In this document: positions 1-21,083 of the stretch, piece after piece
Numbering within the stretch: position 1 is the first letter of the stretch
How the letters are laid out: the number at the start of each line of letters is the position of its first letter
Translations under genes and position numbers: made by a program
Notes under the pieces: generated by a model
What the model saw: only the letters and a program-made list of their open reading frames with translations
What the model was told of the DNA's origin: nothing
Database searches by the model: none
IMG/VR virus record: IMGVR_UViG_2802429228_000007
Coordinates: 1 to 21,083 of that record
Reading direction: 5' to 3' (one strand)
From: a virus
Taxonomy: Duplodnaviria; Heunggongvirae; Uroviricota; Caudoviricetes
Length of the DNA: 21,083 bases

Positions 1-8195: not shown

Positions 8196-9581
8196 TCACC
8201 AATAAATAATAACAATCCCATTAGCACCTTTCCCGGCTCTAACTCCAGTTGATAGCGTGGGTTTCAATCCCGCACCACCACCTCCTGGAGCAACCGCATC
8301 TGCAGCAATGTTTGTGGAGGTGGTGGCGGAAGCGCCGTATCCTCCTGGCCCCCCACCTGATCCACCAGGGATAGACTGAAGTAATGCTGAATTTGTCGAA
8401 TCAATAACAGCGCCAGGGGAACCTGGACCAAGTGAGGATATGTTTGTTGCTCCGACCCCTACGCCTGAAGGGCCACCGGATGGCTGCCCCCCACCACTAC
8501 CTCCCGTAGCAGACATATATGTGCCAAAAGAGGATGACCCGCCACTGCCACCGTTCGATGAGATGGTCGTTGCAGCACTTCCCCCCTGACCAACAGTAAT
8601 ACTGACGGTTGCTATTCCAGTTAAATCAACTAATCCTTCGGCGATACCACCGCCGCCACCGCCGCCACCGGAGGTGCTCGAAAGATTTCCAATCGCACCG
8701 CCTCCTCCAGCACCTATAACGCGTACAAATGCCTTTCTTCCATTCTTAAGCACATCAGGAACTTCCCAATTTGTAACTCCTACTGCACTGATATTAATAT
8801 AATTTTTTAATCCATAAGTTGAATCTGTTAAACCAAGGTATTCGAGAATAGCGGCGACATCTTTCCCTGACAGGTCTGTTAGCGTCTTATCCAGCGGCTG
8901 CTTATTCGCCAGTTCCCCGGATACAAGGGCGGCAATAACCGCCCGCACAAACTCCGCTGTAGCAACTTGTGTATCATTTGCTACGACCGGCGGCGTGGGT
9001 GCTCTTGGCTTGCCGGTAAAGGTCGGGCTGTCCTTTGTCGCATATTGTGAATGCGGGTCAGCCGCCGCAAGGTGCTTAGACATCAAGTCATCGACATACA
9101 GTTTCAGCTCAATTGCCTTGTCATCGGCATATTTTCGGGTTGCCAGAACGACTGACGGGTCGATTTTCAGGGTGATTGCCGACGTGCTCGACACAATCAG
9201 AATCATGCGAATGGTCTGCGTGCGGCCGCTTCCCTCCTGCAGTTGCGGCTTGTAGGTCTCCGGGCAGTTCGCCACGGCAATCAGGATGCCGTCTGTATCG
9301 TAGAGGCCAATCTCGCGGATCCAGAAACCGCCCTCATTCTCGGGAATAATCTGTTCCGCGATAATCTGACTGGTATTGGCCGGGTCAACAGTCAGCTGGT
9401 TCAGCGGCGCGATGCGCTTCTGGTTAATGAGCTTGGTCTGCGCCGGGTCAGGGGTCGGCAACGTACCATTCGCATCACCGACGGCCATCTGCGTCAGGTT
9501 GAGTTTGGTACCGAGTGCCGCCGCGTTCGCCAGCCGCGCCGCGCCCTGATTGGTCAGAATGGCAAAATATTTTGCGGTCAT
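8196..9581 (-). CDS. H: Tail fibre protein gpH-like with a glycine-rich C-terminal domain
   Basis: 461-aa ORF. The N-terminal 270 aa or so match the conserved gpH N-terminus (ATG at 9581 overlaps the I stop). The C-terminal 180 aa or so are Gly-rich low complexity (GAGGGGAIG, SGGGGGGGG, GGSGGS, GGSGGGQPSGGPSG, GGSGGGPGGYG, APGGGGAG) ending GIVIIYW. Confidence 0.85.
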   Translation of the reverse strand: MTAKYFAILTNQGAARLANAAALGTKLNLTQMAVGDANGTLPTPDPAQTKLINQKRIAPLNQLTVDPANTSQIIAEQIIPENEGGFWIREIGLYDTDGILIAVANCPETYKPQLQEGSGRTQTIRMILIVSSTSAITLKIDPSVVLATRKYADDKAIELKLYVDDLMSKHLAAADPHSQYATKDSPTFTGKPRAPTPPVVANDTQVATAEFVRAVIAALVSGELANKQPLDKTLTDLSGKDVAAILEYLGLTDSTYGLKNYINISAVGVTNWEVPDVLKNGRKAFVRVIGAGGGGAIGNLSSTSGGGGGGGGIAEGLVDLTGIATVSITVGQGGSAATTISSNGGSGGSSSFGTYMSATGGSGGGQPSGGPSGVGVGATNISSLGPGSPGAVIDSTNSALLQSIPGGSGGGPGGYGASATTSTNIAADAVAPGGGGAGLKPTLSTGVRAGKGANGIVIIYW

Positions 9582-10186
9582 GCGTTTACTCTCAGGTTAT
9601 CAATCAAATGGATGGCCGAGGCCGGGTAATATTCACCGCCGACGACAATCTCCTCGGGGGTGTAGGGGTAAACAGTCAGTGCGTCGCCGTGATAGCATCC
9701 CGCGCCGACATACAGTTCGCCGGTCGAGCTCAGACTGATAGCCAGCCCGGTCAGGTGGCGACTTGCCGGTTTGGCGTCTTCAATCAGGCGCTCAAGCTCC
9801 TGATACATTTCGTCAGTGATGCCGCTGTCGAGGACGCCAACAACGAGGCGGAATGTGCCTGGCTCCTCGTCGAGTTGCCACCACTCGCGCACCTCAATCA
9901 GAAAGCCGAGCGGCTCGACGACCCGACGCAATGCGCTGATGGTGCCTTTGTGCTGATGGACGAAAAACGAGGACGCGCAGACGCTGCGCTTTGTCGCCTC
10001 CGGCCATTTCTCATCCCACCTGTCGACCGACAGCGCCCACGCCAGATACGGCAGCAGCTTTACCGGGCAGGTGCGCCAGTTCCACAGGGTGCGCAGCGGT
10101 ACCGGCACGCGCTGAATCTCAGAGAACGCAGCGGCGGCGGCGACCTCCAGCGGCGACGAGCCAACGGGTAATAGCCGGTCATTCAT
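9578..10186 (-). CDS. I: Baseplate/tail protein gpI
   Basis: 202-aa ORF between J and H in the conserved V-W-J-I-H order; overlaps J (8 nt) and H (4 nt). Confidence 0.85.
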   Translation of the reverse strand: MNDRLLPVGSSPLEVAAAAAFSEIQRVPVPLRTLWNWRTCPVKLLPYLAWALSVDRWDEKWPEATKRSVCASSFFVHQHKGTISALRRVVEPLGFLIEVREWWQLDEEPGTFRLVVGVLDSGITDEMYQELERLIEDAKPASRHLTGLAISLSSTGELYVGAGCYHGDALTVYPYTPEEIVVGGEYYPASAIHLIDNLRVNA

Positions 10187-11087
10187 CCGAGCCCCCGATA
10201 GTTATCTGGTACTCGGTACAGTTCGACGCCTGCGACTTACTCAGCACTATGTCGGCCTGCGGTGATGTCAGCTCGACACGCTGCACCCCCTCAACATGCA
10301 GCGCCGCATAAATGGCTGACAGACGGATATCACGCCCGAGGCGGTGCTGCGCGCTGATGTAGCTCTGCAGCTTCTGCTCTGACGCCTGCCTGATGGGTTC
10401 AGATTCGGGGCCGGGGTAAACGTAGATCGTCGCGTCAATCTGGTACGGTACAATCTCGGCTGACTGGACGGTCACCCGGTCAGCCACCGGGCGCACATCT
10501 TCGGCGTTCAGCGCTTTATCAACAATCGCCAGTAGCTCAGGGCTGGCAGTGCCGTCACCCTCACGCGATAGCACGGTAATCGTCACGCAGGCTGGCGACG
10601 GGCTGGCGACCGAAACGTCAGCGACCCGCCCGTCGGCGCTGCGACCGTGATACTCATATGCACCGACCGGACCCGCCACGCTCAATCCCTCAAACGCCTG
10701 TTGCGTGCGCAGTCGCAGGTCGGTATCAGATTCCATAACGGCAGGTATCGGCGGGATGGTGGTATCATCCGCCGGGGTGATGGTCAGGCGTTCGGTATTA
10801 TTGTTCCCGGCTACGACGTCGAGGTCGTTACCGGCGGAGTAGGCCAGCGTCACCGCCTGCGTGGCTTCGTTCACCCGCTGACGCCAGATAACTTCACGGT
10901 AGGCGTTTTCCTGCAGCAGCTTAACAACCGGCTCTGACTCAAGTGTGAGCGTCCGGGCAATGGCCTCCTGCTGGTCTTCTGGATAGAGCGATATCAGCGT
11001 CGCTTTGCGTTCCGCAAGGATGGTTTCATAGTCCAGTTCCTCAACCACATCGGGAACGGGTAACTGACTCAGGTCAACGGTTGCCAT
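10179..11087 (-). CDS. J: Baseplate assembly protein gpJ
   Basis: 302-aa ORF (MATVDLSQLPVPDVVEELDYETILAERKA...) downstream of W. Size and N-terminal sequence are typical of gpJ. Confidence 0.9.
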   Translation of the reverse strand: MATVDLSQLPVPDVVEELDYETILAERKATLISLYPEDQQEAIARTLTLESEPVVKLLQENAYREVIWRQRVNEATQAVTLAYSAGNDLDVVAGNNNTERLTITPADDTTIPPIPAVMESDTDLRLRTQQAFEGLSVAGPVGAYEYHGRSADGRVADVSVASPSPACVTITVLSREGDGTASPELLAIVDKALNAEDVRPVADRVTVQSAEIVPYQIDATIYVYPGPESEPIRQASEQKLQSYISAQHRLGRDIRLSAIYAALHVEGVQRVELTSPQADIVLSKSQASNCTEYQITIGGSDE

Positions 11088-11093
11088 AGTTAT

Positions 11094-11441
11094 TTAACTC
11101 AGTGAAACAGTGGTTGAAACTGACGCACCGGTATCGGTACGCATCCCGGTAATATCGACATACATCTCGCCAGCGTCGCCGGCCTCAAAGCTGATGGATG
11201 TAAGCCTGATGCGCGGCTCCCACTTCTGGATAGCCGAATAGCACGCCACCATAATTTGCAGCCTGAGCGCCGGGTTTTGCGGCATATCAATCAGCGCCGA
11301 CAGAAGCGAGCCATATTCACGACGCATCACCCGCGAGCCGACCGGCGTCAGCAGAATATCGCGCATGCTCTGGCTGATATGCTCGGTATCGCTGATGCCA
11401 AGGCCGGTATTTCGGTTCATCCCCTGATAGCGCGCCGTCAT
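11094..11441 (-). CDS. W: Baseplate assembly protein gpW (gp25/GPW family)
   Basis: 115-aa ORF. Overlaps the V stop in an ATGA arrangement. Size and position match gpW. Confidence 0.9.
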   Translation of the reverse strand: MTARYQGMNRNTGLGISDTEHISQSMRDILLTPVGSRVMRREYGSLLSALIDMPQNPALRLQIMVACYSAIQKWEPRIRLTSISFEAGDAGEMYVDITGMRTDTGASVSTTVSLS

Positions 11442-12073
11442 AACGGTGCCCCCGTTTGCCCGCCGCTGTCGCCCGGGTGTTTATGGGTGTGGAGTACCTT
11501 GCCATTAGACGACAGTGACCCGCCGGTATGTTCGATATTGCCGCTCATCTTGCCGCCTTTCTGCACCTCAAGCGTCGCCGTCGTTAGCTTATTGGTGCAA
11601 ATCACCTCCGGGGTGTCGAGGGTGATACTGGTCGAGGCTTTCACCAGTACCAGCGGTACGGTTGCGGTGATGGACTCCGATGCCGTCACGTCGGCCGTTT
11701 TTATGCCGCTGACCGTCAGCGCGCCGGTTTCGGGCTCGTACTCAATGACCGCACCATCAGGGAAAGCCACATGCCACGCATCCGCCGAGGCAGACGGGGC
11801 GGGGTTATCGTCGGAGAAAATACCCGGCAGCACGAAAGCGGTATCAAGCTCGCCACCGATTGCCAGCAGCAGAACCTGCTCACCGACCGAGGGAGCCCAC
11901 CACGTCCGCGAACGACCGGCTCGGGTGGTCAGCCAGTTCAGCCAAGTGGTTTGCATCCCCCCGGTCTGGATACGACATAGCCCCTCCTTGAGGTCTACGT
12001 CGCTAACGATGCCGGTACGGATGAGATTTCGGATCGCGCGTGCGATTTCTTGCAAAGAATTTAGATTTTTCAT
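11438..12073 (-). CDS. V: Baseplate spike protein gpV
   Basis: 211-aa ORF, ATG at 12073. C-terminal HTHKHPGDSGGQTGAP motif is typical of gpV-type spikes. First gene of the V-W-J-I-H block. Confidence 0.9.
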   Translation of the reverse strand: MKNLNSLQEIARAIRNLIRTGIVSDVDLKEGLCRIQTGGMQTTWLNWLTTRAGRSRTWWAPSVGEQVLLLAIGGELDTAFVLPGIFSDDNPAPSASADAWHVAFPDGAVIEYEPETGALTVSGIKTADVTASESITATVPLVLVKASTSITLDTPEVICTNKLTTATLEVQKGGKMSGNIEHTGGSLSSNGKVLHTHKHPGDSGGQTGAPL

Positions 12074-12204
12074 ATGGGAAGGATGACGCCCGGCAAGATT
12101 AGTGGCAATCGAGATGGATTCTGTGAGGAATGAAACAACTTCTGAGAGGTCTACTCAACATCTATGAAATCTTGTGAGAATTAATTAGAATAGCCAAGTT
12201 GAAT

Positions 12205-12771
12205 ATGCAATTACCCTGGCTCACAGTAAAAAATGAAGGTGTTTGGCAAATGACTGAAAGAAAAAAAACCTTAGGCGATGATGAGGTTGTGCCTTATTTT
12301 AATAACGATTGTGAACAAATAAAATTCGAATTTGCTTATTTAATAGTTCTTTTTGTAATAGGTTGCATTCTCGCCTTTCTTTTCCAATTTGTTTTTGAGC
12401 TGTCATATAATAATAAAATATCTTTGTTTTCTATTCTTGGCGGCTTTTTTGGAGGGTGGGTGTATAATGCAAAATGGTTTTATAGAGTAACTGCTAGAGG
12501 GAAAAACAATCAGTATAATTTTCCTTGGGAATCCCATAAGTTCTACTGGAGGATTTTTATTCCGTTCTTAGCTGCTTTAGTGGCTTTTTGTTCTTATACG
12601 ATATTATCTCCGGATACGTTTGTATCCTCCATTAAAGGGCATGGTAAGACCAAAATTGCATTCTCGATTTGTTTTATATTAGGATATTTTTCAGACTTAG
12701 TTCTAAGCCGACTCGCATCTTGGGCTGAAAAATTGCTCCCTAAAAAACCAGGAGACAATAAACGTGAATAA
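12205..12771 (+). CDS. Predicted 4-TM inner-membrane protein, unknown function (cargo cassette gene 1)
   Basis: AT-rich ORF on the opposite strand to the flanking tail genes. Four hydrophobic segments (FAYLIVLFVIGCILAFLFQFVF, ISLFSILGGFFGGWVY, IFIPFLAALVAFCSYTIL, IAFSICFILGYFSDLVL) and a K/R-rich C-terminus. Start uncertain: TTG 12199, ATG 12205, or ATG 12250 preceded by an AAGGTG Shine-Dalgarno-like sequence. Stop overlaps the next gene's GTG start by 8 nt. Confidence 0.6.
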   Translation: MQLPWLTVKNEGVWQMTERKKTLGDDEVVPYFNNDCEQIKFEFAYLIVLFVIGCILAFLFQFVFELSYNNKISLFSILGGFFGGWVYNAKWFYRVTARGKNNQYNFPWESHKFYWRIFIPFLAALVAFCSYTILSPDTFVSSIKGHGKTKIAFSICFILGYFSDLVLSRLASWAEKLLPKKPGDNKRE

Positions 12772-13408
12772 TTCTTGTAATTCGTTCTGTGGAATATGCG
12801 ATGAAATAAATGGCATTAGCCTTATCAAAGGATACGATGAAATCGTAAATGACAAGAAAAATATCATTGCAGAAACAAATGATTTTCTAATTGTACCTAG
12901 TATTGGCCCGCTAAATAATTCGCATGTGATGCTGATTCCTAAGCGGCATATCAACTCCTTTGCTGCTCTTGATCGAGATACCCGGAGTAATGGCAAGGAG
13001 ATTCTGCGAGAACTTAATGAATTTATAATCCACCAATCTGGTAGATCTCTAATTTTCTTTGAAAGCGGAGCAGGTGAAAATATAGATCGTTCAGGAGGGT
13101 GCATTTCTCACGCTCATATACACTGTGTTTATTATACACAAGAGTTTGAAAATGCTCTAAATAAAGAAATTAACTTTAAGAAAATTGAAGGTGAGAATTT
13201 AAGTTTTGACATTAAAAATGGATATGTGTGGTATATGAGTAATAGTTATGATGAATTTTTATGCAACAAACCACTCTTACCATCTCAGTTCCTTAGATAT
13301 CTTTATTCTAATGCAAATTTGATACATGGCAATTGGAATTGGCGCAGAGATAACAACATCAGCGGTGTTCTAGAGGTTATTGATAATTACGCAGATTTCA
13401 AACTATAA
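12764..13408 (+). CDS. HIT-like (histidine triad) nucleotide hydrolase/transferase superfamily protein with a C-terminal extension of unknown function (cargo cassette gene 2)
   Basis: 214-aa ORF, GTG start 7 nt after an AGGAG Shine-Dalgarno. N-terminal CxxC (FCGICDE). HVMLIPKRHI segment resembles the Fhit/Hint H.L..P..H core. Histidine-triad motif HAHIHCV (H-x-H-x-H-x-x) preceded by SGGC. About 85 further C-terminal residues with no recognisable motif. AT-rich. Confidence 0.6.
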   Translation: MNNSCNSFCGICDEINGISLIKGYDEIVNDKKNIIAETNDFLIVPSIGPLNNSHVMLIPKRHINSFAALDRDTRSNGKEILRELNEFIIHQSGRSLIFFESGAGENIDRSGGCISHAHIHCVYYTQEFENALNKEINFKKIEGENLSFDIKNGYVWYMSNSYDEFLCNKPLLPSQFLRYLYSNANLIHGNWNWRRDNNISGVLEVIDNYADFKL

Positions 13409-13413
13409 AATCA

Positions 13414-13434
13414 AGGCTGGTGTTTATCCAGCCT
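13414..13434. terminator. Stem-loop between convergent HIT-like gene and gpS (probable terminator of the R-S late operon, possibly bidirectional)
   Basis: 7-bp perfect stem AGGCTGG (13414-13420) / CCAGCCT (13428-13434) with a 7-nt loop. On the minus strand it is followed by UGAUUUUAUAGU. It sits 5 nt after the HIT-like stop and 28 nt after the S stop. Confidence 0.5.
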
Positions 13435-13462
13435 CATCACAAAATAATATATTAGATCATAA

Positions 13463-13909
13463 TTAATCCAAAGCCCCAATTATTAACCGCTCAATAATTC
13501 TCATATCTATACTATTGAAACCGAGCAACGGGCGCGCCTCGTACTGCACATCCCGGCTGTTACGGTTTGGCCGGTCTTTGAGGCCGTACTGATGAACCCG
13601 CGCCATGCGCTGCACCTTGCCGGTAAACTCCACCACCGCCGCACTGTCGCTGCCTTTGGCTTTCATAAAGCGACTGGTGCGCAGTTTGGCGAACATTTCA
13701 CGTTTAATCCGACCTTTCTTGCTCCGCACCGGCTGGCGCTTTCGTGCCGCATACGGGGTGCCGTCGGGTGCCTGCTGGCGCTTGATACGCTGTTGCTGAC
13801 TGGTACGCAGCTTTTTCGCAATCTCAGCCGCCATTTGCCGACGTGCCGCCGGTGACAGGCTGGCAATCAGACCTGCAAGGCGTTCCTGCAGCGCGGTTAA
13901 TTCACTCAT
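13463..13909 (-). CDS. S: Tail completion protein gpS
   Basis: 148-aa basic ORF overlapping the R stop by 8 nt; conserved R-S pairing upstream of the baseplate block. Confidence 0.85.
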   Translation of the reverse strand: MSELTALQERLAGLIASLSPAARRQMAAEIAKKLRTSQQQRIKRQQAPDGTPYAARKRQPVRSKKGRIKREMFAKLRTSRFMKAKGSDSAAVVEFTGKVQRMARVHQYGLKDRPNRNSRDVQYEARPLLGFNSIDMRIIERLIIGALD

Positions 13910-14378
13910 CCCACTTACTCACCAGTTCGCCGTTAACGTACAGCTCGACCGGGCGCGTCACCGGCTCAGGCAGTGGCGGCTCAGGGGCATAGCTGACGTG
14001 CAGCGCGCCGTCGACCTCTTTGACGAGCGTGCGCTCGGTGAGCCTCAGGCTGATACTGATATCGAGCGAATCGTCGTTATTGATATCAATAATCCAGGTG
14101 AATCCTTTTTCCCGCCCGTCGTCGGTGGTCATAATGTCCGGCTGATGTTCACGCAGCCACGCCTGCACCGGCACGAATATCAAATCAAGGTCACCGGTGA
14201 AGTCGGTCACCACCACGTTAAGCACGTACACCTTTTCAAACGACAGCGAGCTCGCCAGTCGGGAATCGGTATGGCCGTTGTCGGCAAAAAGGCGCAGCAT
14301 ATCGGGATTATTTCGGAGCTGCGGCACGGCGTTAATCAGCGCTTTGCGCAGGCTTTTGTGCTTCTGCATCGAGTTCAT
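13902..14378 (-). CDS. R: Tail completion protein gpR
   Basis: 158-aa ORF immediately downstream of the spanin genes; position and size match gpR. Confidence 0.85.
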   Translation of the reverse strand: MNSMQKHKSLRKALINAVPQLRNNPDMLRLFADNGHTDSRLASSLSFEKVYVLNVVVTDFTGDLDLIFVPVQAWLREHQPDIMTTDDGREKGFTWIIDINNDDSLDISISLRLTERTLVKEVDGALHVSYAPEPPLPEPVTRPVELYVNGELVSKWDE

Positions 14379-14622
14379 CCTGACAGTGTTTGACGGTTTT
14401 AACCTGCAGCGCGCAGGCGGTCAGCGCGCCCTCAAGACGGCGGATATCTGCGCTCAGGTCACCATTGGTTTTCGGGTCACTTCCCGGCATCGGACAAAGG
14501 CTCACCCTCGGGCATCCGCTGACCACAATCACCGGCACTGGCGCAGGCGGTGCGGGTGTGCAGCCGACGCACAACATCAGGCAAAGCAGCGTTATACCAG
14601 CGGCGAAAGGCTTCATTTTCAT
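14332..14622 (-). CDS. lysC: o-spanin (Rz1-like outer-membrane lipoprotein), LysC equivalent
   Basis: 96-aa ORF starting inside lysB in another frame, with a GAGG Shine-Dalgarno 8 nt upstream of ATG 14622. Signal peptide with lipobox-like LCVGC followed by the proline-rich stretch TPAPPAPVPV, typical of Rz1/o-spanins. Extends past the lysB stop into R. Confidence 0.7.
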   Translation of the reverse strand: MKMKPFAAGITLLCLMLCVGCTPAPPAPVPVIVVSGCPRVSLCPMPGSDPKTNGDLSADIRRLEGALTACALQVKTVKHCQDELDAEAQKPAQSAD

Positions 14623-14890
14623 TAAGTAACCTCGTTATCGTCTGCTCACGGCGGCTGGCCTCTGCGCTGGCCTTTGCGAGCTGTTCGCGCAGTTCCACCT
14701 GCGCGGATTCATTACGTCGGGCAAGCTGACCGGCAACACTGAGCTGATTTTTCAGCATGCCAATCGTCGTCTTTTGTTCGCTTGCGACGCGGTTTGCCGT
14801 CTCAAAGGAGCGGGATAAATTGCCGTTCTCATGGCGCAACCACAGCAGCCCGAGCACGGCCAGCACCAGCAGCGTTATCAGGATTTTCAT
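14477..14890 (-). CDS. lysB: i-spanin (Rz-like), LysB equivalent
   Basis: ATG at 14890 (MKILITLLVLAVLGLLWL...): N-terminal TM helix followed by a coiled-coil-like periplasmic domain, 137 aa. In this sequence the reading frame is continuous upstream with the truncated gene A. Confidence 0.75.
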   Translation of the reverse strand: MKILITLLVLAVLGLLWLRHENGNLSRSFETANRVASEQKTTIGMLKNQLSVAGQLARRNESAQVELREQLAKASAEASRREQTITRLLNENEAFRRWYNAALPDVVRRLHTRTACASAGDCGQRMPEGEPLSDAGK

Positions 14891-16767
14891 GCCATCACCC
14901 CGCCAGCCGTGCGCCACACAGTGACCAGTTTGTGAACTCCGAGGGACGGCTTTGCCGTCCTGAAGGTCAACGGCCAAATCAACAGCATGCTTCGGAACAA
15001 TCTTCCACTGAGTGAGCCGGGTTAAAATCGGGCTACCTGCACCTATGGAGGAATCGTAGACCCCCTTAATACATACCGTTTCCTCACCGTACTGATTAAG
15101 CTCGGTACGTGGTTCATACAGTGTGCGCACCTGTAAATCATCGCGACGGACAAACGGTCCACCCTGCGCATTAACATAACCAGCCCAGTCACCAGCGTCG
15201 GCGGCATCATGGACGGCGGCAAACTCAACGCTCAGTCCGTGCGCGGTTTCGGTATCAGCGAGGCGACGCAACTCACGGTAAACCGTCACCGGCGCACCAC
15301 CGATAAACTGAAACTGACGGATGTGCCAGCGCGAAGCCCATGCTGAAACGGCGGGGGCTGTCTCTTTCAGCAGTTCACCGCTTTCATCATCGGTTTCACC
15401 ATCGAGAGCATAACCGTCGATATTTTTTGATATGTATTTAGCAACATAGCCGGTTGCGCTGCCTTTCTCCGGGTCAATGGACTCGGCGTGGAAACGTGCT
15501 TTTTTTGCCTTATCGCTTTTCAGTTCGCGGCGGTCTTCTTTCCACGCGTATTTACGGACGATGGAGCGAACATATTCAACATCTTCCGGCAGCATGAACA
15601 TCAGCATGTGCCAGTGTGGAGTACCGTCGTGATGGGGCTCGGCGACACGAATACCGAAAATACGGACATCTTCCCGATGCAGTTTGGCACGGATACGCGC
15701 CCAGATATCAGTTAGATAGTTTTGCGTGTCAGCCGGGCTGGCACCGCTCCATTTGCTGTTACGGTAACCGGCTTTAGTCGTGGCGTGATATTTCGACGGC
15801 GCGGTCAGAGTGTAAAACTCACCGACATAACCGAGCTCATTACAGATGTTTTCAAACCCACGAATGCGAGTCATGAGCTCACAGCGGCGAATCGCAGGGT
15901 TAGCAACTGAGCCATCATATTTTTCAATCAGGCTGATACGGTTGCCGTCTTCGTCTTCGAGATCCAGACCTTTGAGAAATTCACGAGTTCGGCGCTTTTG
16001 TTCACGCCAGTCAGTCACGCAGTTTTTACTCGCATAGGTGTTTTTTTTCTTGCTGACGTTGCCGACTGCAATTTGCAGGTGTTCGCGCCACGTAGCTGCA
16101 ACCCGGCGCAAACGACCACGCCACCACCCATCGTTAAACATCTTGGCGATAGCCGGTGCGATTTCATCCGCGCCAACATATTTTTTGCAACCCGATCCCA
16201 ATGGGGGGGGATAACGTTGAACTGGAGGGAAATAAAGCCAGCACGATTATACCAGGTGTACAGCGTTTTAAGCTCGCCGAATCCGTGGTCATTAATGTTG
16301 GCAAGTTCACCACGAATGAAATTAGCAATATCGGCGGCCAACAGGTCAACATCAGCGCGCGACATATCCGGGAGGCGGTTATATCGGGCGACCATATTAA
16401 CCATGCGTGACGCCAGATATTGCATAAGCTGGGTATCAAAATGACTTCCAAAAACAGAGGTTGATACCTTGCTGTTGATACCCGCGCATTCGTATTTTTT
16501 TGCGACCAATTCAAGACGCGGCAATGCCTTTTTGCAGAAGCTGATCAAAAAGGCATTGGCTCGTTGAATGCCCTGATTTTGCTCCAGCACTGCCGCAGTG
16601 CGATAAACATCTAACCGCACGCAGTCGGGCTGGAGAGAAAGCACCTTTTTAGCATGCAGCATCGCCGCGAACATACGGTCGCGGCGATGCTGTTGCTTAT
16701 AAGTAAGGTATGGGCTGGCTATAGCCGATCGTGGAGCATTCCACGGATAAGCGAATTGAACAGCCAA
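14891..16767 (-). pseudogene. A: Replication initiator gpA (rolling-circle endonuclease), frameshifted and 3'-truncated, running in frame into lysB
   Basis: N-terminal part in the 16767..16015 frame (TTG start after a GGGGGG Shine-Dalgarno; YPWNAPRS, NRLPDM). The remainder is in the 16201..14891 frame with hallmark motifs IAKMFNDGWW, FYTLTAPSKYH, EPHHDGTPHWHMLMF and YVAKYISKNIDGYALDG. The frames switch at a C8 run (plus-strand G8 at 16203-16210). There is no stop between the A-like sequence and the lysB ATG. Confidence 0.8.
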
Positions 16768-16768
16768 T

Positions 16769-16990
16769 TTATACCCCCCGATAGTGTTTGTTTTTTAGCT
16801 CTGCGATTTGCTGACAAGTCACGCAAAATGCCACCCCCTGAATTGCAGCACGGCGAGCTTCCGGGATTGGTGAGTCACATTCTTCGCAGAGGAAAGGAGA
16901 GGACGCTGCTATACGGCTGCGCGCGTTGCTGATGTGGCGCTCGCGGTCTTCCTGCTCGCGCAGTTGTGCTAAATCCATTGCGTCGGCCAT
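16769..16990 (-). CDS. TraR/DksA-family C4 zinc-finger protein
   Basis: 73-aa ORF with CEECDSPIPEARR...AFCVTCQ (CxxC-N17-CxxC). Start overlaps the upstream gene stop (TAATG-type coupling). Confidence 0.7.
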   Translation of the reverse strand: MADAMDLAQLREQEDRERHISNARSRIAASSPFLCEECDSPIPEARRAAIQGVAFCVTCQQIAELKNKHYRGV

Positions 16991-17217
16991 TAGTGCAGCT
17001 CCTGTGATTCGTTTTCGTAGCGGGTGGCCTCACGGCGCAGCAGTTCAGCGGCTTCGGTGCCGTTCATGCCCTCTTTAGTGATATGGATAGCCAGCGCCTC
17101 AAGACGGATTGAAACGGCGAGTGCGCGGTCTTTGCGTTCTTCTTTTTTTGCATCTGTCAGCAGCACGGCCAGCGTGTCACTATCAGTATTAAAACTACGG
17201 GGTTCGGTATTACGCAT
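16990..17217 (-). CDS. Hypothetical early-region protein
   Basis: 75-aa ORF with an AGGAG Shine-Dalgarno about 8 nt upstream of ATG 17217; translationally coupled to the TraR-like gene. Confidence 0.5.
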   Translation of the reverse strand: MRNTEPRSFNTDSDTLAVLLTDAKKEERKDRALAVSIRLEALAIHITKEGMNGTEAAELLRREATRYENESQELH

Positions 17218-17283
17218 AACTAACTCTCCTGATTTTGGGCAATAAAATGCCCGGCGGGTTTACGCCATTAATTTCTGTTTTGG

Positions 17284-17622
17284 TTAATTCGGCATGGTTA
17301 GCCGTTTGGGAAATAAGCTCACTACTGCACGAAAATGATTCATCGCTGTAATAAGCGCTTTTTTCTCGTCAGTAGTCAGCTCACTTAATTCGAGCTCATG
17401 ACGAGCCGCCGGTATTTTTGCCAGAAAGAAAATAGCGGCCAGCGCCCGATTATTTTCTTCAAATTGAGAGTCACGTTTATCGCGCATATCATCGACAAAG
17501 CGCTCAACCTCTTTCCAACTATCGCCCCAATATCTCGCGCGCAATTCAGCTACATGATTGAGACCGGCCAGACGTTCACCCGCTTTTAGCGGAATAGTCG
17601 CGGAAACAGCTTCGATAGCCAT
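17284..17622 (-). CDS. Hypothetical early-region protein
   Basis: 112-aa ORF in the early operon downstream of the fil-like gene; overlaps the fil-like 3' end by about 37 nt in another frame. No recognisable motif. Confidence 0.45.
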   Translation of the reverse strand: MAIEAVSATIPLKAGERLAGLNHVAELRARYWGDSWKEVERFVDDMRDKRDSQFEENNRALAAIFFLAKIPAARHELELSELTTDEKKALITAMNHFRAVVSLFPKRLTMPN

Positions 17623-17786
17623 GATTCCCCCAGCTTTTGAGTAGAGAGGCCAGCCAGTAAATCAGACTGAGAGCGGCACGGGTGCCAGCGCTTACCATCT
17701 TTACCCGCGATCCAGCCGTGACCGTAATGCATACCTGGATTTTGTTTAACGAGCAGAGATGCGAATGAGGGTTCATTTTTCAGCAT
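17586..17786 (-). CDS. fil: Phage 186 Fil-like small protein
   Basis: ATG at 17786 (MLKNEPSFASLLVKQNPGMHYGHGWIAGKDGKRWHPC...) preceded by a GAGGTG Shine-Dalgarno; position directly after cII as in phage 186. The ORF track's upstream extension begins at a TTG. Confidence 0.5.
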   Translation of the reverse strand: MLKNEPSFASLLVKQNPGMHYGHGWIAGKDGKRWHPCRSQSDLLAGLSTQKLGESWLSKLFPRLFR

Positions 17787-17793
17787 AAACACC

Positions 17794-18303
17794 TCATACC
17801 AAACCAAATGTTGCGCCGATGCCGGTCATGGTATCAACCACGCTCGACATTGCCGGGTTAGCCTGTAGACGCGCCTGTAACGCCAGCGCCGACAGAGACA
17901 ACATGCGGATGCCTGCATTAACACTCTCAACCATGCTGTGTTTGCGGTCAGAGGTCATACGTTCATTTGATACCGCACCGCTCGCCAGTTCGCCGAGTTC
18001 ACTCATTGCGCGCATCACATAAGACTGCAATTTCTCTTTAGCCAGCTCATTAACCGGCACGCATGGCAGACAATGTATTTGCGCCAGAAAGCCATCAACG
18101 AGGGTTGAGTCTTCGGTCAGGTCAGTCAGCAGCCACAATTCAGGCGGTGTGAATTGGTGAGGCTGTTCTGGGTTGAGCTTGTTACGTAACGTTTGAACGT
18201 TCATACCCGCACGCTCGGCCAGCTTCGCCATGTTGTGACGCTGCGCAAAAGCCCGGCACGCTTCGTCATAGTGAGGATGTTTAGAAATCTGAAAATCAAA
18301 CAT
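17794..18303 (-). CDS. cII: Phage 186 CII-like transcriptional activator (establishment of lysogeny)
   Basis: 169 aa from ATG 18303 (MFDFQISKHPHYDEACRAFAQRHNMAKLAERAGMNVQTLRNKL... with a helix-turn-helix) preceded by an AGAGGGAA Shine-Dalgarno. Position after the apl-like gene matches the 186 early operon. Confidence 0.7.
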   Translation of the reverse strand: MFDFQISKHPHYDEACRAFAQRHNMAKLAERAGMNVQTLRNKLNPEQPHQFTPPELWLLTDLTEDSTLVDGFLAQIHCLPCVPVNELAKEKLQSYVMRAMSELGELASGAVSNERMTSDRKHSMVESVNAGIRMLSLSALALQARLQANPAMSSVVDTMTGIGATFGLV

Positions 18304-18335
18304 GGTTAAATTCCCTCTAACTTGCATAATCAAAT

Positions 18336-18707
18336 TCAGTTAAGAGCGATGCGGTGGTCGATGTAGCGACAATCAATCGCTTGCTGGGTTAGTTTGTCGC
18401 GCCATGCTTTCACGTTTACGAGGGTGCGGCTTCGTTTTCCAGCCTCTTCCTTGTTGGAAAAGTCTTTAGTTGGAGCTTTGAGGAGGATTCCCTCATCAAG
18501 CCATTGCCAGACCAGACGCTCGCTTACACCGCGAGTGGCGGCAAAGTCTTTCACTGTCATTGTGTCTGACATAGCGGAGCGGATCATTGTCTGCAGAGCT
18601 GGCAGCATAGCGGTAACGATGGCATCAAACTGAGCCGGATCTAACAGCACAGTTTGATTTTGTGAGTTTTGCGAATCATGCGTCGAGATTGATTTTGCAT
18701 CTGACAT
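18336..18707 (-). CDS. Apl/Cox-like DNA-binding protein (excision/switch regulator)
   Basis: First gene of the operon divergent from cI. Excisionase-like helix-turn-helix (MTVKDFAATRGVSERLVWQWLDEG). The true start may be an internal Met; the N-terminal 50 aa or so are low complexity. Confidence 0.5.
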   Translation of the reverse strand: MSDAKSISTHDSQNSQNQTVLLDPAQFDAIVTAMLPALQTMIRSAMSDTMTVKDFAATRGVSERLVWQWLDEGILLKAPTKDFSNKEEAGKRSRTLVNVKAWRDKLTQQAIDCRYIDHRIALN

Positions 18708-18827
18708 ATCGCATTATCTCCTGTTGTTTGTAGTGAACTGCATTGATGTGCATCGTGGTTGATAATCATCACTTTAGTTCGCGAAATTTAATTTTGCAAT
18801 GGCAAAAATTAATTTTGGTGGCGATAC
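18708..18827. promoter_or_regulatory. cI / apl intergenic switch region (divergent genes; promoters and operators expected)
   Basis: 120-bp AT-rich spacer between divergently transcribed cI and apl-like genes. Contains the direct repeat TTAATTTTG twice (18788-18796 and 18809-18817, 21 bp apart) flanking an imperfect inverted repeat AATTTTGC-AATG-GCAAAAAT. No confident -35/-10 pair could be assigned by eye. Confidence 0.5.
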
Positions 18828-19664
18828 ATGGCTAAATTTGGAGATGGTGCGGCTCCGGCTATCGAAAGAATCCTTTCGGCTTATGGACTTAGCTCGCAAA
18901 AAGAACTTGGCGAAAAACTTGGTATTTATGCCAACAACATAAGCAGTTGGCTTGCCAGAGATAGCGTTCCGGGCAATGTATTTGTTGAATGTGCTATTGA
19001 AACGGGCGCAGATATCGGATGGTTAGTGACAGGGGAGCTTGCAAAAGCAAACTCTCCACGTGCGACCCTGAAGGGCAAAGAGCTTTATGAAAAGGTCATG
19101 GCTTCAGGTGGTAAACCTGTTCTGAGACGCATCCTTGATGCTTACGGTTTTTCTATGCAAAAGGAGCTGGGTGATTTACTCGGTATATCATCTGGAACAA
19201 TTAGCACATGGGTTCGGCGTGATTTTTTCCCAGGCGATGTAGTTGTTACTTGTGCCCTTGATACTGGTGTTTCGCTGGAATGGTTAGCAACCGGCAAGGG
19301 GCAAATGCGAACTAACAGAGAAATGGTCACATCAAGTTTTTCAATTAAAAAATTTCGCCTTGAAGCGGGTGAGCTTAAGGACGCTGGCGAATGGCATCCA
19401 GACCCCTCGATGATACCCTCTGACTCAGAGGAGTTGATTTTTGTTGAAGGTGTTGGAGCCTCTTGGCTTGTCAACCGTTCTGCTTCGAACATAAGTAATG
19501 GGCGTTGGTTAATTGATATTGACGGCGCTCTTGATGTTTTTGATGTAATTCGTCTTCCCGGCGGAAAAGTCAGGTTGTCAAATAAGTCTGCCGAGTTTGA
19601 ATGCAGCATTACAGATATCACACCAGTAGGTGCTGTAATTTTCACATTGGAAAAACACGTATAA
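18828..19664 (+). CDS. cI: 186-type CI immunity repressor with tandemly duplicated N-terminal DNA-binding domain
   Basis: 278-aa ORF. Two N-terminal repeats of the phage-CI-repressor helix-turn-helix fold (RILSAYGLSSQKELGEKLGIYANNISSWLARDSVPGNVFVECAIETGADIGWLVTGE and RILDAYGFSMQKELGDLLGISSGTISTWVRRDFFPGDVVVTCALDTGVSLEWLATGKG). C-terminal domain (GRWLIDIDGALDVFDVIRLPGGKVRL...FECSITDITPVGAVIF) resembles the 186 CI oligomerisation domain. Confidence 0.75.
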   Translation: MAKFGDGAAPAIERILSAYGLSSQKELGEKLGIYANNISSWLARDSVPGNVFVECAIETGADIGWLVTGELAKANSPRATLKGKELYEKVMASGGKPVLRRILDAYGFSMQKELGDLLGISSGTISTWVRRDFFPGDVVVTCALDTGVSLEWLATGKGQMRTNREMVTSSFSIKKFRLEAGELKDAGEWHPDPSMIPSDSEELIFVEGVGASWLVNRSASNISNGRWLIDIDGALDVFDVIRLPGGKVRLSNKSAEFECSITDITPVGAVIFTLEKHV

Positions 19665-19672
19665 GGGACATT

Positions 19673-20011
19673 ATGAAACGTAAGCTTTTTTTAGCTTTAT
19701 TTCTTTCACTTTCTTTCGGTGCATCAGCCGCTGAAAAAACACAGGATTTAGACGGTGCTAAGTTTGGTGATGATTGGCCGTTAACTTTTGAAAAAGCTAC
19801 GGTGTCTTGTGTTAATGGTAGATATGCCTTTGTGTACGACAAAGCAACAGATGACCGATACCCATTAAATGGGTTTGCTATTGATGGTGTAAAGTCTGGA
19901 AAGCTTGAGGGGAGCGATATTGATACTGTTTGGAAAGATAGCCCGGATTATGAAGGAGTAAAAATTCCTTTGGATCCCGTAATGGATGCTGCGACAGCAC
20001 TTTGCGAATGA
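19673..20011 (+). CDS. Small secreted protein, DUF2511/YebY-like (cargo between cI and int)
   Basis: ATG at 19673 after an AAGGGA Shine-Dalgarno. Sec-type signal peptide (MKRKLFLALFLSLSFGASAAE). Mature protein of about 90 aa with two Cys (ATVSCVNG ... AATALCE) and a YPLNGFAIDG motif that resembles my recollection of E. coli YebY. Confidence 0.5.
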   Translation: MKRKLFLALFLSLSFGASAAEKTQDLDGAKFGDDWPLTFEKATVSCVNGRYAFVYDKATDDRYPLNGFAIDGVKSGKLEGSDIDTVWKDSPDYEGVKIPLDPVMDAATALCE

Positions 20012-20033
20012 TAAGAGTTGCCTCGGTGACATT

Positions 20034-21083
20034 ATGACTATAAGTAAGCAAAAAAATGGCAAATGGTTATGTGAGCTTTATCCTAATGGGCGAGAAGGGC
20101 GGCGAATACGTCGGCAATTCAATACCAAAGGTGAGGCCGAGGCATTCGAAGCATTTACGAAAAGCGAGAGTGAAGATAAGCCGTGGCTCGGCAAGAAAGA
20201 AGACCGCCGACGCTTAAGTGAGATTATCCAGCTTTGGCATAATTTACATGGACAGGCGTTGGTCGCCAGTAAGTCGCGGTTAGCTAAGCTTCAAATTGTA
20301 TGTAACGGGTTGGGCGACCCTATTGCATCTCGTCTTACCGCTAAAGATTGGGCTCATTACCGTGACCGTCGATTACGTGGCGAAATAGACAACGGCTATC
20401 ACAAAGACCCGGCGAAATGGATCGCCAAACCTATAACAGTCAATCGCGAACAGCAATACCTCGAAGCTGTGTTCAATGAACTGCGGCGATTAGGTGAATG
20501 GAGTTTACCCAATCCACTGGACGGGATTCGTGTATTCAAAGAAGCTGAGAAAGAAATGTCCTGGCTAACTTTGTCTCAGCTCCCGGAGCTGTTCCGAGCC
20601 TGTGAACAATATGGCAAAGAAAATCTTACTATGATTGTTAAGGTGTGCCTGGCTACTGGCGCACGATGGGGAGAAGCTGAGAGACTTACACGTCCCCAAC
20701 TTTCCCCCTGCAAGCTGACTTTCACCAAAACCAAAGGTAAGAAGAATCGCACGGTTCCGATTCCTAAATGGCTGTATGACGAGTTGTCCGAACGTCAGGG
20801 AAGAATGTTCAAGCCCTGCTATCAGGACTTTAAGAAGATGCTCAAACTCACAAACATTGAATTGACTGAAGGGCAGAAAACGCACGTTTTACGTCACACC
20901 TTTGGCGCGCATTTTATGATGAATGGCGGCAATATCCTTGTACTCCAGAAGATACTCGGTCACGCAAATATTCGTGAAACAATGAAGTATGCGCACTTTG
21001 CTCCTGACCATCTTGAACAAGCTGTCACCTTGAATCCGTTGTCACTGTGTATTGGCGACAACGTGGCGGCAGAGGTTGCGTAA
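20034..21083 (+). CDS. int: P2-type tyrosine integrase
   Basis: Starts MTISKQKNGKWLCELYPNGREGRRIRRQFNTKGEAEAFE, closely matching my recollection of the P2 Int N-terminus. C-terminal catalytic motifs ATGARWGEA, HVLRHTF and NIRETMKYAHFAPDHL (tyrosine nucleophile context). TAA at 21081-21083 ends at the window edge. Confidence 0.9.
   Translation: MTISKQKNGKWLCELYPNGREGRRIRRQFNTKGEAEAFEAFTKSESEDKPWLGKKEDRRRLSEIIQLWHNLHGQALVASKSRLAKLQIVCNGLGDPIASRLTAKDWAHYRDRRLRGEIDNGYHKDPAKWIAKPITVNREQQYLEAVFNELRRLGEWSLPNPLDGIRVFKEAEKEMSWLTLSQLPELFRACEQYGKENLTMIVKVCLATGARWGEAERLTRPQLSPCKLTFTKTKGKKNRTVPIPKWLYDELSERQGRMFKPCYQDFKKMLKLTNIELTEGQKTHVLRHTFGAHFMMNGGNILVLQKILGHANIRETMKYAHFAPDHLEQAVTLNPLSLCIGDNVAAEVA

What the first reader, a model, noticed from the sequence alone, without database searches (positions are those of the whole stretch)
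12074..13462. AT-rich two-gene cargo operon (4-TM membrane protein + HIT-like hydrolase) inserted between gpS and gpV: candidate undescribed defence or exclusion module
Seen in sequence: a strongly AT-rich block sits between the R-S terminator hairpin and the gpV start, on the opposite strand to the structural genes. It encodes a 4-helix membrane protein whose stop overlaps by 8 nt the GTG start of a protein with an N-terminal CxxC and a clean histidine-triad motif (HAHIHCV), plus an uncharacterised C-terminal extension of about 85 aa. Established knowledge: P2-like prophages carry nonessential cargo at a few fixed slots (P2 orf30 lies between S and V), and such slots often hold anti-phage or lysogenic-conversion genes. 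HIT enzymes hydrolyse or transfer nucleotide phosphoramidate/phosphoanhydride bonds (Hint, Fhit, GalT, DcpS). Inference: an enzyme acting on a nucleotide-type substrate paired with a small membrane protein fits the sensor/effector or toxin/immunity logic of accessory defence cassettes. I do not recognise this pair as any named system.
Basis: partly seen in the sequence, partly recalled or inferred. Interest (0 to 1): 0.85.

Follow-up and report, generated by a model that had tools for sequence, protein, structure and literature searches.

The report
Membrane protein plus HIT enzyme prophage cargo
A defective P2-like E. coli prophage carries a foreign two-gene cassette (a small four-helix membrane protein plus a nucleotide-cleaving enzyme shaped like a eukaryotic splicing factor) that travels as a unit between bacteria and is a plausible but untested new anti-phage defence system.

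Summary
Window 12074-13462 is an AT-rich block (GC 0.35; rest of window 0.52) between gpV and gpS. On the opposite strand it encodes a 173-aa four-helix membrane protein (12250-12771). Its stop overlaps by 8 nt the GTG start of a 214-aa HIT protein (12764-13408).

New findings:
- The two genes are adjacent in all 10 contexts examined, from Gamma-, Beta- and Alphaproteobacteria. They are usually translationally coupled, always lower in GC than their flanks, and under purifying selection.
- The S-V slot is truly variable in E. coli: empty, pentapeptide-repeat, PD-T4-7-like, unknown, or this pair (8 of 5426 genomes).
- Elsewhere the pair sits in the classical P2 gpA-portal defence hotspot (Pantoea), next to a Wadjet-like operon (Halomonas), in a filamentous prophage (Vibrio), and as isolated islets.
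- Neither protein passes any PADLOC model. No paper in the library describes the pair.

Best reading: a mobile enzyme-plus-membrane-effector defence or exclusion module (confidence about 0.45). Rivals are nucleotide-antibiotic resistance, addiction, envelope modification and counter-defence. Function is untested.

The parts
12141..13411 (+). Foreign AT-rich cargo cassette in the gpS-gpV inter-operon slot.
   Evidence: GC is 0.347 against 0.52 for the rest of the window. The cassette is 99.5-99.7% identical in 8 of 5426 complete E. coli genomes, always between V and S of a P2-like prophage. Other relatives have an empty slot or a different gene there.
12164..12191 (+). Candidate sigma-70 promoter of the cassette (ATGAAA-16-TAGAAT), divergent from pV.
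   Evidence: Consensus scan, 9 of 12 matches. The evidence is weak: the number of such sites in the region is not above the shuffled expectation.
12250..12771 (+). Gene 1: a 173-aa inner-membrane protein with four helices and an invariant basic/aromatic loop (K75-R101). Upstream alternative starts are at 12199 (TTG) and 12205 (ATG).
   Evidence: ORF and RefSeq start. AF2 model with pLDDT 78.8 and helices 20-48, 53-81, 95-119 and 133-162. Invariant columns in 49 homologues. Hydropathy and charge distribution. Matches phrog_22917, unknown function. No Pfam or PADLOC match.
12764..12771 (+). 8-nt overlap (GTGAATAA) of the gene 1 stop with the gene 2 GTG start, indicating translational coupling.
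   Evidence: Sequence. An overlap of 8-17 nt was seen in 7 of the 8 contexts with called genes; the eighth has a 2-nt gap.
12764..13408 (+). Gene 2: a 214-aa cytoplasmic two-lobed HIT protein of the CwfJ/CWF19 type. It has C9xxC12, H54, H62, H116-x-H118-x-H120, R178 and W191-N-W193-R-R.
13412..13436 (-). Rho-independent terminator of the late O operon (after gpS). It forms the right border of the slot and may also stop cassette transcription.
   Evidence: 9-bp stem with 5 G-C pairs, followed by ATTTTATAGT on the - strand. P2 has an annotated terminator at the same position.
12122..12138 (-). Probable pV late-promoter activator (Ogr/B-type) binding dyad TTGT-N10-ACA, followed by GAATCCA. It forms the left border of the slot.
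   Evidence: Sequence compared with the annotated P2 pV activator site TTGT-N11-ACAAATGAATCCA. The centre lies about 56 nt from the V start in both. Inferred by similarity only.
11438..12073 (-). gpV baseplate spike gene (backbone, left flank).
   Evidence: ORF. RefSeq names the 99.8% identical region 'phage baseplate assembly protein V'.
13463..13909 (-). gpS tail-completion / virion morphogenesis gene (backbone, right flank).
   Evidence: ORF. RefSeq names it 'phage virion morphogenesis protein'. The upstream gene is gpR by Pfam.

Best explanation
The block is a self-contained, horizontally mobile two-gene accessory module. It rides as a 'moron' in the inter-operon gap between the P2 late O operon (ending with gpS and its terminator) and the pV promoter. 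It is most likely transcribed from its own promoter in the lysogen.

Gene 1 makes a small inner-membrane protein. Its N-terminus, C-terminus and the invariant basic/aromatic loop between helices 2 and 3 are predicted to face the cytoplasm. Gene 2 is translationally coupled to gene 1 and makes a cytoplasmic CwfJ/CWF19-type two-lobed HIT enzyme with an intact His triad. Such an enzyme attacks a nucleoside-5'-phosphoryl-X bond through a covalent nucleotidyl-His118 intermediate.

My committed reading is an anti-phage defence or exclusion system of the 'enzyme plus membrane effector' kind. The faster-evolving HIT protein would be the sensor or switch. It would recognise and process an infection-specific nucleotidylated molecule, such as a capped, adenylylated or 2'-5'-branched nucleic-acid end, or a nucleotide alarmone or second messenger. 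The more conserved membrane protein would be the effector, and its cytoplasmic loop would dock the HIT protein or its product. Activation would collapse membrane integrity or block DNA entry, aborting the infection.

Shown (computationally): gene anatomy, coupling, folds, conserved residues, obligate pairing, mobility, slot variability, and absence from defence catalogues.

Inferred: expression in the lysogen, catalysis, the physical contact between the two proteins, which partner is sensor and which effector, the trigger, and the phenotype.
For: Pairing and selection:
- In all 10 distinct contexts holding a HIT homologue of at least 40% identity, the membrane gene lies immediately upstream on the same strand. 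These contexts are E. coli, Enterobacter, Pantoea, Vibrio, Halomonas, Pseudomonas, Burkholderia, Herbaspirillum, Thalassospira and Rhodoferax.
- The two genes overlap by 8-17 nt in 7 of the 8 contexts with gene calls.
- A distant membrane homologue (hhalign probability 85%, E 6e-6) shares an operon with a distant HIT homologue in an actinobacterial MAG.
- dN is 0.08-0.28 with saturated dS.

Mobility:
- Pair GC is 0.34-0.49 against 0.42-0.64 in the flanks, in every host.
- In Thalassospira the pair lies between a TetR gene and a 49-aa TetR_C fragment.
- It is rare and patchy: 8 of 5426 E. coli genomes, and only 353 membrane-family representatives among 1.84 billion.

Defence-type locations:
- The P2 S-V slot alternates between empty (24), a pentapeptide-repeat protein (16), a PD-T4-7-like protein (6; E 4.8e-9), other unknowns (6) and this pair (7 of the 60 listed; 8 of all 70 related prophages).
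- In Pantoea P2/186-like phages the same pair sits between gpA and the portal gene. That is the old/tin hotspot shown to be a reservoir of defence systems (PMC9122126).
- In Halomonas it directly follows a Wadjet/Mks-like operon.
- In Vibrio it is cargo of a filamentous prophage.
- It is kept intact in two independently decayed P2 remnants (this window; Enterobacter sp. FB). This matches the report that defective P2 elements retain conserved defence genes (10.64898/2026.02.27.708500).

Enzyme and architecture:
- The triad, Zn-type Cys pair and C-lobe Arg/Trp are invariant.
- The membrane protein is more conserved than the HIT protein in every comparison (87/75, 77/66, 55/45%), as expected for an effector versus a sensor.
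- Precedents exist: a HAD-like hydrolase plus TM protein from P4 protects against T7 (PMC9122126), and a HIT protein (ThsC) accompanies 2.4% of Thoeris systems (PMC8565338).
Against: - No experiment has been done.
- Neither window protein matches any of 5027 PADLOC models. Across the family, only 7 of 46 HIT homologues hit ThsC weakly (best E 0.0044), which is superfamily-level similarity.
- The pair is absent from the deposited phage genomes searched.
- Four of the nine annotated contexts (Pseudomonas, Burkholderia, Thalassospira, Rhodoferax) have only housekeeping or metabolic neighbours and no defence genes.
- Distant relatives of the HIT protein in CPR bacteria and DPANN archaea sit in housekeeping operons next to NUDIX genes, so the fold itself is not defence-specific.
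- P2 slots also carry non-defence cargo. The Z/fun slot of this same window holds an acyltransferase.
- The membrane protein's fold search gave only generic helical bundles.
- The promoter call is weak.
- The sensor/effector assignment and the substrate are pure inference.
Confidence: 0.45

Rival explanations
1. Resistance or immunity cassette against toxic nucleotide analogues, such as peptide-nucleotide antibiotics of the microcin C type. The HIT enzyme would hydrolyse the phosphoramidate or acyl-nucleotide warhead. The membrane protein would export it or block its uptake. The lysogen would gain an edge in bacterial competition.
For: [quoted passage not shown] The window protein has an intact HIT triad. 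The pair occurs as isolated islets in free-living Proteobacteria without phage or defence neighbours. It is accessory and horizontally transferred.
Confidence: 0.15
2. Selfish addiction (toxin-antitoxin-like) module without a dedicated anti-phage role. The membrane protein would be a membrane-damaging toxin and the HIT protein would neutralise or regulate it. This would stabilise the prophage or islet in the genome.
For: It is a compact two-gene coupled operon. It is scattered in unrelated loci with an HGT signature. It persists in decayed prophages. Small multi-helix membrane proteins are common toxins (general knowledge).
Against: Both proteins are large for type II/V TA pairs. The supposed antitoxin has an invariant catalytic site, which suggests an enzymatic rather than a stoichiometric role. 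The gene order (putative toxin first) is atypical. No similarity to known TA families was found in Pfam, NCBIfam or PADLOC. Many TA-like modules are in any case abortive-infection defences, so this rival overlaps the main reading.
Confidence: 0.12
3. Lysogenic-conversion or envelope-modifying pair. The HIT enzyme would act on a lipid-linked or sugar-linked nucleotide, as CDP-diacylglycerol pyrophosphatase or GalT-type transferases do. The membrane partner would hold it at the membrane, changing the surface or lipid composition.
Against: The similarity to Cdh and GalT is much weaker than to CWF19-type modules, which bind nucleic acid (PMC6461851). No glycosyltransferase, flippase or lipid-metabolism genes are linked in any context.
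Confidence: 0.08
4. Phage counter-defence. The HIT enzyme would destroy host immune nucleotide signals (cyclic oligonucleotides or ADPR-derived messengers) to protect the P2-like phage.
For: HIT enzymes cleave nucleotide pyrophosphate and phosphoramidate bonds. A HIT protein is linked to Thoeris signalling systems (PMC8565338). The pair is carried by phages.
Against: It is oriented against the late operons with its own putative promoter, not within early lytic genes. It is obligatorily paired with a membrane protein. It is present in chromosomal islets with no phage genes and is retained in dead prophages. It is absent from the sequenced phage genomes searched. Very few anti-defence genes are found in P2 elements (10.64898/2026.02.27.708500).
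Confidence: 0.05
5. Ordinary nucleotide-housekeeping enzyme (Ap4A or dinucleoside-polyphosphate hydrolase or phosphorylase) that happens to lie in a prophage.
For: Source annotations call relatives 'Ap4A HIT family hydrolase' or 'ATP adenylyltransferase'. Distant relatives sit next to NUDIX genes in housekeeping operons of CPR and DPANN genomes.
Against: It is rare, patchy, AT-rich and mobile. It is always coupled to a dedicated membrane protein. It occupies variable prophage slots. The source names are automatic and untested.
Confidence: 0.03

Closest known systems
Eukaryotic CWF19L1/CWF19L2/Cwf19/Drn1 C-terminal CwfJ module (spliceosome disassembly and lariat turnover factors)
   Different: It is a stand-alone bacterial protein with no metallophosphoesterase-like or RNA-binding N-terminal domain and no spliceosome. 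No CwfJ_C_2 Pfam hit was found in any of 46 members. A full HxHxH triad is invariant here. It is paired with a membrane protein. Sequence identity is only 12-20%.
One-domain HIT hydrolases and phosphorylases (Hint, Fhit, Rv2613c Ap4A phosphorylase, MccH)
   Different: Those proteins are homodimers of about 110-150 aa. This one carries its own second lobe of about 85 aa with invariant GYxW, NxPxLPSQFLRYxY and WNWRR motifs. They have no obligatory membrane partner.
HAD-like hydrolase + transmembrane protein system of P4 satellites (Rousset et al. 2022; anti-T7)
   Same: A two-gene cassette of a small phosphoesterase-type enzyme plus a small membrane protein, carried in a P2/P4-family hotspot (PMC9122126).
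   Different: The enzyme fold is unrelated (HAD, not HIT). There is no PADLOC hit. The element and slot also differ.
P2 orf30 and the other S-V slot cargo (pentapeptide-repeat protein, PD-T4-7-like protein)
   Same: Same position, between the O-operon terminator and the pV activator site. The cargo is nonessential and usually on the opposite strand.
   Different: The sequences are unrelated. This is a two-gene operon rather than a single gene.
Thoeris type II accessory HIT protein ThsC
   Same: A HIT-family protein embedded in an anti-phage system whose effector is a membrane protein (PMC8565338).
   Different: Only 7 of 46 family members hit the ThsC model, weakly (best E 0.0044), and the window protein does not. 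No TIR gene neighbours the proteobacterial pairs.

Membership tests
HIT superfamily | HxHxHxx histidine-triad motif | tested here: met
   H116-A-H118-I-H120-C-V. H116, A117, H118 and H120 are invariant and I119 nearly invariant in 46 homologues.
HIT superfamily | Sequence match above the curated Pfam thresholds | tested here: met
   HIT 23.4 bits (cut-off 21.5), DcpS_C 28.5 (24), CwfJ_C_1 28.4 (21). 46 of 46 homologues match. The profile hits solved HIT proteins.
HIT superfamily | Alpha+beta HIT fold | tested here: met
HIT superfamily | Nucleotide hydrolase or transferase activity through a nucleotidyl-His intermediate | not testable with these tools
   Needs biochemistry.
CwfJ/CWF19/Drn1 C-terminal module | CwfJ_C_1 domain | tested here: met
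   E 1.6e-6, above the gathering score. All 46 homologues match.
CwfJ/CWF19/Drn1 C-terminal module | CwfJ_C_2 domain detectable by sequence | tested here: not met
   No PF04676 hit at E up to 1 in any of 46 members. The second lobe corresponds only structurally.
CwfJ/CWF19/Drn1 C-terminal module | Two-lobed structure superposable over both lobes | tested here: met
CwfJ/CWF19/Drn1 C-terminal module | Conserved Cys/His/Arg/Trp set required for Drn1 function | tested here: inconclusive
   The pattern and spacing match (C-x2-C, H-x7-H, H-x-H, R-x14-W) between the PMC4105757 numbering. No residue-level alignment to Drn1 was made.
CwfJ/CWF19/Drn1 C-terminal module | Association with the spliceosome, Dbr1 or lariat RNA | tested here: not met
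   This is a bacterial stand-alone protein beside a membrane protein. Any nucleic-acid substrate is untested.
Catalogued anti-phage defence systems (PADLOC-DB v2.0.0) | Match to a defence-protein HMM | tested here: not met
   No hit for either window protein. Across families, only weak ThsC hits (7 of 46) and nothing meaningful for the membrane protein.
Catalogued anti-phage defence systems | Enrichment next to known defence genes or in defence hotspots | tested here: inconclusive
   Five of nine annotated contexts are prophage cargo slots or defence-adjacent. Four are housekeeping neighbourhoods. No statistical defence score was computed.
Catalogued anti-phage defence systems | Experimental protection against phage | not testable with these tools
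   No report was found in the library.
P2-type S-V (orf30) slot cargo | Lies between the O-operon terminator after gpS and the pV activator site before gpV | tested here: met
   Terminator at 13412-13436. pV-site homologue at about 12122-12138. P2 annotation.
P2-type S-V (orf30) slot cargo | Variable occupancy among otherwise similar prophages | tested here: met
   Of 60 listed relatives: 24 empty, 16 pentapeptide-repeat, 9 single unknown genes (6 of them PD-T4-7-like), 3 with two unknown genes, 7 with this pair, 1 partial.
HAD-hydrolase + TM system (Rousset 2022) | HAD-fold hydrolase | tested here: not met
   The fold is HIT. No PADLOC hit.
MccH-type resistance HIT | One-domain HIT in, or acting against, mcc-type clusters; phosphoramidase on aspartamide-adenylate | not tested
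   No MccH sequence was available for comparison. No mcc genes were seen nearby. Activity is untestable here.

The most novel reading that the evidence does not exclude
The pair is a new family of anti-phage system. Its sensor would be the first functional prokaryotic CwfJ/Drn1-type HIT enzyme. Like its spliceosomal relatives, which clamp the lariat junction, it would recognise a 5'-nucleotidyl linkage on nucleic acid. Candidate linkages are a 2'-5' branch, a 5'-adenylylated or capped end, or a protein-primed end, made by an infecting phage. Unlike those relatives it would be catalytically active, and it would gate a novel four-helix membrane effector. This would also give a bacterial, enzymatically tractable model for the unexplained biochemical role of CWF19/Drn1 in eukaryotes.
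Probability: 0.12. Interest if true: 0.85.

Novelty: new variant of a known kind. Interest (0 to 1): 0.6.

Why it matters
If the cassette protects against phage, it adds a system type built on an enzyme fold (HIT) that has no validated stand-alone role in bacterial immunity. It would also add a membrane protein family with no known relatives. The neglected S-V gap of P2-like phages would then count as a further defence slot beside old/tin and Z/fun.

Whatever the phenotype, the protein is a compact bacterial version of the CWF19/Drn1 CwfJ module with a complete catalytic triad. The biochemical function of that module in spliceosome disassembly is still called mysterious (PMC6461851), so a simple bacterial homologue with a selectable phenotype could make it testable.

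If the cassette instead proves to be nucleotide-antibiotic resistance, it would be a phage-borne resistance determinant present in clinical and avian-pathogenic E. coli.

Tried and rejected
- PADLOC on both window proteins and on all 46 and 49 family members: nothing for either window protein, and only weak ThsC HIT hits in 7 of 46 relatives.
- INPHARED phage genomes by DNA and by protein: no match.
- Plasmids by protein: one distant Rhizobium hit at 26% identity.
- NCBIfam: only sub-threshold noise.
- Foldseek against afdb50 was unavailable.
- Looked for fusions of the membrane domain to informative domains among 150 representatives. The longer proteins have no Pfam domain.
- The genome-contig scan returned only 4 loci because the peptide patterns were strict, so it cannot be used for prevalence.
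- Rfam scan of the cassette and its leader for a riboswitch: none. Repeat search for operators: nothing convincing.
- Literature searches for HIT with phage defence, abortive infection or transmembrane partners, plus the DefensePredictor and Rousset supplements: no description of this pair.
- Considered the Rousset 'hydrolase + TM' system as identical. Rejected: that enzyme is HAD-like.
- Considered that the CxxC marks a special redox or Zn-finger domain. Rejected: it is the usual HIT/CwfJ Cys pair.
- dN/dS ratios could be computed for only one pair because dS is saturated.
Full report
**1. Observation**

- GC in 300-nt windows drops from 0.57-0.64 in the flanking late genes to 0.31-0.39 between about 12100 and 13450. 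The block as a whole is 0.347 GC against 0.52 for the rest of the window.
- gpV (11438-12073), gpS (13463-13909) and gpR (13902-14378) lie on the minus strand.
- Two plus-strand ORFs fill the gap. One is a membrane protein (12199 TTG, or 12250 ATG, to 12771). The other is a 214-aa protein starting at GTG 12764.
- The first ORF stops at TAA 12769-12771, so the two overlap by 8 nt. I take ATG 12250 as the first start. It follows an AAGGTG Shine-Dalgarno-like sequence and is the RefSeq start in identical E. coli loci.
- A stem-loop at 13412-13436 with a T-run on the minus strand lies just after gpS.
- The GenBank record of phage P2 annotates the same layout: gpS, the O-operon terminator, nonessential orf30 on the opposite strand, the pV activator-binding site, then gpV.
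- The window has a close counterpart of the P2 pV site: TTGT-N10-ACAGAATCCA at about 12122-12138, against P2's TTGT-N11-ACAAATGAATCCA. Both centre about 56 nt from the V start. The foreign DNA proper is therefore about 12141-13411.

**2. Are they genes, and are they a unit?**

Both proteins have many homologues: 89 and 120 clusters at 90% identity.
- I examined 10 distinct genomic contexts holding a HIT homologue of at least 40% identity: E. coli, Enterobacter, Pantoea, Vibrio, Halomonas, Pseudomonas, Burkholderia, Herbaspirillum, Thalassospira and Rhodoferax. In every one the membrane gene lies immediately upstream on the same strand.
- In 7 of the 8 contexts with called genes the two reading frames overlap by 8-17 nt.
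- The membrane protein is always the more conserved partner: 87 vs 75%, 77 vs 66%, and about 55 vs 45%.
- Between enterobacterial copies dN is 0.08-0.28 while dS is saturated. The one computable ratio is 0.04.
- The exact window proteins occur on hundreds of E. coli contigs, named only 'hypothetical' or 'HIT family protein'. They correspond to two PHROG families of unknown function.

**3. The HIT protein**
- It passes the Pfam thresholds for CwfJ_C_1, DcpS_C and HIT, as do all 46 aligned homologues.
- A profile of the family finds solved HIT proteins.
- The AF2 model is confident (pLDDT 89.6).
No CwfJ_C_2 Pfam match is detectable by sequence.
- The invariant residues of the bacterial family are C9, C12, H54, H62, H116, H118, H120, R178 and W191/W193. 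They reproduce, with nearly identical spacing, the residues that Garrey et al. found conserved or essential in yeast Drn1: C269, C272, H311, H319, H366, H368, R459, W474 (PMC4105757).
[quoted passage not shown] That junction is a guanosine 5'-phosphate esterified to a 2'-OH, which formally is the 'NMP-X' type of linkage that HIT enzymes act on. This last step is my inference.
- The bacterial proteins keep the complete HxHxH triad, so catalysis is likely.

**4. The membrane protein**
- It has no Pfam, NCBIfam or PADLOC family.
- AF2 predicts four long helices (pLDDT 78.8).
- The most conserved stretch of either protein is the segment after helix 2: GGFxGGWxxxxKWFYRVTARGKxxQxxxxWxxHKFYWRxxxPF. 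It carries 6 Lys/Arg residues, so by the positive-inside rule it faces the cytoplasm, as do both termini (inference).
- Invariant E27 and D149 lie at or within helices 1 and 4.
- An exhaustive profile search finds just 353 representatives among 1.84 billion (178 at E of 1e-10 or better). None is fused to a recognisable domain.
- A distant member (hhalign probability 85%, E 6e-6) precedes an AIR-synthase-like gene and a distant HIT homologue in an actinobacterial MAG. The association is therefore old.

**5. Where the pair lives**

In E. coli:
- It occurs in 8 of 5426 complete genomes, always at 99.5% identity or more, in the S-V slot of a P2/186-like prophage.
- Among 70 genomes with closely related V and S genes, 60 were listed. 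The slot is empty in 24. It holds a pentapeptide-repeat protein in 16, a 287-aa protein resembling the validated defence protein PD-T4-7 (E 4.8e-9) in 6, other unknown genes in 6, and this pair in 7. One listing was partial.
- The slot is thus a real exchange point and holds at least one defence-like alternative.

In other hosts:
- Pantoea P2/186-like phages carry the same pair between gpA and the portal gene. That is the old/tin hotspot shown to be a reservoir of anti-phage systems (PMC9122126).
- In Halomonas it directly follows a Wadjet/Mks-like operon.
- In Vibrio it is cargo of a filamentous prophage, beside an ADP-ribosyl-toxin-like gene.
- In Enterobacter sp. FB it survives in a heavily decayed P2 remnant that also holds an AAA_15/21 ATPase plus HNH pair.
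- In Pseudomonas, Burkholderia, Thalassospira and Rhodoferax it is an isolated islet among metabolic genes. In Thalassospira it lies between a TetR gene and a 49-aa TetR_C fragment.
- In all eight hosts measured the pair is lower in GC than its flanks: 0.34 vs 0.60 in Halomonas, 0.41 vs 0.63 in Rhodoferax.

Deep relatives:
- More distant HIT relatives (about 25% identity) in CPR bacteria and DPANN archaea sit in housekeeping operons, twice beside NUDIX genes.
- A Bacteroidetes MAG places one between SLATT and SLOG genes and a TIR-NACHT protein, together with pyruvate-kinase-like and AIR-synthase-like genes.
- The fold is therefore not defence-specific, but it has been recruited into conflict-type neighbourhoods more than once.

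**6. What it most likely does**

The data show a self-sufficient, mobile, selected two-gene module that prophages place in cargo slots and that hosts keep when the prophage decays. The window's own prophage has lost its head and lysis genes (see section 9).

I commit to an anti-phage defence or exclusion function of the 'cytoplasmic enzyme plus membrane effector' kind, at confidence about 0.45.
- The faster-evolving HIT enzyme would be the infection sensor or switch. It would act on a nucleotidylated molecule.
- The slower-evolving membrane protein would be the effector. Its invariant cytoplasmic loop would receive the HIT protein or its product.
- Precedents for the logic are the HAD-like hydrolase plus TM system of P4 (PMC9122126) and the HIT protein ThsC found in 2.4% of Thoeris systems (PMC8565338).
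- The substrate, the trigger, the direction of signalling and the phenotype are all inferred.

**7. Rivals**
- Resistance to toxic nucleotide analogues. HIT hydrolases such as MccH inactivate processed microcin C (10.1101/2020.03.04.977132). Against this: no mcc-type neighbours, a different HIT architecture, and an obligatory partner with no transporter similarity.
- A purely selfish addiction module.
- Envelope or lipid modification. Cdh and GalT are weak structural neighbours.
- Phage counter-defence. This is disfavoured by the orientation, by the chromosomal islets and by retention in dead prophages.
- Housekeeping Ap4A metabolism. This is disfavoured by rarity, mobility and the pairing.

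**8. Novelty**
- Neither window protein matches any of 5027 PADLOC models. Family-wide, only weak ThsC hits appear.
- The pair is absent from the deposited phage genomes searched.
- Ten full-text searches and two supplement searches found no description of the pair.
- Published surveys of P2 hotspots concentrate on the gpA-portal and Z/fun loci. They mention hotspots 'within the late genes' only in passing (PMC9122126; 10.1101/2024.10.15.618418; 10.64898/2026.02.27.708500).
- I rate it a new variant of a known kind: prophage-borne two-gene accessory or defence cassettes with a membrane component. Both protein families are new to that field, and the link to the eukaryotic CWF19/Drn1 module was unexpected.
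- Interest is 0.6. This is a well-supported candidate with a distinctive enzyme, but it has no phenotype and several live rivals.

**9. Other things seen in the window**
- The prophage is defective. ORF 14477-16201 fuses gpA (Phage_GPA, residues 6-264) to a LysB-like C-terminus.
- The junction is near 14934. No complete E. coli genome in the collection carries it.
- The Z/fun slot (6749-7900) holds an Acyl_transf_3 acyltransferase.

Noticed in passing
window 14477-16201 (- strand); junction near 14934: One long ORF fuses the replication protein gpA (Pfam Phage_GPA, residues 6-264) to a LysB/Rz-like C-terminus. The whole head, packaging, holin and endolysin region of the P2-like prophage (about 13 kb in intact relatives) has therefore been deleted. 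The prophage keeps its tail genes, regulators, integrase and cargo. No complete E. coli genome in the collection covers the junction.
   Followed up: partly
window 6749-7900 (+ strand): The Z/fun cargo slot, between the tail-fibre and tail-sheath genes, holds a 383-aa Acyl_transf_3 family acyltransferase (E 1.5e-35). It is a likely O-antigen or surface-modifying lysogenic-conversion gene. It has no PADLOC hit.
   Followed up: partly
L024 843-1706, E. coli Ecol_545 and at least five other genomes (S-V slot): An alternative occupant of the same S-V slot is a 287-aa protein resembling the validated defence protein PD-T4-7 (PADLOC E 4.8e-9). The most common occupant (16 of the 60 listed prophages) is a 278-aa pentapeptide-repeat protein.
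   Followed up: partly
L014 8739-15684 (Bacteroidetes MAG); L015; L016: Distant (23-26% identity) two-lobed HIT homologues sit in recurring operons with a pyruvate-kinase-like barrel protein and/or an AIR-synthase (PurM/ThiL)-like protein. In L014 these are flanked by SLATT_1/DUF4231 and SLOG genes, a TIR-NACHT protein and a MORC-like HATPase. This may be a separate, undescribed nucleotide-centred conflict system.
   Followed up: partly
L012 3023-4754 (Enterobacter sp. FB P2 remnant): An AAA_15/AAA_21 ATPase (392 aa) followed by a small protein with a faint HNH_5 hit lies next to ogr in a decayed P2 remnant that also keeps the membrane+HIT pair. By domain content it is Septu-like. It was not checked against PADLOC.
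   Followed up: no
L025 6632-8845 (Thalassospira): The pair is bracketed by a 224-aa TetR gene and a 49-aa TetR_C_3 fragment. This suggests insertion into, or duplication of, a TetR gene end. The insertion junctions were not analysed.
   Followed up: no
L017 7001-8068 and L018 7001-8402 (CPR-type bacteria): In small-genome bacteria the distant HIT relative is followed directly by a NUDIX hydrolase gene, in housekeeping neighbourhoods. This hints that the ancestral role of the two-lobed HIT lies in dinucleotide or capped-nucleotide metabolism.
   Followed up: no

What the first reader, a model, noticed from the sequence alone, without database searches (positions are those of the whole stretch)
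14477..14960. Gene A runs in frame into lysB: the head, packaging, holin and endolysin block is absent
Seen in sequence: the gpA-like frame (last recognisable segment ...KAVPRSSQTGHCVAHGWRGDG) continues without a stop into the lysB start codon (MKILITLLVL...), followed by lysC, R and S. Established knowledge: in P2/186-type prophages A and lysB are separated by the rest of the early region, cos, portal, terminase, scaffold, capsid, head-completion, holin and endolysin genes. Inference: a large deletion (on the order of 10 kb or more) left an element with intact-looking tail, immunity and integrase genes but no capsid or lysis enzymes. Such tail-only remnants are raw material for tailocin-like particles or satellite/helper interactions, and the retained cargo genes suggest the element is kept for host benefit.
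Basis: partly seen in the sequence, partly recalled or inferred. Interest (0 to 1): 0.7.

Follow-up and report, generated by a model that had tools for sequence, protein, structure and literature searches.

The report
Recently crippled 186-like prophage remnant
A circulating phage 186/P2-type prophage in Escherichia marmotae lost about 10-11 kb (origin, SOS switch, packaging site, head genes, one tail gene, holin, endolysin) in one recent deletion that starts inside the phage's own replication origin; this is ordinary prophage decay, not a domesticated tail machine.

Summary
On the minus strand, the gene A frame runs without a stop into lysB, then lysC, R and S. The junction is window 14934|14933.

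- **What is missing:** about 9.7-11.4 kb compared with full-length relatives. It holds the last 129 codons of A, a LexA-box/DinI-like module, cos, portal, terminase, scaffold, capsid, head completion, tail gene X, holin and all but 47 nt of the endolysin.
"QTGHCVAHGWRGDG" is endolysin 3' DNA read out of frame, not A. In this window A also carries a real A7->A6 frameshift.
- **Not an artefact:** the junction occurs in at least 10 independent assemblies.
- **Recent event:** near-identical full-length prophages exist (99.9% left arm, 99.97% right arm). One sits in the same host background.
- **Decay series:** full length, then deletion, then frameshift, then a second 1.07-kb deletion in the immunity region.
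- **Tailocin or satellite readings are not supported:** X, lysis enzymes, the pO late promoter, SOS module, cos and ori are gone.
- **Suggestive finding:** the left endpoint lies in the invariant ori core, 6 nt 3' of the annotated gpA nick. The junction has no microhomology. The right endpoint follows CCTCG, the same five bases that precede the nick.

The parts
14934..16767 (-). Truncated, frameshifted replication initiator gene A. It holds codons 1-611 of about 740 counted from the TTG start. The HUH motif (HWHMLMF) and the two-tyrosine motif (GYVAKYISK) are retained. The last 129 codons are deleted.
   Evidence: Pfam Phage_GPA, E = 3e-121. The alignments to L001 and L002 are 96% identical with a single 1-nt gap. 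The alignments end at 14934.
16181..16186 (-). A6 homopolymer where sister elements have A7. This -1 frameshift splits A into ORFs of 250 codons and 574 (called as 513) codons.
   Evidence: The same split ORFs occur in five other assemblies (L023, L026, L027, L029, L030), so it is a real mutation rather than a read error.
14944..14960 (-). Retained ori hairpin GGACGGC-AAA-GCCGTCC, lying immediately 5' of the nick motif.
   Evidence: Alignment A1 shows a stem-loop at the same place with different, self-complementary arms in other phages: P2 (GCGGC/GCCGC), 186 (GGGCGC/GCGCCC), and E. coli 0H26 and ABWA45 (GGCGGC/GCCGCC).
14934..14943 (-). Retained left half of the invariant ori core, CTCG^GAGTTC. 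The nick, placed by homology, falls between 14940 and 14939. The right half, TGTCAATAACTGT, is deleted.
   Evidence: P2 RefSeq annotates rep_origin 'nick site at ori' at 29892. The 186 record annotates 28576. Core invariance is shown. Only this 47-nt stretch is conserved in divergent A genes.
14933..14934 (-). Deletion junction (...CCCTCGGAGTTC|ACAAACTGGTC...) with zero microhomology.
   Evidence: The junction is identical in L004, L005, L006, L023, L024, L026-L030 and L039.
14887..14933 (-). The 47-nt 3' remnant of the GH24 endolysin gene, including its stop codon. It carries the native ribosome-binding region of lysB.
   Evidence: It reads KLVTVWRTAGGVMA* in the K frame, identical to the end of the L002 endolysin.
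14477..14890 (-). lysB (Rz-like i-spanin, 137 aa). It is intact and fused in frame to the upstream A frame.
   Evidence: 100% identical to L002 LysB. Annotation.
14332..14577 (-). lysC (Rz1-like o-spanin, 81 aa).
   Evidence: 100% identical to L002 LysC.
13902..14369 (-). R, tail completion protein (155 aa). It is now without its late promoter.
   Evidence: Pfam P2_Phage_GpR. 100% identical to L002. In P2, R is part of the pO operon.
13463..13909 (-). S, tail completion / virion morphogenesis protein (148 aa). A terminator-like hairpin follows at 13436..13412.
   Evidence: Pfam Phage_tail_S. Terminator scan.
1..21083 (-). The whole window is the defective prophage, running from the int stop codon to the D stop codon. 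Gene order: int, DUF2511, CI, apl-like, cII, fil, DUF5347 gene, DUF2732, TraR-like, A', [deletion], lysB, lysC, R, S, [HIT-like and membrane cargo], V, W, J, I, H, [invertible segment with acyltransferase], FI, FII, E, T, U, D.
   Evidence: In sister contigs it sits between yfiB and ogr-rplS.

Best explanation
The window is a defective phage 186/P2-type (Peduoviridae) prophage of Escherichia marmotae, integrated between yfiB and rplS. It arose from a circulating, intact phage by one recent illegitimate deletion of about 10-11 kb.

**What the deletion joins and removes.** It joins codon 611 of replication gene A to the last 47 nt of the endolysin gene. It removes:
- the C-terminus of A and the right half of ori;
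- the LexA-controlled DinI-like (Tum-type) induction module and the variable cargo hotspot;
- cos, portal, both terminase subunits, scaffold, capsid and head-completion genes;
- essential tail gene X, the holin, nearly all of the endolysin, and the pP/pO late promoter region.

**Consequences.** The continuous A-lysB reading frame is an accidental by-product with no proposed function. In this window it is already broken by a frameshift. By inference, the remnant cannot replicate, be SOS-induced, be packaged, lyse the cell or build complete tails. What it can still plausibly provide is CI immunity and its cargo genes. It is continuing to decay.

**How the deletion arose (inferred, about 0.4-0.5).** It was initiated by the phage's own HUH initiator gpA at ori, in three proposed steps:
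1. gpA nicks at CTCG^GAGTTC.
2. The displaced strand is cut again at a pseudo-site, CCTCG^ACAAAC, in the endolysin gene.
3. A nascent 3' end, 6 nt past the nick, is joined to that 5' end.

Cells carrying the product would survive induction, because the replication, induction and lysis functions were lost together.
For: **Shown**
- The breakpoint is at 14934|14933 against every full-length relative. The content of the deleted block comes from annotated relatives.
- cos (GGCGTGGCGGGGAAAGCA) and the LexA box (CTGTATAAATATACAG) lie in the deleted block and are absent from the window.
- P2 RefSeq lists X as an essential tail gene. It places lysB, R and S in the pO operon.
- The same junction occurs in at least 10 assemblies.
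- Full-length prophages match the left arm at 99.87-99.94% (L033-L038, L040).
- L025 matches the right arm at 99.973%. Its rplS flank is 100% identical to that of deletion-bearing contigs.
- There is a decay series: intact, then deletion with a 732-aa fusion, then the added A7->A6 frameshift, then an added 1.07-kb CI-apl-cII deletion.

**For the ori step**
- The left endpoint is 6 nt 3' of the nick annotated in P2 (29892) and 186 (28576), inside the invariant core CTCGGAGTYC|TGTCAATAACTGT. A position within 6-10 nt of the nick, among about 14,000 possible positions, has a chance of about 0.001-0.002.
- The junction has zero microhomology. By contrast, the lineage's second deletion lies between TCACGCCG and TCACACCG repeats.
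- The deleted DNA lies on the 3' side of the nick on the nicked strand.
- The right endpoint directly follows CCTCG, identical to the 5 nt before the nick. It ranks 17 of 13,160 positions.
- In rolling-circle termination, synthesis is reported to run about 10 nt past the nick (Khan 2005, quoted in PMC5037232).
Against: **Core claim:** nothing found argues against it.

**ori/gpA step**
- The endpoint is 6 nt from the annotated nick, not at it.
- The nick has never been mapped in this phage. The P2 mapping paper (PMC332061) could not be read.
- The CCTCG match was noticed after the fact. It fades when more than about 6 nt are compared (1-4% rank).
- This is one event only. Scans found no second junction at this ori position (chance hits only, and only for this lineage's exact left-hand sequence). 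Likewise, 113 E. coli genomes with this ori showed no truncation there.

**Loss of function:** non-inducibility and tail failure are inferred from gene content, not tested.
Confidence: 0.85

Rival explanations
1. The deletion and the defective prophage are the same as in the best explanation, but the endpoints have nothing to do with ori. On this view the deletion was a generic illegitimate recombination or end-joining event, and the position in the ori core and the CCTCG match are coincidences. This rival concerns only the 'how it arose' step.
For: - The endpoint is 6 nt away from the annotated nick rather than at it.
- Only 5 nt of similarity exist at the right endpoint, and 5-mers shared between the two 60-nt contexts are common.
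- No other ori-ended junction was found.
Against: - The left endpoint falls inside a 23-nt invariant core out of about 14 kb of possible positions (about 0.2%).
- The junction has zero microhomology, whereas the other deletion in this lineage used an 8-nt imperfect repeat.
- The right endpoint matches the nick's 5' pentamer in the exact register the gpA model requires (17 of 13,160 positions).
Confidence: 0.45
2. The element is a domesticated tail-only module (an R-type tailocin or similar) kept by selection for host benefit.
For: - Thirteen late ORFs are full length with no internal stops: R, S, V, W, J, I, H, FI, FII, E, T, U and D.
- The late activator Ogr is present just outside the window in sister contigs.
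- The tail-fibre segment still inverts between isolates.
- Cargo genes are retained.
Against: - Essential tail gene X is deleted, and no Caudo_TAP fibre chaperone is present.
- The holin and endolysin are deleted.
- R and S have lost the pO promoter.
- The LexA-box module is deleted.
- The deletion is too young for ORF integrity to reflect selection: 4 substitutions in 14.9 kb relative to an intact prophage.
- The lineage shows further inactivating mutations.
- The junction was found in only a handful of near-identical E. marmotae assemblies. It is absent from 5,426 E. coli genomes and from all species-representative genomes.
Confidence: 0.05
3. The element is a satellite-like or helper-exploiting element that is mobilised or packaged by an intact P2-like helper phage.
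For: int and the apl-like gene are intact, so excision as a circle is conceivable. A superinfecting helper's Ogr could switch on the remaining late operons. This is inference only.
Against: - No cos-like site is present in the window.
- ori is halved, and A is truncated and frameshifted.
- There are no capsid-size-redirecting or helper-derepressing genes.
- The element is simply a deleted copy of a full phage.
Confidence: 0.03
4. The junction is an assembly artefact, or A is a naturally short protein followed by a normal intergenic region.
For: None found.
Against: - The junction is identical in at least 10 independent assemblies, on contigs of up to 240 kb with host flanks on both sides.
- The full-length A of near-identical phages continues for another 129 codons through the same nucleotides.
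- The junction is followed by the 3' end of the endolysin gene, not by an intergenic region.
Confidence: 0.01

Closest known systems
Phage 186 (Eganvirus ev186), PSP3 and Escherichia phage vB_EcoM-613R3, plus the intact yfiB-rplS prophages of E. coli (SF-468, AST217) and E. marmotae (GCA_050991045.1)
   Same: The gene order and families match: int-CI-apl-cII-fil...A early region, A with ori inside the gene, a lysB/lysC-R-S block and the V-to-D tail operons. Nucleotide identity is 93-99% to E. coli prophages. It is 99.9% (left arm) and 99.97% (right arm) to the closest full-length copies.
   Different: This element lacks about 10-11 kb, from ori to the endolysin 3' end, and has a frameshift in A. 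It also carries a different tail-fibre module: a Gly_rich_2 C-terminus, an acyltransferase inside an invertible segment, and no Caudo_TAP chaperone.
Defective or cryptic P2-like prophages of Enterobacteria, for example the P2-related defective prophage of E. coli B and the small P2 remnant of K-12 (recalled from memory, not tested here)
   Same: These are P2-family prophages that have lost essential genes by deletion and remain as immobile remnants. They may still supply immunity, cargo or recombination substrates.
   Different: Here the intact parent, the first deletion and two later decay steps are all sampled at more than 99.9% identity. The age and order of events can therefore be read directly. 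One endpoint lies in the replication origin.
R-type tailocins derived from P2-like tails (R-pyocins, carotovoricin Er, xenorhabdicin; recalled from memory)
   Same: They have contractile-tail gene clusters of P2 ancestry without head genes. Carotovoricin Er also has an invertible tail-fibre segment.
   Different: Tailocin loci keep a complete tail set, including the gpX homologue and a fibre chaperone, plus a holin/endolysin cassette and an inducible regulator. They lack integrase and early phage genes. This element fails each of these points.
Nick-site deletions made by rolling-circle initiators (M13 gene II protein, pC194 Rep; Michel and Ehrlich 1986, recalled from memory), and rolling-circle termination about 10 nt past the nick (Khan 2005, as quoted in PMC5037232)
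   Same: One deletion endpoint lies at or next to the initiator's nick in ori. No homology is seen at the junction. The second endpoint resembles the nick's 5' flank.
   Different: The endpoint is 6 nt 3' of the annotated nick rather than at it. The event is in a large temperate phage or prophage. No experiment links gpA to it.

Membership tests
P2/186-like (Peduoviridae) prophage | Early region int-CI-apl/cox-cII...A, with a Phage_GPA HUH initiator. | tested here: met
   Pfam hits for Phage_CI_repr and Phage_GPA. Sister-contig gene calls show Phage_integrase, Phage_CP76, Phage_186_Fil and zf-dskA_traR. Megablast to 186-like phages gives 84-93% identity.
P2/186-like (Peduoviridae) prophage | P2-type tail operons (R S / V W J I H / FI FII E T U D), followed by the Ogr/B late activator. 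| tested here: met
   Ogr_Delta (72 aa) lies just outside the window in L009.
P2/186-like (Peduoviridae) prophage | Integration in a bacterial chromosome with host flanks on both sides. | tested here: met
   The element lies between yfiB (OmpA family) and rplS in L004, L009 and L039. This is the same site as the E. coli relatives.
Defective (cryptic) prophage | Loss of genes or sites essential for a productive cycle, measured against an intact relative. | tested here: met
   cos, Q, P, O, N, M, L, X, holin and endolysin, plus the 3' end of A and half of ori, are absent. A is also frameshifted.
R-type tailocin (phage-tail-like bacteriocin) | A complete contractile-tail gene set, including the gpX-type hub protein and a tail-fibre chaperone. 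| tested here: not met
   Phage_tail_X lies in the deleted block. No Caudo_TAP ORF follows H, and an acyltransferase occupies that position.
R-type tailocin (phage-tail-like bacteriocin) | A dedicated lysis cassette (holin plus endolysin) for particle release. | tested here: not met
   The holin is deleted and only 47 nt of the endolysin remain. Only the spanins LysB and LysC are left.
R-type tailocin (phage-tail-like bacteriocin) | Stress-inducible regulation and conservation as a host locus, as evidence of selection. | tested here: not met
   The LexA box and DinI-like module are deleted, and no CTGT-N8-ACAG box is present in the window. The junction is seen only in near-identical E. marmotae assemblies. 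It is absent from 5,426 E. coli genomes and from species-representative genomes. Further decay is seen in the lineage.
R-type tailocin (phage-tail-like bacteriocin) | Production of tail particles with killing activity. | not testable with these tools
   This needs induction, electron microscopy and spot assays.
Phage satellite / helper-dependent element | A packaging site (cos or pac) recognised by the helper's terminase. | tested here: not met
   The 186-type cos sequence is present in L002, L003 and L018 and absent from the window.
Phage satellite / helper-dependent element | Its own replicon and helper-manipulating genes. | tested here: not met
   ori is halved, and A is truncated and frameshifted. 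The cargo ORFs tested gave no PADLOC or NCBIfam hits, and no further families appear in the Pfam hits and gene calls.
Rolling-circle-initiator (HUH) nick-site deletion | One endpoint exactly at the initiator's nick in ori. | tested here: inconclusive
   The endpoint lies inside the invariant ori core but 6 nt 3' of the nick annotated for P2 and 186. The nick has not been mapped in this phage.
Rolling-circle-initiator (HUH) nick-site deletion | No homology at the junction, with a second endpoint at a sequence resembling the nick site. | tested here: met
   Microhomology is 0 nt. The right endpoint follows CCTCG, the same 5 nt as those before the nick, ranking 17 of 13,160 positions. Similarity does not extend further.
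Rolling-circle-initiator (HUH) nick-site deletion | Dependence of the deletion on the initiator protein. | not testable with these tools
   This needs genetics (A+ versus A- lysogens) or in vitro cleavage and joining assays.

The most novel reading that the evidence does not exclude
The deletion was made by the phage's own rolling-circle initiator. On this reading, gpA nicked ori and cut the displaced strand again at a CCTCG^A pseudo-site in the endolysin gene. It then joined a nascent 3' end, 6 nt beyond the nick, to that 5' end. In one step this removed ori, the SOS switch, cos, the head genes and the lysis enzymes, and so turned a lethal induction into a surviving, immune, defective lysogen. 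If this is general, HUH-initiator 'self-amputation' at ori would be a specific route by which P2-like prophages become cryptic.
Probability: 0.35. Interest if true: 0.5.

Novelty: new member of a known kind. Interest (0 to 1): 0.27.

Why it matters
**Mainly a corrective.** An 'intact-looking tail cluster without heads' is here a very young deletion mutant of a circulating phage. It is not a domesticated weapon, and its intact ORFs say nothing about selection. NCBI annotates the 732-aa fused ORF of sister assemblies as 'Rz-like lysis system protein LysB'. That label hides a chimera of A, an out-of-frame endolysin stretch and lysB.

**Two points of modest wider value:**
1. The public data hold a rare stepwise series at more than 99.9% identity: intact prophage, then deletion, then frameshift, then a second deletion. 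Such a series is useful for timing and ordering prophage decay.
2. One endpoint sits in the replication origin, next to the initiator's nick. This gives a testable hypothesis that rolling-circle initiators drive prophage inactivation.

Tried and rejected
- **Junction searches.** The exact junction 22-mer was not found in species-representative genomes. No E. coli complete genome spans it.
- **Exact look-ups that found nothing.** These were the 574-aa mechanical ORF and the 383-aa acyltransferase ORF, because gene callers chose other start codons.
- **Looking for independent junctions at the same ori position.** I scanned with the left ori half followed by any base other than T. Viral contigs gave 0 hits. 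Species genomes gave 1 hit and metagenomes gave 1 hit, and both are unrelated chance matches. A 400-nt ori-centred query against E. coli genomes showed only full-length matches or core-only matches. The short A proteins in the homologue list are N-terminal truncations or contig ends that still contain SSVNNC, so they are not truncated at ori.
- **Literature on the exact P2 nick.** The Liu and Haggard-Ljungquist 1994 paper (PMC332061) is not held. Sequence-string and keyword searches gave nothing usable. I therefore rely on the RefSeq rep_origin features.
- **Late-promoter dyad.** TGT-N12-ACA was not found upstream of V or FI with a strict pattern. I make no claim about pV or pF.
- **Cargo genes.** PADLOC and NCBIfam gave no hits for the cargo ORFs.
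- **Inverted repeats.** The repeat finder missed the inversion sites. They were located by comparison with L010 instead.
- **Rejected readings.** Assembly artefact, naturally short A, tailocin and satellite are rejected (see the rival explanations).
Full report
**1. What is in the sequence**

All relevant genes are on the minus strand. Reading downwards from 21083, the window holds:
- int, a DUF2511 gene and CI (these three on the plus strand);
- an apl-like gene, cII, fil, a DUF5347 gene, DUF2732 and a TraR-like gene;
- replication gene A (from 16767);
- lysB, lysC, R and S;
- two AT-rich cargo genes on the plus strand;
- V, W, J, I and H;
- an acyltransferase on the plus strand;
- FI, FII, E, T, U and D.

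The ORF 16201..14477 reads ...DGKAVPRSS-QTGHCVAHGWRGDG-MKILITLLVL... without a stop.

**2. Mapping the junction**

Megablast to phages and to 5,426 complete E. coli genomes shows two homology blocks that abut at window 14934|14933. The junction was aligned to three annotated full-length relatives: phage vB_EcoM-613R3 (L001), E. coli SF-468 (L002) and AST217 (L003). The missing block is 11,179 bp relative to L002 and 9,744 bp relative to L003. The size varies with the cargo hotspot between A and the portal gene.

According to the relatives' annotation, the block holds:
- the last 129 codons of A;
- a 60-aa ORF and a DinI-like ORF behind a perfect LexA box (CTGTATAAATATACAG);
- hotspot cargo, which is a CBASS system in L018;
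- cos (GGCGTGGCGGGGAAAGCA);
- the portal, large terminase, scaffold, major capsid, small terminase and head completion genes;
- tail protein X, the holin, and the GH24 endolysin except for its last 47 nt.

The window contains no cos-like site and no CTGT-N8-ACAG box.

The P2 reference record states two further points. The pO transcript covers O N M L X Y K lysA lysB R S. X, R and S are essential tail genes. The pP/pO activator site lies between P and O, which is inside the deleted block.

**3.

- **The quoted tail of A.** A-derived sequence stops at ...PRSS. The 14 residues QTGHCVAHGWRGDG come from the endolysin's last codons (KLVTVWRTAGGVMA*), read in the lysB frame. This stretch also carries lysB's native translation start region.
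- **A frameshift in A.** In this window an A7 run has become A6 (16186..16181). The first 250 codons of A therefore sit in a different frame from the part that enters lysB.

**4. Not an artefact, and who carries it**

A protein search found a 732-aa protein that is 100% identical to the fused frame. It has an unbroken A N-terminus and is annotated by NCBI as 'Rz-like lysis system protein LysB [Escherichia marmotae]'.

Exact-protein look-ups recovered the same junction on many independent contigs, including:
- GCA_053097245.1, on a 230-kb contig, and GCA_053098125.1, on a 240-kb contig;
- the runs ERR13369481, SRR35509424, SRR31021664, SRR31284069, SRR14001010, ERR13599831 and ERR14979981.

All are 99.97-100% identical to the window. 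Where both flanks are visible, the element lies between yfiB and ogr-rplS. The host flank is only about 88% identical to E. coli. This fits a non-coli Escherichia and explains why no E. coli genome holds the junction.

**5. Age and direction of change**

- **Left arm.** Full-length prophages in E. coli hosts are 99.87-99.94% identical to the window over 6,151 bp. Their alignments end exactly at 14934 (L033-L038, L040).
- **Right arm.** A full-length prophage with the same unusual tail-fibre module (L025, GCA_050991045.1; also L031) is 99.973% identical over 14,933 bp. Its alignment starts exactly at 14933. Its rplS flank is 100% identical to that of deletion-bearing contigs, against 97.9% for E. 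coli.

The public data therefore hold a four-step series:
1. the intact prophage;
2. the deletion, with a 732-aa fused ORF;
3. the deletion plus the A7->A6 frameshift, which is the window's state and occurs in at least five other assemblies, so it is a real mutation;
4. both of these plus a further 1,070-bp deletion (window 18145..19214). This removes the CI N-terminus, apl and the cII N-terminus, and lies between imperfect repeats TCACGCCG and TCACACCG (L026).

This is stepwise decay of a very recently crippled prophage.

**6. What the remnant can and cannot do**

These points are inferred from gene content.
- **Lost:** replication (A truncated and frameshifted, ori halved), SOS induction (LexA-box/DinI-like module, the counterpart of 186 p95-tum), packaging (cos, terminase), heads, and lysis enzymes.
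- **Tail genes kept:** thirteen late ORFs are full length with no internal stops. Twelve of them are 93.6-100% identical to their L002 counterparts; H carries a different C-terminal module.
- **Tail genes missing or stranded:** X is gone. No Caudo_TAP fibre chaperone is present. R and S now sit behind the early operon instead of pO.
- **Still possible:** a terminator-like hairpin follows S, so lysB, lysC, R and S could at most be reached by read-through from the early promoter.
- **What plausibly remains:** CI immunity and the cargo genes.

Given 4 substitutions in 14.9 kb since the intact form, intact ORFs carry no information about selection. The tailocin, satellite and 'kept for host benefit' readings are therefore not supported.

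**7. How the deletion may have arisen**

- **Where the nick is annotated.** The P2 RefSeq record annotates 'nick site at ori' at 29892 (CTC[G]GAGTCCTGTCAATAAC). The 186 record annotates 28576, by similarity to P2.
- **What the ori looks like.** Alignment of P2, 186, this lineage and two divergent E. coli A genes shows a hairpin whose arms differ between phages but stay complementary. An invariant core, CTCGGAGTYCTGTCAATAACTGT, follows it. In divergent A genes, this roughly 47-nt stretch is the only part conserved at the DNA level.
- **Left endpoint.** The deletion junction cuts the core as CTCG^GAGTTC|TGTCAA. That is 6 nt 3' of the annotated nick. The deleted DNA lies on the 3' side.
- **No microhomology.** The junction has none, unlike the lineage's second deletion.
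- **Right endpoint.** In the parents the right endpoint reads ...CAGCCTCG|ACAAAC, so it directly follows the same pentamer that precedes the nick. In that register it ranks 17 of 13,160 positions. The similarity does not extend further, falling to 1-4% rank for longer windows.
- **A model that fits all four features.** gpA nicks ori. It then cuts the displaced strand at the pseudo-site. The 5' end created there is joined to a nascent 3' end that has run 6 nt past the nick. Rolling-circle termination is reported to run about 10 nt past the nick (Khan 2005, quoted in PMC5037232).

I rate gpA involvement at about 0.4-0.5, for four reasons. It rests on one event. The CCTCG match was seen after the fact. 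The nick is not mapped in this phage. I could not read the original mapping paper. Scans for further ori-ended junctions found only chance hits.

**8. Comparison with known systems, and verdict**

The element is a member of the 186/P2 group and of the general class of defective prophages. It fails the defining features of tailocins and of satellites. The nick-site deletion idea is a resemblance to M13 and pC194 precedents (recalled from memory) and is not demonstrated.

Novelty is a new member of a known kind. Interest is low to moderate. The finding is real but ordinary. Its two useful by-products are the sampled decay series and the ori-adjacent endpoint.

**9. Seen in passing**

- **Invertible segment.** The 2,335-bp stretch 6502..8836 inside tail-fibre gene H is inverted in one metagenome scaffold that is otherwise 99.95-100% identical (L010).
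  - Its ends are inverted sites, TTCTCGAATACCTTGGTTTAACAGATTC and TTCTTTCAAAGGTTGGTTTGGAAGATTC. From memory, they resemble hix/gix-type crossover sites.
  - Flipping changes H from 461 aa (Gly_rich_2 C-terminus) to 322 aa. It also turns a low-GC acyltransferase gene (Acyl_transf_3) from antisense to co-directional with the tail operon.
  - The segment has no match in 50,697 phage records beyond a trivial 131-nt hit, and none in 5,426 E. coli genomes.
  - No invertase gene is present in the window.
- **Other items** are listed in the noticed-in-passing section.

Noticed in passing
window 6502-8836 (crossover sites about 8821-8854 and 6486-6520); L010 2335-4669: A 2,335-bp invertible segment lies inside tail-fibre gene H. 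It is flipped in metagenome scaffold L010, which is otherwise 99.95-100% identical. The end sites, TTCTCGAATACCTTGGTTTAACAGATTC and TTCTTTCAAAGGTTGGTTTGGAAGATTC, look like hix/gix-type sites (from memory). The segment carries a low-GC Acyl_transf_3 gene (6749-7900, plus strand) instead of fibre chaperones. Flipping changes H from 461 aa to 322 aa and reverses the acyltransferase relative to the tail operon. No invertase gene is in the window. The segment has no match in the phage collection beyond a trivial 131-nt hit, and none in 5,426 E. coli genomes. It may be an orientation-dependent, phase-variable LPS-modification gene.
   Followed up: partly
window 16181-16186: An A7->A6 frameshift in gene A is shared with L023, L026, L027, L029 and L030 but absent from L004, L005, L006, L024, L028 and L039. 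It is a real, later mutation within the deletion-bearing lineage.
   Followed up: yes
window 18145-19214 (absent in L026, ERR14979981): One sister assembly has a second deletion of 1,070 bp. It removes the CI N-terminus, the pR/pL region, apl and the cII N-terminus, and lies between imperfect direct repeats TCACGCCG and TCACACCG. It is a further decay step that should abolish immunity.
   Followed up: partly
window 7767 and 7798-7799 (3' end of the acyltransferase gene): A T-run/C-run varies between isolates: T7C2 in the window, T7C1 in L004, L006 and L039, and T8C1 in L005. The called acyltransferase products are 340 or 362 aa as a result. This is either slipped-strand variation or decay.
   Followed up: partly
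window 12199-13408 (plus strand): An AT-rich (GC about 0.35-0.38) two-gene cargo island lies between S and V, the position of orf30 in P2. One gene encodes a 190-aa protein with no family hit (hydrophobic stretches by eye). The other encodes a 214-aa HIT/DcpS-like protein. Neither hits PADLOC or NCBIfam. The island is also present in full-length E. coli relatives.
   Followed up: partly
window 19601-20011 (plus strand): A DUF2511/YebY-like gene lies between int and CI. It is another conserved cargo gene of this phage lineage.
   Followed up: no
L018-L021 13635-15546; L033-L040 about 13400-16100; L002 3939-6644: The hotspot between A/DinI and the portal gene, which lies within the block deleted here, carries different cargo in otherwise near-identical full-length prophages. 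In L018-L021 it is a CBASS pair (DncV-like NTase plus a Cap15-like effector). In L033 and L002 it is unrelated ORFs.
   Followed up: no
L033-L038 and L040 versus L004 and L039 (left arm 5908-12058; host flank 1-5800): The prophage left arm is 99.9% identical in hosts whose adjacent chromosomal DNA is only about 88% identical (E. coli versus E. marmotae). This indicates very recent spread of this phage across Escherichia species into the same yfiB-rplS site.
   Followed up: partly
P0001 (L004 10001-12199): NCBI names the 732-aa chimera of A(1-580), 14 out-of-frame endolysin codons and LysB as 'Rz-like lysis system protein LysB'. This annotation error hides a pseudogene fusion.
   Followed up: yes
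L004 and L039 host flank, about 3705-4937: The diguanylate cyclase gene dgcN/yfiN, called as a 408-aa product in L005 and in E. coli flanks, is not called in two deletion-bearing assemblies. It may be a pseudogene next to the prophage.
   Followed up: no
window 14944-14960; alignment A1: The ori hairpin just 5' of the nick motif shows different but self-complementary arms in P2, 186, this lineage and two divergent E. coli prophages. This is consistent with a structured recognition element for gpA. Only five sequences were compared and no formal statistics were run.
   Followed up: partly

What the first reader, a model, noticed from the sequence alone, without database searches (positions are those of the whole stretch)
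16195..16215. Replication gene A interrupted by a frameshift at a G8/C8 homopolymer
Seen in sequence: gpA-like translation runs in one frame down to ...FNVIPP and continues in another frame from ...LGSGCKKYVGADEIAPAIAKMFNDGWW. The switch coincides with a run of 8 G (plus strand 16203-16210). By my reading, nine residues would restore a continuous I-P-P-P-L-G-S-G-C-K-K-Y reading. Inference: either a real inactivating slip (prophage decay or phase-variable replication gene) or a homopolymer sequencing error.
Basis: seen in the sequence. Interest (0 to 1): 0.55.

Follow-up and report, generated by a model that had tools for sequence, protein, structure and literature searches.

The report
Frameshifted, truncated replication gene in dead prophage
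The phage replication gene is broken, but by a lost A in a nearby run of A's rather than at the G8 tract, and it sits in a prophage remnant that had already lost 11 kb, so this is ordinary prophage decay.

Summary
The G8 run (16203-16210) and a frame change in the gpA-like gene are real, but the two are not connected. The closest intact relative (E. coli A38 prophage, 99.9% identical) also has C8 here and reads ...FNVIPPHWDRVAKKYVGADE. The only indel between the two sequences is in the A-run 17 nt downstream: A7 in A38, A6 in the window (T6 at 16181-16186 on the + strand). 186, P2 and phage 613R3 confirm the native PP-x-W...KK(Y) reading, and most relatives have an interrupted CCACCAC instead of C8.

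The A6 allele is probably not an assembly error. The exact frameshifted product occurs on at least 14 contigs from independent runs and metagenomes. It co-segregates with another variant, while near-identical Escherichia marmotae contigs carry A7.

All of these copies, A6 and A7 alike, share an 11,366-bp deletion at 14933|14934. It removes the last 128 codons of gpA, half of ori, the head genes, holin and endolysin, and fuses gpA in frame to lysB. The gene was therefore already dead when the A was lost.

One curiosity is that the deletion ends 6 nt from the annotated ori nick site on one side and exactly after a nick-like CCTCG on the other. This suggests gpA made the deletion itself.

The parts
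16203..16210 (-). C8 run on the coding (-) strand (G8 on +). It encodes Pro-Pro-(His) in frame and is not the frameshift site.
   Evidence: intact A38 gpA also has C8; most relatives read CCACCAC. C8 in all 9 related contigs.
16181..16186 (-). A6 run on the coding strand (T6 on +). This is the actual frameshift site: a -1 deletion from A7 in GCA AAA AAA TAT (Ala-Lys-Lys-Tyr).
   Evidence: it is the only indel against A38 in 6,151 bp. A7 in L097-L099, A6 in L008-L013.
16015..16767 (-). gpA 5' fragment ORF (250 aa from TTG 16767, or 219 aa from ATG 16674). The native sequence runs to ...HWDRVAK, followed by a 54-aa out-of-frame tail.
   Evidence: PHROG 91 'nicking at origin of replication' matches residues 3-203.
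14934..16183 (-). gpA 3' fragment in the second frame (KYVGADE... to ...AVPRSS). It contains the HUH motif HWHMLMF (15596-15616) and the two-tyrosine motif YVAKYISK (15425-15448).
   Evidence: PF05840 404.7 bits, profile positions 63-321..
14934..14945 (-). Remnant of the replication origin: CCCTCG^GAGTTC. The annotated nick position falls between 14940 and 14939. The conserved 3' half (TGTCAATAAC...) is deleted.
   Evidence: (rep_origin annotations of 186 and P2).
14933..14934 (.). Deletion junction. 11,366 bp are missing relative to the A38 prophage: the last 388 nt of gpA, tum/dinI-like genes, cos, portal, terminase, scaffold, capsid, head completion, X, holin and all but 47 nt of the endolysin gene. 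There is no microhomology.
   Evidence: The same junction is present in 9 other contigs. It is absent from 5,426 complete E. coli genomes.
14887..14933 (-). Last 47 nt of the endolysin gene (lysA/K). In the fusion ORF it is read in the lysB frame as a linker. In intact relatives the lost flank ends ...GCCTCG immediately before this point.
14477..14890 (-). lysB (Rz-like spanin, MKILITLL...). It is fused in frame to the gpA fragment, so ORF 16201..14477 reads through. lysC overlaps it (14332-14622).
   Evidence: NCBI names the 732-aa A7 fusion 'Rz-like lysis system protein LysB [Escherichia marmotae]'.

Best explanation
The window is a defective 186/P2-like prophage of Escherichia marmotae, integrated next to yfiB. 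Two lesions hit its replication-initiator gene gpA (a HUH rolling-circle nickase).

First, an 11.4-kb deletion joined gpA, 6 nt past the ori nick site, to the last 47 nt of the endolysin gene. This removed the gpA C-terminus (128 aa), the 3' half of ori, cos, all head genes, holin and endolysin, and it created an in-frame gpA'-lysB fusion.

Later, in one sub-lineage, replication slippage removed one A from the A7 run of the Ala-Lys-Lys codons (GCA AAA AAA to GCA AAA AA). That split the already dead fusion gene into two ORFs.

The G8/C8 run 17 nt upstream is an in-frame, lineage-specific synonymous variant (CCA CCA C to CCC CCC C) and played no part.

Shown: the position of the indel, the shared deletion, and the existence and coherent distribution of the A6 and A7 alleles. 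Inferred: slippage as the mechanism, the order of the two events, and neutrality.
For: -: the intact A38 allele is C8+A7 and the window is C8+A6. The common allele is CCACCAC+A8.
- this is the only gap in 6,151 bp at 99.886% identity.
- A38, 613R3, 186 and P2 all keep the P-P/L-x-W...KK reading. The repaired protein aligns end to end up to ...PRSS, and then lysB follows.
- PF05840 scores 440.0 bits with the A-run repair and 430.3 bits with the C9 repair.
- the exact frameshifted 219-aa product is on at least 14 contigs (Logan runs SRR31021664, ERR14979981, SRR14001010, SRR25724388; ENA metagenome assemblies ERZ28508975 and ERZ28508957). All six fetched carry C8+A6 and the same junction.
- the 732-aa A7 fusion (P0001, E. 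marmotae) is on at least 5 contigs with the same junction.
- A6 versus A7 co-segregates with the variant at window 7798. L011 and L012 form a sub-clade inside the A6 group. A7 is the state shared with the outgroup A38.
- the chromosomal flank is only 88% identical to E. coli.
Against: - No reads were available, so a systematic miscall cannot be formally excluded.
- The A6/A7 bipartition rests on only one other variable site.
- Other tract-length variants exist in public proteins (C7, C9 and A8 in this allele; A6, A7 and A9 in the E. coli allele). These show the tracts are indel-prone, or error-prone in some assemblies, and recurrent change could blur a single-origin reading.
- The order 'deletion first' assumes A7 is ancestral. 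It would be wrong if A7 in L097-L099 were a reversion.
Confidence: 0.85

Rival explanations
1. One reading: the gene was broken by loss of one G/C from a C9 run (now G8 at 16203-16210). Restoring nine gives the native protein.
For: Adding one C does restore a long ORF (sequence). One public fragment, P0136, reads IPPPLGSGCKK, which shows the C tract can slip to C9.
Against: - The intact 99.9%-identical gene has C8.
- All 9 related contigs have C8.
- The C9 reading destroys the conserved HW/KW/YW and matches no intact homologue.
- It costs 9.7 bits on PF05840.
- P0136 (C9+A7) is itself out of frame and stops after ICWRG.
Confidence: 0.02
2. Homopolymer sequencing or assembly error: the organism really has A7, so the gpA'-lysB fusion ORF is continuous.
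For: The indel lies in a homopolymer. Near-identical contigs with A7 exist. Variants of both tracts occur in public assemblies, and some may be errors. ETEC1716 has a similar -1 in the same run.
Against: - A6 recurs on at least 14 contigs from different projects, including SPAdes-style metagenome contigs.
- It co-segregates with a second site.
- It is the only indel in 6.1 kb against A38, and there are no gaps against L008, L010 or L013 over 3-15 kb. The assembly is therefore not generally homopolymer-noisy.
Confidence: 0.07
3. A functional switch. The A or C tract acts as a phase-variable (contingency) tract, or as a programmed ribosomal or transcriptional slippage site, that regulates production of the replication protein.
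For: In intact alleles the run sits as A AAA AAA in the register of a classical -1 slippery heptamer. Length variants of both tracts exist among relatives.
Against: - The heptamer is not conserved. 186 has ACT AAA AAA TAT, and P2 has no run at this spot.
- The C-run is interrupted in most relatives.
- A -1 shift ends after 5 codons (ICWRG*).
- In this element the gene lacks its C-terminus and half of ori, and the prophage lacks head and lysis genes, so nothing is left to regulate.
- Runs of 6-8 are short for high-rate switching in mismatch-repair-proficient enterobacteria (general knowledge).
Confidence: 0.03

Closest known systems
gpA of phages P2 and 186 (Pfam PF05840 Phage_GPA; PHROG 91), the cis-acting HUH rolling-circle initiator that nicks an ori lying inside its own gene
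   Same: The Pfam match is 404.7 bits, or 440 bits when repaired. HUH (HWHMLMF) and Y-x3-Y (YVAKY) motifs are present. Gene order is the same (cII, fil, DUF5347, DUF2732, TraR-like, A). The ori nick sequence CCTCG^GAG lies inside the gene at the position annotated in P2 and 186.
   Different: The gene is split by a -1 frameshift, lacks the last 128 aa and the conserved 3' half of ori, and is fused to lysB. It is a pseudogene, not a working member.
Intact prophage of E. coli A38 (NZ_CP028738.1, 1195811-1226630) and TUM14697; phage vB_EcoM-613R3
   Same: The early region (int to gpA) is 99.886% identical to A38. The integration site is next to yfiB. The C8 tract is the same.
   Different: A38 has A7, a full gpA (709 aa) and all head and lysis genes. 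The late region is only 90-96% identical, so the element is a mosaic. The host here is E. marmotae, not E. coli.
Cryptic or defective P2-like prophages and pseudogene decay by homopolymer slippage
   Same: There is a large internal deletion plus a later single-base indel in a short homopolymer of a gene that is no longer under selection.
   Different: Nothing substantive. This is a typical example. The only unusual detail is where the deletion ends.
Slipped-strand contingency loci (for example poly-G/C tracts in Neisseria, Haemophilus and Campylobacter)
   Same: A homopolymer inside a coding region shows length differences between strains.
   Different: The tracts are short (6-8), not conserved, and lie in a gene with no remaining function. 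The distribution fits one inherited change, not rapid switching.
Initiator-mediated illegitimate recombination at rolling-circle origins (RC plasmids, filamentous phages), and the leading-strand overshoot of 10-12 nt at pT181 termination (PMC5703833)
   Same: One deletion end lies at the ori nick region. The other lies exactly after a copy of the 5-nt sequence that precedes the nick. There is no microhomology.
   Different: The ori-side end is 6 nt 3' of the annotated nick, not at it. It is a single case, in a dsDNA temperate phage, with no experiment.

Membership tests
Phage_GPA (P2/186 gpA) replication endonuclease | Sequence match to the family profile above the curated cut-off | tested here: met
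PHROG 91 matches the 5' fragment.
Phage_GPA (P2/186 gpA) replication endonuclease | HUH metal-binding motif and two active-site tyrosines (Y-x3-Y) | tested here: met
   HWHMLMF at 15596-15616 and YVAKYISK at 15425-15448 align with P2 and 186. PMC3986222 states that two tyrosines in motif C form the P2 A active site.
Phage_GPA (P2/186 gpA) replication endonuclease | One uninterrupted full-length ORF (about 694-761 aa) | tested here: not met
   There is a -1 frameshift at 16181-16186 and the last 128 codons are lost at 14933|14934.
Phage_GPA (P2/186 gpA) replication endonuclease | Intact ori (nick site plus conserved flanks) inside the gene | tested here: not met
   CCCTCG^GAGTTC is retained, but TGTCAATAACTGT... 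is deleted. The conserved core spans about -18 to +23 around the nick.
Inducible P2-like prophage | Head, packaging (cos, terminase, portal) and lysis (holin, endolysin) genes present | tested here: not met
   All of these lie in the 11,366 bp missing relative to A38.
Phase-variable contingency locus | Tract length differs among close relatives | tested here: met
   A6 versus A7 among E. marmotae contigs. C7, C9 and A8 variants occur among public fragments.
Phase-variable contingency locus | The tract controls a functional gene and is conserved as a tract | tested here: not met
   The gene is truncated and ori is lost. The C tract is interrupted in most relatives, and the A-run length is 6-8 depending on neighbouring codons.
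Phase-variable contingency locus | Reversible switching at high rate within a clone | not testable with these tools
   This needs reads or single-colony resequencing. The distribution across contigs fits a single change.
Programmed -1 frameshift or transcriptional slippage site | Slippery motif conserved across the family, with a meaningful alternative product | tested here: not met
   186 has ACT AAA AAA TAT and P2 has no run at this position. The -1 frame stops after 5 codons.
Rolling-circle-initiator-mediated illegitimate deletion | One endpoint at the initiator's nick site | tested here: inconclusive
   The endpoint is 6 nt 3' of the nick annotated in NC_001895 and NC_001317. The chance of falling within +/-6 nt is about 4e-4 over the 30.8-kb prophage.
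Rolling-circle-initiator-mediated illegitimate deletion | Other endpoint at a sequence resembling the nick site | tested here: met
   The lost flank ends ...GCCTCG| in both A38 and Res13-Sevr-PER07-33. CCTCG occurs 37 times on that strand. CCTCG-N5-CTG occurs only 3 times: at ori, at this site and at one other.
Rolling-circle-initiator-mediated illegitimate deletion | Dependence on initiator activity | not testable with these tools
   This needs an experiment.

The most novel reading that the evidence does not exclude
The 11.4-kb deletion that killed this prophage was made by its own replication initiator. On this reading gpA nicked ori and also a pseudo-origin (GCCTCG^ACAAACTG) near the end of the endolysin gene. 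The gpA-linked 5' end from the pseudo-site was then joined to a 3' end lying 6 nt past the ori nick, for example a leading strand that had just started or overrun. That join excised ori, cos, the head genes and the holin and endolysin genes. The remnant would then be a natural scar of HUH-nickase-mediated illegitimate recombination in a P2-like phage, and it would have been selected because it disarms lysis. The A7-to-A6 frameshift followed as neutral decay.
Probability: 0.35. Interest if true: 0.45.

Novelty: already known. Interest (0 to 1): 0.2.

Why it matters
For annotation, the practical lesson is that overlapping open frames can mislead. The eye-catching G8 tract is innocent, and the lesion is in a plain A-run next to it. 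The locus should be labelled a gpA pseudogene fused to lysB. NCBI currently names the A7 version 'LysB', 732 aa.

For biology, the locus documents stepwise decay of a P2/186-like prophage that is shared almost identically between E. coli and E. marmotae. The shared deletion and the A6 allele are usable lineage markers.

The one point of wider interest is that both deletion ends sit at gpA-type cleavage sequences. If that is not coincidence, rolling-circle initiators can disarm their own prophage, which would be a route to prophage domestication that could be tested.

Tried and rejected
- **GTDB species representatives:** a scan for the junction 29-mer gave 0 hits. The host came from the NCBI name of P0001 instead.
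- **Original P2 nick-site paper (Liu & Haggard-Ljungquist 1994):** it is not held, and searches for the ori sequence in papers found nothing relevant. The nick position therefore rests on GenBank annotations.
- **Other ori-adjacent deletion junctions:** 60 of the 180 E. coli records that matched an ori-centred query were listed, and none was truncated at ori. Four IMG/VR scans with 'not wild-type base after the nick / after +6' patterns returned only chance 17-mer matches in unrelated contexts.
- **Tailocin reading** (tail genes kept, head genes lost): rejected, because holin, endolysin and tail gene X lie in the deleted segment.
- **Chimeric assembly as the source of the junction:** rejected, because 9 independent contigs share it.
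- **PADLOC scan of the cargo genes:** no convincing hit.

Full report
**1. Observation**

The + strand has eight G at 16203-16210. The gene lies on the - strand. ORF 16767..16015 (250 aa) reads ...LQFNVIPPHWDRVAKNMLARMK... ORF 16201..14477 (574 aa) begins LGSGCKKYVGADEIAPAIAKMFNDGWW. Both are parts of a P2/186-type replication gene A. The 3' ORF matches Pfam PF05840 at 404.7 bits over profile positions 63-321. The 5' ORF matches PHROG 91, 'nicking at origin of replication', over residues 3-203.

The two ORFs overlap by 187 nt. The place where the reading frame was broken therefore cannot be read from the window alone. The G8 run is the only G/C run of 7 or more in the window, and 0.55 runs of 8 or more are expected by chance.

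**2. Where the frameshift really is**

The nearest intact relative is a prophage of E. coli A38 (NZ_CP028738.1). Window 14934-21083 is 99.886% identical to it, with 6 mismatches and one gap in 6,151 bp.

At the site, A38 reads TTC AAC GTT ATC CCC CCC CAT TGG GAT CGG GTT GCA AAA AAA TAT GTT, which translates to F N V I P P H W D R V A K K Y V. That is C8 and A7. The window has C8 and A6. The single gap is therefore in the A-run, at + strand T6 16181-16186, 17 nt from the G8 tract.

The commoner E. coli allele and phage vB_EcoM-613R3 read ATC CCA CCA CAT TGG GAG CGG GTT GAA AAA AAA TAT. There the C-run is interrupted and the A-run is A8.

Protein alignment with A38, 613R3, 186 and P2 shows the native reading:
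- A38 and 613R3: FNVIPPHW(D/E)RV(A/E)KKY
- 186: FNVTPPKWERVTKKY
- P2: FNISPLYWKKYRKGQ

The tryptophan is conserved in all four. On PF05840 that repair scores 430.3 bits, against 440.0 bits for the A-run repair. The interpretation 'switch at the G8 run' is therefore not supported, although 'one inserted base restores the frame' is true.

**3. Real mutation or error**

The exact 219-aa frameshifted product, including its 54-aa out-of-frame tail, is on record on at least 14 contigs. These include Logan assemblies of SRR31021664, ERR14979981 and SRR14001010 and two ENA metagenome assemblies. The downstream product is also on SRR25724388. All six fetched loci have C8+A6 and are 99.7-100% identical to the window. 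The apparent 6-nt insertion in L011 is a run of N.

Searching with the repaired protein found P0001: 732 aa, 100% identical over its full length, named by NCBI 'Rz-like lysis system protein LysB [Escherichia marmotae]'. Its contigs (GCA_053097245.1, ERR13369481, SRR35509424) have C8+A7.

Over 11.2 kb the only other site that splits the contigs the same way is window 7798. It is G in all A6 copies, and A or a gap in the A7 copies. L011 and L012 share a further SNP inside the A6 group. A7 is also the state in the outgroup A38. This pattern fits one heritable A7-to-A6 change in a sub-lineage, not random miscalls. Reads were not available, so I leave about 7% for error.

**4. The gene was already dead**

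gpA homology stops at window 14934. The sequence then continues with the last 47 nt of the endolysin gene, followed by lysB, lysC, R and S. This part is 96.1% identical to A38 and 99.1% identical to E. coli Res13-Sevr-PER07-33.

Relative to A38, 11,366 bp are missing. The lost segment holds the last 388 nt of gpA (128 codons plus the stop), the tum/dinI-like genes, cos, portal, terminase, scaffold, capsid, head completion, X, holin and most of the endolysin gene. The junction has no microhomology, and it puts lysB in frame with gpA.

None of 5,426 complete E. coli genomes has this junction, nor does any GTDB species representative. All nine related contigs do, whether A6 or A7. The chromosomal flank (pheA-tyrA-aroF-yfiL-yfiR-dgcN-yfiB) is 88% identical to every E. 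coli genome. That fits E. marmotae.

The sequence of events I infer is: a deletion in the common ancestor of these copies, then the A-run slip in one branch. L009 shows still further decay, with about 1.06 kb lost between cI and cII.

**5. How it works**

The lesion is a -1 slippage in a short A-run of Lys-Lys codons, in a gene no longer under selection. It produces two products: a 219- or 250-aa N-terminal fragment, and a downstream ORF that still carries the HUH and Y-x3-Y motifs but is fused to a spanin.

Replication function is not expected. The protein is split, it lacks its C-terminus, and the conserved 3' half of ori is gone.

The run is indel-prone more generally. E. coli ETEC1716 has an independent A8-to-A7 loss that PGAP flags as 'frameshifted'. 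Public fragments show these further variants:
- this allele: C8+A8, C7+A7 and C9+A7;
- the E. coli allele: A6, A7 and A9.

Some of these may be assembly errors, and their contigs could not be fetched.

A programmed slippery site is unlikely. In 186 the codons are ACT AAA AAA TAT, and P2 has no run at this position.

**6. A side result worth recording**

P2 and 186 carry their ori inside gene A. GenBank places the nick at P2 29892 and 186 28576, which corresponds to CCTCG^GAGT(C/T)C. The deletion's gpA-side end is CCCTCG GAGTTC|, 6 nt 3' of that nick. On the other side, the lost flank ends ...CACAGCCTCG| in both A38 and the closer relative. The break there therefore falls exactly where a nick after CCTCG would fall.

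On the coding strand of the 30.8-kb A38 prophage, CCTCG occurs 37 times. CCTCG-N5-CTG occurs only three times: at ori, at this site and at one other.

Rough chance figures are 4e-4 for an end within +/-6 nt of the nick and 1.2e-3 for an end directly after CCTCG. The second pattern was noticed after the fact, so the joint figure should be discounted.

This suggests that gpA itself produced the deletion. Initiator-driven illegitimate recombination is known for rolling-circle replicons. A leading strand running 10-12 nt past the nick is documented for pT181 (PMC5703833) and could explain the 6 retained nucleotides.

It remains a single case. Searches for further examples found none, and I could not read the primary nick-site paper.

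**7. Comparison and verdict**

The locus is a pseudogene member of the Phage_GPA family in a defective P2/186-like prophage. Novelty is low, and interest is 0.2. The most novel reading not excluded is the gpA-made deletion (probability about 0.35, interest if true about 0.45).

Noticed in passing
window 14933|14934 (junction); ori remnant 14934-14945: An 11,366-bp deletion fuses gpA to lysB. One end lies 6 nt from the annotated ori nick. The other lies exactly after a nick-like CCTCG in the endolysin gene. There is no microhomology. gpA may have caused it.
   Followed up: yes
window 18828-19664 (+): The CI repressor is 278 aa and has two tandem copies of the Phage_CI_repr helix-turn-helix domain (PF07022, 2 stretches; residues ~10-70 and 98-161) before the C-terminal domain. 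186 CI is 192 aa. The same 278-aa protein is present in E. coli A38.
   Followed up: partly
window 6749-7900 (+); variable site 7791-7798: An acyltransferase-3 family cargo gene (PF01757) lies between the tail-fibre and sheath genes on the opposite strand. It may be an O-antigen-modifying lysogenic-conversion gene. Its 5' region holds a homopolymer that varies among contigs (G, A or gap at 7798), which changes the called length (362 vs 340 aa).
   Followed up: partly
window 12199-13408 (+): A two-gene cargo is inserted between tail genes S and V on the opposite strand: a HIT/DcpS-like protein (214 aa) and an unknown protein (173-190 aa; PHROGs 23000 and 22917, function unknown). There is no PADLOC match. 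A38 carries a different gene at this spot.
   Followed up: partly
L005 (E. coli ETEC1716, NZ_CP122880.1) 1501-1611; proteins P0127-P0137: Independent indels occur in the same A-run and in the C-run of gpA in other assemblies (A8 to A7 in ETEC1716, plus A9, A6, C7, C9 and A8 variants). The two tracts are therefore recurrent indel or error hot spots.
   Followed up: partly
window 14934-21083 vs L003; L008 1-5590: The early region is 99.9% identical between the E. marmotae remnant and the E. coli A38 prophage, and both are integrated next to yfiB. The host flanks, however, are only 88% identical, which points to recent cross-species spread of the phage. The late region is mosaic: 99.1% to other E. 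coli prophages for lysB-I, and about 93% for sheath-D.
   Followed up: partly
L009 (ERR14979981) 1538-2338, corresponding to window ~18155-19214: One A6 contig has a further deletion of about 1.06 kb that removes the N-terminal part of cI, the cox/apl-like gene and the start of cII. The remnant is still decaying.
   Followed up: partly
protein P0001 / WP_447316150.1: NCBI names the 732-aa gpA'-lysB fusion of the A7 allele 'Rz-like lysis system protein LysB'. Four fifths of it is replication endonuclease, so the name is misleading.
   Followed up: yes
window 8196-9581 (-) and 7900-8196: The tail-fibre gene (461 aa, Gly_rich_2 C-terminus) is not followed by a tail-fibre assembly (G) gene, unlike in A38 and Res13-Sevr-PER07-33.
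   Followed up: no

What the first reader, a model, noticed from the sequence alone, without database searches (positions are those of the whole stretch)
18708..18827. Switch region with direct-repeat and inverted-repeat operator candidates
Seen in sequence: TTAATTTTG occurs twice 21 bp apart (18788-18796 and 18809-18817), bracketing the imperfect inverted repeat AATTTTGC-AATG-GCAAAAAT, just upstream of the cI start. Established knowledge: in 186 and P2 the lysogenic and lytic promoters are arranged face to face in this region and are controlled by CI and Apl/Cox binding. Inference: these repeats are candidate repressor or Apl binding sites.
Basis: partly seen in the sequence, partly recalled or inferred. 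Interest (0 to 1): 0.4.

Follow-up and report, generated by a model that had tools for sequence, protein, structure and literature searches.

The report
Prophage repressor operator at lytic promoter
The repeats are real and are most likely the docking sites where this 186/PSP3-type prophage's CI repressor shuts off the lytic promoter, which is an ordinary kind of element, although the repressor that reads them has an unusual doubled DNA-binding head.

Summary
TTAATTTTG lies at 18788-96 and 18809-17, and it extends to two 17-bp near-palindromic units 21 bp apart (18781-97, 18802-18). These units also form a long inverted repeat centred near 18800. Taken alone the repeat is only weakly beyond chance (p about 0.05); the support comes from comparison with relatives.

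The window is a PSP3-like (Eganvirus, 186-type) E. coli prophage. By homology to PSP3 and to the annotated 186 record, the lytic promoter pR runs on the minus strand, with -35 TTGCAA at 18799-94 and -10 TAAAGT at 18776-71. The repeats therefore cover and flank its -35.

They lie in a roughly 320-bp variable cassette (about 18780-19100) that also encodes the first HTH domain of CI. In 81 distinct loci, operator type and first-HTH-domain type co-segregate one to one, while the flanks reassort. Among 17 prophages of the same type, the repeats evolve 5-9 times more slowly than synonymous sites.

Best reading: these are immunity-specific CI operators that occlude pR. The Apl alternative is disfavoured. 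The Apl-like protein is shared between heteroimmune types, and better candidate sites for it (TGCAT repeats 10 bp apart) lie in the conserved pR-pL interval.

This is a new immunity type within a known kind of switch, with a variant tandem-HTH CI. No binding or transcript data exist.

The parts
18781..18797 (.). Repeat unit 1, GCGAAATTTAATTTTGC. It is a 17-bp near-palindrome centred at 18789. It covers the pR spacer and the first 4 nt of the -35, and contains the first TTAATTTTG.
18802..18818 (.). Repeat unit 2, GCAAAAATTAATTTTGG. It contains the perfect 12-bp palindrome AAAATTAATTTT, centred at 18810.5, lies just upstream of the pR -35, and contains the second TTAATTTTG.
18788..18812 (.). Central inverted repeat TTAATTTTGC-AATG-GCAAAAATTAA, centred near 18800 on the upstream edge of the pR -35. 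It is the best-conserved segment among type-A prophages (pi 0.028) and the most likely core CI operator.
18794..18799 (-). Inferred pR (lytic promoter) -35 hexamer, TTGCAA. It occupies the same position as TTTACA in PSP3 and AST217.
   Evidence: not found by the scan in the window itself (8 of 12 matches)
18771..18776 (-). Inferred pR -10 hexamer, TAAAGT, with a 17-bp spacer. The transcription start is inferred near 18764.
18739..18753 (+). CTGCATT / GTGCATC: two TGCAT motifs 10 bp apart between the inferred pR and pL starts. They are candidate binding sites for the Apl/Cox-like protein.
   Evidence: It is the only same-strand TGCAT pair spaced 9-12 bp in the window. A similar TGCAA-N5-TGCAT pair follows the int stop codon in most of the PSP3-like phages checked.
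18712..18717 (+). Inferred pL (lysogenic promoter) -10, CATTAT, 4 nt outside the apl-like start codon. The geometry matches CATGAT in 186.
   Evidence: inference by position
18689..18694 (+). Inferred pL -35, TTGATT, with a 17-bp spacer, inside the 5' end of the apl-like gene as in 186.
   Evidence: inference by position
18336..18707 (-). Apl/Cox-like gene (123 aa), the first gene of the lytic operon.
   Evidence: PHROG 575 Cox-like excisionase, E = 1.6e-4; no Pfam hit
18828..19664 (+). cI, 278 aa. It has two Phage_CI_repr HTH domains: NTD1, about residues 8-68, and NTD2, about residues 95-155. These are followed by a Phage_CI_C domain.
18780..19100 (.). Immunity cassette: the operator repeats plus the sequence coding for CI NTD1. 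Identity to other immunity types falls to 20-60% here, while the flanks stay at 75-100% against the closest heteroimmune types.
18818..18822 (+). GGTGG, the likely Shine-Dalgarno sequence of cI, 5 nt before the ATG.
   Evidence: inference

Best explanation
The AT-rich repeats at 18781-18818 are the immunity-specific operator of the prophage's CI repressor. They overlap and flank the -35 hexamer of the lytic promoter pR, which fires leftwards into apl-like, cII and the replication genes. CI bound there would exclude RNA polymerase from pR. That would also relieve the convergent lysogenic promoter pL, which drives cI and int, from interference, as in coliphage 186.

Two site architectures are possible. 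One is two 17-bp near-palindromes two helical turns apart, the 186-like reading, with adjacent CI units of an oligomer each taking one site. The other is a single 25-bp inverted repeat, AATTTTGC-N4-GCAAAAAT, centred at the -35; this segment is the better conserved of the two.

Recognition is most likely by the first, variable HTH domain (NTD1) of the tandem-HTH CI.

Shown: the sequence anatomy, the position relative to the homologous promoter, conservation, and co-segregation with NTD1.
Inferred: binding, repression, the promoter start sites, and which domain reads the sites.
For: 1. Identity of the system. CI carries two Phage_CI_repr domains plus Phage_CI_C and is 33% identical and collinear with 186 CI (PDB 2FJR and 2FKD). 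CII, Fil, Int and an apl/cox-like gene are arranged as in 186 and PSP3.

2. Position.
- The scan finds a single promoter-like site in PSP3 and in AST217, on the lytic strand (TTTACA-17-TATAGT or TATATT, 10 of 12 matches).
- That site maps to window 18799..18771, so the repeats cover the -35 and the DNA on either side of it.
- In 186 the three CI sites span the interval from the cI start across pR and are spaced two helical turns apart (PMC3675496).
- Here the spacing is 21 bp.

3. Immunity linkage.
- The left part of the spacer, 18660-18782, is nearly invariant across nine relatives, whereas sequence from 18783 into CI NTD1 is type-specific.
- In 81 distinct loci, 8 NTD1 clusters map one to one onto 8 operator clusters, apart from one borderline sub-type split (C/C'). 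The conserved left flank reassorts.

4. Other types have their own repeats at the same place. Inverted repeats are centred within 1.5 bp of the -35 in types B, C', F and G. Direct repeats of 21-22 bp occur in types C and D. Type B has an almost identical recognition helix (ANNVSSWLAR against ANNISSWLAR) and shares the half-site AATTTTG.

5. Constraint. Among 17 type-A sequences, pi is 0.048 for the repeats and 0.028 for the central inverted repeat. It is 0.24-0.27 at third codon positions and 0.243 in the 9 nt between the repeats and the ATG.
Against: - There are no binding, footprint or transcript data.
- The promoter scan finds nothing in the window itself. The type-A pR is only an 8-of-12 match, placed by homology.
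- Co-segregation of operator and NTD1 is partly expected from physical adjacency alone.
- Only two units are present, not three as in 186, and no distal FL/FR-like copies exist within 21 kb.
- In the most distant type-A relatives (L105, L106) the outer halves of both units and the exact 9-mer direct repeat are not conserved, so the architecture is unresolved.
- Six singleton substitutions fall inside the repeats.
- The repeat alone is only about p = 0.05 under local composition.
Confidence: 0.7

Rival explanations
1. The AT-rich tract is mainly promoter architecture, not a repressor site. On this view it is an UP-element-like or intrinsically bent A/T tract upstream of the pR -35 that stimulates the lytic promoter. 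The repeat would be a by-product of A/T-tract composition.
For: Unit 2 lies at about -40 to -52 relative to the inferred pR start, and on the promoter strand it reads AAAATTAATTTTT. From my own knowledge of the UP consensus, not tested here, this resembles the AAAWWTWTTTT core. The other types are also A/T-rich just upstream of the -35, and AAAATTA recurs in types A, B and C. Local composition alone produces such repeats in 5-12% of simulations.
Against: The tract is out of register with the UP consensus by about 5 nt. Unit 1 lies inside the spacer and the -35, where an UP element cannot act. The sequences are type-specific and palindromic and co-segregate with NTD1. A generic UP element need not change with immunity type. 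The two roles are not mutually exclusive.
Confidence: 0.1
2. The repeats are binding sites for the Apl/Cox-like protein, which would act as lytic-phase repressor and excisionase.
For: In 186 and P2 the Apl/Cox proteins bind direct repeats in the switch region (PMC7498355 abstract). The first gene of the lytic operon here is weakly Cox-like.
Against: The apl-like gene is 85-98% identical to those of types B, C (613R3) and D, whose variable segments are unrelated, so its sites should lie in conserved DNA. The 186 Apl sites are one helical turn apart and lie between pR and pL, not upstream of the pR -35. A better candidate exists: two TGCAT motifs 10 bp apart at 18739 and 18749. That motif pair also recurs next to the int-proximal att arm.
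Confidence: 0.05
3. The inverted repeat acts at the RNA level. It would form a hairpin in the pL-derived cI leader that partly sequesters the Shine-Dalgarno sequence and so tunes cI translation or mRNA stability.
For: The fold of 18776-18835 gives -13.1 kcal/mol, z = -1.9, equalled by 7 of 200 shuffles. The base of the stem pairs with part of GGUGG.
Against: The stem is A/U-rich and weak. L105 and L106 carry no compensatory changes: 18792 T to C is uncompensated. No Rfam family matches. A hairpin reading also does not explain the 21-bp direct periodicity or the link with NTD1.
Confidence: 0.05
4. The repeat is a chance repeat in AT-rich spacer DNA with no specific function.
For: Between 4.9% and 12.5% of composition-matched simulations contain such a 9-mer repeat, and the window holds about 9 comparable close repeats.
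Against: Variation here is five- to nine-fold lower than at neutral-like sites, while the adjacent 9 nt evolve at the neutral-like rate. Analogous type-specific repeats occur at the same promoter position in the other types.
Confidence: 0.05

Closest known systems
Coliphage 186 CI operators at pR (Eganvirus ev186): three inverted-repeat sites covering pR, plus the distal sites FL and FR
   Same: - CI is of the same family: Phage_CI_repr plus Phage_CI_C, 33% identical and collinear.
- The gene layout is the same: int-cI divergent from apl-cII.
- The sites begin next to the cI start and overlap the lytic promoter.
- Neighbouring sites are spaced two helical turns apart (against 21 bp here).
- The inferred pL sits in the same position relative to the apl start codon.
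   Different: - Only two units are present, not three, and they lie over and upstream of the -35 rather than spanning -35 to +1.
- No FL/FR-like distal copies are detectable in 21 kb.
- The operator sequences are unrelated.
- CI carries a second, extra N-terminal HTH domain.
- The Apl analogue is not detectably related to 186 Apl beyond a weak PHROG Cox-like hit (PMC3448106).
- The inferred overlap of the pR and pL transcripts is about 40 nt, against 62 in 186.
Salmonella phage PSP3 and other PSP3-like Eganvirus phages and prophages (SEN1, SW9, Midge, RCIP0057, vB_EcoM-613R3)
   Same: - The switch backbone is the same: the apl-like gene, cII, the pL region and the pR -10 are 75-100% identical.
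- The CI has the same tandem-HTH design, with a nearly invariant NTD2 and a similar CTD.
   Different: - The immunity cassette differs: the operator segment and NTD1 have about 20-60% DNA identity.
- Type A has TTGCAA instead of TTTACA as the -35, and 7 extra bp upstream of it.
- Type A is rare in E. coli, found in 3 of 5426 complete genomes. It also occurs in Enterobacter, Klebsiella and Citrobacter.
- I found no experimental description of any PSP3-type operator in the searchable literature.
P2-type C repressor operators (P2, P2 Hy dis, WPhi): two direct repeats, O1 and O2
   Same: There are two short direct repeats about two helical turns apart at the early promoter. In P2 they are 8 bp long and 22 bp apart centre to centre. 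[quoted passage not shown] Here the repeats are 9 bp exact, 21 bp apart, and flank the -35. The promoters are also convergent.
   Different: The repressor is not a P2 C protein (about 100 aa, not alignable with CI; PMC3448106). The units here are themselves palindromic. A cII gene is present.

Membership tests
186-type (CI/Apl/CII) lysis-lysogeny switch of Eganvirus phages | Immunity repressor with a 186 CI-type N-terminal HTH domain and a CI C-terminal oligomerisation domain | tested here: met
   Pfam PF07022 (two stretches, E = 3.4e-48) and PF16452 (E = 8.7e-21). BLASTP against 186 CI gives 33% identity over 174 aa, E = 1e-31. PDB 2FJR E = 1.8e-25 and 2FKD E = 3.4e-10.
186-type (CI/Apl/CII) lysis-lysogeny switch of Eganvirus phages | cI-int operon divergent from an apl-cII-fil early lytic operon, with a spacer of about 120-130 bp | tested here: met
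   ORFs and Pfam hits (Phage_CP76 CII, Phage_integrase); RefSeq annotation of the near-identical A38 prophage. The spacer is 120 bp, against 129 bp in 186.
186-type (CI/Apl/CII) lysis-lysogeny switch of Eganvirus phages | Face-to-face (convergent) promoters pR and pL within the spacer | tested here: inconclusive
   The scan finds no promoter in the window. pR is placed by homology to the 10-of-12 promoters of PSP3 and AST217. pL is placed by identical geometry to the annotated pL of 186. There are no transcript data.
186-type (CI/Apl/CII) lysis-lysogeny switch of Eganvirus phages | CI operators overlapping pR, with neighbouring sites two helical turns apart | tested here: met
   Met at sequence level only. 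Two 17-bp near-palindromes lie 21 bp apart over and upstream of the pR -35. The 186 spacing comes from PMC3675496. Binding is not testable here.
186-type (CI/Apl/CII) lysis-lysogeny switch of Eganvirus phages | Three operators at pR, plus distal FL and FR sites about 300 bp away that loop to pR | tested here: not met
   Only two units are present. No further copy of the 17-mer with up to 3 mismatches exists anywhere in the 21-kb window. Distal sites read by the conserved NTD2, with an unknown motif, cannot be excluded.
186-type (CI/Apl/CII) lysis-lysogeny switch of Eganvirus phages | Apl: a small HTH excisionase and repressor with helical-turn direct repeats between pR and pL and at att | tested here: inconclusive
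   The 123-aa protein has no Pfam hit, a weak PHROG 575 Cox-like hit (E = 1.6e-4) and no PDB relative. TGCAT repeats 10 bp apart occur between the inferred promoters, and a similar pair occurs next to int.
186-type (CI/Apl/CII) lysis-lysogeny switch of Eganvirus phages | CI assembles into a 14-mer wheel that wraps operator DNA | not testable with these tools
   The CTD is homologous to the 2FKD wheel domain. The monomer AF2 model has pTM 0.42 and flexible linkers and says nothing about oligomers.
P2-type C repressor / O1-O2 direct-repeat operator | Repressor is a P2 C-family protein of about 100 aa | tested here: not met
   The repressor here is a 278-aa 186-type CI. The C and CI families cannot be aligned (PMC3448106).
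P2-type C repressor / O1-O2 direct-repeat operator | Two direct repeats of 8-10 bp, 22-34 bp apart centre to centre, flanking the -10 or -35 of the early promoter | tested here: met
   A 9-bp exact repeat (16 nt at 88%) lies 21 bp apart on either side of, and overlapping, the pR -35. The P2 values come from PMC1904268. This is a resemblance in layout only.

The most novel reading that the evidence does not exclude
PSP3-type phages may have split the two jobs of 186 CI between two tandem HTH domains. NTD1 is variable and travels in a roughly 320-bp cassette with its operators; it would nucleate CI on type-specific sites at the pR -35 and so define immunity. NTD2 is almost invariant (0.22 bits per column, against 0.93 for NTD1 and 0.90 for the CTD), even though the DNA encoding it is about 20% diverged. 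It would read conserved DNA: the invariant pR -10 to pL segment, or distal sites that all types share. Alternatively it could bind a conserved protein partner such as an antirepressor. If so, a new immunity type arises by swapping one small cassette while the rest of the wrapped nucleoprotein switch stays the same.
Probability: 0.3. Interest if true: 0.6.

Novelty: new variant of a known kind. Interest (0 to 1): 0.33.

Why it matters
The feature itself is an expected part of a temperate-phage switch, and knowing it mainly helps annotation. It marks the immunity determinant of a rare PSP3-like immunity type found in E. coli, Enterobacter, Klebsiella and Citrobacter prophages.

The comparative picture is worth more. 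The 186 CI wheel is a model for cooperative, wrapped and looped gene regulation. The PSP3 branch offers a natural variant with two HTH domains per subunit, a compact exchangeable operator-plus-NTD1 cassette, and eight or more ready-made specificity pairs. These pairs could be used to test how operator spacing and symmetry are read by an oligomeric repressor, and as orthogonal repressor-operator parts.

The prophage in this window is defective (see the items noticed in passing) but keeps an intact cI, int and switch. The operator-CI pair may therefore survive chiefly as a superinfection-immunity module.

Tried and rejected
- Promoter and terminator scan of 18300-19100: nothing at the tool's 9-of-12 threshold. 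Promoters had to be placed by homology.
- Search for distal FL/FR-like copies of the operator in the window: none. A 14-bp A/T palindrome at 6774-6787 (ATTTTTGCAAAATT), inside an acyltransferase ORF, shares the half-sites but was judged coincidental.
- Scan of genome contigs with NTD1: only one locus, Enterobacter sp. MGH 24.
- Rfam on 18200-19200: only a sub-threshold chance hit.
- PDB sequence search with the Apl-like protein: nothing meaningful.
- AF2 model of CI, to see whether NTD1 and NTD2 pack as a pseudo-dimer: the domains are confident but the linkers fall below pLDDT 50 and pTM is 0.42, so the relative orientation is uninformative. I did not run a fold search.
- A bipartite unit, with a conserved half AAAATTA read by NTD2 and a variable half read by NTD1: the motif recurs in types A, B and C but at inconsistent distances from the -35. 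I rejected it as unsupported.
- A third operator in 21-bp phase, centred at 18768 or 18831.5: no convincing match. GCTAAATTT at 18831-39 resembles half of a unit but is out of phase and lies in coding sequence.
- Literature searches for PSP3 operators or a tandem-HTH CI: nothing beyond PMC3448106, which describes PsP3 CI as having a 'longer C-terminal domain'.

Full report
**1. What the window is**

The region belongs to a P2-like prophage with a 186-type control region.

- The closest characterised relatives are Salmonella phage PSP3 and its kin: SEN1, SW9, Midge, RCIP0057 and vB_EcoM-613R3.
- The right 6.1 kb of the window is 99.9% identical to a prophage of E. coli A38, which lies between rplS and yfiB.
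- On the plus strand lie cI (18828-19664), a DUF2511 gene and int.
- On the minus strand lie a 123-aa apl/cox-like gene (18707-18336), cII (Phage_CP76), fil, DUF5347, DUF2732, a DksA-like gene and the replication gene.
- The finding's coordinates, 18708-18827, are exactly the cI / apl-like spacer.

**2. The observation**

- The repeat tools extend it to a 16-nt direct repeat, 18781-96 and 18802-17, at 88% identity and 21-bp spacing.
- They also extend it to an inverted repeat with 14-nt arms, 18784-97 and 18802-15, at 86% complementarity.
- Each 17-bp unit is itself a near-palindrome: GCGAAATT-T-AATTTTGC and GCAAAAATT-AATTTTGG.
- Direct and inverted readings therefore coexist.

The 17-mer consensus occurs nowhere else in 21 kb. 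The DNA is AT-rich, however, and composition-matched simulations give a comparable 9-mer repeat in about 5% of cases for the spacer and about 12% for the AT-rich core. The observation alone is therefore weak evidence.

**3. Where the promoters are**

- The annotated 186 record places three CI sites from the cI start across pR. It places seven Apl sites between pR and pL. The pL -10 lies 4 nt outside the apl start codon, and the pL -35 lies inside apl.
- In PSP3 and in prophage AST217 the scan finds exactly one promoter-like site. It is on the lytic strand: TTTACA-17-TATAGT or TATATT, 10 of 12 matches.
- Through the alignment this maps to window 18799..18771. Type A there reads TTGCAA-17-TAAAGT, an 8-of-12 match, which is why one search found nothing.
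- On the other strand, TTGATT-17-CATTAT (18689-94 and 18712-17) has the same position relative to the apl-like ATG as pL of 186, TTGCGA-17-CATGAT.
- These promoter assignments are inferences. They imply convergent transcripts that overlap by about 40 nt.
- On this map, unit 1 covers the pR spacer and the -35, unit 2 lies just upstream, and the inverted-repeat centre (near 18800) sits on the upstream edge of the -35.

**4. Comparative evidence**

(a) The variable cassette.
- Across nine relatives, the spacer from the apl-like start up to the pR -10 is nearly invariant. Everything from 18783 into roughly the first 85 codons of cI is type-specific.
- A sliding identity profile shows the drop at about 18780-19100, with 20-60% DNA identity inside it and 75-100% in the flanks for the closest heteroimmune types.

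(b) The structure of CI.
- CI has two 186-type HTH domains. NTD2 plus the CTD are collinear with the whole of 186 CI.
- NTD1 is an extra copy, 53% identical to NTD2.
- The variable cassette therefore consists of the operator segment plus NTD1.

(c) Co-segregation.
- In 81 distinct loci from IMG/VR, GenBank phages, E. coli genomes and Logan assemblies, eight NTD1 clusters pair one to one with eight operator clusters.
- The only blur is between sub-types C and C'.
- The conserved left flank reassorts among the clusters.

(d) Other immunity types carry their own repeats at the same promoter position.
- Types B, C', F and G have inverted repeats centred within 1.5 bp of the -35.
- Types D' and E have inverted repeats in the spacer, the position of the central 186 operator.
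- Types C and D have direct repeats 21-22 bp apart.
- In type C, variant positions toggle between the states seen in the two copies.
- Type B has a near-identical recognition helix and uses the same half-site, AATTTTG.

(e) Constraint within type A (window, SA53-3, 11 IMG/VR contigs, Enterobacter MGH 24 and three Logan contigs):

| Segment | pi |
|---|---|
| Repeats, 18781-18818 | 0.048 |
| Central inverted repeat, 18788-18812 | 0.028 |
| Third codon positions of flanking genes | 0.24-0.27 |
| The 9 nt between the repeats and the ATG, 18819-18827 | 0.243 |

In the two most distant type-A relatives the outer halves of both units have diverged while the inner inverted repeat persists. For that reason I rank the inverted repeat as the core site.

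**5. CI or Apl?**

- The apl-like gene is 85-98% identical between the window and types B, C (613R3) and D, whose variable segments are unrelated. Its sites should therefore lie in conserved DNA.
- The conserved interval between the inferred promoters contains two TGCAT motifs 10 bp apart, at 18739 and 18749.
- This is the only such same-strand pair in the window. A similar TGCAA-N5-TGCAT pair follows the int stop codon in A38 and in five of the seven PSP3-like phage and prophage records checked.
- That arrangement is what an RDF-type protein would need, given that 186 Apl binds helical-turn direct repeats at pR-pL and at att (PMC7498355 abstract).
- I therefore assign the AT-rich repeats to CI. 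The TGCAT repeats are tentative candidates for the Apl-like protein.

**6. Mechanism**

- CI, probably through NTD1, binds 18781-18818 and blocks the pR -35. As in 186, silencing pR would relieve interference on the convergent pL.
- The 21-bp phase fits neighbouring CI units on one face of the DNA, as for the 186 wheel (PMC3675496).
- There are differences from 186: two units rather than three, no detectable FL/FR copies, a tandem-HTH CI, and an Apl analogue not detectably related to 186 Apl beyond a weak PHROG Cox-like hit (PMC3448106).
- The rivals are an UP-like A/T tract, Apl sites, a leader RNA hairpin (-13.1 kcal/mol, z = -1.9) and chance. I weigh each in the rivals section; none accounts for the type specificity together with the constraint.

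**7. Novelty**

- The element is an ordinary operator in kind. It belongs to a sub-family whose switch has not been described in the searchable literature.
- The most interesting by-product is the extreme conservation of NTD2. Its mean column entropy is 0.22 bits, against 0.93 for NTD1 and 0.90 for the CTD, over 40 proteins down to 57% identity. The DNA encoding it is only about 80% identical.
- This suggests a conserved ligand for NTD2, either DNA or protein, and a division of labour between the two HTH domains.
- The AF2 model gives three well-folded domains joined by flexible linkers and does not settle their arrangement.

Noticed in passing
window 18828-19664 (CI); NTD1 about 18849-19031, NTD2 about 19110-19292: CI carries two tandem 186-type HTH domains. 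NTD2 is nearly invariant across 40 homologues down to 57% identity (0.22 bits per column, against 0.93 for NTD1 and 0.90 for the CTD), although its DNA is about 20% diverged. It appears to be under much stronger purifying selection than the rest of the protein, and its ligand is unknown. An earlier comparative paper read the extra length as a 'longer C-terminal domain'.
   Followed up: partly
window 14933/14934 junction and 16180: The prophage is defective relative to the complete 31-kb prophage of E. coli A38. An 11.4-kb deletion joins the lysB/endolysin region to the inside of the replication endonuclease gene. It removes the endolysin, the holin, all the head, terminase and portal genes, and the 3' end of the replication gene. 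A 1-nt deletion in a T run at 16180 also frameshifts that gene. Left of the junction the window is 90-96% identical to A38; right of it, 99.9%. The element is therefore a mosaic.
   Followed up: yes
window 18781 (also 18804 in locus L012): In prophages otherwise identical to the window over about 820 bp, the only differences fall inside the repeats: G to T at 18781 in L011 and A38, and A to G at 18804 in L012. The numbers are small, but operator tuning or vir-like changes are possible.
   Followed up: partly
window 18739-18753; L108 31632-31662 (just after the int stop codon): Two TGCAT motifs lie 10 bp apart between the inferred pR and pL starts. This is the only such same-strand pair in 21 kb. 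A TGCAA-N5-TGCAT pair (plus a third TGCAT in A38) lies next to int, in A38 and in five of the seven PSP3-like records checked. These are candidate sites for the Apl/Cox-like excisionase and repressor.
   Followed up: partly
window 18336-18707 (minus strand): The first lytic-operon gene encodes a 123-aa protein with no Pfam domain and no PDB relative by sequence. It has only a weak PHROG 575 (Cox-like excisionase) match over residues 48-110. It is shared almost unchanged by heteroimmune PSP3-like phages.
   Followed up: partly
window 6749-7900 (plus strand), within the block 6489-9051 that has no match in A38: A cargo gene encoding an Acyl_transf_3 family acyltransferase sits between the tail sheath and tail fibre genes, on the opposite strand to them. 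By my own reading, not tested here, it looks like an O-antigen-modifying lysogenic-conversion gene in the P2 Z/fun-type hotspot. It has no PADLOC defence hit. A 14-bp A/T palindrome, ATTTTTGCAAAATT at 6774-6787, inside it shares the operator half-sites, probably by chance.
   Followed up: partly
window 12764-13408 (plus strand): A HIT-domain ORF (214 aa) lies on the strand opposite to the surrounding baseplate and tail-completion genes. A38 has a different hypothetical gene at this position. Its function is unknown.
   Followed up: no
window 18800-18806, compared with other immunity types: Type A has 7 extra bp just upstream of the pR -35 and uses the palindromic hexamer TTGCAA instead of the TTTACA found in all other types but one (type F has TTTACC). 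Its pR is a weaker consensus match, 8 of 12 against 10 of 12.
   Followed up: partly
window 2280-2325: A second pair of 17-mers matches at 14 of 17 positions with a 21-bp offset, with GCCACAATC at 2287 and 2308. It lies inside the tape-measure gene and I did not examine it.
   Followed up: no

What the first reader, a model, noticed from the sequence alone, without database searches (positions are those of the whole stretch)
18828..19664. CI repressor carries a tandem duplication of its DNA-binding domain
Seen in sequence: two consecutive segments of about 65 aa share the same pattern (RIL.AYG.S.QKELG..LGI....IS.W..RD..PG.V.V.CA..TG....WL.TG), followed by a C-terminal domain that resembles my recollection of the 186 CI C-terminus. 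The underlying DNA copies are diverged, so the duplication looks old rather than an assembly artefact. Inference: a repressor protomer with two helix-turn-helix units could recognise extended or direct-repeat operators, consistent with the TTAATTTTG direct repeats upstream, and would define a distinct immunity specificity.
Basis: partly seen in the sequence, partly recalled or inferred. Interest (0 to 1): 0.55.

Follow-up and report, generated by a model that had tools for sequence, protein, structure and literature searches.

The report
Two-headed 186-type phage CI repressor
This prophage repressor really does carry two copies of its DNA-binding domain, and comparison with about 80 relatives suggests the first, variable copy reads the phage-specific operators at the lytic promoter while the second, almost invariant copy reads a conserved palindrome at three distant control points, a job that phage 186 does with a single domain.

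Summary
ORF 18828-19664 (+, 278 aa) holds two Pfam PF07022 CI helix-turn-helix (HTH) domains, aa 11-70 and 98-161. They are 53% identical as protein and 59% as DNA. A 186-type CI C-terminal domain follows. The window is an E. coli PsP3/186-like (Eganvirus) prophage. PsP3 CI and hundreds of Enterobacterales prophage CIs share this architecture, so it is old, real and common. I found no paper that describes it.

Its "direct repeats" are two imperfect 15-bp palindromes 21 bp apart, over the -35 and spacer of the leftward lytic promoter pR, arranged as at 186 pR.

- HTH1 and these operators form one hypervariable cassette (about 18769-19130).
- HTH2 is the most conserved part of the protein, under strong purifying selection.
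- A Rahnella single-HTH CI has an HTH2-like head and the palindrome AACTTGC-N4-GCAAGTT in its promoter spacer.
- That palindrome recurs here inside cI (19036-19053), at the apl-analogue/cII junction (18319-18336), and upstream of the ogr/pag late activator outside the window. These are the positions of 186 CI sites FL, FR and pB.

Best model, inferred and about 0.6 confident: HTH1 sets immunity at pR, and HTH2 binds the shared distal sites.

The parts
18828..19664 (+). cI gene, 278 aa: HTH1 - linker - HTH2 - linker - 186-type C-terminal domain
18858..19037 (+). HTH1 (aa 11-70), the extra, variable PF07022 domain; recognition helix region IYANNISSWLARD
   Evidence: Pfam E 4.8e-18. AF2 predicts a five-helix bundle, aa 8-68. 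Mean entropy 0.86, against 0.19 for HTH2. Window vs PsP3: 16 synonymous and 27 non-synonymous codon differences.
19036..19053 (.). FL-like site: HTH2-type palindrome AGCTTGCAAAAGCAAACT inside cI. It encodes E-L-A-K-A-N at the start of the disordered inter-domain linker.
   Evidence: Ala codons in the site are GCA in 85/92 cases, against 309/1506 elsewhere in cI. pLDDT is below 50 at aa 72-80. Same position type as 186 FL.
19116..19310 (+). HTH2 (aa 97-161), near-invariant PF07022 domain, positional equivalent of the 186 CI N-terminal domain; recognition helix region ISSGTISTWVRRD
   Evidence: Pfam E 1.5e-29. 2fjr alignment. Entropy 0.19. Window vs PsP3: 24 synonymous and 3 non-synonymous codon differences. 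79% mean identity to the only HTH of the Rahnella single-HTH CIs.
19341..19640 (+). CI C-terminal (oligomerisation) domain, PF16452, aa 172-271
   Evidence: Foldseek to 2fkd gives TM 0.89, rmsd 1.6 A
18803..18817 (-). pR operator O1 (HTH1-type, immunity-specific): CAAAATTAATTTTTG, just upstream of the pR -35
   Evidence: lies in the hypervariable block
18782..18796 (-). pR operator O2 (HTH1-type): CAAAATTAAATTTCG, covering the end of the -35 and the spacer, 21 bp from O1
   Evidence: A spacing of 21-23 bp is the commonest spacing of the best repeat across immunity types (30 of 66 loci).
18771..18799 (-). candidate lytic promoter pR: -35 TTGCAA (18794-18799), 17-bp spacer, -10 TAAAGT (18771-18776), reading toward the apl-analogue
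   Evidence: Read from the sequence. Relatives have TTTACA-17-TA(A/T)AGT at the same place. 8/12 consensus matches, so below the threshold of the scan.
18794..18805 (.). minimal HTH2-type core TTGC-AATG-GCAA overlapping the pR -35 (uncertain)
   Evidence: Only 6 of 34 HTH1 types have such a core at pR.
18319..18336 (.). FR-like site: HTH2-type palindrome AACTTGCATAATCAAATT between the apl-analogue stop and the cII ribosome-binding site
   Evidence: Conserved at this junction in 29 or more loci. Same position as 186 FR.
18689..18717 (+). candidate lysogenic promoter pL: TTGATT-17-CATTAT, facing pR
   Evidence: Read from the sequence. The block 18689-18728 is 100% identical in the window, PsP3, Midge and SW9. 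The layout matches 186 pL. Inference only.
18336..18707 (-). apl/cox analogue (123 aa), first gene of the lytic operon
   Evidence: No Pfam hit. PHROG 3554, plus a weak Cox-like hit at E 1.6e-4.
17794..18303 (-). cII (PF06892)

Best explanation
The gene encodes the immunity repressor of a PsP3/186-like (Eganvirus) prophage. One polypeptide carries two 186-type CI helix-turn-helix domains ahead of a 186-type oligomerisation domain.

Shown:
- Both domains are genuine PF07022 folds.
- The duplication is ancient and widespread.
- HTH1 and the ~55 bp of pR operator DNA next to the cI start form one contiguous hypervariable cassette.
- HTH2 is the most conserved part of the protein and is under strong purifying selection.

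Inferred mechanism:
- HTH1 is the immunity determinant. Pairs of HTH1 from CI dimers bind two type-specific imperfect palindromes, 21 bp apart, over the -35 and spacer of the lytic promoter pR, and so shut off the lytic operon.
- HTH2 reads a family-wide palindrome, AACTTGC-N4-GCAAGTT (core TTGCA-WW-TGCAA). The palindrome lies inside cI (FL-like), at the apl-analogue/cII junction (FR-like, over the establishment-promoter region), and over the -35 of the ogr/pag late-activator promoter (pB-like, outside the window).
- A CI oligomer could therefore loop pR to the flanking sites and repress the late activator. This is what 186 CI does, but here with two separate reading heads, where 186 uses one HTH for two sequence types.

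Likely origin: a tandem duplication of [operator - 5' region - HTH], or a fusion upstream of it. The downstream copy of the operator became the coding sequence of the inter-domain linker.
For: Architecture.

Variable versus constant parts:
- In 120 homologues, HTH2 entropy is 0.19, HTH1 0.86 and the C-terminal domain 0.77.
- Across 70 loci, HTH2-HTH2 identity averages 81% and HTH1-HTH1 59%.
- Window vs PsP3, HTH2 has 24 synonymous and 3 non-synonymous codon changes; HTH1 has 16 and 27.
- DNA identity to PsP3, Midge and SW9 collapses only between about 18769 and 19130. That block is the pR operators plus HTH1 plus the linker.
- Operator sequences differ by HTH1 type and are shared within a type. 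The best repeats are spaced 21-23 bp in 12 distinct types.

Link between HTH2 and the palindrome:
- Rahnella CIs (196 aa) have a single HTH that is 79-92% identical to HTH2. They carry AACTTGCATTTGCGAGTT exactly in the spacer of a TTGACA-17-TAGATT promoter, 110 nt upstream of the HTH anchor, in loci that lack cII and the apl-analogue.
- The double-HTH genes carry the palindrome at the same offset (-99 to -128) upstream of HTH2.
- The 12-nt core occurs 67 times in 455 kb of 80 loci, against 0.4 expected. All 67 lie at three fixed positions.
- Each of four whole (pro)phage genomes has the FL-like, FR-like and ogr/pag-upstream sites plus one terminator hairpin. SW9 has one, and Midge two, additional 3-mismatch hits elsewhere. 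Shuffles of the two genomes tested (E. coli A38, PsP3) expect 0.1 hits at 2 mismatches or fewer.
- Nucleotide-level selection inside cI: Ala codons in the site are GCA in 85/92 cases, against 21% elsewhere; the Leu codon at the site is CTT in 29 of 32 cases. The encoded residues are predicted disordered.
- Suggestive covariation: clades with HTH2 helix ..GTMSAW.. or ..STATIS.. have altered half-sites (TTAA/TTAC; AATTCGA) at both the FL-like and FR-like positions.

Parallel with 186: ATTCAC-N5-GTGAAT sites lie at pB (two), FL and FR but not at pR. The pR sites are two turns apart and FL/FR loop to pR (PMC3675496). One 186 HTH binds two distinct sequence types (Shearwin et al. 2002 JBC, cited in PMC3675496).
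Against: - No binding data exist for any PsP3-type CI. Every assignment of a site to a domain is inferential.
- HTH1 and the pR operators are physically adjacent, so their co-variation could be linkage alone.
- The split is not clean. The window has a minimal TTGC-N4-GCAA core over the pR -35. Kosakonia-type and some Serratia-type loci have HTH2-like palindromes in the pR region (6 of 34 HTH1 types).
- The FR-like site has a degenerate right arm (TCAA-, not GCAA-).
- Within the window alone, two matches at 3 mismatches or fewer are not significant. The case rests on cross-locus conservation.
- The covariation clades are few and not phylogenetically independent.
- The AF2 model says nothing about how the domains are arranged (pTM 0.41).
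- Heptamer-of-dimers assembly of this C-terminal domain is assumed from 27-30% identity to 186.
Confidence: 0.6

Rival explanations
1. The two HTH units of one protomer bind side by side on one extended or direct-repeat operator in the cI/apl intergenic region. Both heads then contribute to a single immunity specificity.
For: Two 16-bp repeats lie 21 bp apart upstream of cI. A minimal HTH2-type core, TTGC-N4-GCAA, lies between them over the -35. Kosakonia-type loci have an HTH2-like palindrome in the pR spacer next to type-specific repeats.
Against: HTH2 is invariant, yet 28 of 34 HTH1 types have no HTH2-type core in the pR region. PsP3, Midge and SW9 share HTH2 but share no operator element upstream of the -10. 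Each repeat is itself palindromic, which fits a symmetric pair of identical heads. A 21-bp spacing is the 186 pattern for adjacent dimers (PMC3675496). HTH2-type sites are conserved elsewhere.
Confidence: 0.15
2. Only one head binds DNA. HTH2 is conserved because it is a protein-protein surface, for example for the TumA antirepressor, for wheel assembly, or for contact with RNA polymerase. The palindromes would then be relics of an ancestral operator or targets of another factor. The mirror version is that HTH1 is a non-DNA-binding regulatory add-on.
For: The extreme conservation of HTH2 would also fit a conserved protein partner. PsP3-type phages carry a split tum (PMC3121763). The identical -110 offset of the palindrome in single- and double-HTH genes is what a relic would also show.
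Against: A relic would not keep 92% GCA at two Ala codons and CTT at the Leu codon across genera, while synonymous sites elsewhere are near saturation. A relic would also not recur at the cII junction and over the ogr/pag -35 in 4 of 4 genomes. In Rahnella, the HTH2-like domain is the only HTH and its palindrome sits in a promoter spacer. HTH1 keeps a full PF07022 signature, and its variability is concentrated in the recognition helix.
Confidence: 0.15
3. The conserved palindromes are sites for CII, for the Apl/Cox analogue or for a host factor, not for CI.
For: The FR-like site lies next to the cII start, where 186 has CII-dependent pE. The apl-analogue is conserved among these phages.
Against: The palindrome is present in Rahnella loci that have the HTH2-like CI but no cII and no apl-analogue. 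186 CII sites are different and lie inside cII. The three locations match the 186 CI sites, not Apl or CII sites. Half-site changes track HTH2 helix variants.
Confidence: 0.05

Closest known systems
Coliphage 186 CI repressor and its pR / FL / FR / pB operator system (PDB 2fjr, 2fkd)
   Same: - Same HTH family (PF07022) and same C-terminal domain (PF16452; TM 0.89 to 2fkd).
- Same gene order: int-cI facing apl-cII-fil.
- pR and pL face each other.
- The pR operators are two helical turns apart.
- Single palindromic sites lie inside cI, at the apl/cII junction and at the late-activator promoter.
- A tum-type SOS antirepressor is encoded elsewhere in the prophage.
   Different: - 186 CI has one HTH, and that one HTH binds two distinct sequence types. 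This protein has two HTH domains, 46% identical on average, one hypervariable and one invariant.
- The site sequences are unrelated to the 186 sites (AACTTGC-N4-GCAAGTT against ATTCAC-N5-GTGAAT).
- Two clear pR operators here, three in 186.
- The FL-like site encodes the inter-domain linker.
- The Apl analogue is an unrelated 123-aa protein.
Salmonella phage PsP3 CI (AAN08403, 286 aa) and the CIs of SEN1, Midge, SW9, vB_EcoM-613R3 and RCIP0057
   Same: Same double-HTH architecture, 64-78% identical overall. HTH2 and the C-terminal domain are nearly identical. The FL-like, FR-like and pag-upstream palindromes are the same.
   Different: HTH1 recognition helices and pR operators differ, so the immunity type is presumably different. 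The window type (IYANNISSWLARD) is shared with Enterobacter, Klebsiella and Citrobacter prophages. In the literature PsP3 CI was described only as having 'a longer C-terminal domain' (PMC3448106).
Rahnella single-HTH CI homologues (196 aa; L082-L089)
   Same: Their only HTH is 79-92% identical to HTH2. The same palindrome lies 110 nt upstream of the HTH anchor.
   Different: They have no HTH1. The palindrome is non-coding and sits in a promoter spacer. The C-terminal domain is only about 40-50% identical. The loci lack int, cII and the apl-analogue and lie next to aroF-tyrA.
Phage P2 C repressor
   Same: It is the immunity repressor of a related P2-like phage and binds two repeats near the early promoter.
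   Different: It is an unrelated small protein that binds true direct repeats (PMC2995052). It has no PF07022 or PF16452 domain.

Membership tests
186-type CI repressor (PF07022 + PF16452) | N-terminal Phage_CI_repr helix-turn-helix domain | tested here: met
   Present twice: E 4.8e-18 (aa 11-70) and E 1.5e-29 (aa 98-161). AF2 predicts two five-helix bundles.
186-type CI repressor (PF07022 + PF16452) | C-terminal Phage_CI_C beta domain | tested here: met
   PF16452 E 8.7e-21. phmmer to 2fjr E 1.8e-25. Foldseek to 2fkd TM 0.89.
186-type CI repressor (PF07022 + PF16452) | Canonical architecture of one HTH plus one C-terminal domain (about 190 aa) | tested here: not met
   278 aa with an extra N-terminal HTH. 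186 CI aligns only to aa 97-271. Single-HTH representatives all align to query positions 92-275.
186-type CI repressor (PF07022 + PF16452) | Assembly into dimers and a 14-mer wheel | not testable with these tools
   Only a monomer model was made. The C-terminal fold is conserved, but oligomerisation was not modelled.
186-type genetic switch | cI-int operon facing an apl-cII-fil lytic operon, with face-to-face promoters | tested here: met
   The gene order is annotated in identical and related records. The pR and pL hexamers were read from the sequence only; the consensus scan did not reach its threshold.
186-type genetic switch | Repressor sites at pR two turns apart, plus distal sites in cI (FL), at apl/cII (FR) and at the late-activator promoter (pB) | tested here: inconclusive
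   Sequence elements occupy all these positions, but binding was not tested. They fall into two unrelated sequence classes.
PsP3-type double-HTH CI (informal group) | HTH1 - linker - invariant HTH2 (..ISSGTISTWVRRD..) - C-terminal domain, about 270-290 aa | tested here: met
   Alignments; 78% identity to PsP3 CI.
LexA/lambda-CI type self-cleaving repressor | Ser-Lys peptidase S24 catalytic C-terminal domain | tested here: not met
   No Peptidase_S24 hit in Pfam. LexA and lambda chains appear only as distant fold neighbours of the C-terminal domain. Induction in this group is expected to go through a Tum antirepressor (PMC3121763).

The most novel reading that the evidence does not exclude
The PsP3-type CI is a natural bispecific repressor, and its two heads separate 'private' from 'public' DNA recognition. 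HTH1 and its operators form a swappable immunity cassette of about 360 bp. HTH2 and its FL-, FR- and pB-like palindromes are common to all heteroimmune relatives.

Three consequences would follow:
- One CI dimer or wheel can bridge pR and the distal sites without the two site classes competing for the same head.
- A resident prophage's CI should bind the distal and late-activator sites of a superinfecting heteroimmune relative. That would give partial cross-repression of late genes and of pE between phages that are formally heteroimmune.
- The inter-domain linker is an exonised operator that still works as DNA while it is translated as a disordered peptide.
Probability: 0.3. Interest if true: 0.75.

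Novelty: new variant of a known kind. Interest (0 to 1): 0.6.

Why it matters
Phage 186 is one of the best-understood alternatives to the lambda switch. An odd feature of it is that one helix-turn-helix reads two unrelated operator classes: pR on one hand, and FL, FR and pB on the other. The PsP3-type repressors, common in E. coli, Klebsiella, Enterobacter, Salmonella, Serratia and plant-pathogenic Enterobacterales, appear to have solved the same problem with two heads.

If that is confirmed, three things follow:
- It would be a clean natural experiment for dissecting short-range repression from long-range looping.
- It would explain how new immunity types arise: a ~360-bp operator-plus-HTH1 cassette is exchanged while the long-range architecture is kept.
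- It predicts regulatory cross-talk between heteroimmune prophages in polylysogens.

It would also give a documented case of an operator retained as functional DNA inside a coding linker. The architecture itself is ordinary in databases. Only the functional reading is new, and it is untested.

Tried and rejected
- **Assembly artefact or recent duplication: rejected.** The copies are 59% identical as DNA, and the architecture occurs in 70 or more species.
- **HTH2 conserved only through recent recombination: rejected.** Synonymous differences are 23-36 per 60 codons, with 2-17 non-synonymous.
- **TTRATTTTG motifs at 18654 and 18689 as further operators: dropped.** They lie in DNA conserved across immunity types. 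The second one overlaps the candidate pL -35.
- **D1 repeat TAATTTTGCAATGGCAAAAA / TAATTTTCACATTGGAAAAA (19636-19655) as a flanking operator: dropped.** It is not recovered as an HTH1-type site at 3 mismatches or fewer and is not conserved.
- **Consensus promoter/terminator scan of 18300-19000:** found nothing. The promoters given here are hand-read, with 8/12 consensus matches.
- **The search for homologous proteins with HTH1 alone:** returned only 3 fragments and was uninformative about single-HTH relatives with an HTH1-like head.
- **Translation of the RefSeq TumA-like CDS from converted window coordinates:** failed and was not pursued.
- **Literature searches for a description of a double-HTH PsP3-type CI:** found none. 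Subscription-only papers, such as the PsP3 genome work and Dodd & Egan 1996, could not be searched.
- **RNA-hairpin reading of the FL-like palindrome:** considered unlikely, because the conserved core would leave only a 2-nt loop.
- **Internal start at M91 giving a 186-like short form:** this Met is not conserved.
Full report
**1. What is there**

The window is a P2/186-like (Eganvirus, PsP3-like) prophage. It is 100% identical to a prophage of E. coli A38 that lies next to yfiB-dgcN. ORF 18828-19664 (+) encodes a 278-aa protein that RefSeq calls phage repressor protein CI.

Its neighbours, in order:
- Downstream: a DUF2511 gene and then the integrase.
- Upstream, on the opposite strand: a 123-aa apl/cox analogue (18336-18707), then cII (17794-18303), then fil.

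This is the gene order of the 186 switch.

**2.

- Pfam finds the CI helix-turn-helix (HTH) domain PF07022 twice and the CI C-terminal domain PF16452 once.
- Scanned separately, aa 11-70 score 65.7 bits (E 4.8e-18) and aa 98-161 score 102.5 bits (E 1.5e-29).
- The two halves align without gaps at 53% identity, E 7e-26.
- At the DNA level they are 59% identical, third codon positions are 42% identical, and only 14 of 32 conserved residues use the same codon. The duplication is old.
- 186 CI (PDB 2fjr) aligns to aa 97-271 only. The second HTH plus the C-terminal domain therefore equal a whole 186 CI, and the first ~90 residues are extra.
- An AlphaFold2 model (mean pLDDT 78) shows two five-helix bundles (aa 8-68 and 95-155). 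They are separated by a disordered stretch (aa 72-80, pLDDT below 50) and a short helix (aa 84-93). A second disordered linker and a beta domain follow.
- Foldseek puts 186 CI first. The C-terminal domain superposes on 2fkd with TM 0.89 and rmsd 1.6 A.

**3. It is common, and apparently undescribed**

- PsP3 CI (286 aa, 78% identical) and the CIs of SEN1, Midge, SW9, vB_EcoM-613R3 and RCIP0057 have the same layout.
- All of the best 120 database homologues are 267-287 aa long. One Klebsiella cluster alone stands for 737 contigs.
- A scan of one genome per species returned double-HTH loci from Enterobacter, Citrobacter, Kosakonia, Serratia, Pectobacterium, Dickeya, Brenneria, Lonsdalea, Rahnella, Buttiauxella, Pantoea, Erwinia and others.
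- Among clusters at 50% identity, roughly ten are double-HTH. The many single-HTH relatives (187-215 aa) all align to query positions 92-275.
- Five full-text searches found no description of the duplication. The one comparative paper that discusses PsP3 CI says it has "a longer C-terminal domain" (PMC3448106).

**4. The two heads evolve in opposite ways**

- In 120 homologues the mean column entropy is 0.19 for HTH2, 0.86 for HTH1 and 0.77 for the C-terminal domain.
- Across 70 loci, HTH2 copies are on average 81% identical and HTH1 copies 59% (minimum 32%). HTH1 versus HTH2 is 46%. The 186 head is 41% identical to HTH2 and 35% to HTH1.
- The variability of HTH1 is concentrated in and around the recognition helix: window IYANNISSWLARD, PsP3 IAKHSVSGWVQRD, Midge VPSNSVSTWVQRN, SW9 IHANNVSSWLARN. 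HTH2 reads ISSGTISTWVRRD almost everywhere.
- The conservation of HTH2 is not recent gene flow. Window versus PsP3, HTH2 has 24 synonymous and 3 non-synonymous codon differences, and HTH1 has 16 and 27. The same pattern holds for twelve other comparisons.

**5. The operators at the lytic promoter**

The 120-bp cI/apl-analogue spacer has two halves.

The half next to the apl-analogue is conserved among heteroimmune relatives. The block 18689-18728 is 100% identical in the window, PsP3, Midge and SW9.

The ~55 bp next to cI are unrelated between HTH1 types. Read on the minus strand, every type shows a good sigma-70 promoter pointing at the apl-analogue. In the window this is -35 TTGCAA (18794-18799), a 17-bp spacer and -10 TAAAGT (18771-18776). 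Most relatives have TTTACA-17-TA(A/T)AGT. This is inferred from the sequence; the consensus scan's threshold was not reached.

- O1, CAAAATTAATTTTTG, at 18803-18817.
- O2, CAAAATTAAATTTCG, at 18782-18796.

They lie 21 bp apart. O1 is just upstream of the -35, and O2 spans the -35 and the spacer. Nothing else in the 21-kb window matches them.

Other immunity types have their own repeats in the same places. A spacing of 21-23 bp is by far the commonest (30 of 66 non-redundant loci, 12 distinct HTH1 types). 186 CI also binds adjacent pR operators two turns apart (PMC3675496).

DNA identity between the window and PsP3, Midge and SW9 drops only between about 18769 and 19130. That block is the operators plus HTH1 plus the linker, a contiguous immunity cassette. 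Identity recovers exactly where HTH2 begins.

**6. What HTH2 may read**

The clue came from eight Rahnella loci. Their CI is 196 aa with a single HTH that is 79-92% identical to HTH2. There, the palindrome AACTTGCATTTGCGAGTT fills the spacer of a TTGACA-17-TAGATT promoter that diverges from cI. It lies 110 nt upstream of the AYGF anchor of the HTH. These loci have neither cII nor the apl-analogue.

Scan of all loci for AACTTGC-N4-GCAAGTT:
- Hits with 3 or fewer mismatches form two main clusters among scattered others: 40 lie 100-150 nt upstream of the HTH2 anchor, and 29 lie at the apl-analogue/cII junction.
- The stricter 12-nt core T[TC]GCA-WW-TGC[AG]A occurs 67 times in 455 kb, against 0.4 expected. 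All 67 occurrences lie at three fixed offsets.

In the window the sites are:
- 19036-19053, AGCTTGCAAAAGCAAACT, inside cI.
- 18319-18336, AACTTGCATAATCAAATT, between the apl-analogue stop codon and the cII ribosome-binding site.

Whole-genome scans covered the A38 prophage, PsP3, SW9 and Midge:
- Each gives those two sites, plus a third site over the -35 of the ogr/pag late-activator promoter.
- Each also gives the terminator hairpin after that gene.
- SW9 has one more weak 3-mismatch hit elsewhere, and Midge two.
- Shuffles of A38 and PsP3 expect 0.1 hits at 2 mismatches or fewer.

These are the places where 186 CI has its non-pR sites: FL inside cI, FR at the apl/cII junction, and pB. In 186 those sites (ATTCAC-N5-GTGAAT) also differ in sequence from the pR operators. 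The 186 literature reports that one HTH binds both classes (Shearwin, Dodd & Egan 2002, as cited in PMC3675496).

**7. The intragenic site is selected as DNA**

The site encodes E-L-A-K/N-A-N at the start of the disordered linker. Across 67 non-redundant genes:
- The two Ala codons in the site are GCA in 85 of 92 cases, against 309 of 1506 (21%) elsewhere in cI.
- The Leu codon at the site is CTT in 29 of 32 cases, against 19% elsewhere.
- In clades where the peptide differs (for example ENSHLQ), a palindrome is still present a few bases away.

These counts are not phylogenetically independent, but synonymous sites elsewhere are close to saturated.

Covariation is suggestive, not proven:
- Four loci with HTH2 helix ..GTMSAW.. 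have TTAA/TTAC...GTAA/TTAA in place of TTGC...GCAA at both the FL-like and FR-like positions.
- A Pectobacterium/Brenneria clade with ..STATIS.. has AATTCGA-type arms at both positions.
- Dickeya (..APGTIS..) keeps the TTGCA-TT-TGCAA core. The Lonsdalea loci, with the same helix, show no such palindrome.

**8. Model and caveats**

My best reading:
- HTH1 sets immunity by binding O1/O2 at pR.
- HTH2 binds the shared palindromes. It thereby supplies the long-range functions (the FL-like site is about 245 bp from pR and the FR-like site about 470 bp) and the late-activator repression, which 186 CI performs with its single head.

Only the domain architecture, the conservation patterns and the site distributions are shown. 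All binding assignments are inferred.

The split is not absolute:
- The window has a minimal TTGC-AATG-GCAA core over the pR -35 (18794-18805).
- Kosakonia-type loci have TCGCAAATGCGA in the pR spacer.
- In Serratia-type loci an HTH2-like palindrome overlaps the pR -35.

In all, 6 of 34 HTH1 types have an HTH2-type core at pR, and 28 do not.

Linkage alone could explain the co-variation of HTH1 with the operators. The stronger argument is by elimination: an invariant HTH2 cannot read operators that differ completely between PsP3, Midge, SW9 and the window.

**9. Origin**

The palindrome lies at the same distance upstream of the HTH in the single-HTH Rahnella genes, where it is non-coding, and upstream of HTH2 in the double-HTH genes, where it is coding (-110 in most, -104 in the window). 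HTH1 and HTH2 are closer to each other than either is to the 186 head.

The simplest history is a tandem duplication of [operator - 5' region - HTH], or a fusion upstream of that unit. The downstream operator and leader would then have been read through as the linker, and the upstream copy diverged together with its operators. The reverse direction, with the Rahnella forms as truncations, is not excluded.

**10. Verdict**

This protein is a member of the PsP3-type subgroup of 186-like CI repressors, so the protein itself is not new. The proposed division of labour between a private head and a public head, and the operator embedded in the linker-coding sequence, are to my knowledge undescribed and directly testable.

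Noticed in passing
window 18336-18707 (-): The first lytic-operon gene, in the position of apl/cox, encodes a 123-aa protein. It has no Pfam domain, belongs to PHROG 3554 (function unknown) and has only a weak Cox-like excisionase hit (E 1.6e-4). The literature calls its PsP3 counterpart gp30 a singleton.
   Followed up: partly
window ~18735-18760 (pR leader, minus strand GATGCACATCAATGCAG): A conserved pair of ATGCA(C) motifs about 10 bp apart lies in the pR 5' leader of many immunity types (for example AAATGCACGCCAATGCAC in Pantoea-type loci). They may be binding sites for the apl-analogue, by analogy with the Apl repeats between 186 pR and pL.
   Followed up: no
window 18689-18717 (+): Candidate lysogenic promoter pL: TTGATT-17-CATTAT, straddling the apl-analogue start codon and facing pR. 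The transcripts would overlap by about 40 bp. It lies in a 40-bp block that is 100% identical in the window, PsP3, Midge and SW9.
   Followed up: partly
window 19673-20011 (+): A DUF2511 / YebY-like gene with a signal-peptide-like N-terminus lies between cI and int in the lysogenic operon. It is conserved in PsP3 (gp28), Midge and SW9 and is probably a lysogenic-conversion 'moron'.
   Followed up: no
L090 5795-5812; PsP3 L091 21558-21575; SW9 L092 21516; Midge L093 20733: The intrinsic terminator hairpin after the ogr/pag gene has the form AACCTGC-N4-GCAGGTT in 4 of 4 genomes. That is the HTH2 palindrome with a symmetric T-to-C change. This may be coincidence, or a weak CI site.
   Followed up: no
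L082-L089 (Rahnella spp.): A single-HTH CI with an HTH2-like head lies directly upstream of the host aroF-tyrA genes. It has a divergent 91-aa ORF and a TraR/DksA-like gene, but no integrase, cII or apl-analogue. It may be a cryptic remnant or a domesticated repressor conserved across several Rahnella species.
   Followed up: partly
proteins P0186 (327 aa), P0198 (358 aa), P0236 (525 aa), P0220 (1170 aa): These cluster representatives match the query in 3 to 6 separate stretches. Proteins with three or more CI-type HTH units may therefore exist.
   Followed up: no
L054, L057, L062 (Lonsdalea), about 380 nt upstream of cI: A perfect LexA-box-like palindrome, ACTGTATTTATATACAGT, lies in the early region. 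It suggests direct SOS control of an early gene in that lineage.
   Followed up: no
window 19098 (codon M91): An in-frame ATG preceded by AAGG could start a 188-aa form with HTH2 and the C-terminal domain, equivalent to a 186-size CI. The Met is replaced by Leu in Midge- and Kosakonia-type proteins, so this is not a conserved feature.
   Followed up: partly
PMC3448106 (Nilsson et al. 2011), Discussion: The published alignment-based statement that PsP3 CI has 'a longer C-terminal domain' than 186 CI appears to be a mis-alignment. The extra length is an N-terminal second HTH.
   Followed up: yes

What the first reader, a model, noticed from the sequence alone, without database searches (positions are those of the whole stretch)
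19673..20011. Secreted DUF2511/YebY-like protein inserted between cI and int
Seen in sequence: an ORF with a signal peptide and its own Shine-Dalgarno sits between the repressor and integrase genes, on the same strand. Established knowledge: in 186-type phages cI and int are co-transcribed from the lysogenic promoter, so a gene at this position would be expressed in the lysogen. Inference: a lysogenic-conversion periplasmic factor of unknown function; its placement suggests selection for expression during lysogeny.
Basis: partly seen in the sequence, partly recalled or inferred. Interest (0 to 1): 0.45.

Follow-up and report, generated by a model that had tools for sequence, protein, structure and literature searches.

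The report
Prophage-encoded periplasmic YebY-like protein
A PSP3-type (P2/186-like) E. coli prophage carries a small exported YebY-family gene between its repressor and integrase genes; public records already annotate it and its function is untested, but it is the most variable gene shared by these phages.

Summary
ORF 19673..20011 (+) encodes a 112-aa protein. It has a classical Sec signal peptide (MKRK / LFLALFLSLSF / ASA|AEK, no lipobox) and a DUF2511/YebY domain (Pfam 61 bits against a cut-off of 21). The two family cysteines are present, and the predicted fold matches YebY (7N0J) and then MlbQ.

The ORF lies 8 nt after cI and 22 nt before int, with no terminator or promoter between them. 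The window is a PSP3-type (Eganvirus) prophage of E. coli. The gene is PSP3 orf28, annotated as DUF2511 in RefSeq and held in PHROG 2950, so the identification is not new.

New here:
- All 68 copies examined are intact, and dN/dS is about 0.15.
- Fels-2-type and other 186-type relatives join cI directly to int.
- The gene exists as at least nine deep allele classes (48-100% aa identity). They are swapped as exact ORF-sized cassettes between flanks about 92-95% identical.
- Three classes co-circulate in E. coli at one attachment site.
- It is the most divergent shared protein of 13 complete (pro)phages, and no other gene co-varies with it.

Function is untested. My best guess is a lysogen-expressed periplasmic protective binder of the exclusion or immunity type, like the non-homologous K139 Glo at the same position. 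Modulation of copper import is the main rival.

The parts
18708..18827 (.). Switch region between the apl/cox-position gene (- strand) and cI (+ strand). It is the presumed site of the face-to-face lytic and lysogenic promoters and of the CI operators. It contains the inverted repeat AAATTTAATTTTGC/GCAAAAATTAATTT at 18784-18815.
   Evidence: Sequence and repeats. No promoter passed the strict sigma-70 scan. The promoter location is inferred from the 186-type layout (PMC3448106).
18828..19664 (+). cI immunity repressor, 278 aa, with two Phage_CI_repr HTH domains and Phage_CI_C. It is the first gene of the lysogenic unit.
   Evidence: Pfam PF07022 (2 stretches, E=3.4e-48) and PF16452 (E=8.7e-21). 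PHROG 4.
19662..19672 (+). Junction TAAGGGACATT. The cI stop codon is embedded in the Shine-Dalgarno sequence of the DUF2511 gene, an arrangement consistent with translational coupling.
   Evidence: Sequence. TAAGG(G/A) is conserved upstream of the ATG in all allele classes.
19673..19729 (+). Sec-type signal peptide, residues 1-19: MKRKLFLALFLSLSFGASA. Predicted cleavage is ASA|AEK.
   Evidence: Charge, hydrophobicity and -3/-1 rule, with no lipobox. dN/dS is 0.47 here against 0.11 in the mature part. Homologue YebY was shown to be periplasmic (PMC8689200).
19730..20011 (+). Mature DUF2511/YebY-fold domain (93 aa, about 10.2 kDa, pI about 4.3) plus the stop codon. Cys46 (19808-19810) and Cys111 (20003-20005) are the family's disulfide pair.
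   Evidence: Pfam PF10709 covers residues 29-111. PHROG 2950 matches full length at E=1e-52. 7N0J alignment. Foldseek. Conserved columns.
20012..20033 (+). 22-nt spacer holding the int ribosome-binding region (GCCTCGGTG). No terminator is present.
   Evidence: Sequence. Scan.
20034..21083 (+). Tyrosine integrase (349 aa), the last gene of the unit. The prophage end and yfiB follow in E. coli A38.
   Evidence: Pfam PF24624 and PF00589. 99.9% identical locus in E. coli A38.

Best explanation
The ORF is a real gene of a PSP3-type (Eganvirus, P2/186-like) prophage. It encodes a small Sec-exported, soluble periplasmic protein with the disulfide-stabilised YebY/MlbQ fold.

Shown here: its identity, export signals, position, conservation and allele structure.

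Inferred: it is transcribed with cI and int from the lysogenic promoter, and translated from an SD that overlaps the cI stop codon. It would therefore be made continuously in the lysogen.

Most likely function (inference, not shown): a prophage-expressed periplasmic protective binder. It would intercept something that enters the envelope from outside. The preferred target is a component delivered by a superinfecting phage, giving superinfection exclusion. The alternative target is a peptide toxin, as for the fold relative MlbQ. The deep, independently assorting allele classes would then be specificity types.
For: Identity and export.

Operon placement: gaps of 8 and 22 nt, the SD inside the cI stop codon, and no terminator or promoter in either gap. 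186 int is read by leftward lysogenic transcription (PMC7708051).

Real and selected:
- 64 IMG/VR loci, 3 annotated loci and the window all have an intact 339-342 nt CDS in the order cI-DUF2511-int.
- 67 of 68 E. coli prophages could be typed and are annotated as intact.
- dN/dS is 0.15 overall and 0.11 in the mature part.
- The gene is kept in a prophage that has lost its tail and lysis genes, and in a degraded remnant.

Conflict-like diversity:
- There are 9 allele classes at 85% aa identity.
- Divergence is confined exactly to the ORF: 50-65% nt identity, against about 92% in cI and about 95% in int.
- Synonymous sites are saturated in the ORF, while flank dS is about 0.4.
- Classes A, D and H (44, 17 and 6 genomes) coexist in E. 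coli at the same att site.
- It is the most divergent shared protein of 13 complete (pro)phages (mean distance 0.32; cI 0.215; others 0.15 or less). It is unlinked to every other gene, including cI.

Precedent at this position:
- K139 encodes Glo, annotated 'periplasmic protein; involved in phage exclusion', between cI and int.
- K139-like phages have a defence hotspot between cI and int (PMC9122126).
- 8% of the defence systems found in P2 elements lie between integrase and primase (PMC13586616).
- Other cargo enters the same interval.

Fold relative MlbQ is an immunity protein proposed to bind a lantibiotic (PMC8689200).
Against: - No experiment on any phage DUF2511 protein was found (5 papers mention DUF2511, none about phages).
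- There is no PADLOC hit and no homology to Glo (hhalign probability 2%).
- The gene is fixed in the lineage, whereas defence hotspots usually vary in gene content.
- Deep alleles with saturated dS and low dN/dS show old polymorphism shuffled by recombination. That does not demonstrate positive selection.
- No phage gene co-varies with the allele, so no partner was identified. The sample was small (13 genomes).
- The only characterised Gram-negative relative, YebY, acts in copper import and not in defence (PMC11923076).
- No lysogenic promoter was located by the consensus scan.
Confidence: 0.35

Rival explanations
1. Copper-homeostasis modulator. The phage protein would act like host YebY on the host YebZ (CopD)/YobA (CopC) importer. 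It would damp or retune copper entry, and with it copper-dependent mar activation, in the lysogen. This would be a physiological lysogenic conversion.
For: It is a true DUF2511/YebY family member with the same fold and cysteine pair. YebY co-expression lowers YebZ-dependent copper accumulation (PMC11923076). Hosts identified here include E. coli, and E. coli carries the AZY operon; Salmonella and Klebsiella, which are also listed as hosts of these phages, carry AZY operons according to the same paper. A remnant copy lies directly beside chromosomal copD-yebY in one genome.
Against: Identity to host YebY is only 27-33%. The family is often found outside copper contexts (PMC8689200). Three allele classes with 50-66% identity coexist within E. 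coli. That is hard to reconcile with one conserved host partner, although the conservation of the presumed host partners YebZ and YobA was not examined here. YebY binds copper only weakly and non-specifically.
Confidence: 0.2
2. A phage-cycle function rather than a host-benefit function. For example, a periplasmic factor needed for the phage's own lysis timing, for envelope remodelling at induction, or for establishing lysogeny.
For: The gene is universally retained in every PSP3-type phage inspected, including isolates that form plaques: PSP3, SEN1, Midge, SW9 and RCIP0057.
Against: It lies on the lysogenic rather than the lytic transcript. Fels-2-type and other 186-type relatives, with comparable lysogeny-module layouts, lack it. 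The allele does not co-vary with the lysis cassette, tail, tape-measure or fibre genes, and class H phages carry two different holin/lysozyme types. It is kept in a prophage that has lost its lysis and tail genes.
Confidence: 0.12
3. Largely neutral passenger. The gene would persist because it sits between two essential lysogeny genes and is cheap to keep, and its allele diversity would be ordinary phage mosaicism.
For: Neighbouring cI also exists as divergent alleles. Phage mosaicism is common. No phenotype is known.
Against: dN/dS of 0.11 in the mature domain, invariant motifs (WPLTF, VSC(V/I)N, TD(D/E/N)RYP(L/V)(N/S)G, AVKSGK(M/L)EG) and no pseudogene among 68 copies despite saturated synonymous divergence all show sustained purifying selection on the protein.
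Confidence: 0.1

Closest known systems
PSP3 orf28 / gp28 (NP_958085.1) and its orthologues in Eganvirus phages SEN1, SW9, SI22, Midge, vB_EcoM-613R3 and RCIP0057; RefSeq WP_001407049.1 in E. coli A38; PHROG 2950
   Same: It is the same gene. Identity is 100% to the A38/TUM14697 copy and 89% aa to PSP3, with identical cI-gene-int placement.
   Different: Nothing of substance. Those records give only 'DUF2511 domain-containing protein' or 'putative periplasmic protein'. No function has been assigned.
E. coli YebY (PDB 7N0J), third gene of the yobA-yebZ-yebY copper-import operon
   Same: Same Pfam family, signal peptide, soluble periplasmic form, two conserved cysteines, and top structural match.
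   Different: Only about 30% identity. The context is a prophage lysogeny operon rather than the CopC/CopD operon. The phage clade is separate: only one 50%-identity cluster representative scores below E=1e-30. It is also hypervariable.
MlbQ (PDB 2MVO/6QFP), lantibiotic NAI-107 self-resistance lipoprotein of Microbispora
   Same: Same fold (Foldseek probability 1.0, TM about 0.5-0.6). It is an extracytoplasmic protective binder, the working model proposed here.
   Different: 19-22% identity. MlbQ is a lipoprotein with a long linker in a Gram-positive lantibiotic cluster. The phage protein has no lipobox and no linked bacteriocin genes.
Glo of Vibrio phage K139 (NP_536629.1)
   Same: A small signal-peptide protein encoded between cI and int of a P2-related phage in the lysogenic operon. 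It is annotated as periplasmic and involved in phage exclusion.
   Different: No detectable homology (hhalign probability 2%; no DUF2511 hit). It is an analogue by position and topology only.

Membership tests
Pfam PF10709 (DUF2511 / YebY family) | HMM score above the curated gathering threshold | tested here: met
   61.1 bits against 21, E=1.4e-16, profile positions 5-87 of 87.
Pfam PF10709 (DUF2511 / YebY family) | N-terminal signal peptide (extracytoplasmic location) | tested here: met
   MKRK, a hydrophobic core and ASA|A; no lipobox. The test was heuristic, because SignalP/LipoP were not available and export was not measured.
Pfam PF10709 (DUF2511 / YebY family) | Two strictly conserved cysteines that form the stabilising disulfide | tested here: met
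   Cys46 and Cys111 align with the YebY cysteines. Cys46 is invariant across the 51 distinct sequences; Cys111 is present in all except the C111W variant of L024/L025. The bond itself cannot be tested here.
Pfam PF10709 (DUF2511 / YebY family) | YebY/MlbQ alpha/beta fold | tested here: met
   The AlphaFold model (pLDDT 69.6) gives 7N0J chains as the top seven Foldseek hits, then MlbQ 6QFP/2MVO. Model confidence is only moderate.
YebY orthologue (AZY copper-import operon) | Encoded with yobA (CopC) and yebZ (CopD) | tested here: not met
   The neighbours are cI and int of a prophage. Identity to YebY is 27-33%.
Lysogenic-conversion gene (moron) of the repressor operon | Lies on the repressor transcript, same strand, with no intervening terminator or promoter | tested here: met
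   Gaps of 8 and 22 nt. The scan finds no site in the gaps. The arrangement is constant in all 67 related loci tabulated.
Lysogenic-conversion gene (moron) of the repressor operon | Dispensable addition absent from related phages | tested here: met
   Fels-2, MLG42 and ESSI2_ev040 have cI directly followed by int. Among isolated phages the gene occurs only with PSP3-type Int.
Lysogenic-conversion gene (moron) of the repressor operon | Expressed in the lysogen and changes a host phenotype | not testable with these tools
   This needs transcript or protein detection and deletion phenotyping.
Superinfection-exclusion proteins (K139 Glo type) | Sequence or profile homology to a known exclusion protein | tested here: not met
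   hhalign against Glo gives probability 2%.
Superinfection-exclusion proteins (K139 Glo type) | Blocks infection by incoming phage when expressed | not testable with these tools
   This needs plating, adsorption and DNA-entry assays.
Known anti-phage defence systems (PADLOC-DB 2.0) | Match to any defence-protein model | tested here: not met
   No family matched at E up to 1.
MlbQ-type lantibiotic immunity lipoprotein | Lipoprotein signal (lipobox Cys) and a linked lantibiotic gene cluster | tested here: not met
   No lipobox. The prophage carries no bacteriocin genes. Only the fold is shared.

The most novel reading that the evidence does not exclude
The DUF2511 cassette would be a previously unrecognised, hypervariable periplasmic exclusion or immunity determinant of PSP3-type P2-like phages. 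That would be a new biological role for the YebY/MlbQ fold in Gram-negative bacteria. Its nine or more deep allele classes would define different specificities against incoming phages or peptide toxins, maintained by balancing selection and cassette exchange.
Probability: 0.25. Interest if true: 0.6.

Novelty: new member of a known kind. Interest (0 to 1): 0.33.

Why it matters
As an identification it adds little, because the gene is already annotated as DUF2511 in PSP3 and in E. coli RefSeq genomes.

The value is in the follow-up. A small, easily cloned periplasmic protein is fixed in a common family of enterobacterial prophages. It is probably made in every lysogen, and it is the most variable shared gene of these phages.

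If it blocks superinfection or toxins, it gives the uncharacterised DUF2511 family a function and adds a new envelope-level defence class. If it instead tunes YebZ-dependent copper entry, prophages would be modulating the copper-mar antibiotic-resistance link. Both ideas can be tested directly with three natural alleles from E. coli.

Tried and rejected
1. Partner search by co-variation. I fetched 13 complete PSP3-type (pro)phages and compared per-gene distance matrices with the DUF2511 matrix. No gene tracks it. The best values were capsid N (r=0.27, p=0.024) and a small ORF (n=21, p=0.024), neither significant after about 35 tests.
2. PADLOC gave no hit. NCBIfam gave no model. Rfam on the whole window gave no RNA family.
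3. Homology between K139 Glo and this protein: none.
4. The promoter scan for pL found nothing convincing, so co-transcription remains an inference.
5. Proteomics papers that mention DUF2511. One peptide is clearly chromosomal YebY. By my own estimate from neighbouring protein accession numbers, the other protein lies at the position expected for chromosomal yebY. Neither is evidence for prophage expression.
6. The shared GACATTATGA before both the DUF2511 and int start codons looked like an insertion scar. It is specific to this allele and absent from other classes.
7. The species-representative genome scan gave only 5 loci: Enterobacter (two species), Escherichia, Erwinia and Pantoea. This is too few for host-association statistics.

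Full report
**Observation**

The window carries an ATG-initiated ORF at 19673..20011 on the + strand, encoding 112 aa. It starts 8 nt after the stop codon of a cI repressor gene (18828..19664). It ends 22 nt before a tyrosine integrase gene (20034..21083). All three genes are on the same strand.

The cI stop codon is part of the sequence TAAGGGA, which places AAGGG 5 nt upstream of the ATG. The same TAAGG(G/A) element precedes the start codon in every allele class examined. A consensus scan found no promoter-like or terminator-like site in either gap.

**What the protein is**

- Pfam assigns residues 29-111 to PF10709 (DUF2511) at 61.1 bits against a cut-off of 21.
- PHROG 2950 matches the full length at E=1e-52. 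NCBIfam has no model for it.
- The only solved relative by sequence is E. coli YebY, 7N0J, at E=9.5e-8.
- An AlphaFold model built on 16 homologues (pLDDT 69.6) retrieves seven 7N0J chains first and then MlbQ (6QFP, 2MVO). Nothing else scores below E=1.
- The N-terminus has the features of a Sec signal peptide: MKRK, an 11-12 residue hydrophobic core, A-S-A|A and no lipobox.
- The leader evolves much faster than the mature part (dN/dS 0.47 against 0.11), while AAEK at the predicted mature end is almost invariant.
- Cys46 and Cys111 align with the two strictly conserved, disulfide-forming cysteines of YebY. YebY was shown experimentally to be periplasmic (PMC8689200).

SignalP was not available, so export is a strong prediction and not a measurement.

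**Where the window comes from, and what is already known**

The region is 99.9% identical to E. coli strains A38 and TUM14697. There it is the int-proximal end of a complete P2-like prophage of about 31 kb, inserted between rplS and yfiB.

The closest isolated phages are PSP3, SEN1, SW9/SI22, Midge, vB_EcoM-613R3 and RCIP0057; those with a taxonomy line in their records (PSP3, SW9) are classified in Eganvirus, Peduoviridae. The ORF is PSP3 orf28/gp28. RefSeq calls it 'DUF2511 domain-containing protein', and the Midge record calls it 'putative periplasmic protein'.

The full-text library holds five papers that mention DUF2511, and none concerns a phage copy. The 2011 survey of P2-like regulatory regions does not discuss it.

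**Is it an insertion, and is it conserved?**

Among isolated phages the gene occurs only together with PSP3-type Int (above 90% identity; 10 records). The next Int relatives are at most 60% identical: Fels-2, MLG42 and ESSI2_ev040. In these phages cI is followed directly by int. The gene is therefore an addition to the 186-type ground plan, but an old and fixed one.

- All 64 IMG/VR loci recovered with the protein show cI-DUF2511-int with nearly constant spacing.
- All 68 CDSs (51 distinct nucleotide sequences) are intact at 339-342 nt.
- Median pairwise dN/dS is 0.15, and no pair exceeds 0.42.
- In 5,426 complete E. coli genomes, 68 carry the module and 67 could be typed. All listed copies are annotated as intact CDSs.
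- A prophage that has lost its tail and lysis genes (strain S3) still keeps cI-DUF2511-int.
- A remote sister lineage survives as a degraded remnant in other genomes. Its two-HTH cI is 58% identical, its DUF2511 37% and its bPH_3+SHOCT protein 66%.

**New finding: extreme allelic diversity**

The protein falls into at least nine classes at 85% identity, with 48-85% identity between classes. All classes are closer to each other than to any non-phage DUF2511 protein, which reach at most about 38%.

Between the window and locus L062, nucleotide identity is about 92% through cI and about 95% through int. It drops to 50-65% exactly over the ORF. In that pair, flank dS is about 0.4 while synonymous sites in the ORF are saturated and dN is 0.44.

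These are therefore old allelic lineages moved as ORF-sized cassettes into younger backgrounds.

Three classes coexist in E. coli: class A in 44 genomes, D in 17 and H in 6. All inspected copies of classes D and H, and most of class A, sit at the same attachment site next to yfiB.

In 13 complete (pro)phages DUF2511 is the most divergent universally present protein. Its mean pairwise distance is 0.32 and the maximum 0.53. cI has 0.215 and 0.32, and every other shared gene has a mean of 0.15 or less. No gene's distances track it, not even adjacent cI (Mantel r=0.09). Class H phages carry two different lysis cassettes and different fibres.

Variation is concentrated in residues 20-34, 49-52, 68-72 and 81-109. 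The invariant core consists of WPLTF, VSC(V/I)N, TD(D/E/N)RYP(L/V)(N/S)G and AVKSGK(M/L)EG.

**The interval as a cargo site**

Some relatives carry additional genes in the same interval. One locus (L029) has a 134-aa secreted protein with no Pfam family between cI and DUF2511. Several loci have a 168-aa bPH_3+SHOCT protein between DUF2511 and int.

The literature places defence cargo here in related phages:
- K139-like Vibrio phages have a defence hotspot between cI and int (PMC9122126).
- 8% of the defence systems found in P2 elements lie between integrase and primase (PMC13586616).
- K139 itself encodes Glo between cI and int in its annotated lysogenic operon. The record describes Glo as 'periplasmic protein; involved in phage exclusion'.

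Glo is not homologous to DUF2511, so the parallel is one of position and topology only.

**How it most likely works**

Shown: a conserved, selected gene for an exported YebY-fold protein sits inside the cI-int unit.

Inferred: it is co-transcribed with cI and int in the lysogen. This rests on the spacing, the SD-stop overlap, the absence of intervening signals, and the 186 and K139 precedents.

Functional proposal (about 0.35): a lysogen-expressed periplasmic binder that intercepts an incoming foreign component. The preferred reading is superinfection exclusion. The alternative is peptide-toxin immunity in the manner of MlbQ. The allele classes would be specificity types.

Arguments for: the position precedent, the other cargo in the same interval, the conflict-like diversity within a single host species, and the protective role of the fold relative.

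Arguments against: no experimental data, no PADLOC hit, no identified partner, fixation in the lineage rather than presence/absence variation, and low dN/dS, which shows old polymorphism rather than demonstrated positive selection.

Rivals:
- Main rival (about 0.2): a YebY-like modulator of host YebZ/YobA copper import. This is supported by family membership and by the finding that YebY lowers YebZ-dependent copper uptake (PMC11923076). It is weakened by the roughly 30% identity and by multiple divergent alleles within one host species, whose YebZ and YobA I did not compare across strains.
- A phage-cycle role (about 0.12).
- A neutral passenger (about 0.1).

Both of the last two fit the data less well.

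**Verdict**

It is a member of DUF2511 but not a YebY orthologue.

Interest is modest. The hypervariable cassette behaviour and the Glo analogy give a concrete, testable hypothesis, but a specialist would not be surprised by a periplasmic cargo gene in a prophage lysogeny operon.

Noticed in passing
window 18828..19664 (+): The cI repressor (278 aa) has two tandem Phage_CI_repr HTH domains (roughly aa 12-75 and 98-161) ahead of the Phage_CI_C domain. The cI genes of Fels-2 and MLG42 are only 633 nt (about 210 aa), so this looks like a duplication of the DNA-binding domain. The same architecture appears in the remote remnant L091.
   Followed up: partly
window 18336..18707 (-): The gene in the apl/cox position encodes a 123-aa protein with no Pfam family. 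It matches PHROG 3554 and gives only a weak Cox-like hit (E=1.6e-4). This agrees with the 2011 remark that the PSP3 protein is a singleton type.
   Followed up: no
L088 (E. coli S3, NZ_CP010228.1 679400-714100): This prophage is defective. It has lost the genes from the tail tube through the lysis cassette, and its head-completion gene is truncated. It still keeps intact cI, DUF2511 and int.
   Followed up: no
L024/L025 (IMG/VR) and protein cluster P0002: A natural C111W variant (TGC to TGG) removes the second cysteine of the family's conserved disulfide. The P0002 cluster has 101 member sequences. It may be an inactive or altered form.
   Followed up: no
L034/L035/L044/L045 (about 4355-4861) and L029 (3570-3974): Extra cargo lies in the cI-int interval. 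A 168-aa bPH_3+SHOCT protein sits between DUF2511 and int. In L029 a 134-aa signal-peptide protein with no Pfam family sits between cI and DUF2511. Neither has a PADLOC hit.
   Followed up: partly
L091/L092 (e.g. CP134152.1 2823068-2831406): A degraded prophage remnant contains a partial integrase, a partial CII, an apl-position gene, a two-HTH cI, a DUF2511 gene (37% identical to the window protein) and a bPH_3+SHOCT gene. It lies immediately next to the chromosomal copD(yebZ)-yebY genes. The juxtaposition of phage and host DUF2511 genes is unexplained.
   Followed up: partly
window about 1233..2018 (+), between the baseplate V and tail S genes: A 261-aa hypothetical protein on the opposite strand was found in A38 only among the 13 genomes compared. 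Other strains carry different cargo at the same site: a HIT-family protein, a pentapeptide-repeat protein or two hypothetical proteins. This looks like a second variable cargo site, besides the known gpA-gpQ hotspot, which holds SIR2 and nSTAND1 genes in relatives.
   Followed up: no
window 18784..18815: The cI/apl intergenic region contains the AT-rich inverted repeat AAATTTAATTTTGC/GCAAAAATTAATTT and a 16-nt direct repeat spaced 21 nt apart. These are candidate CI operators.
   Followed up: no
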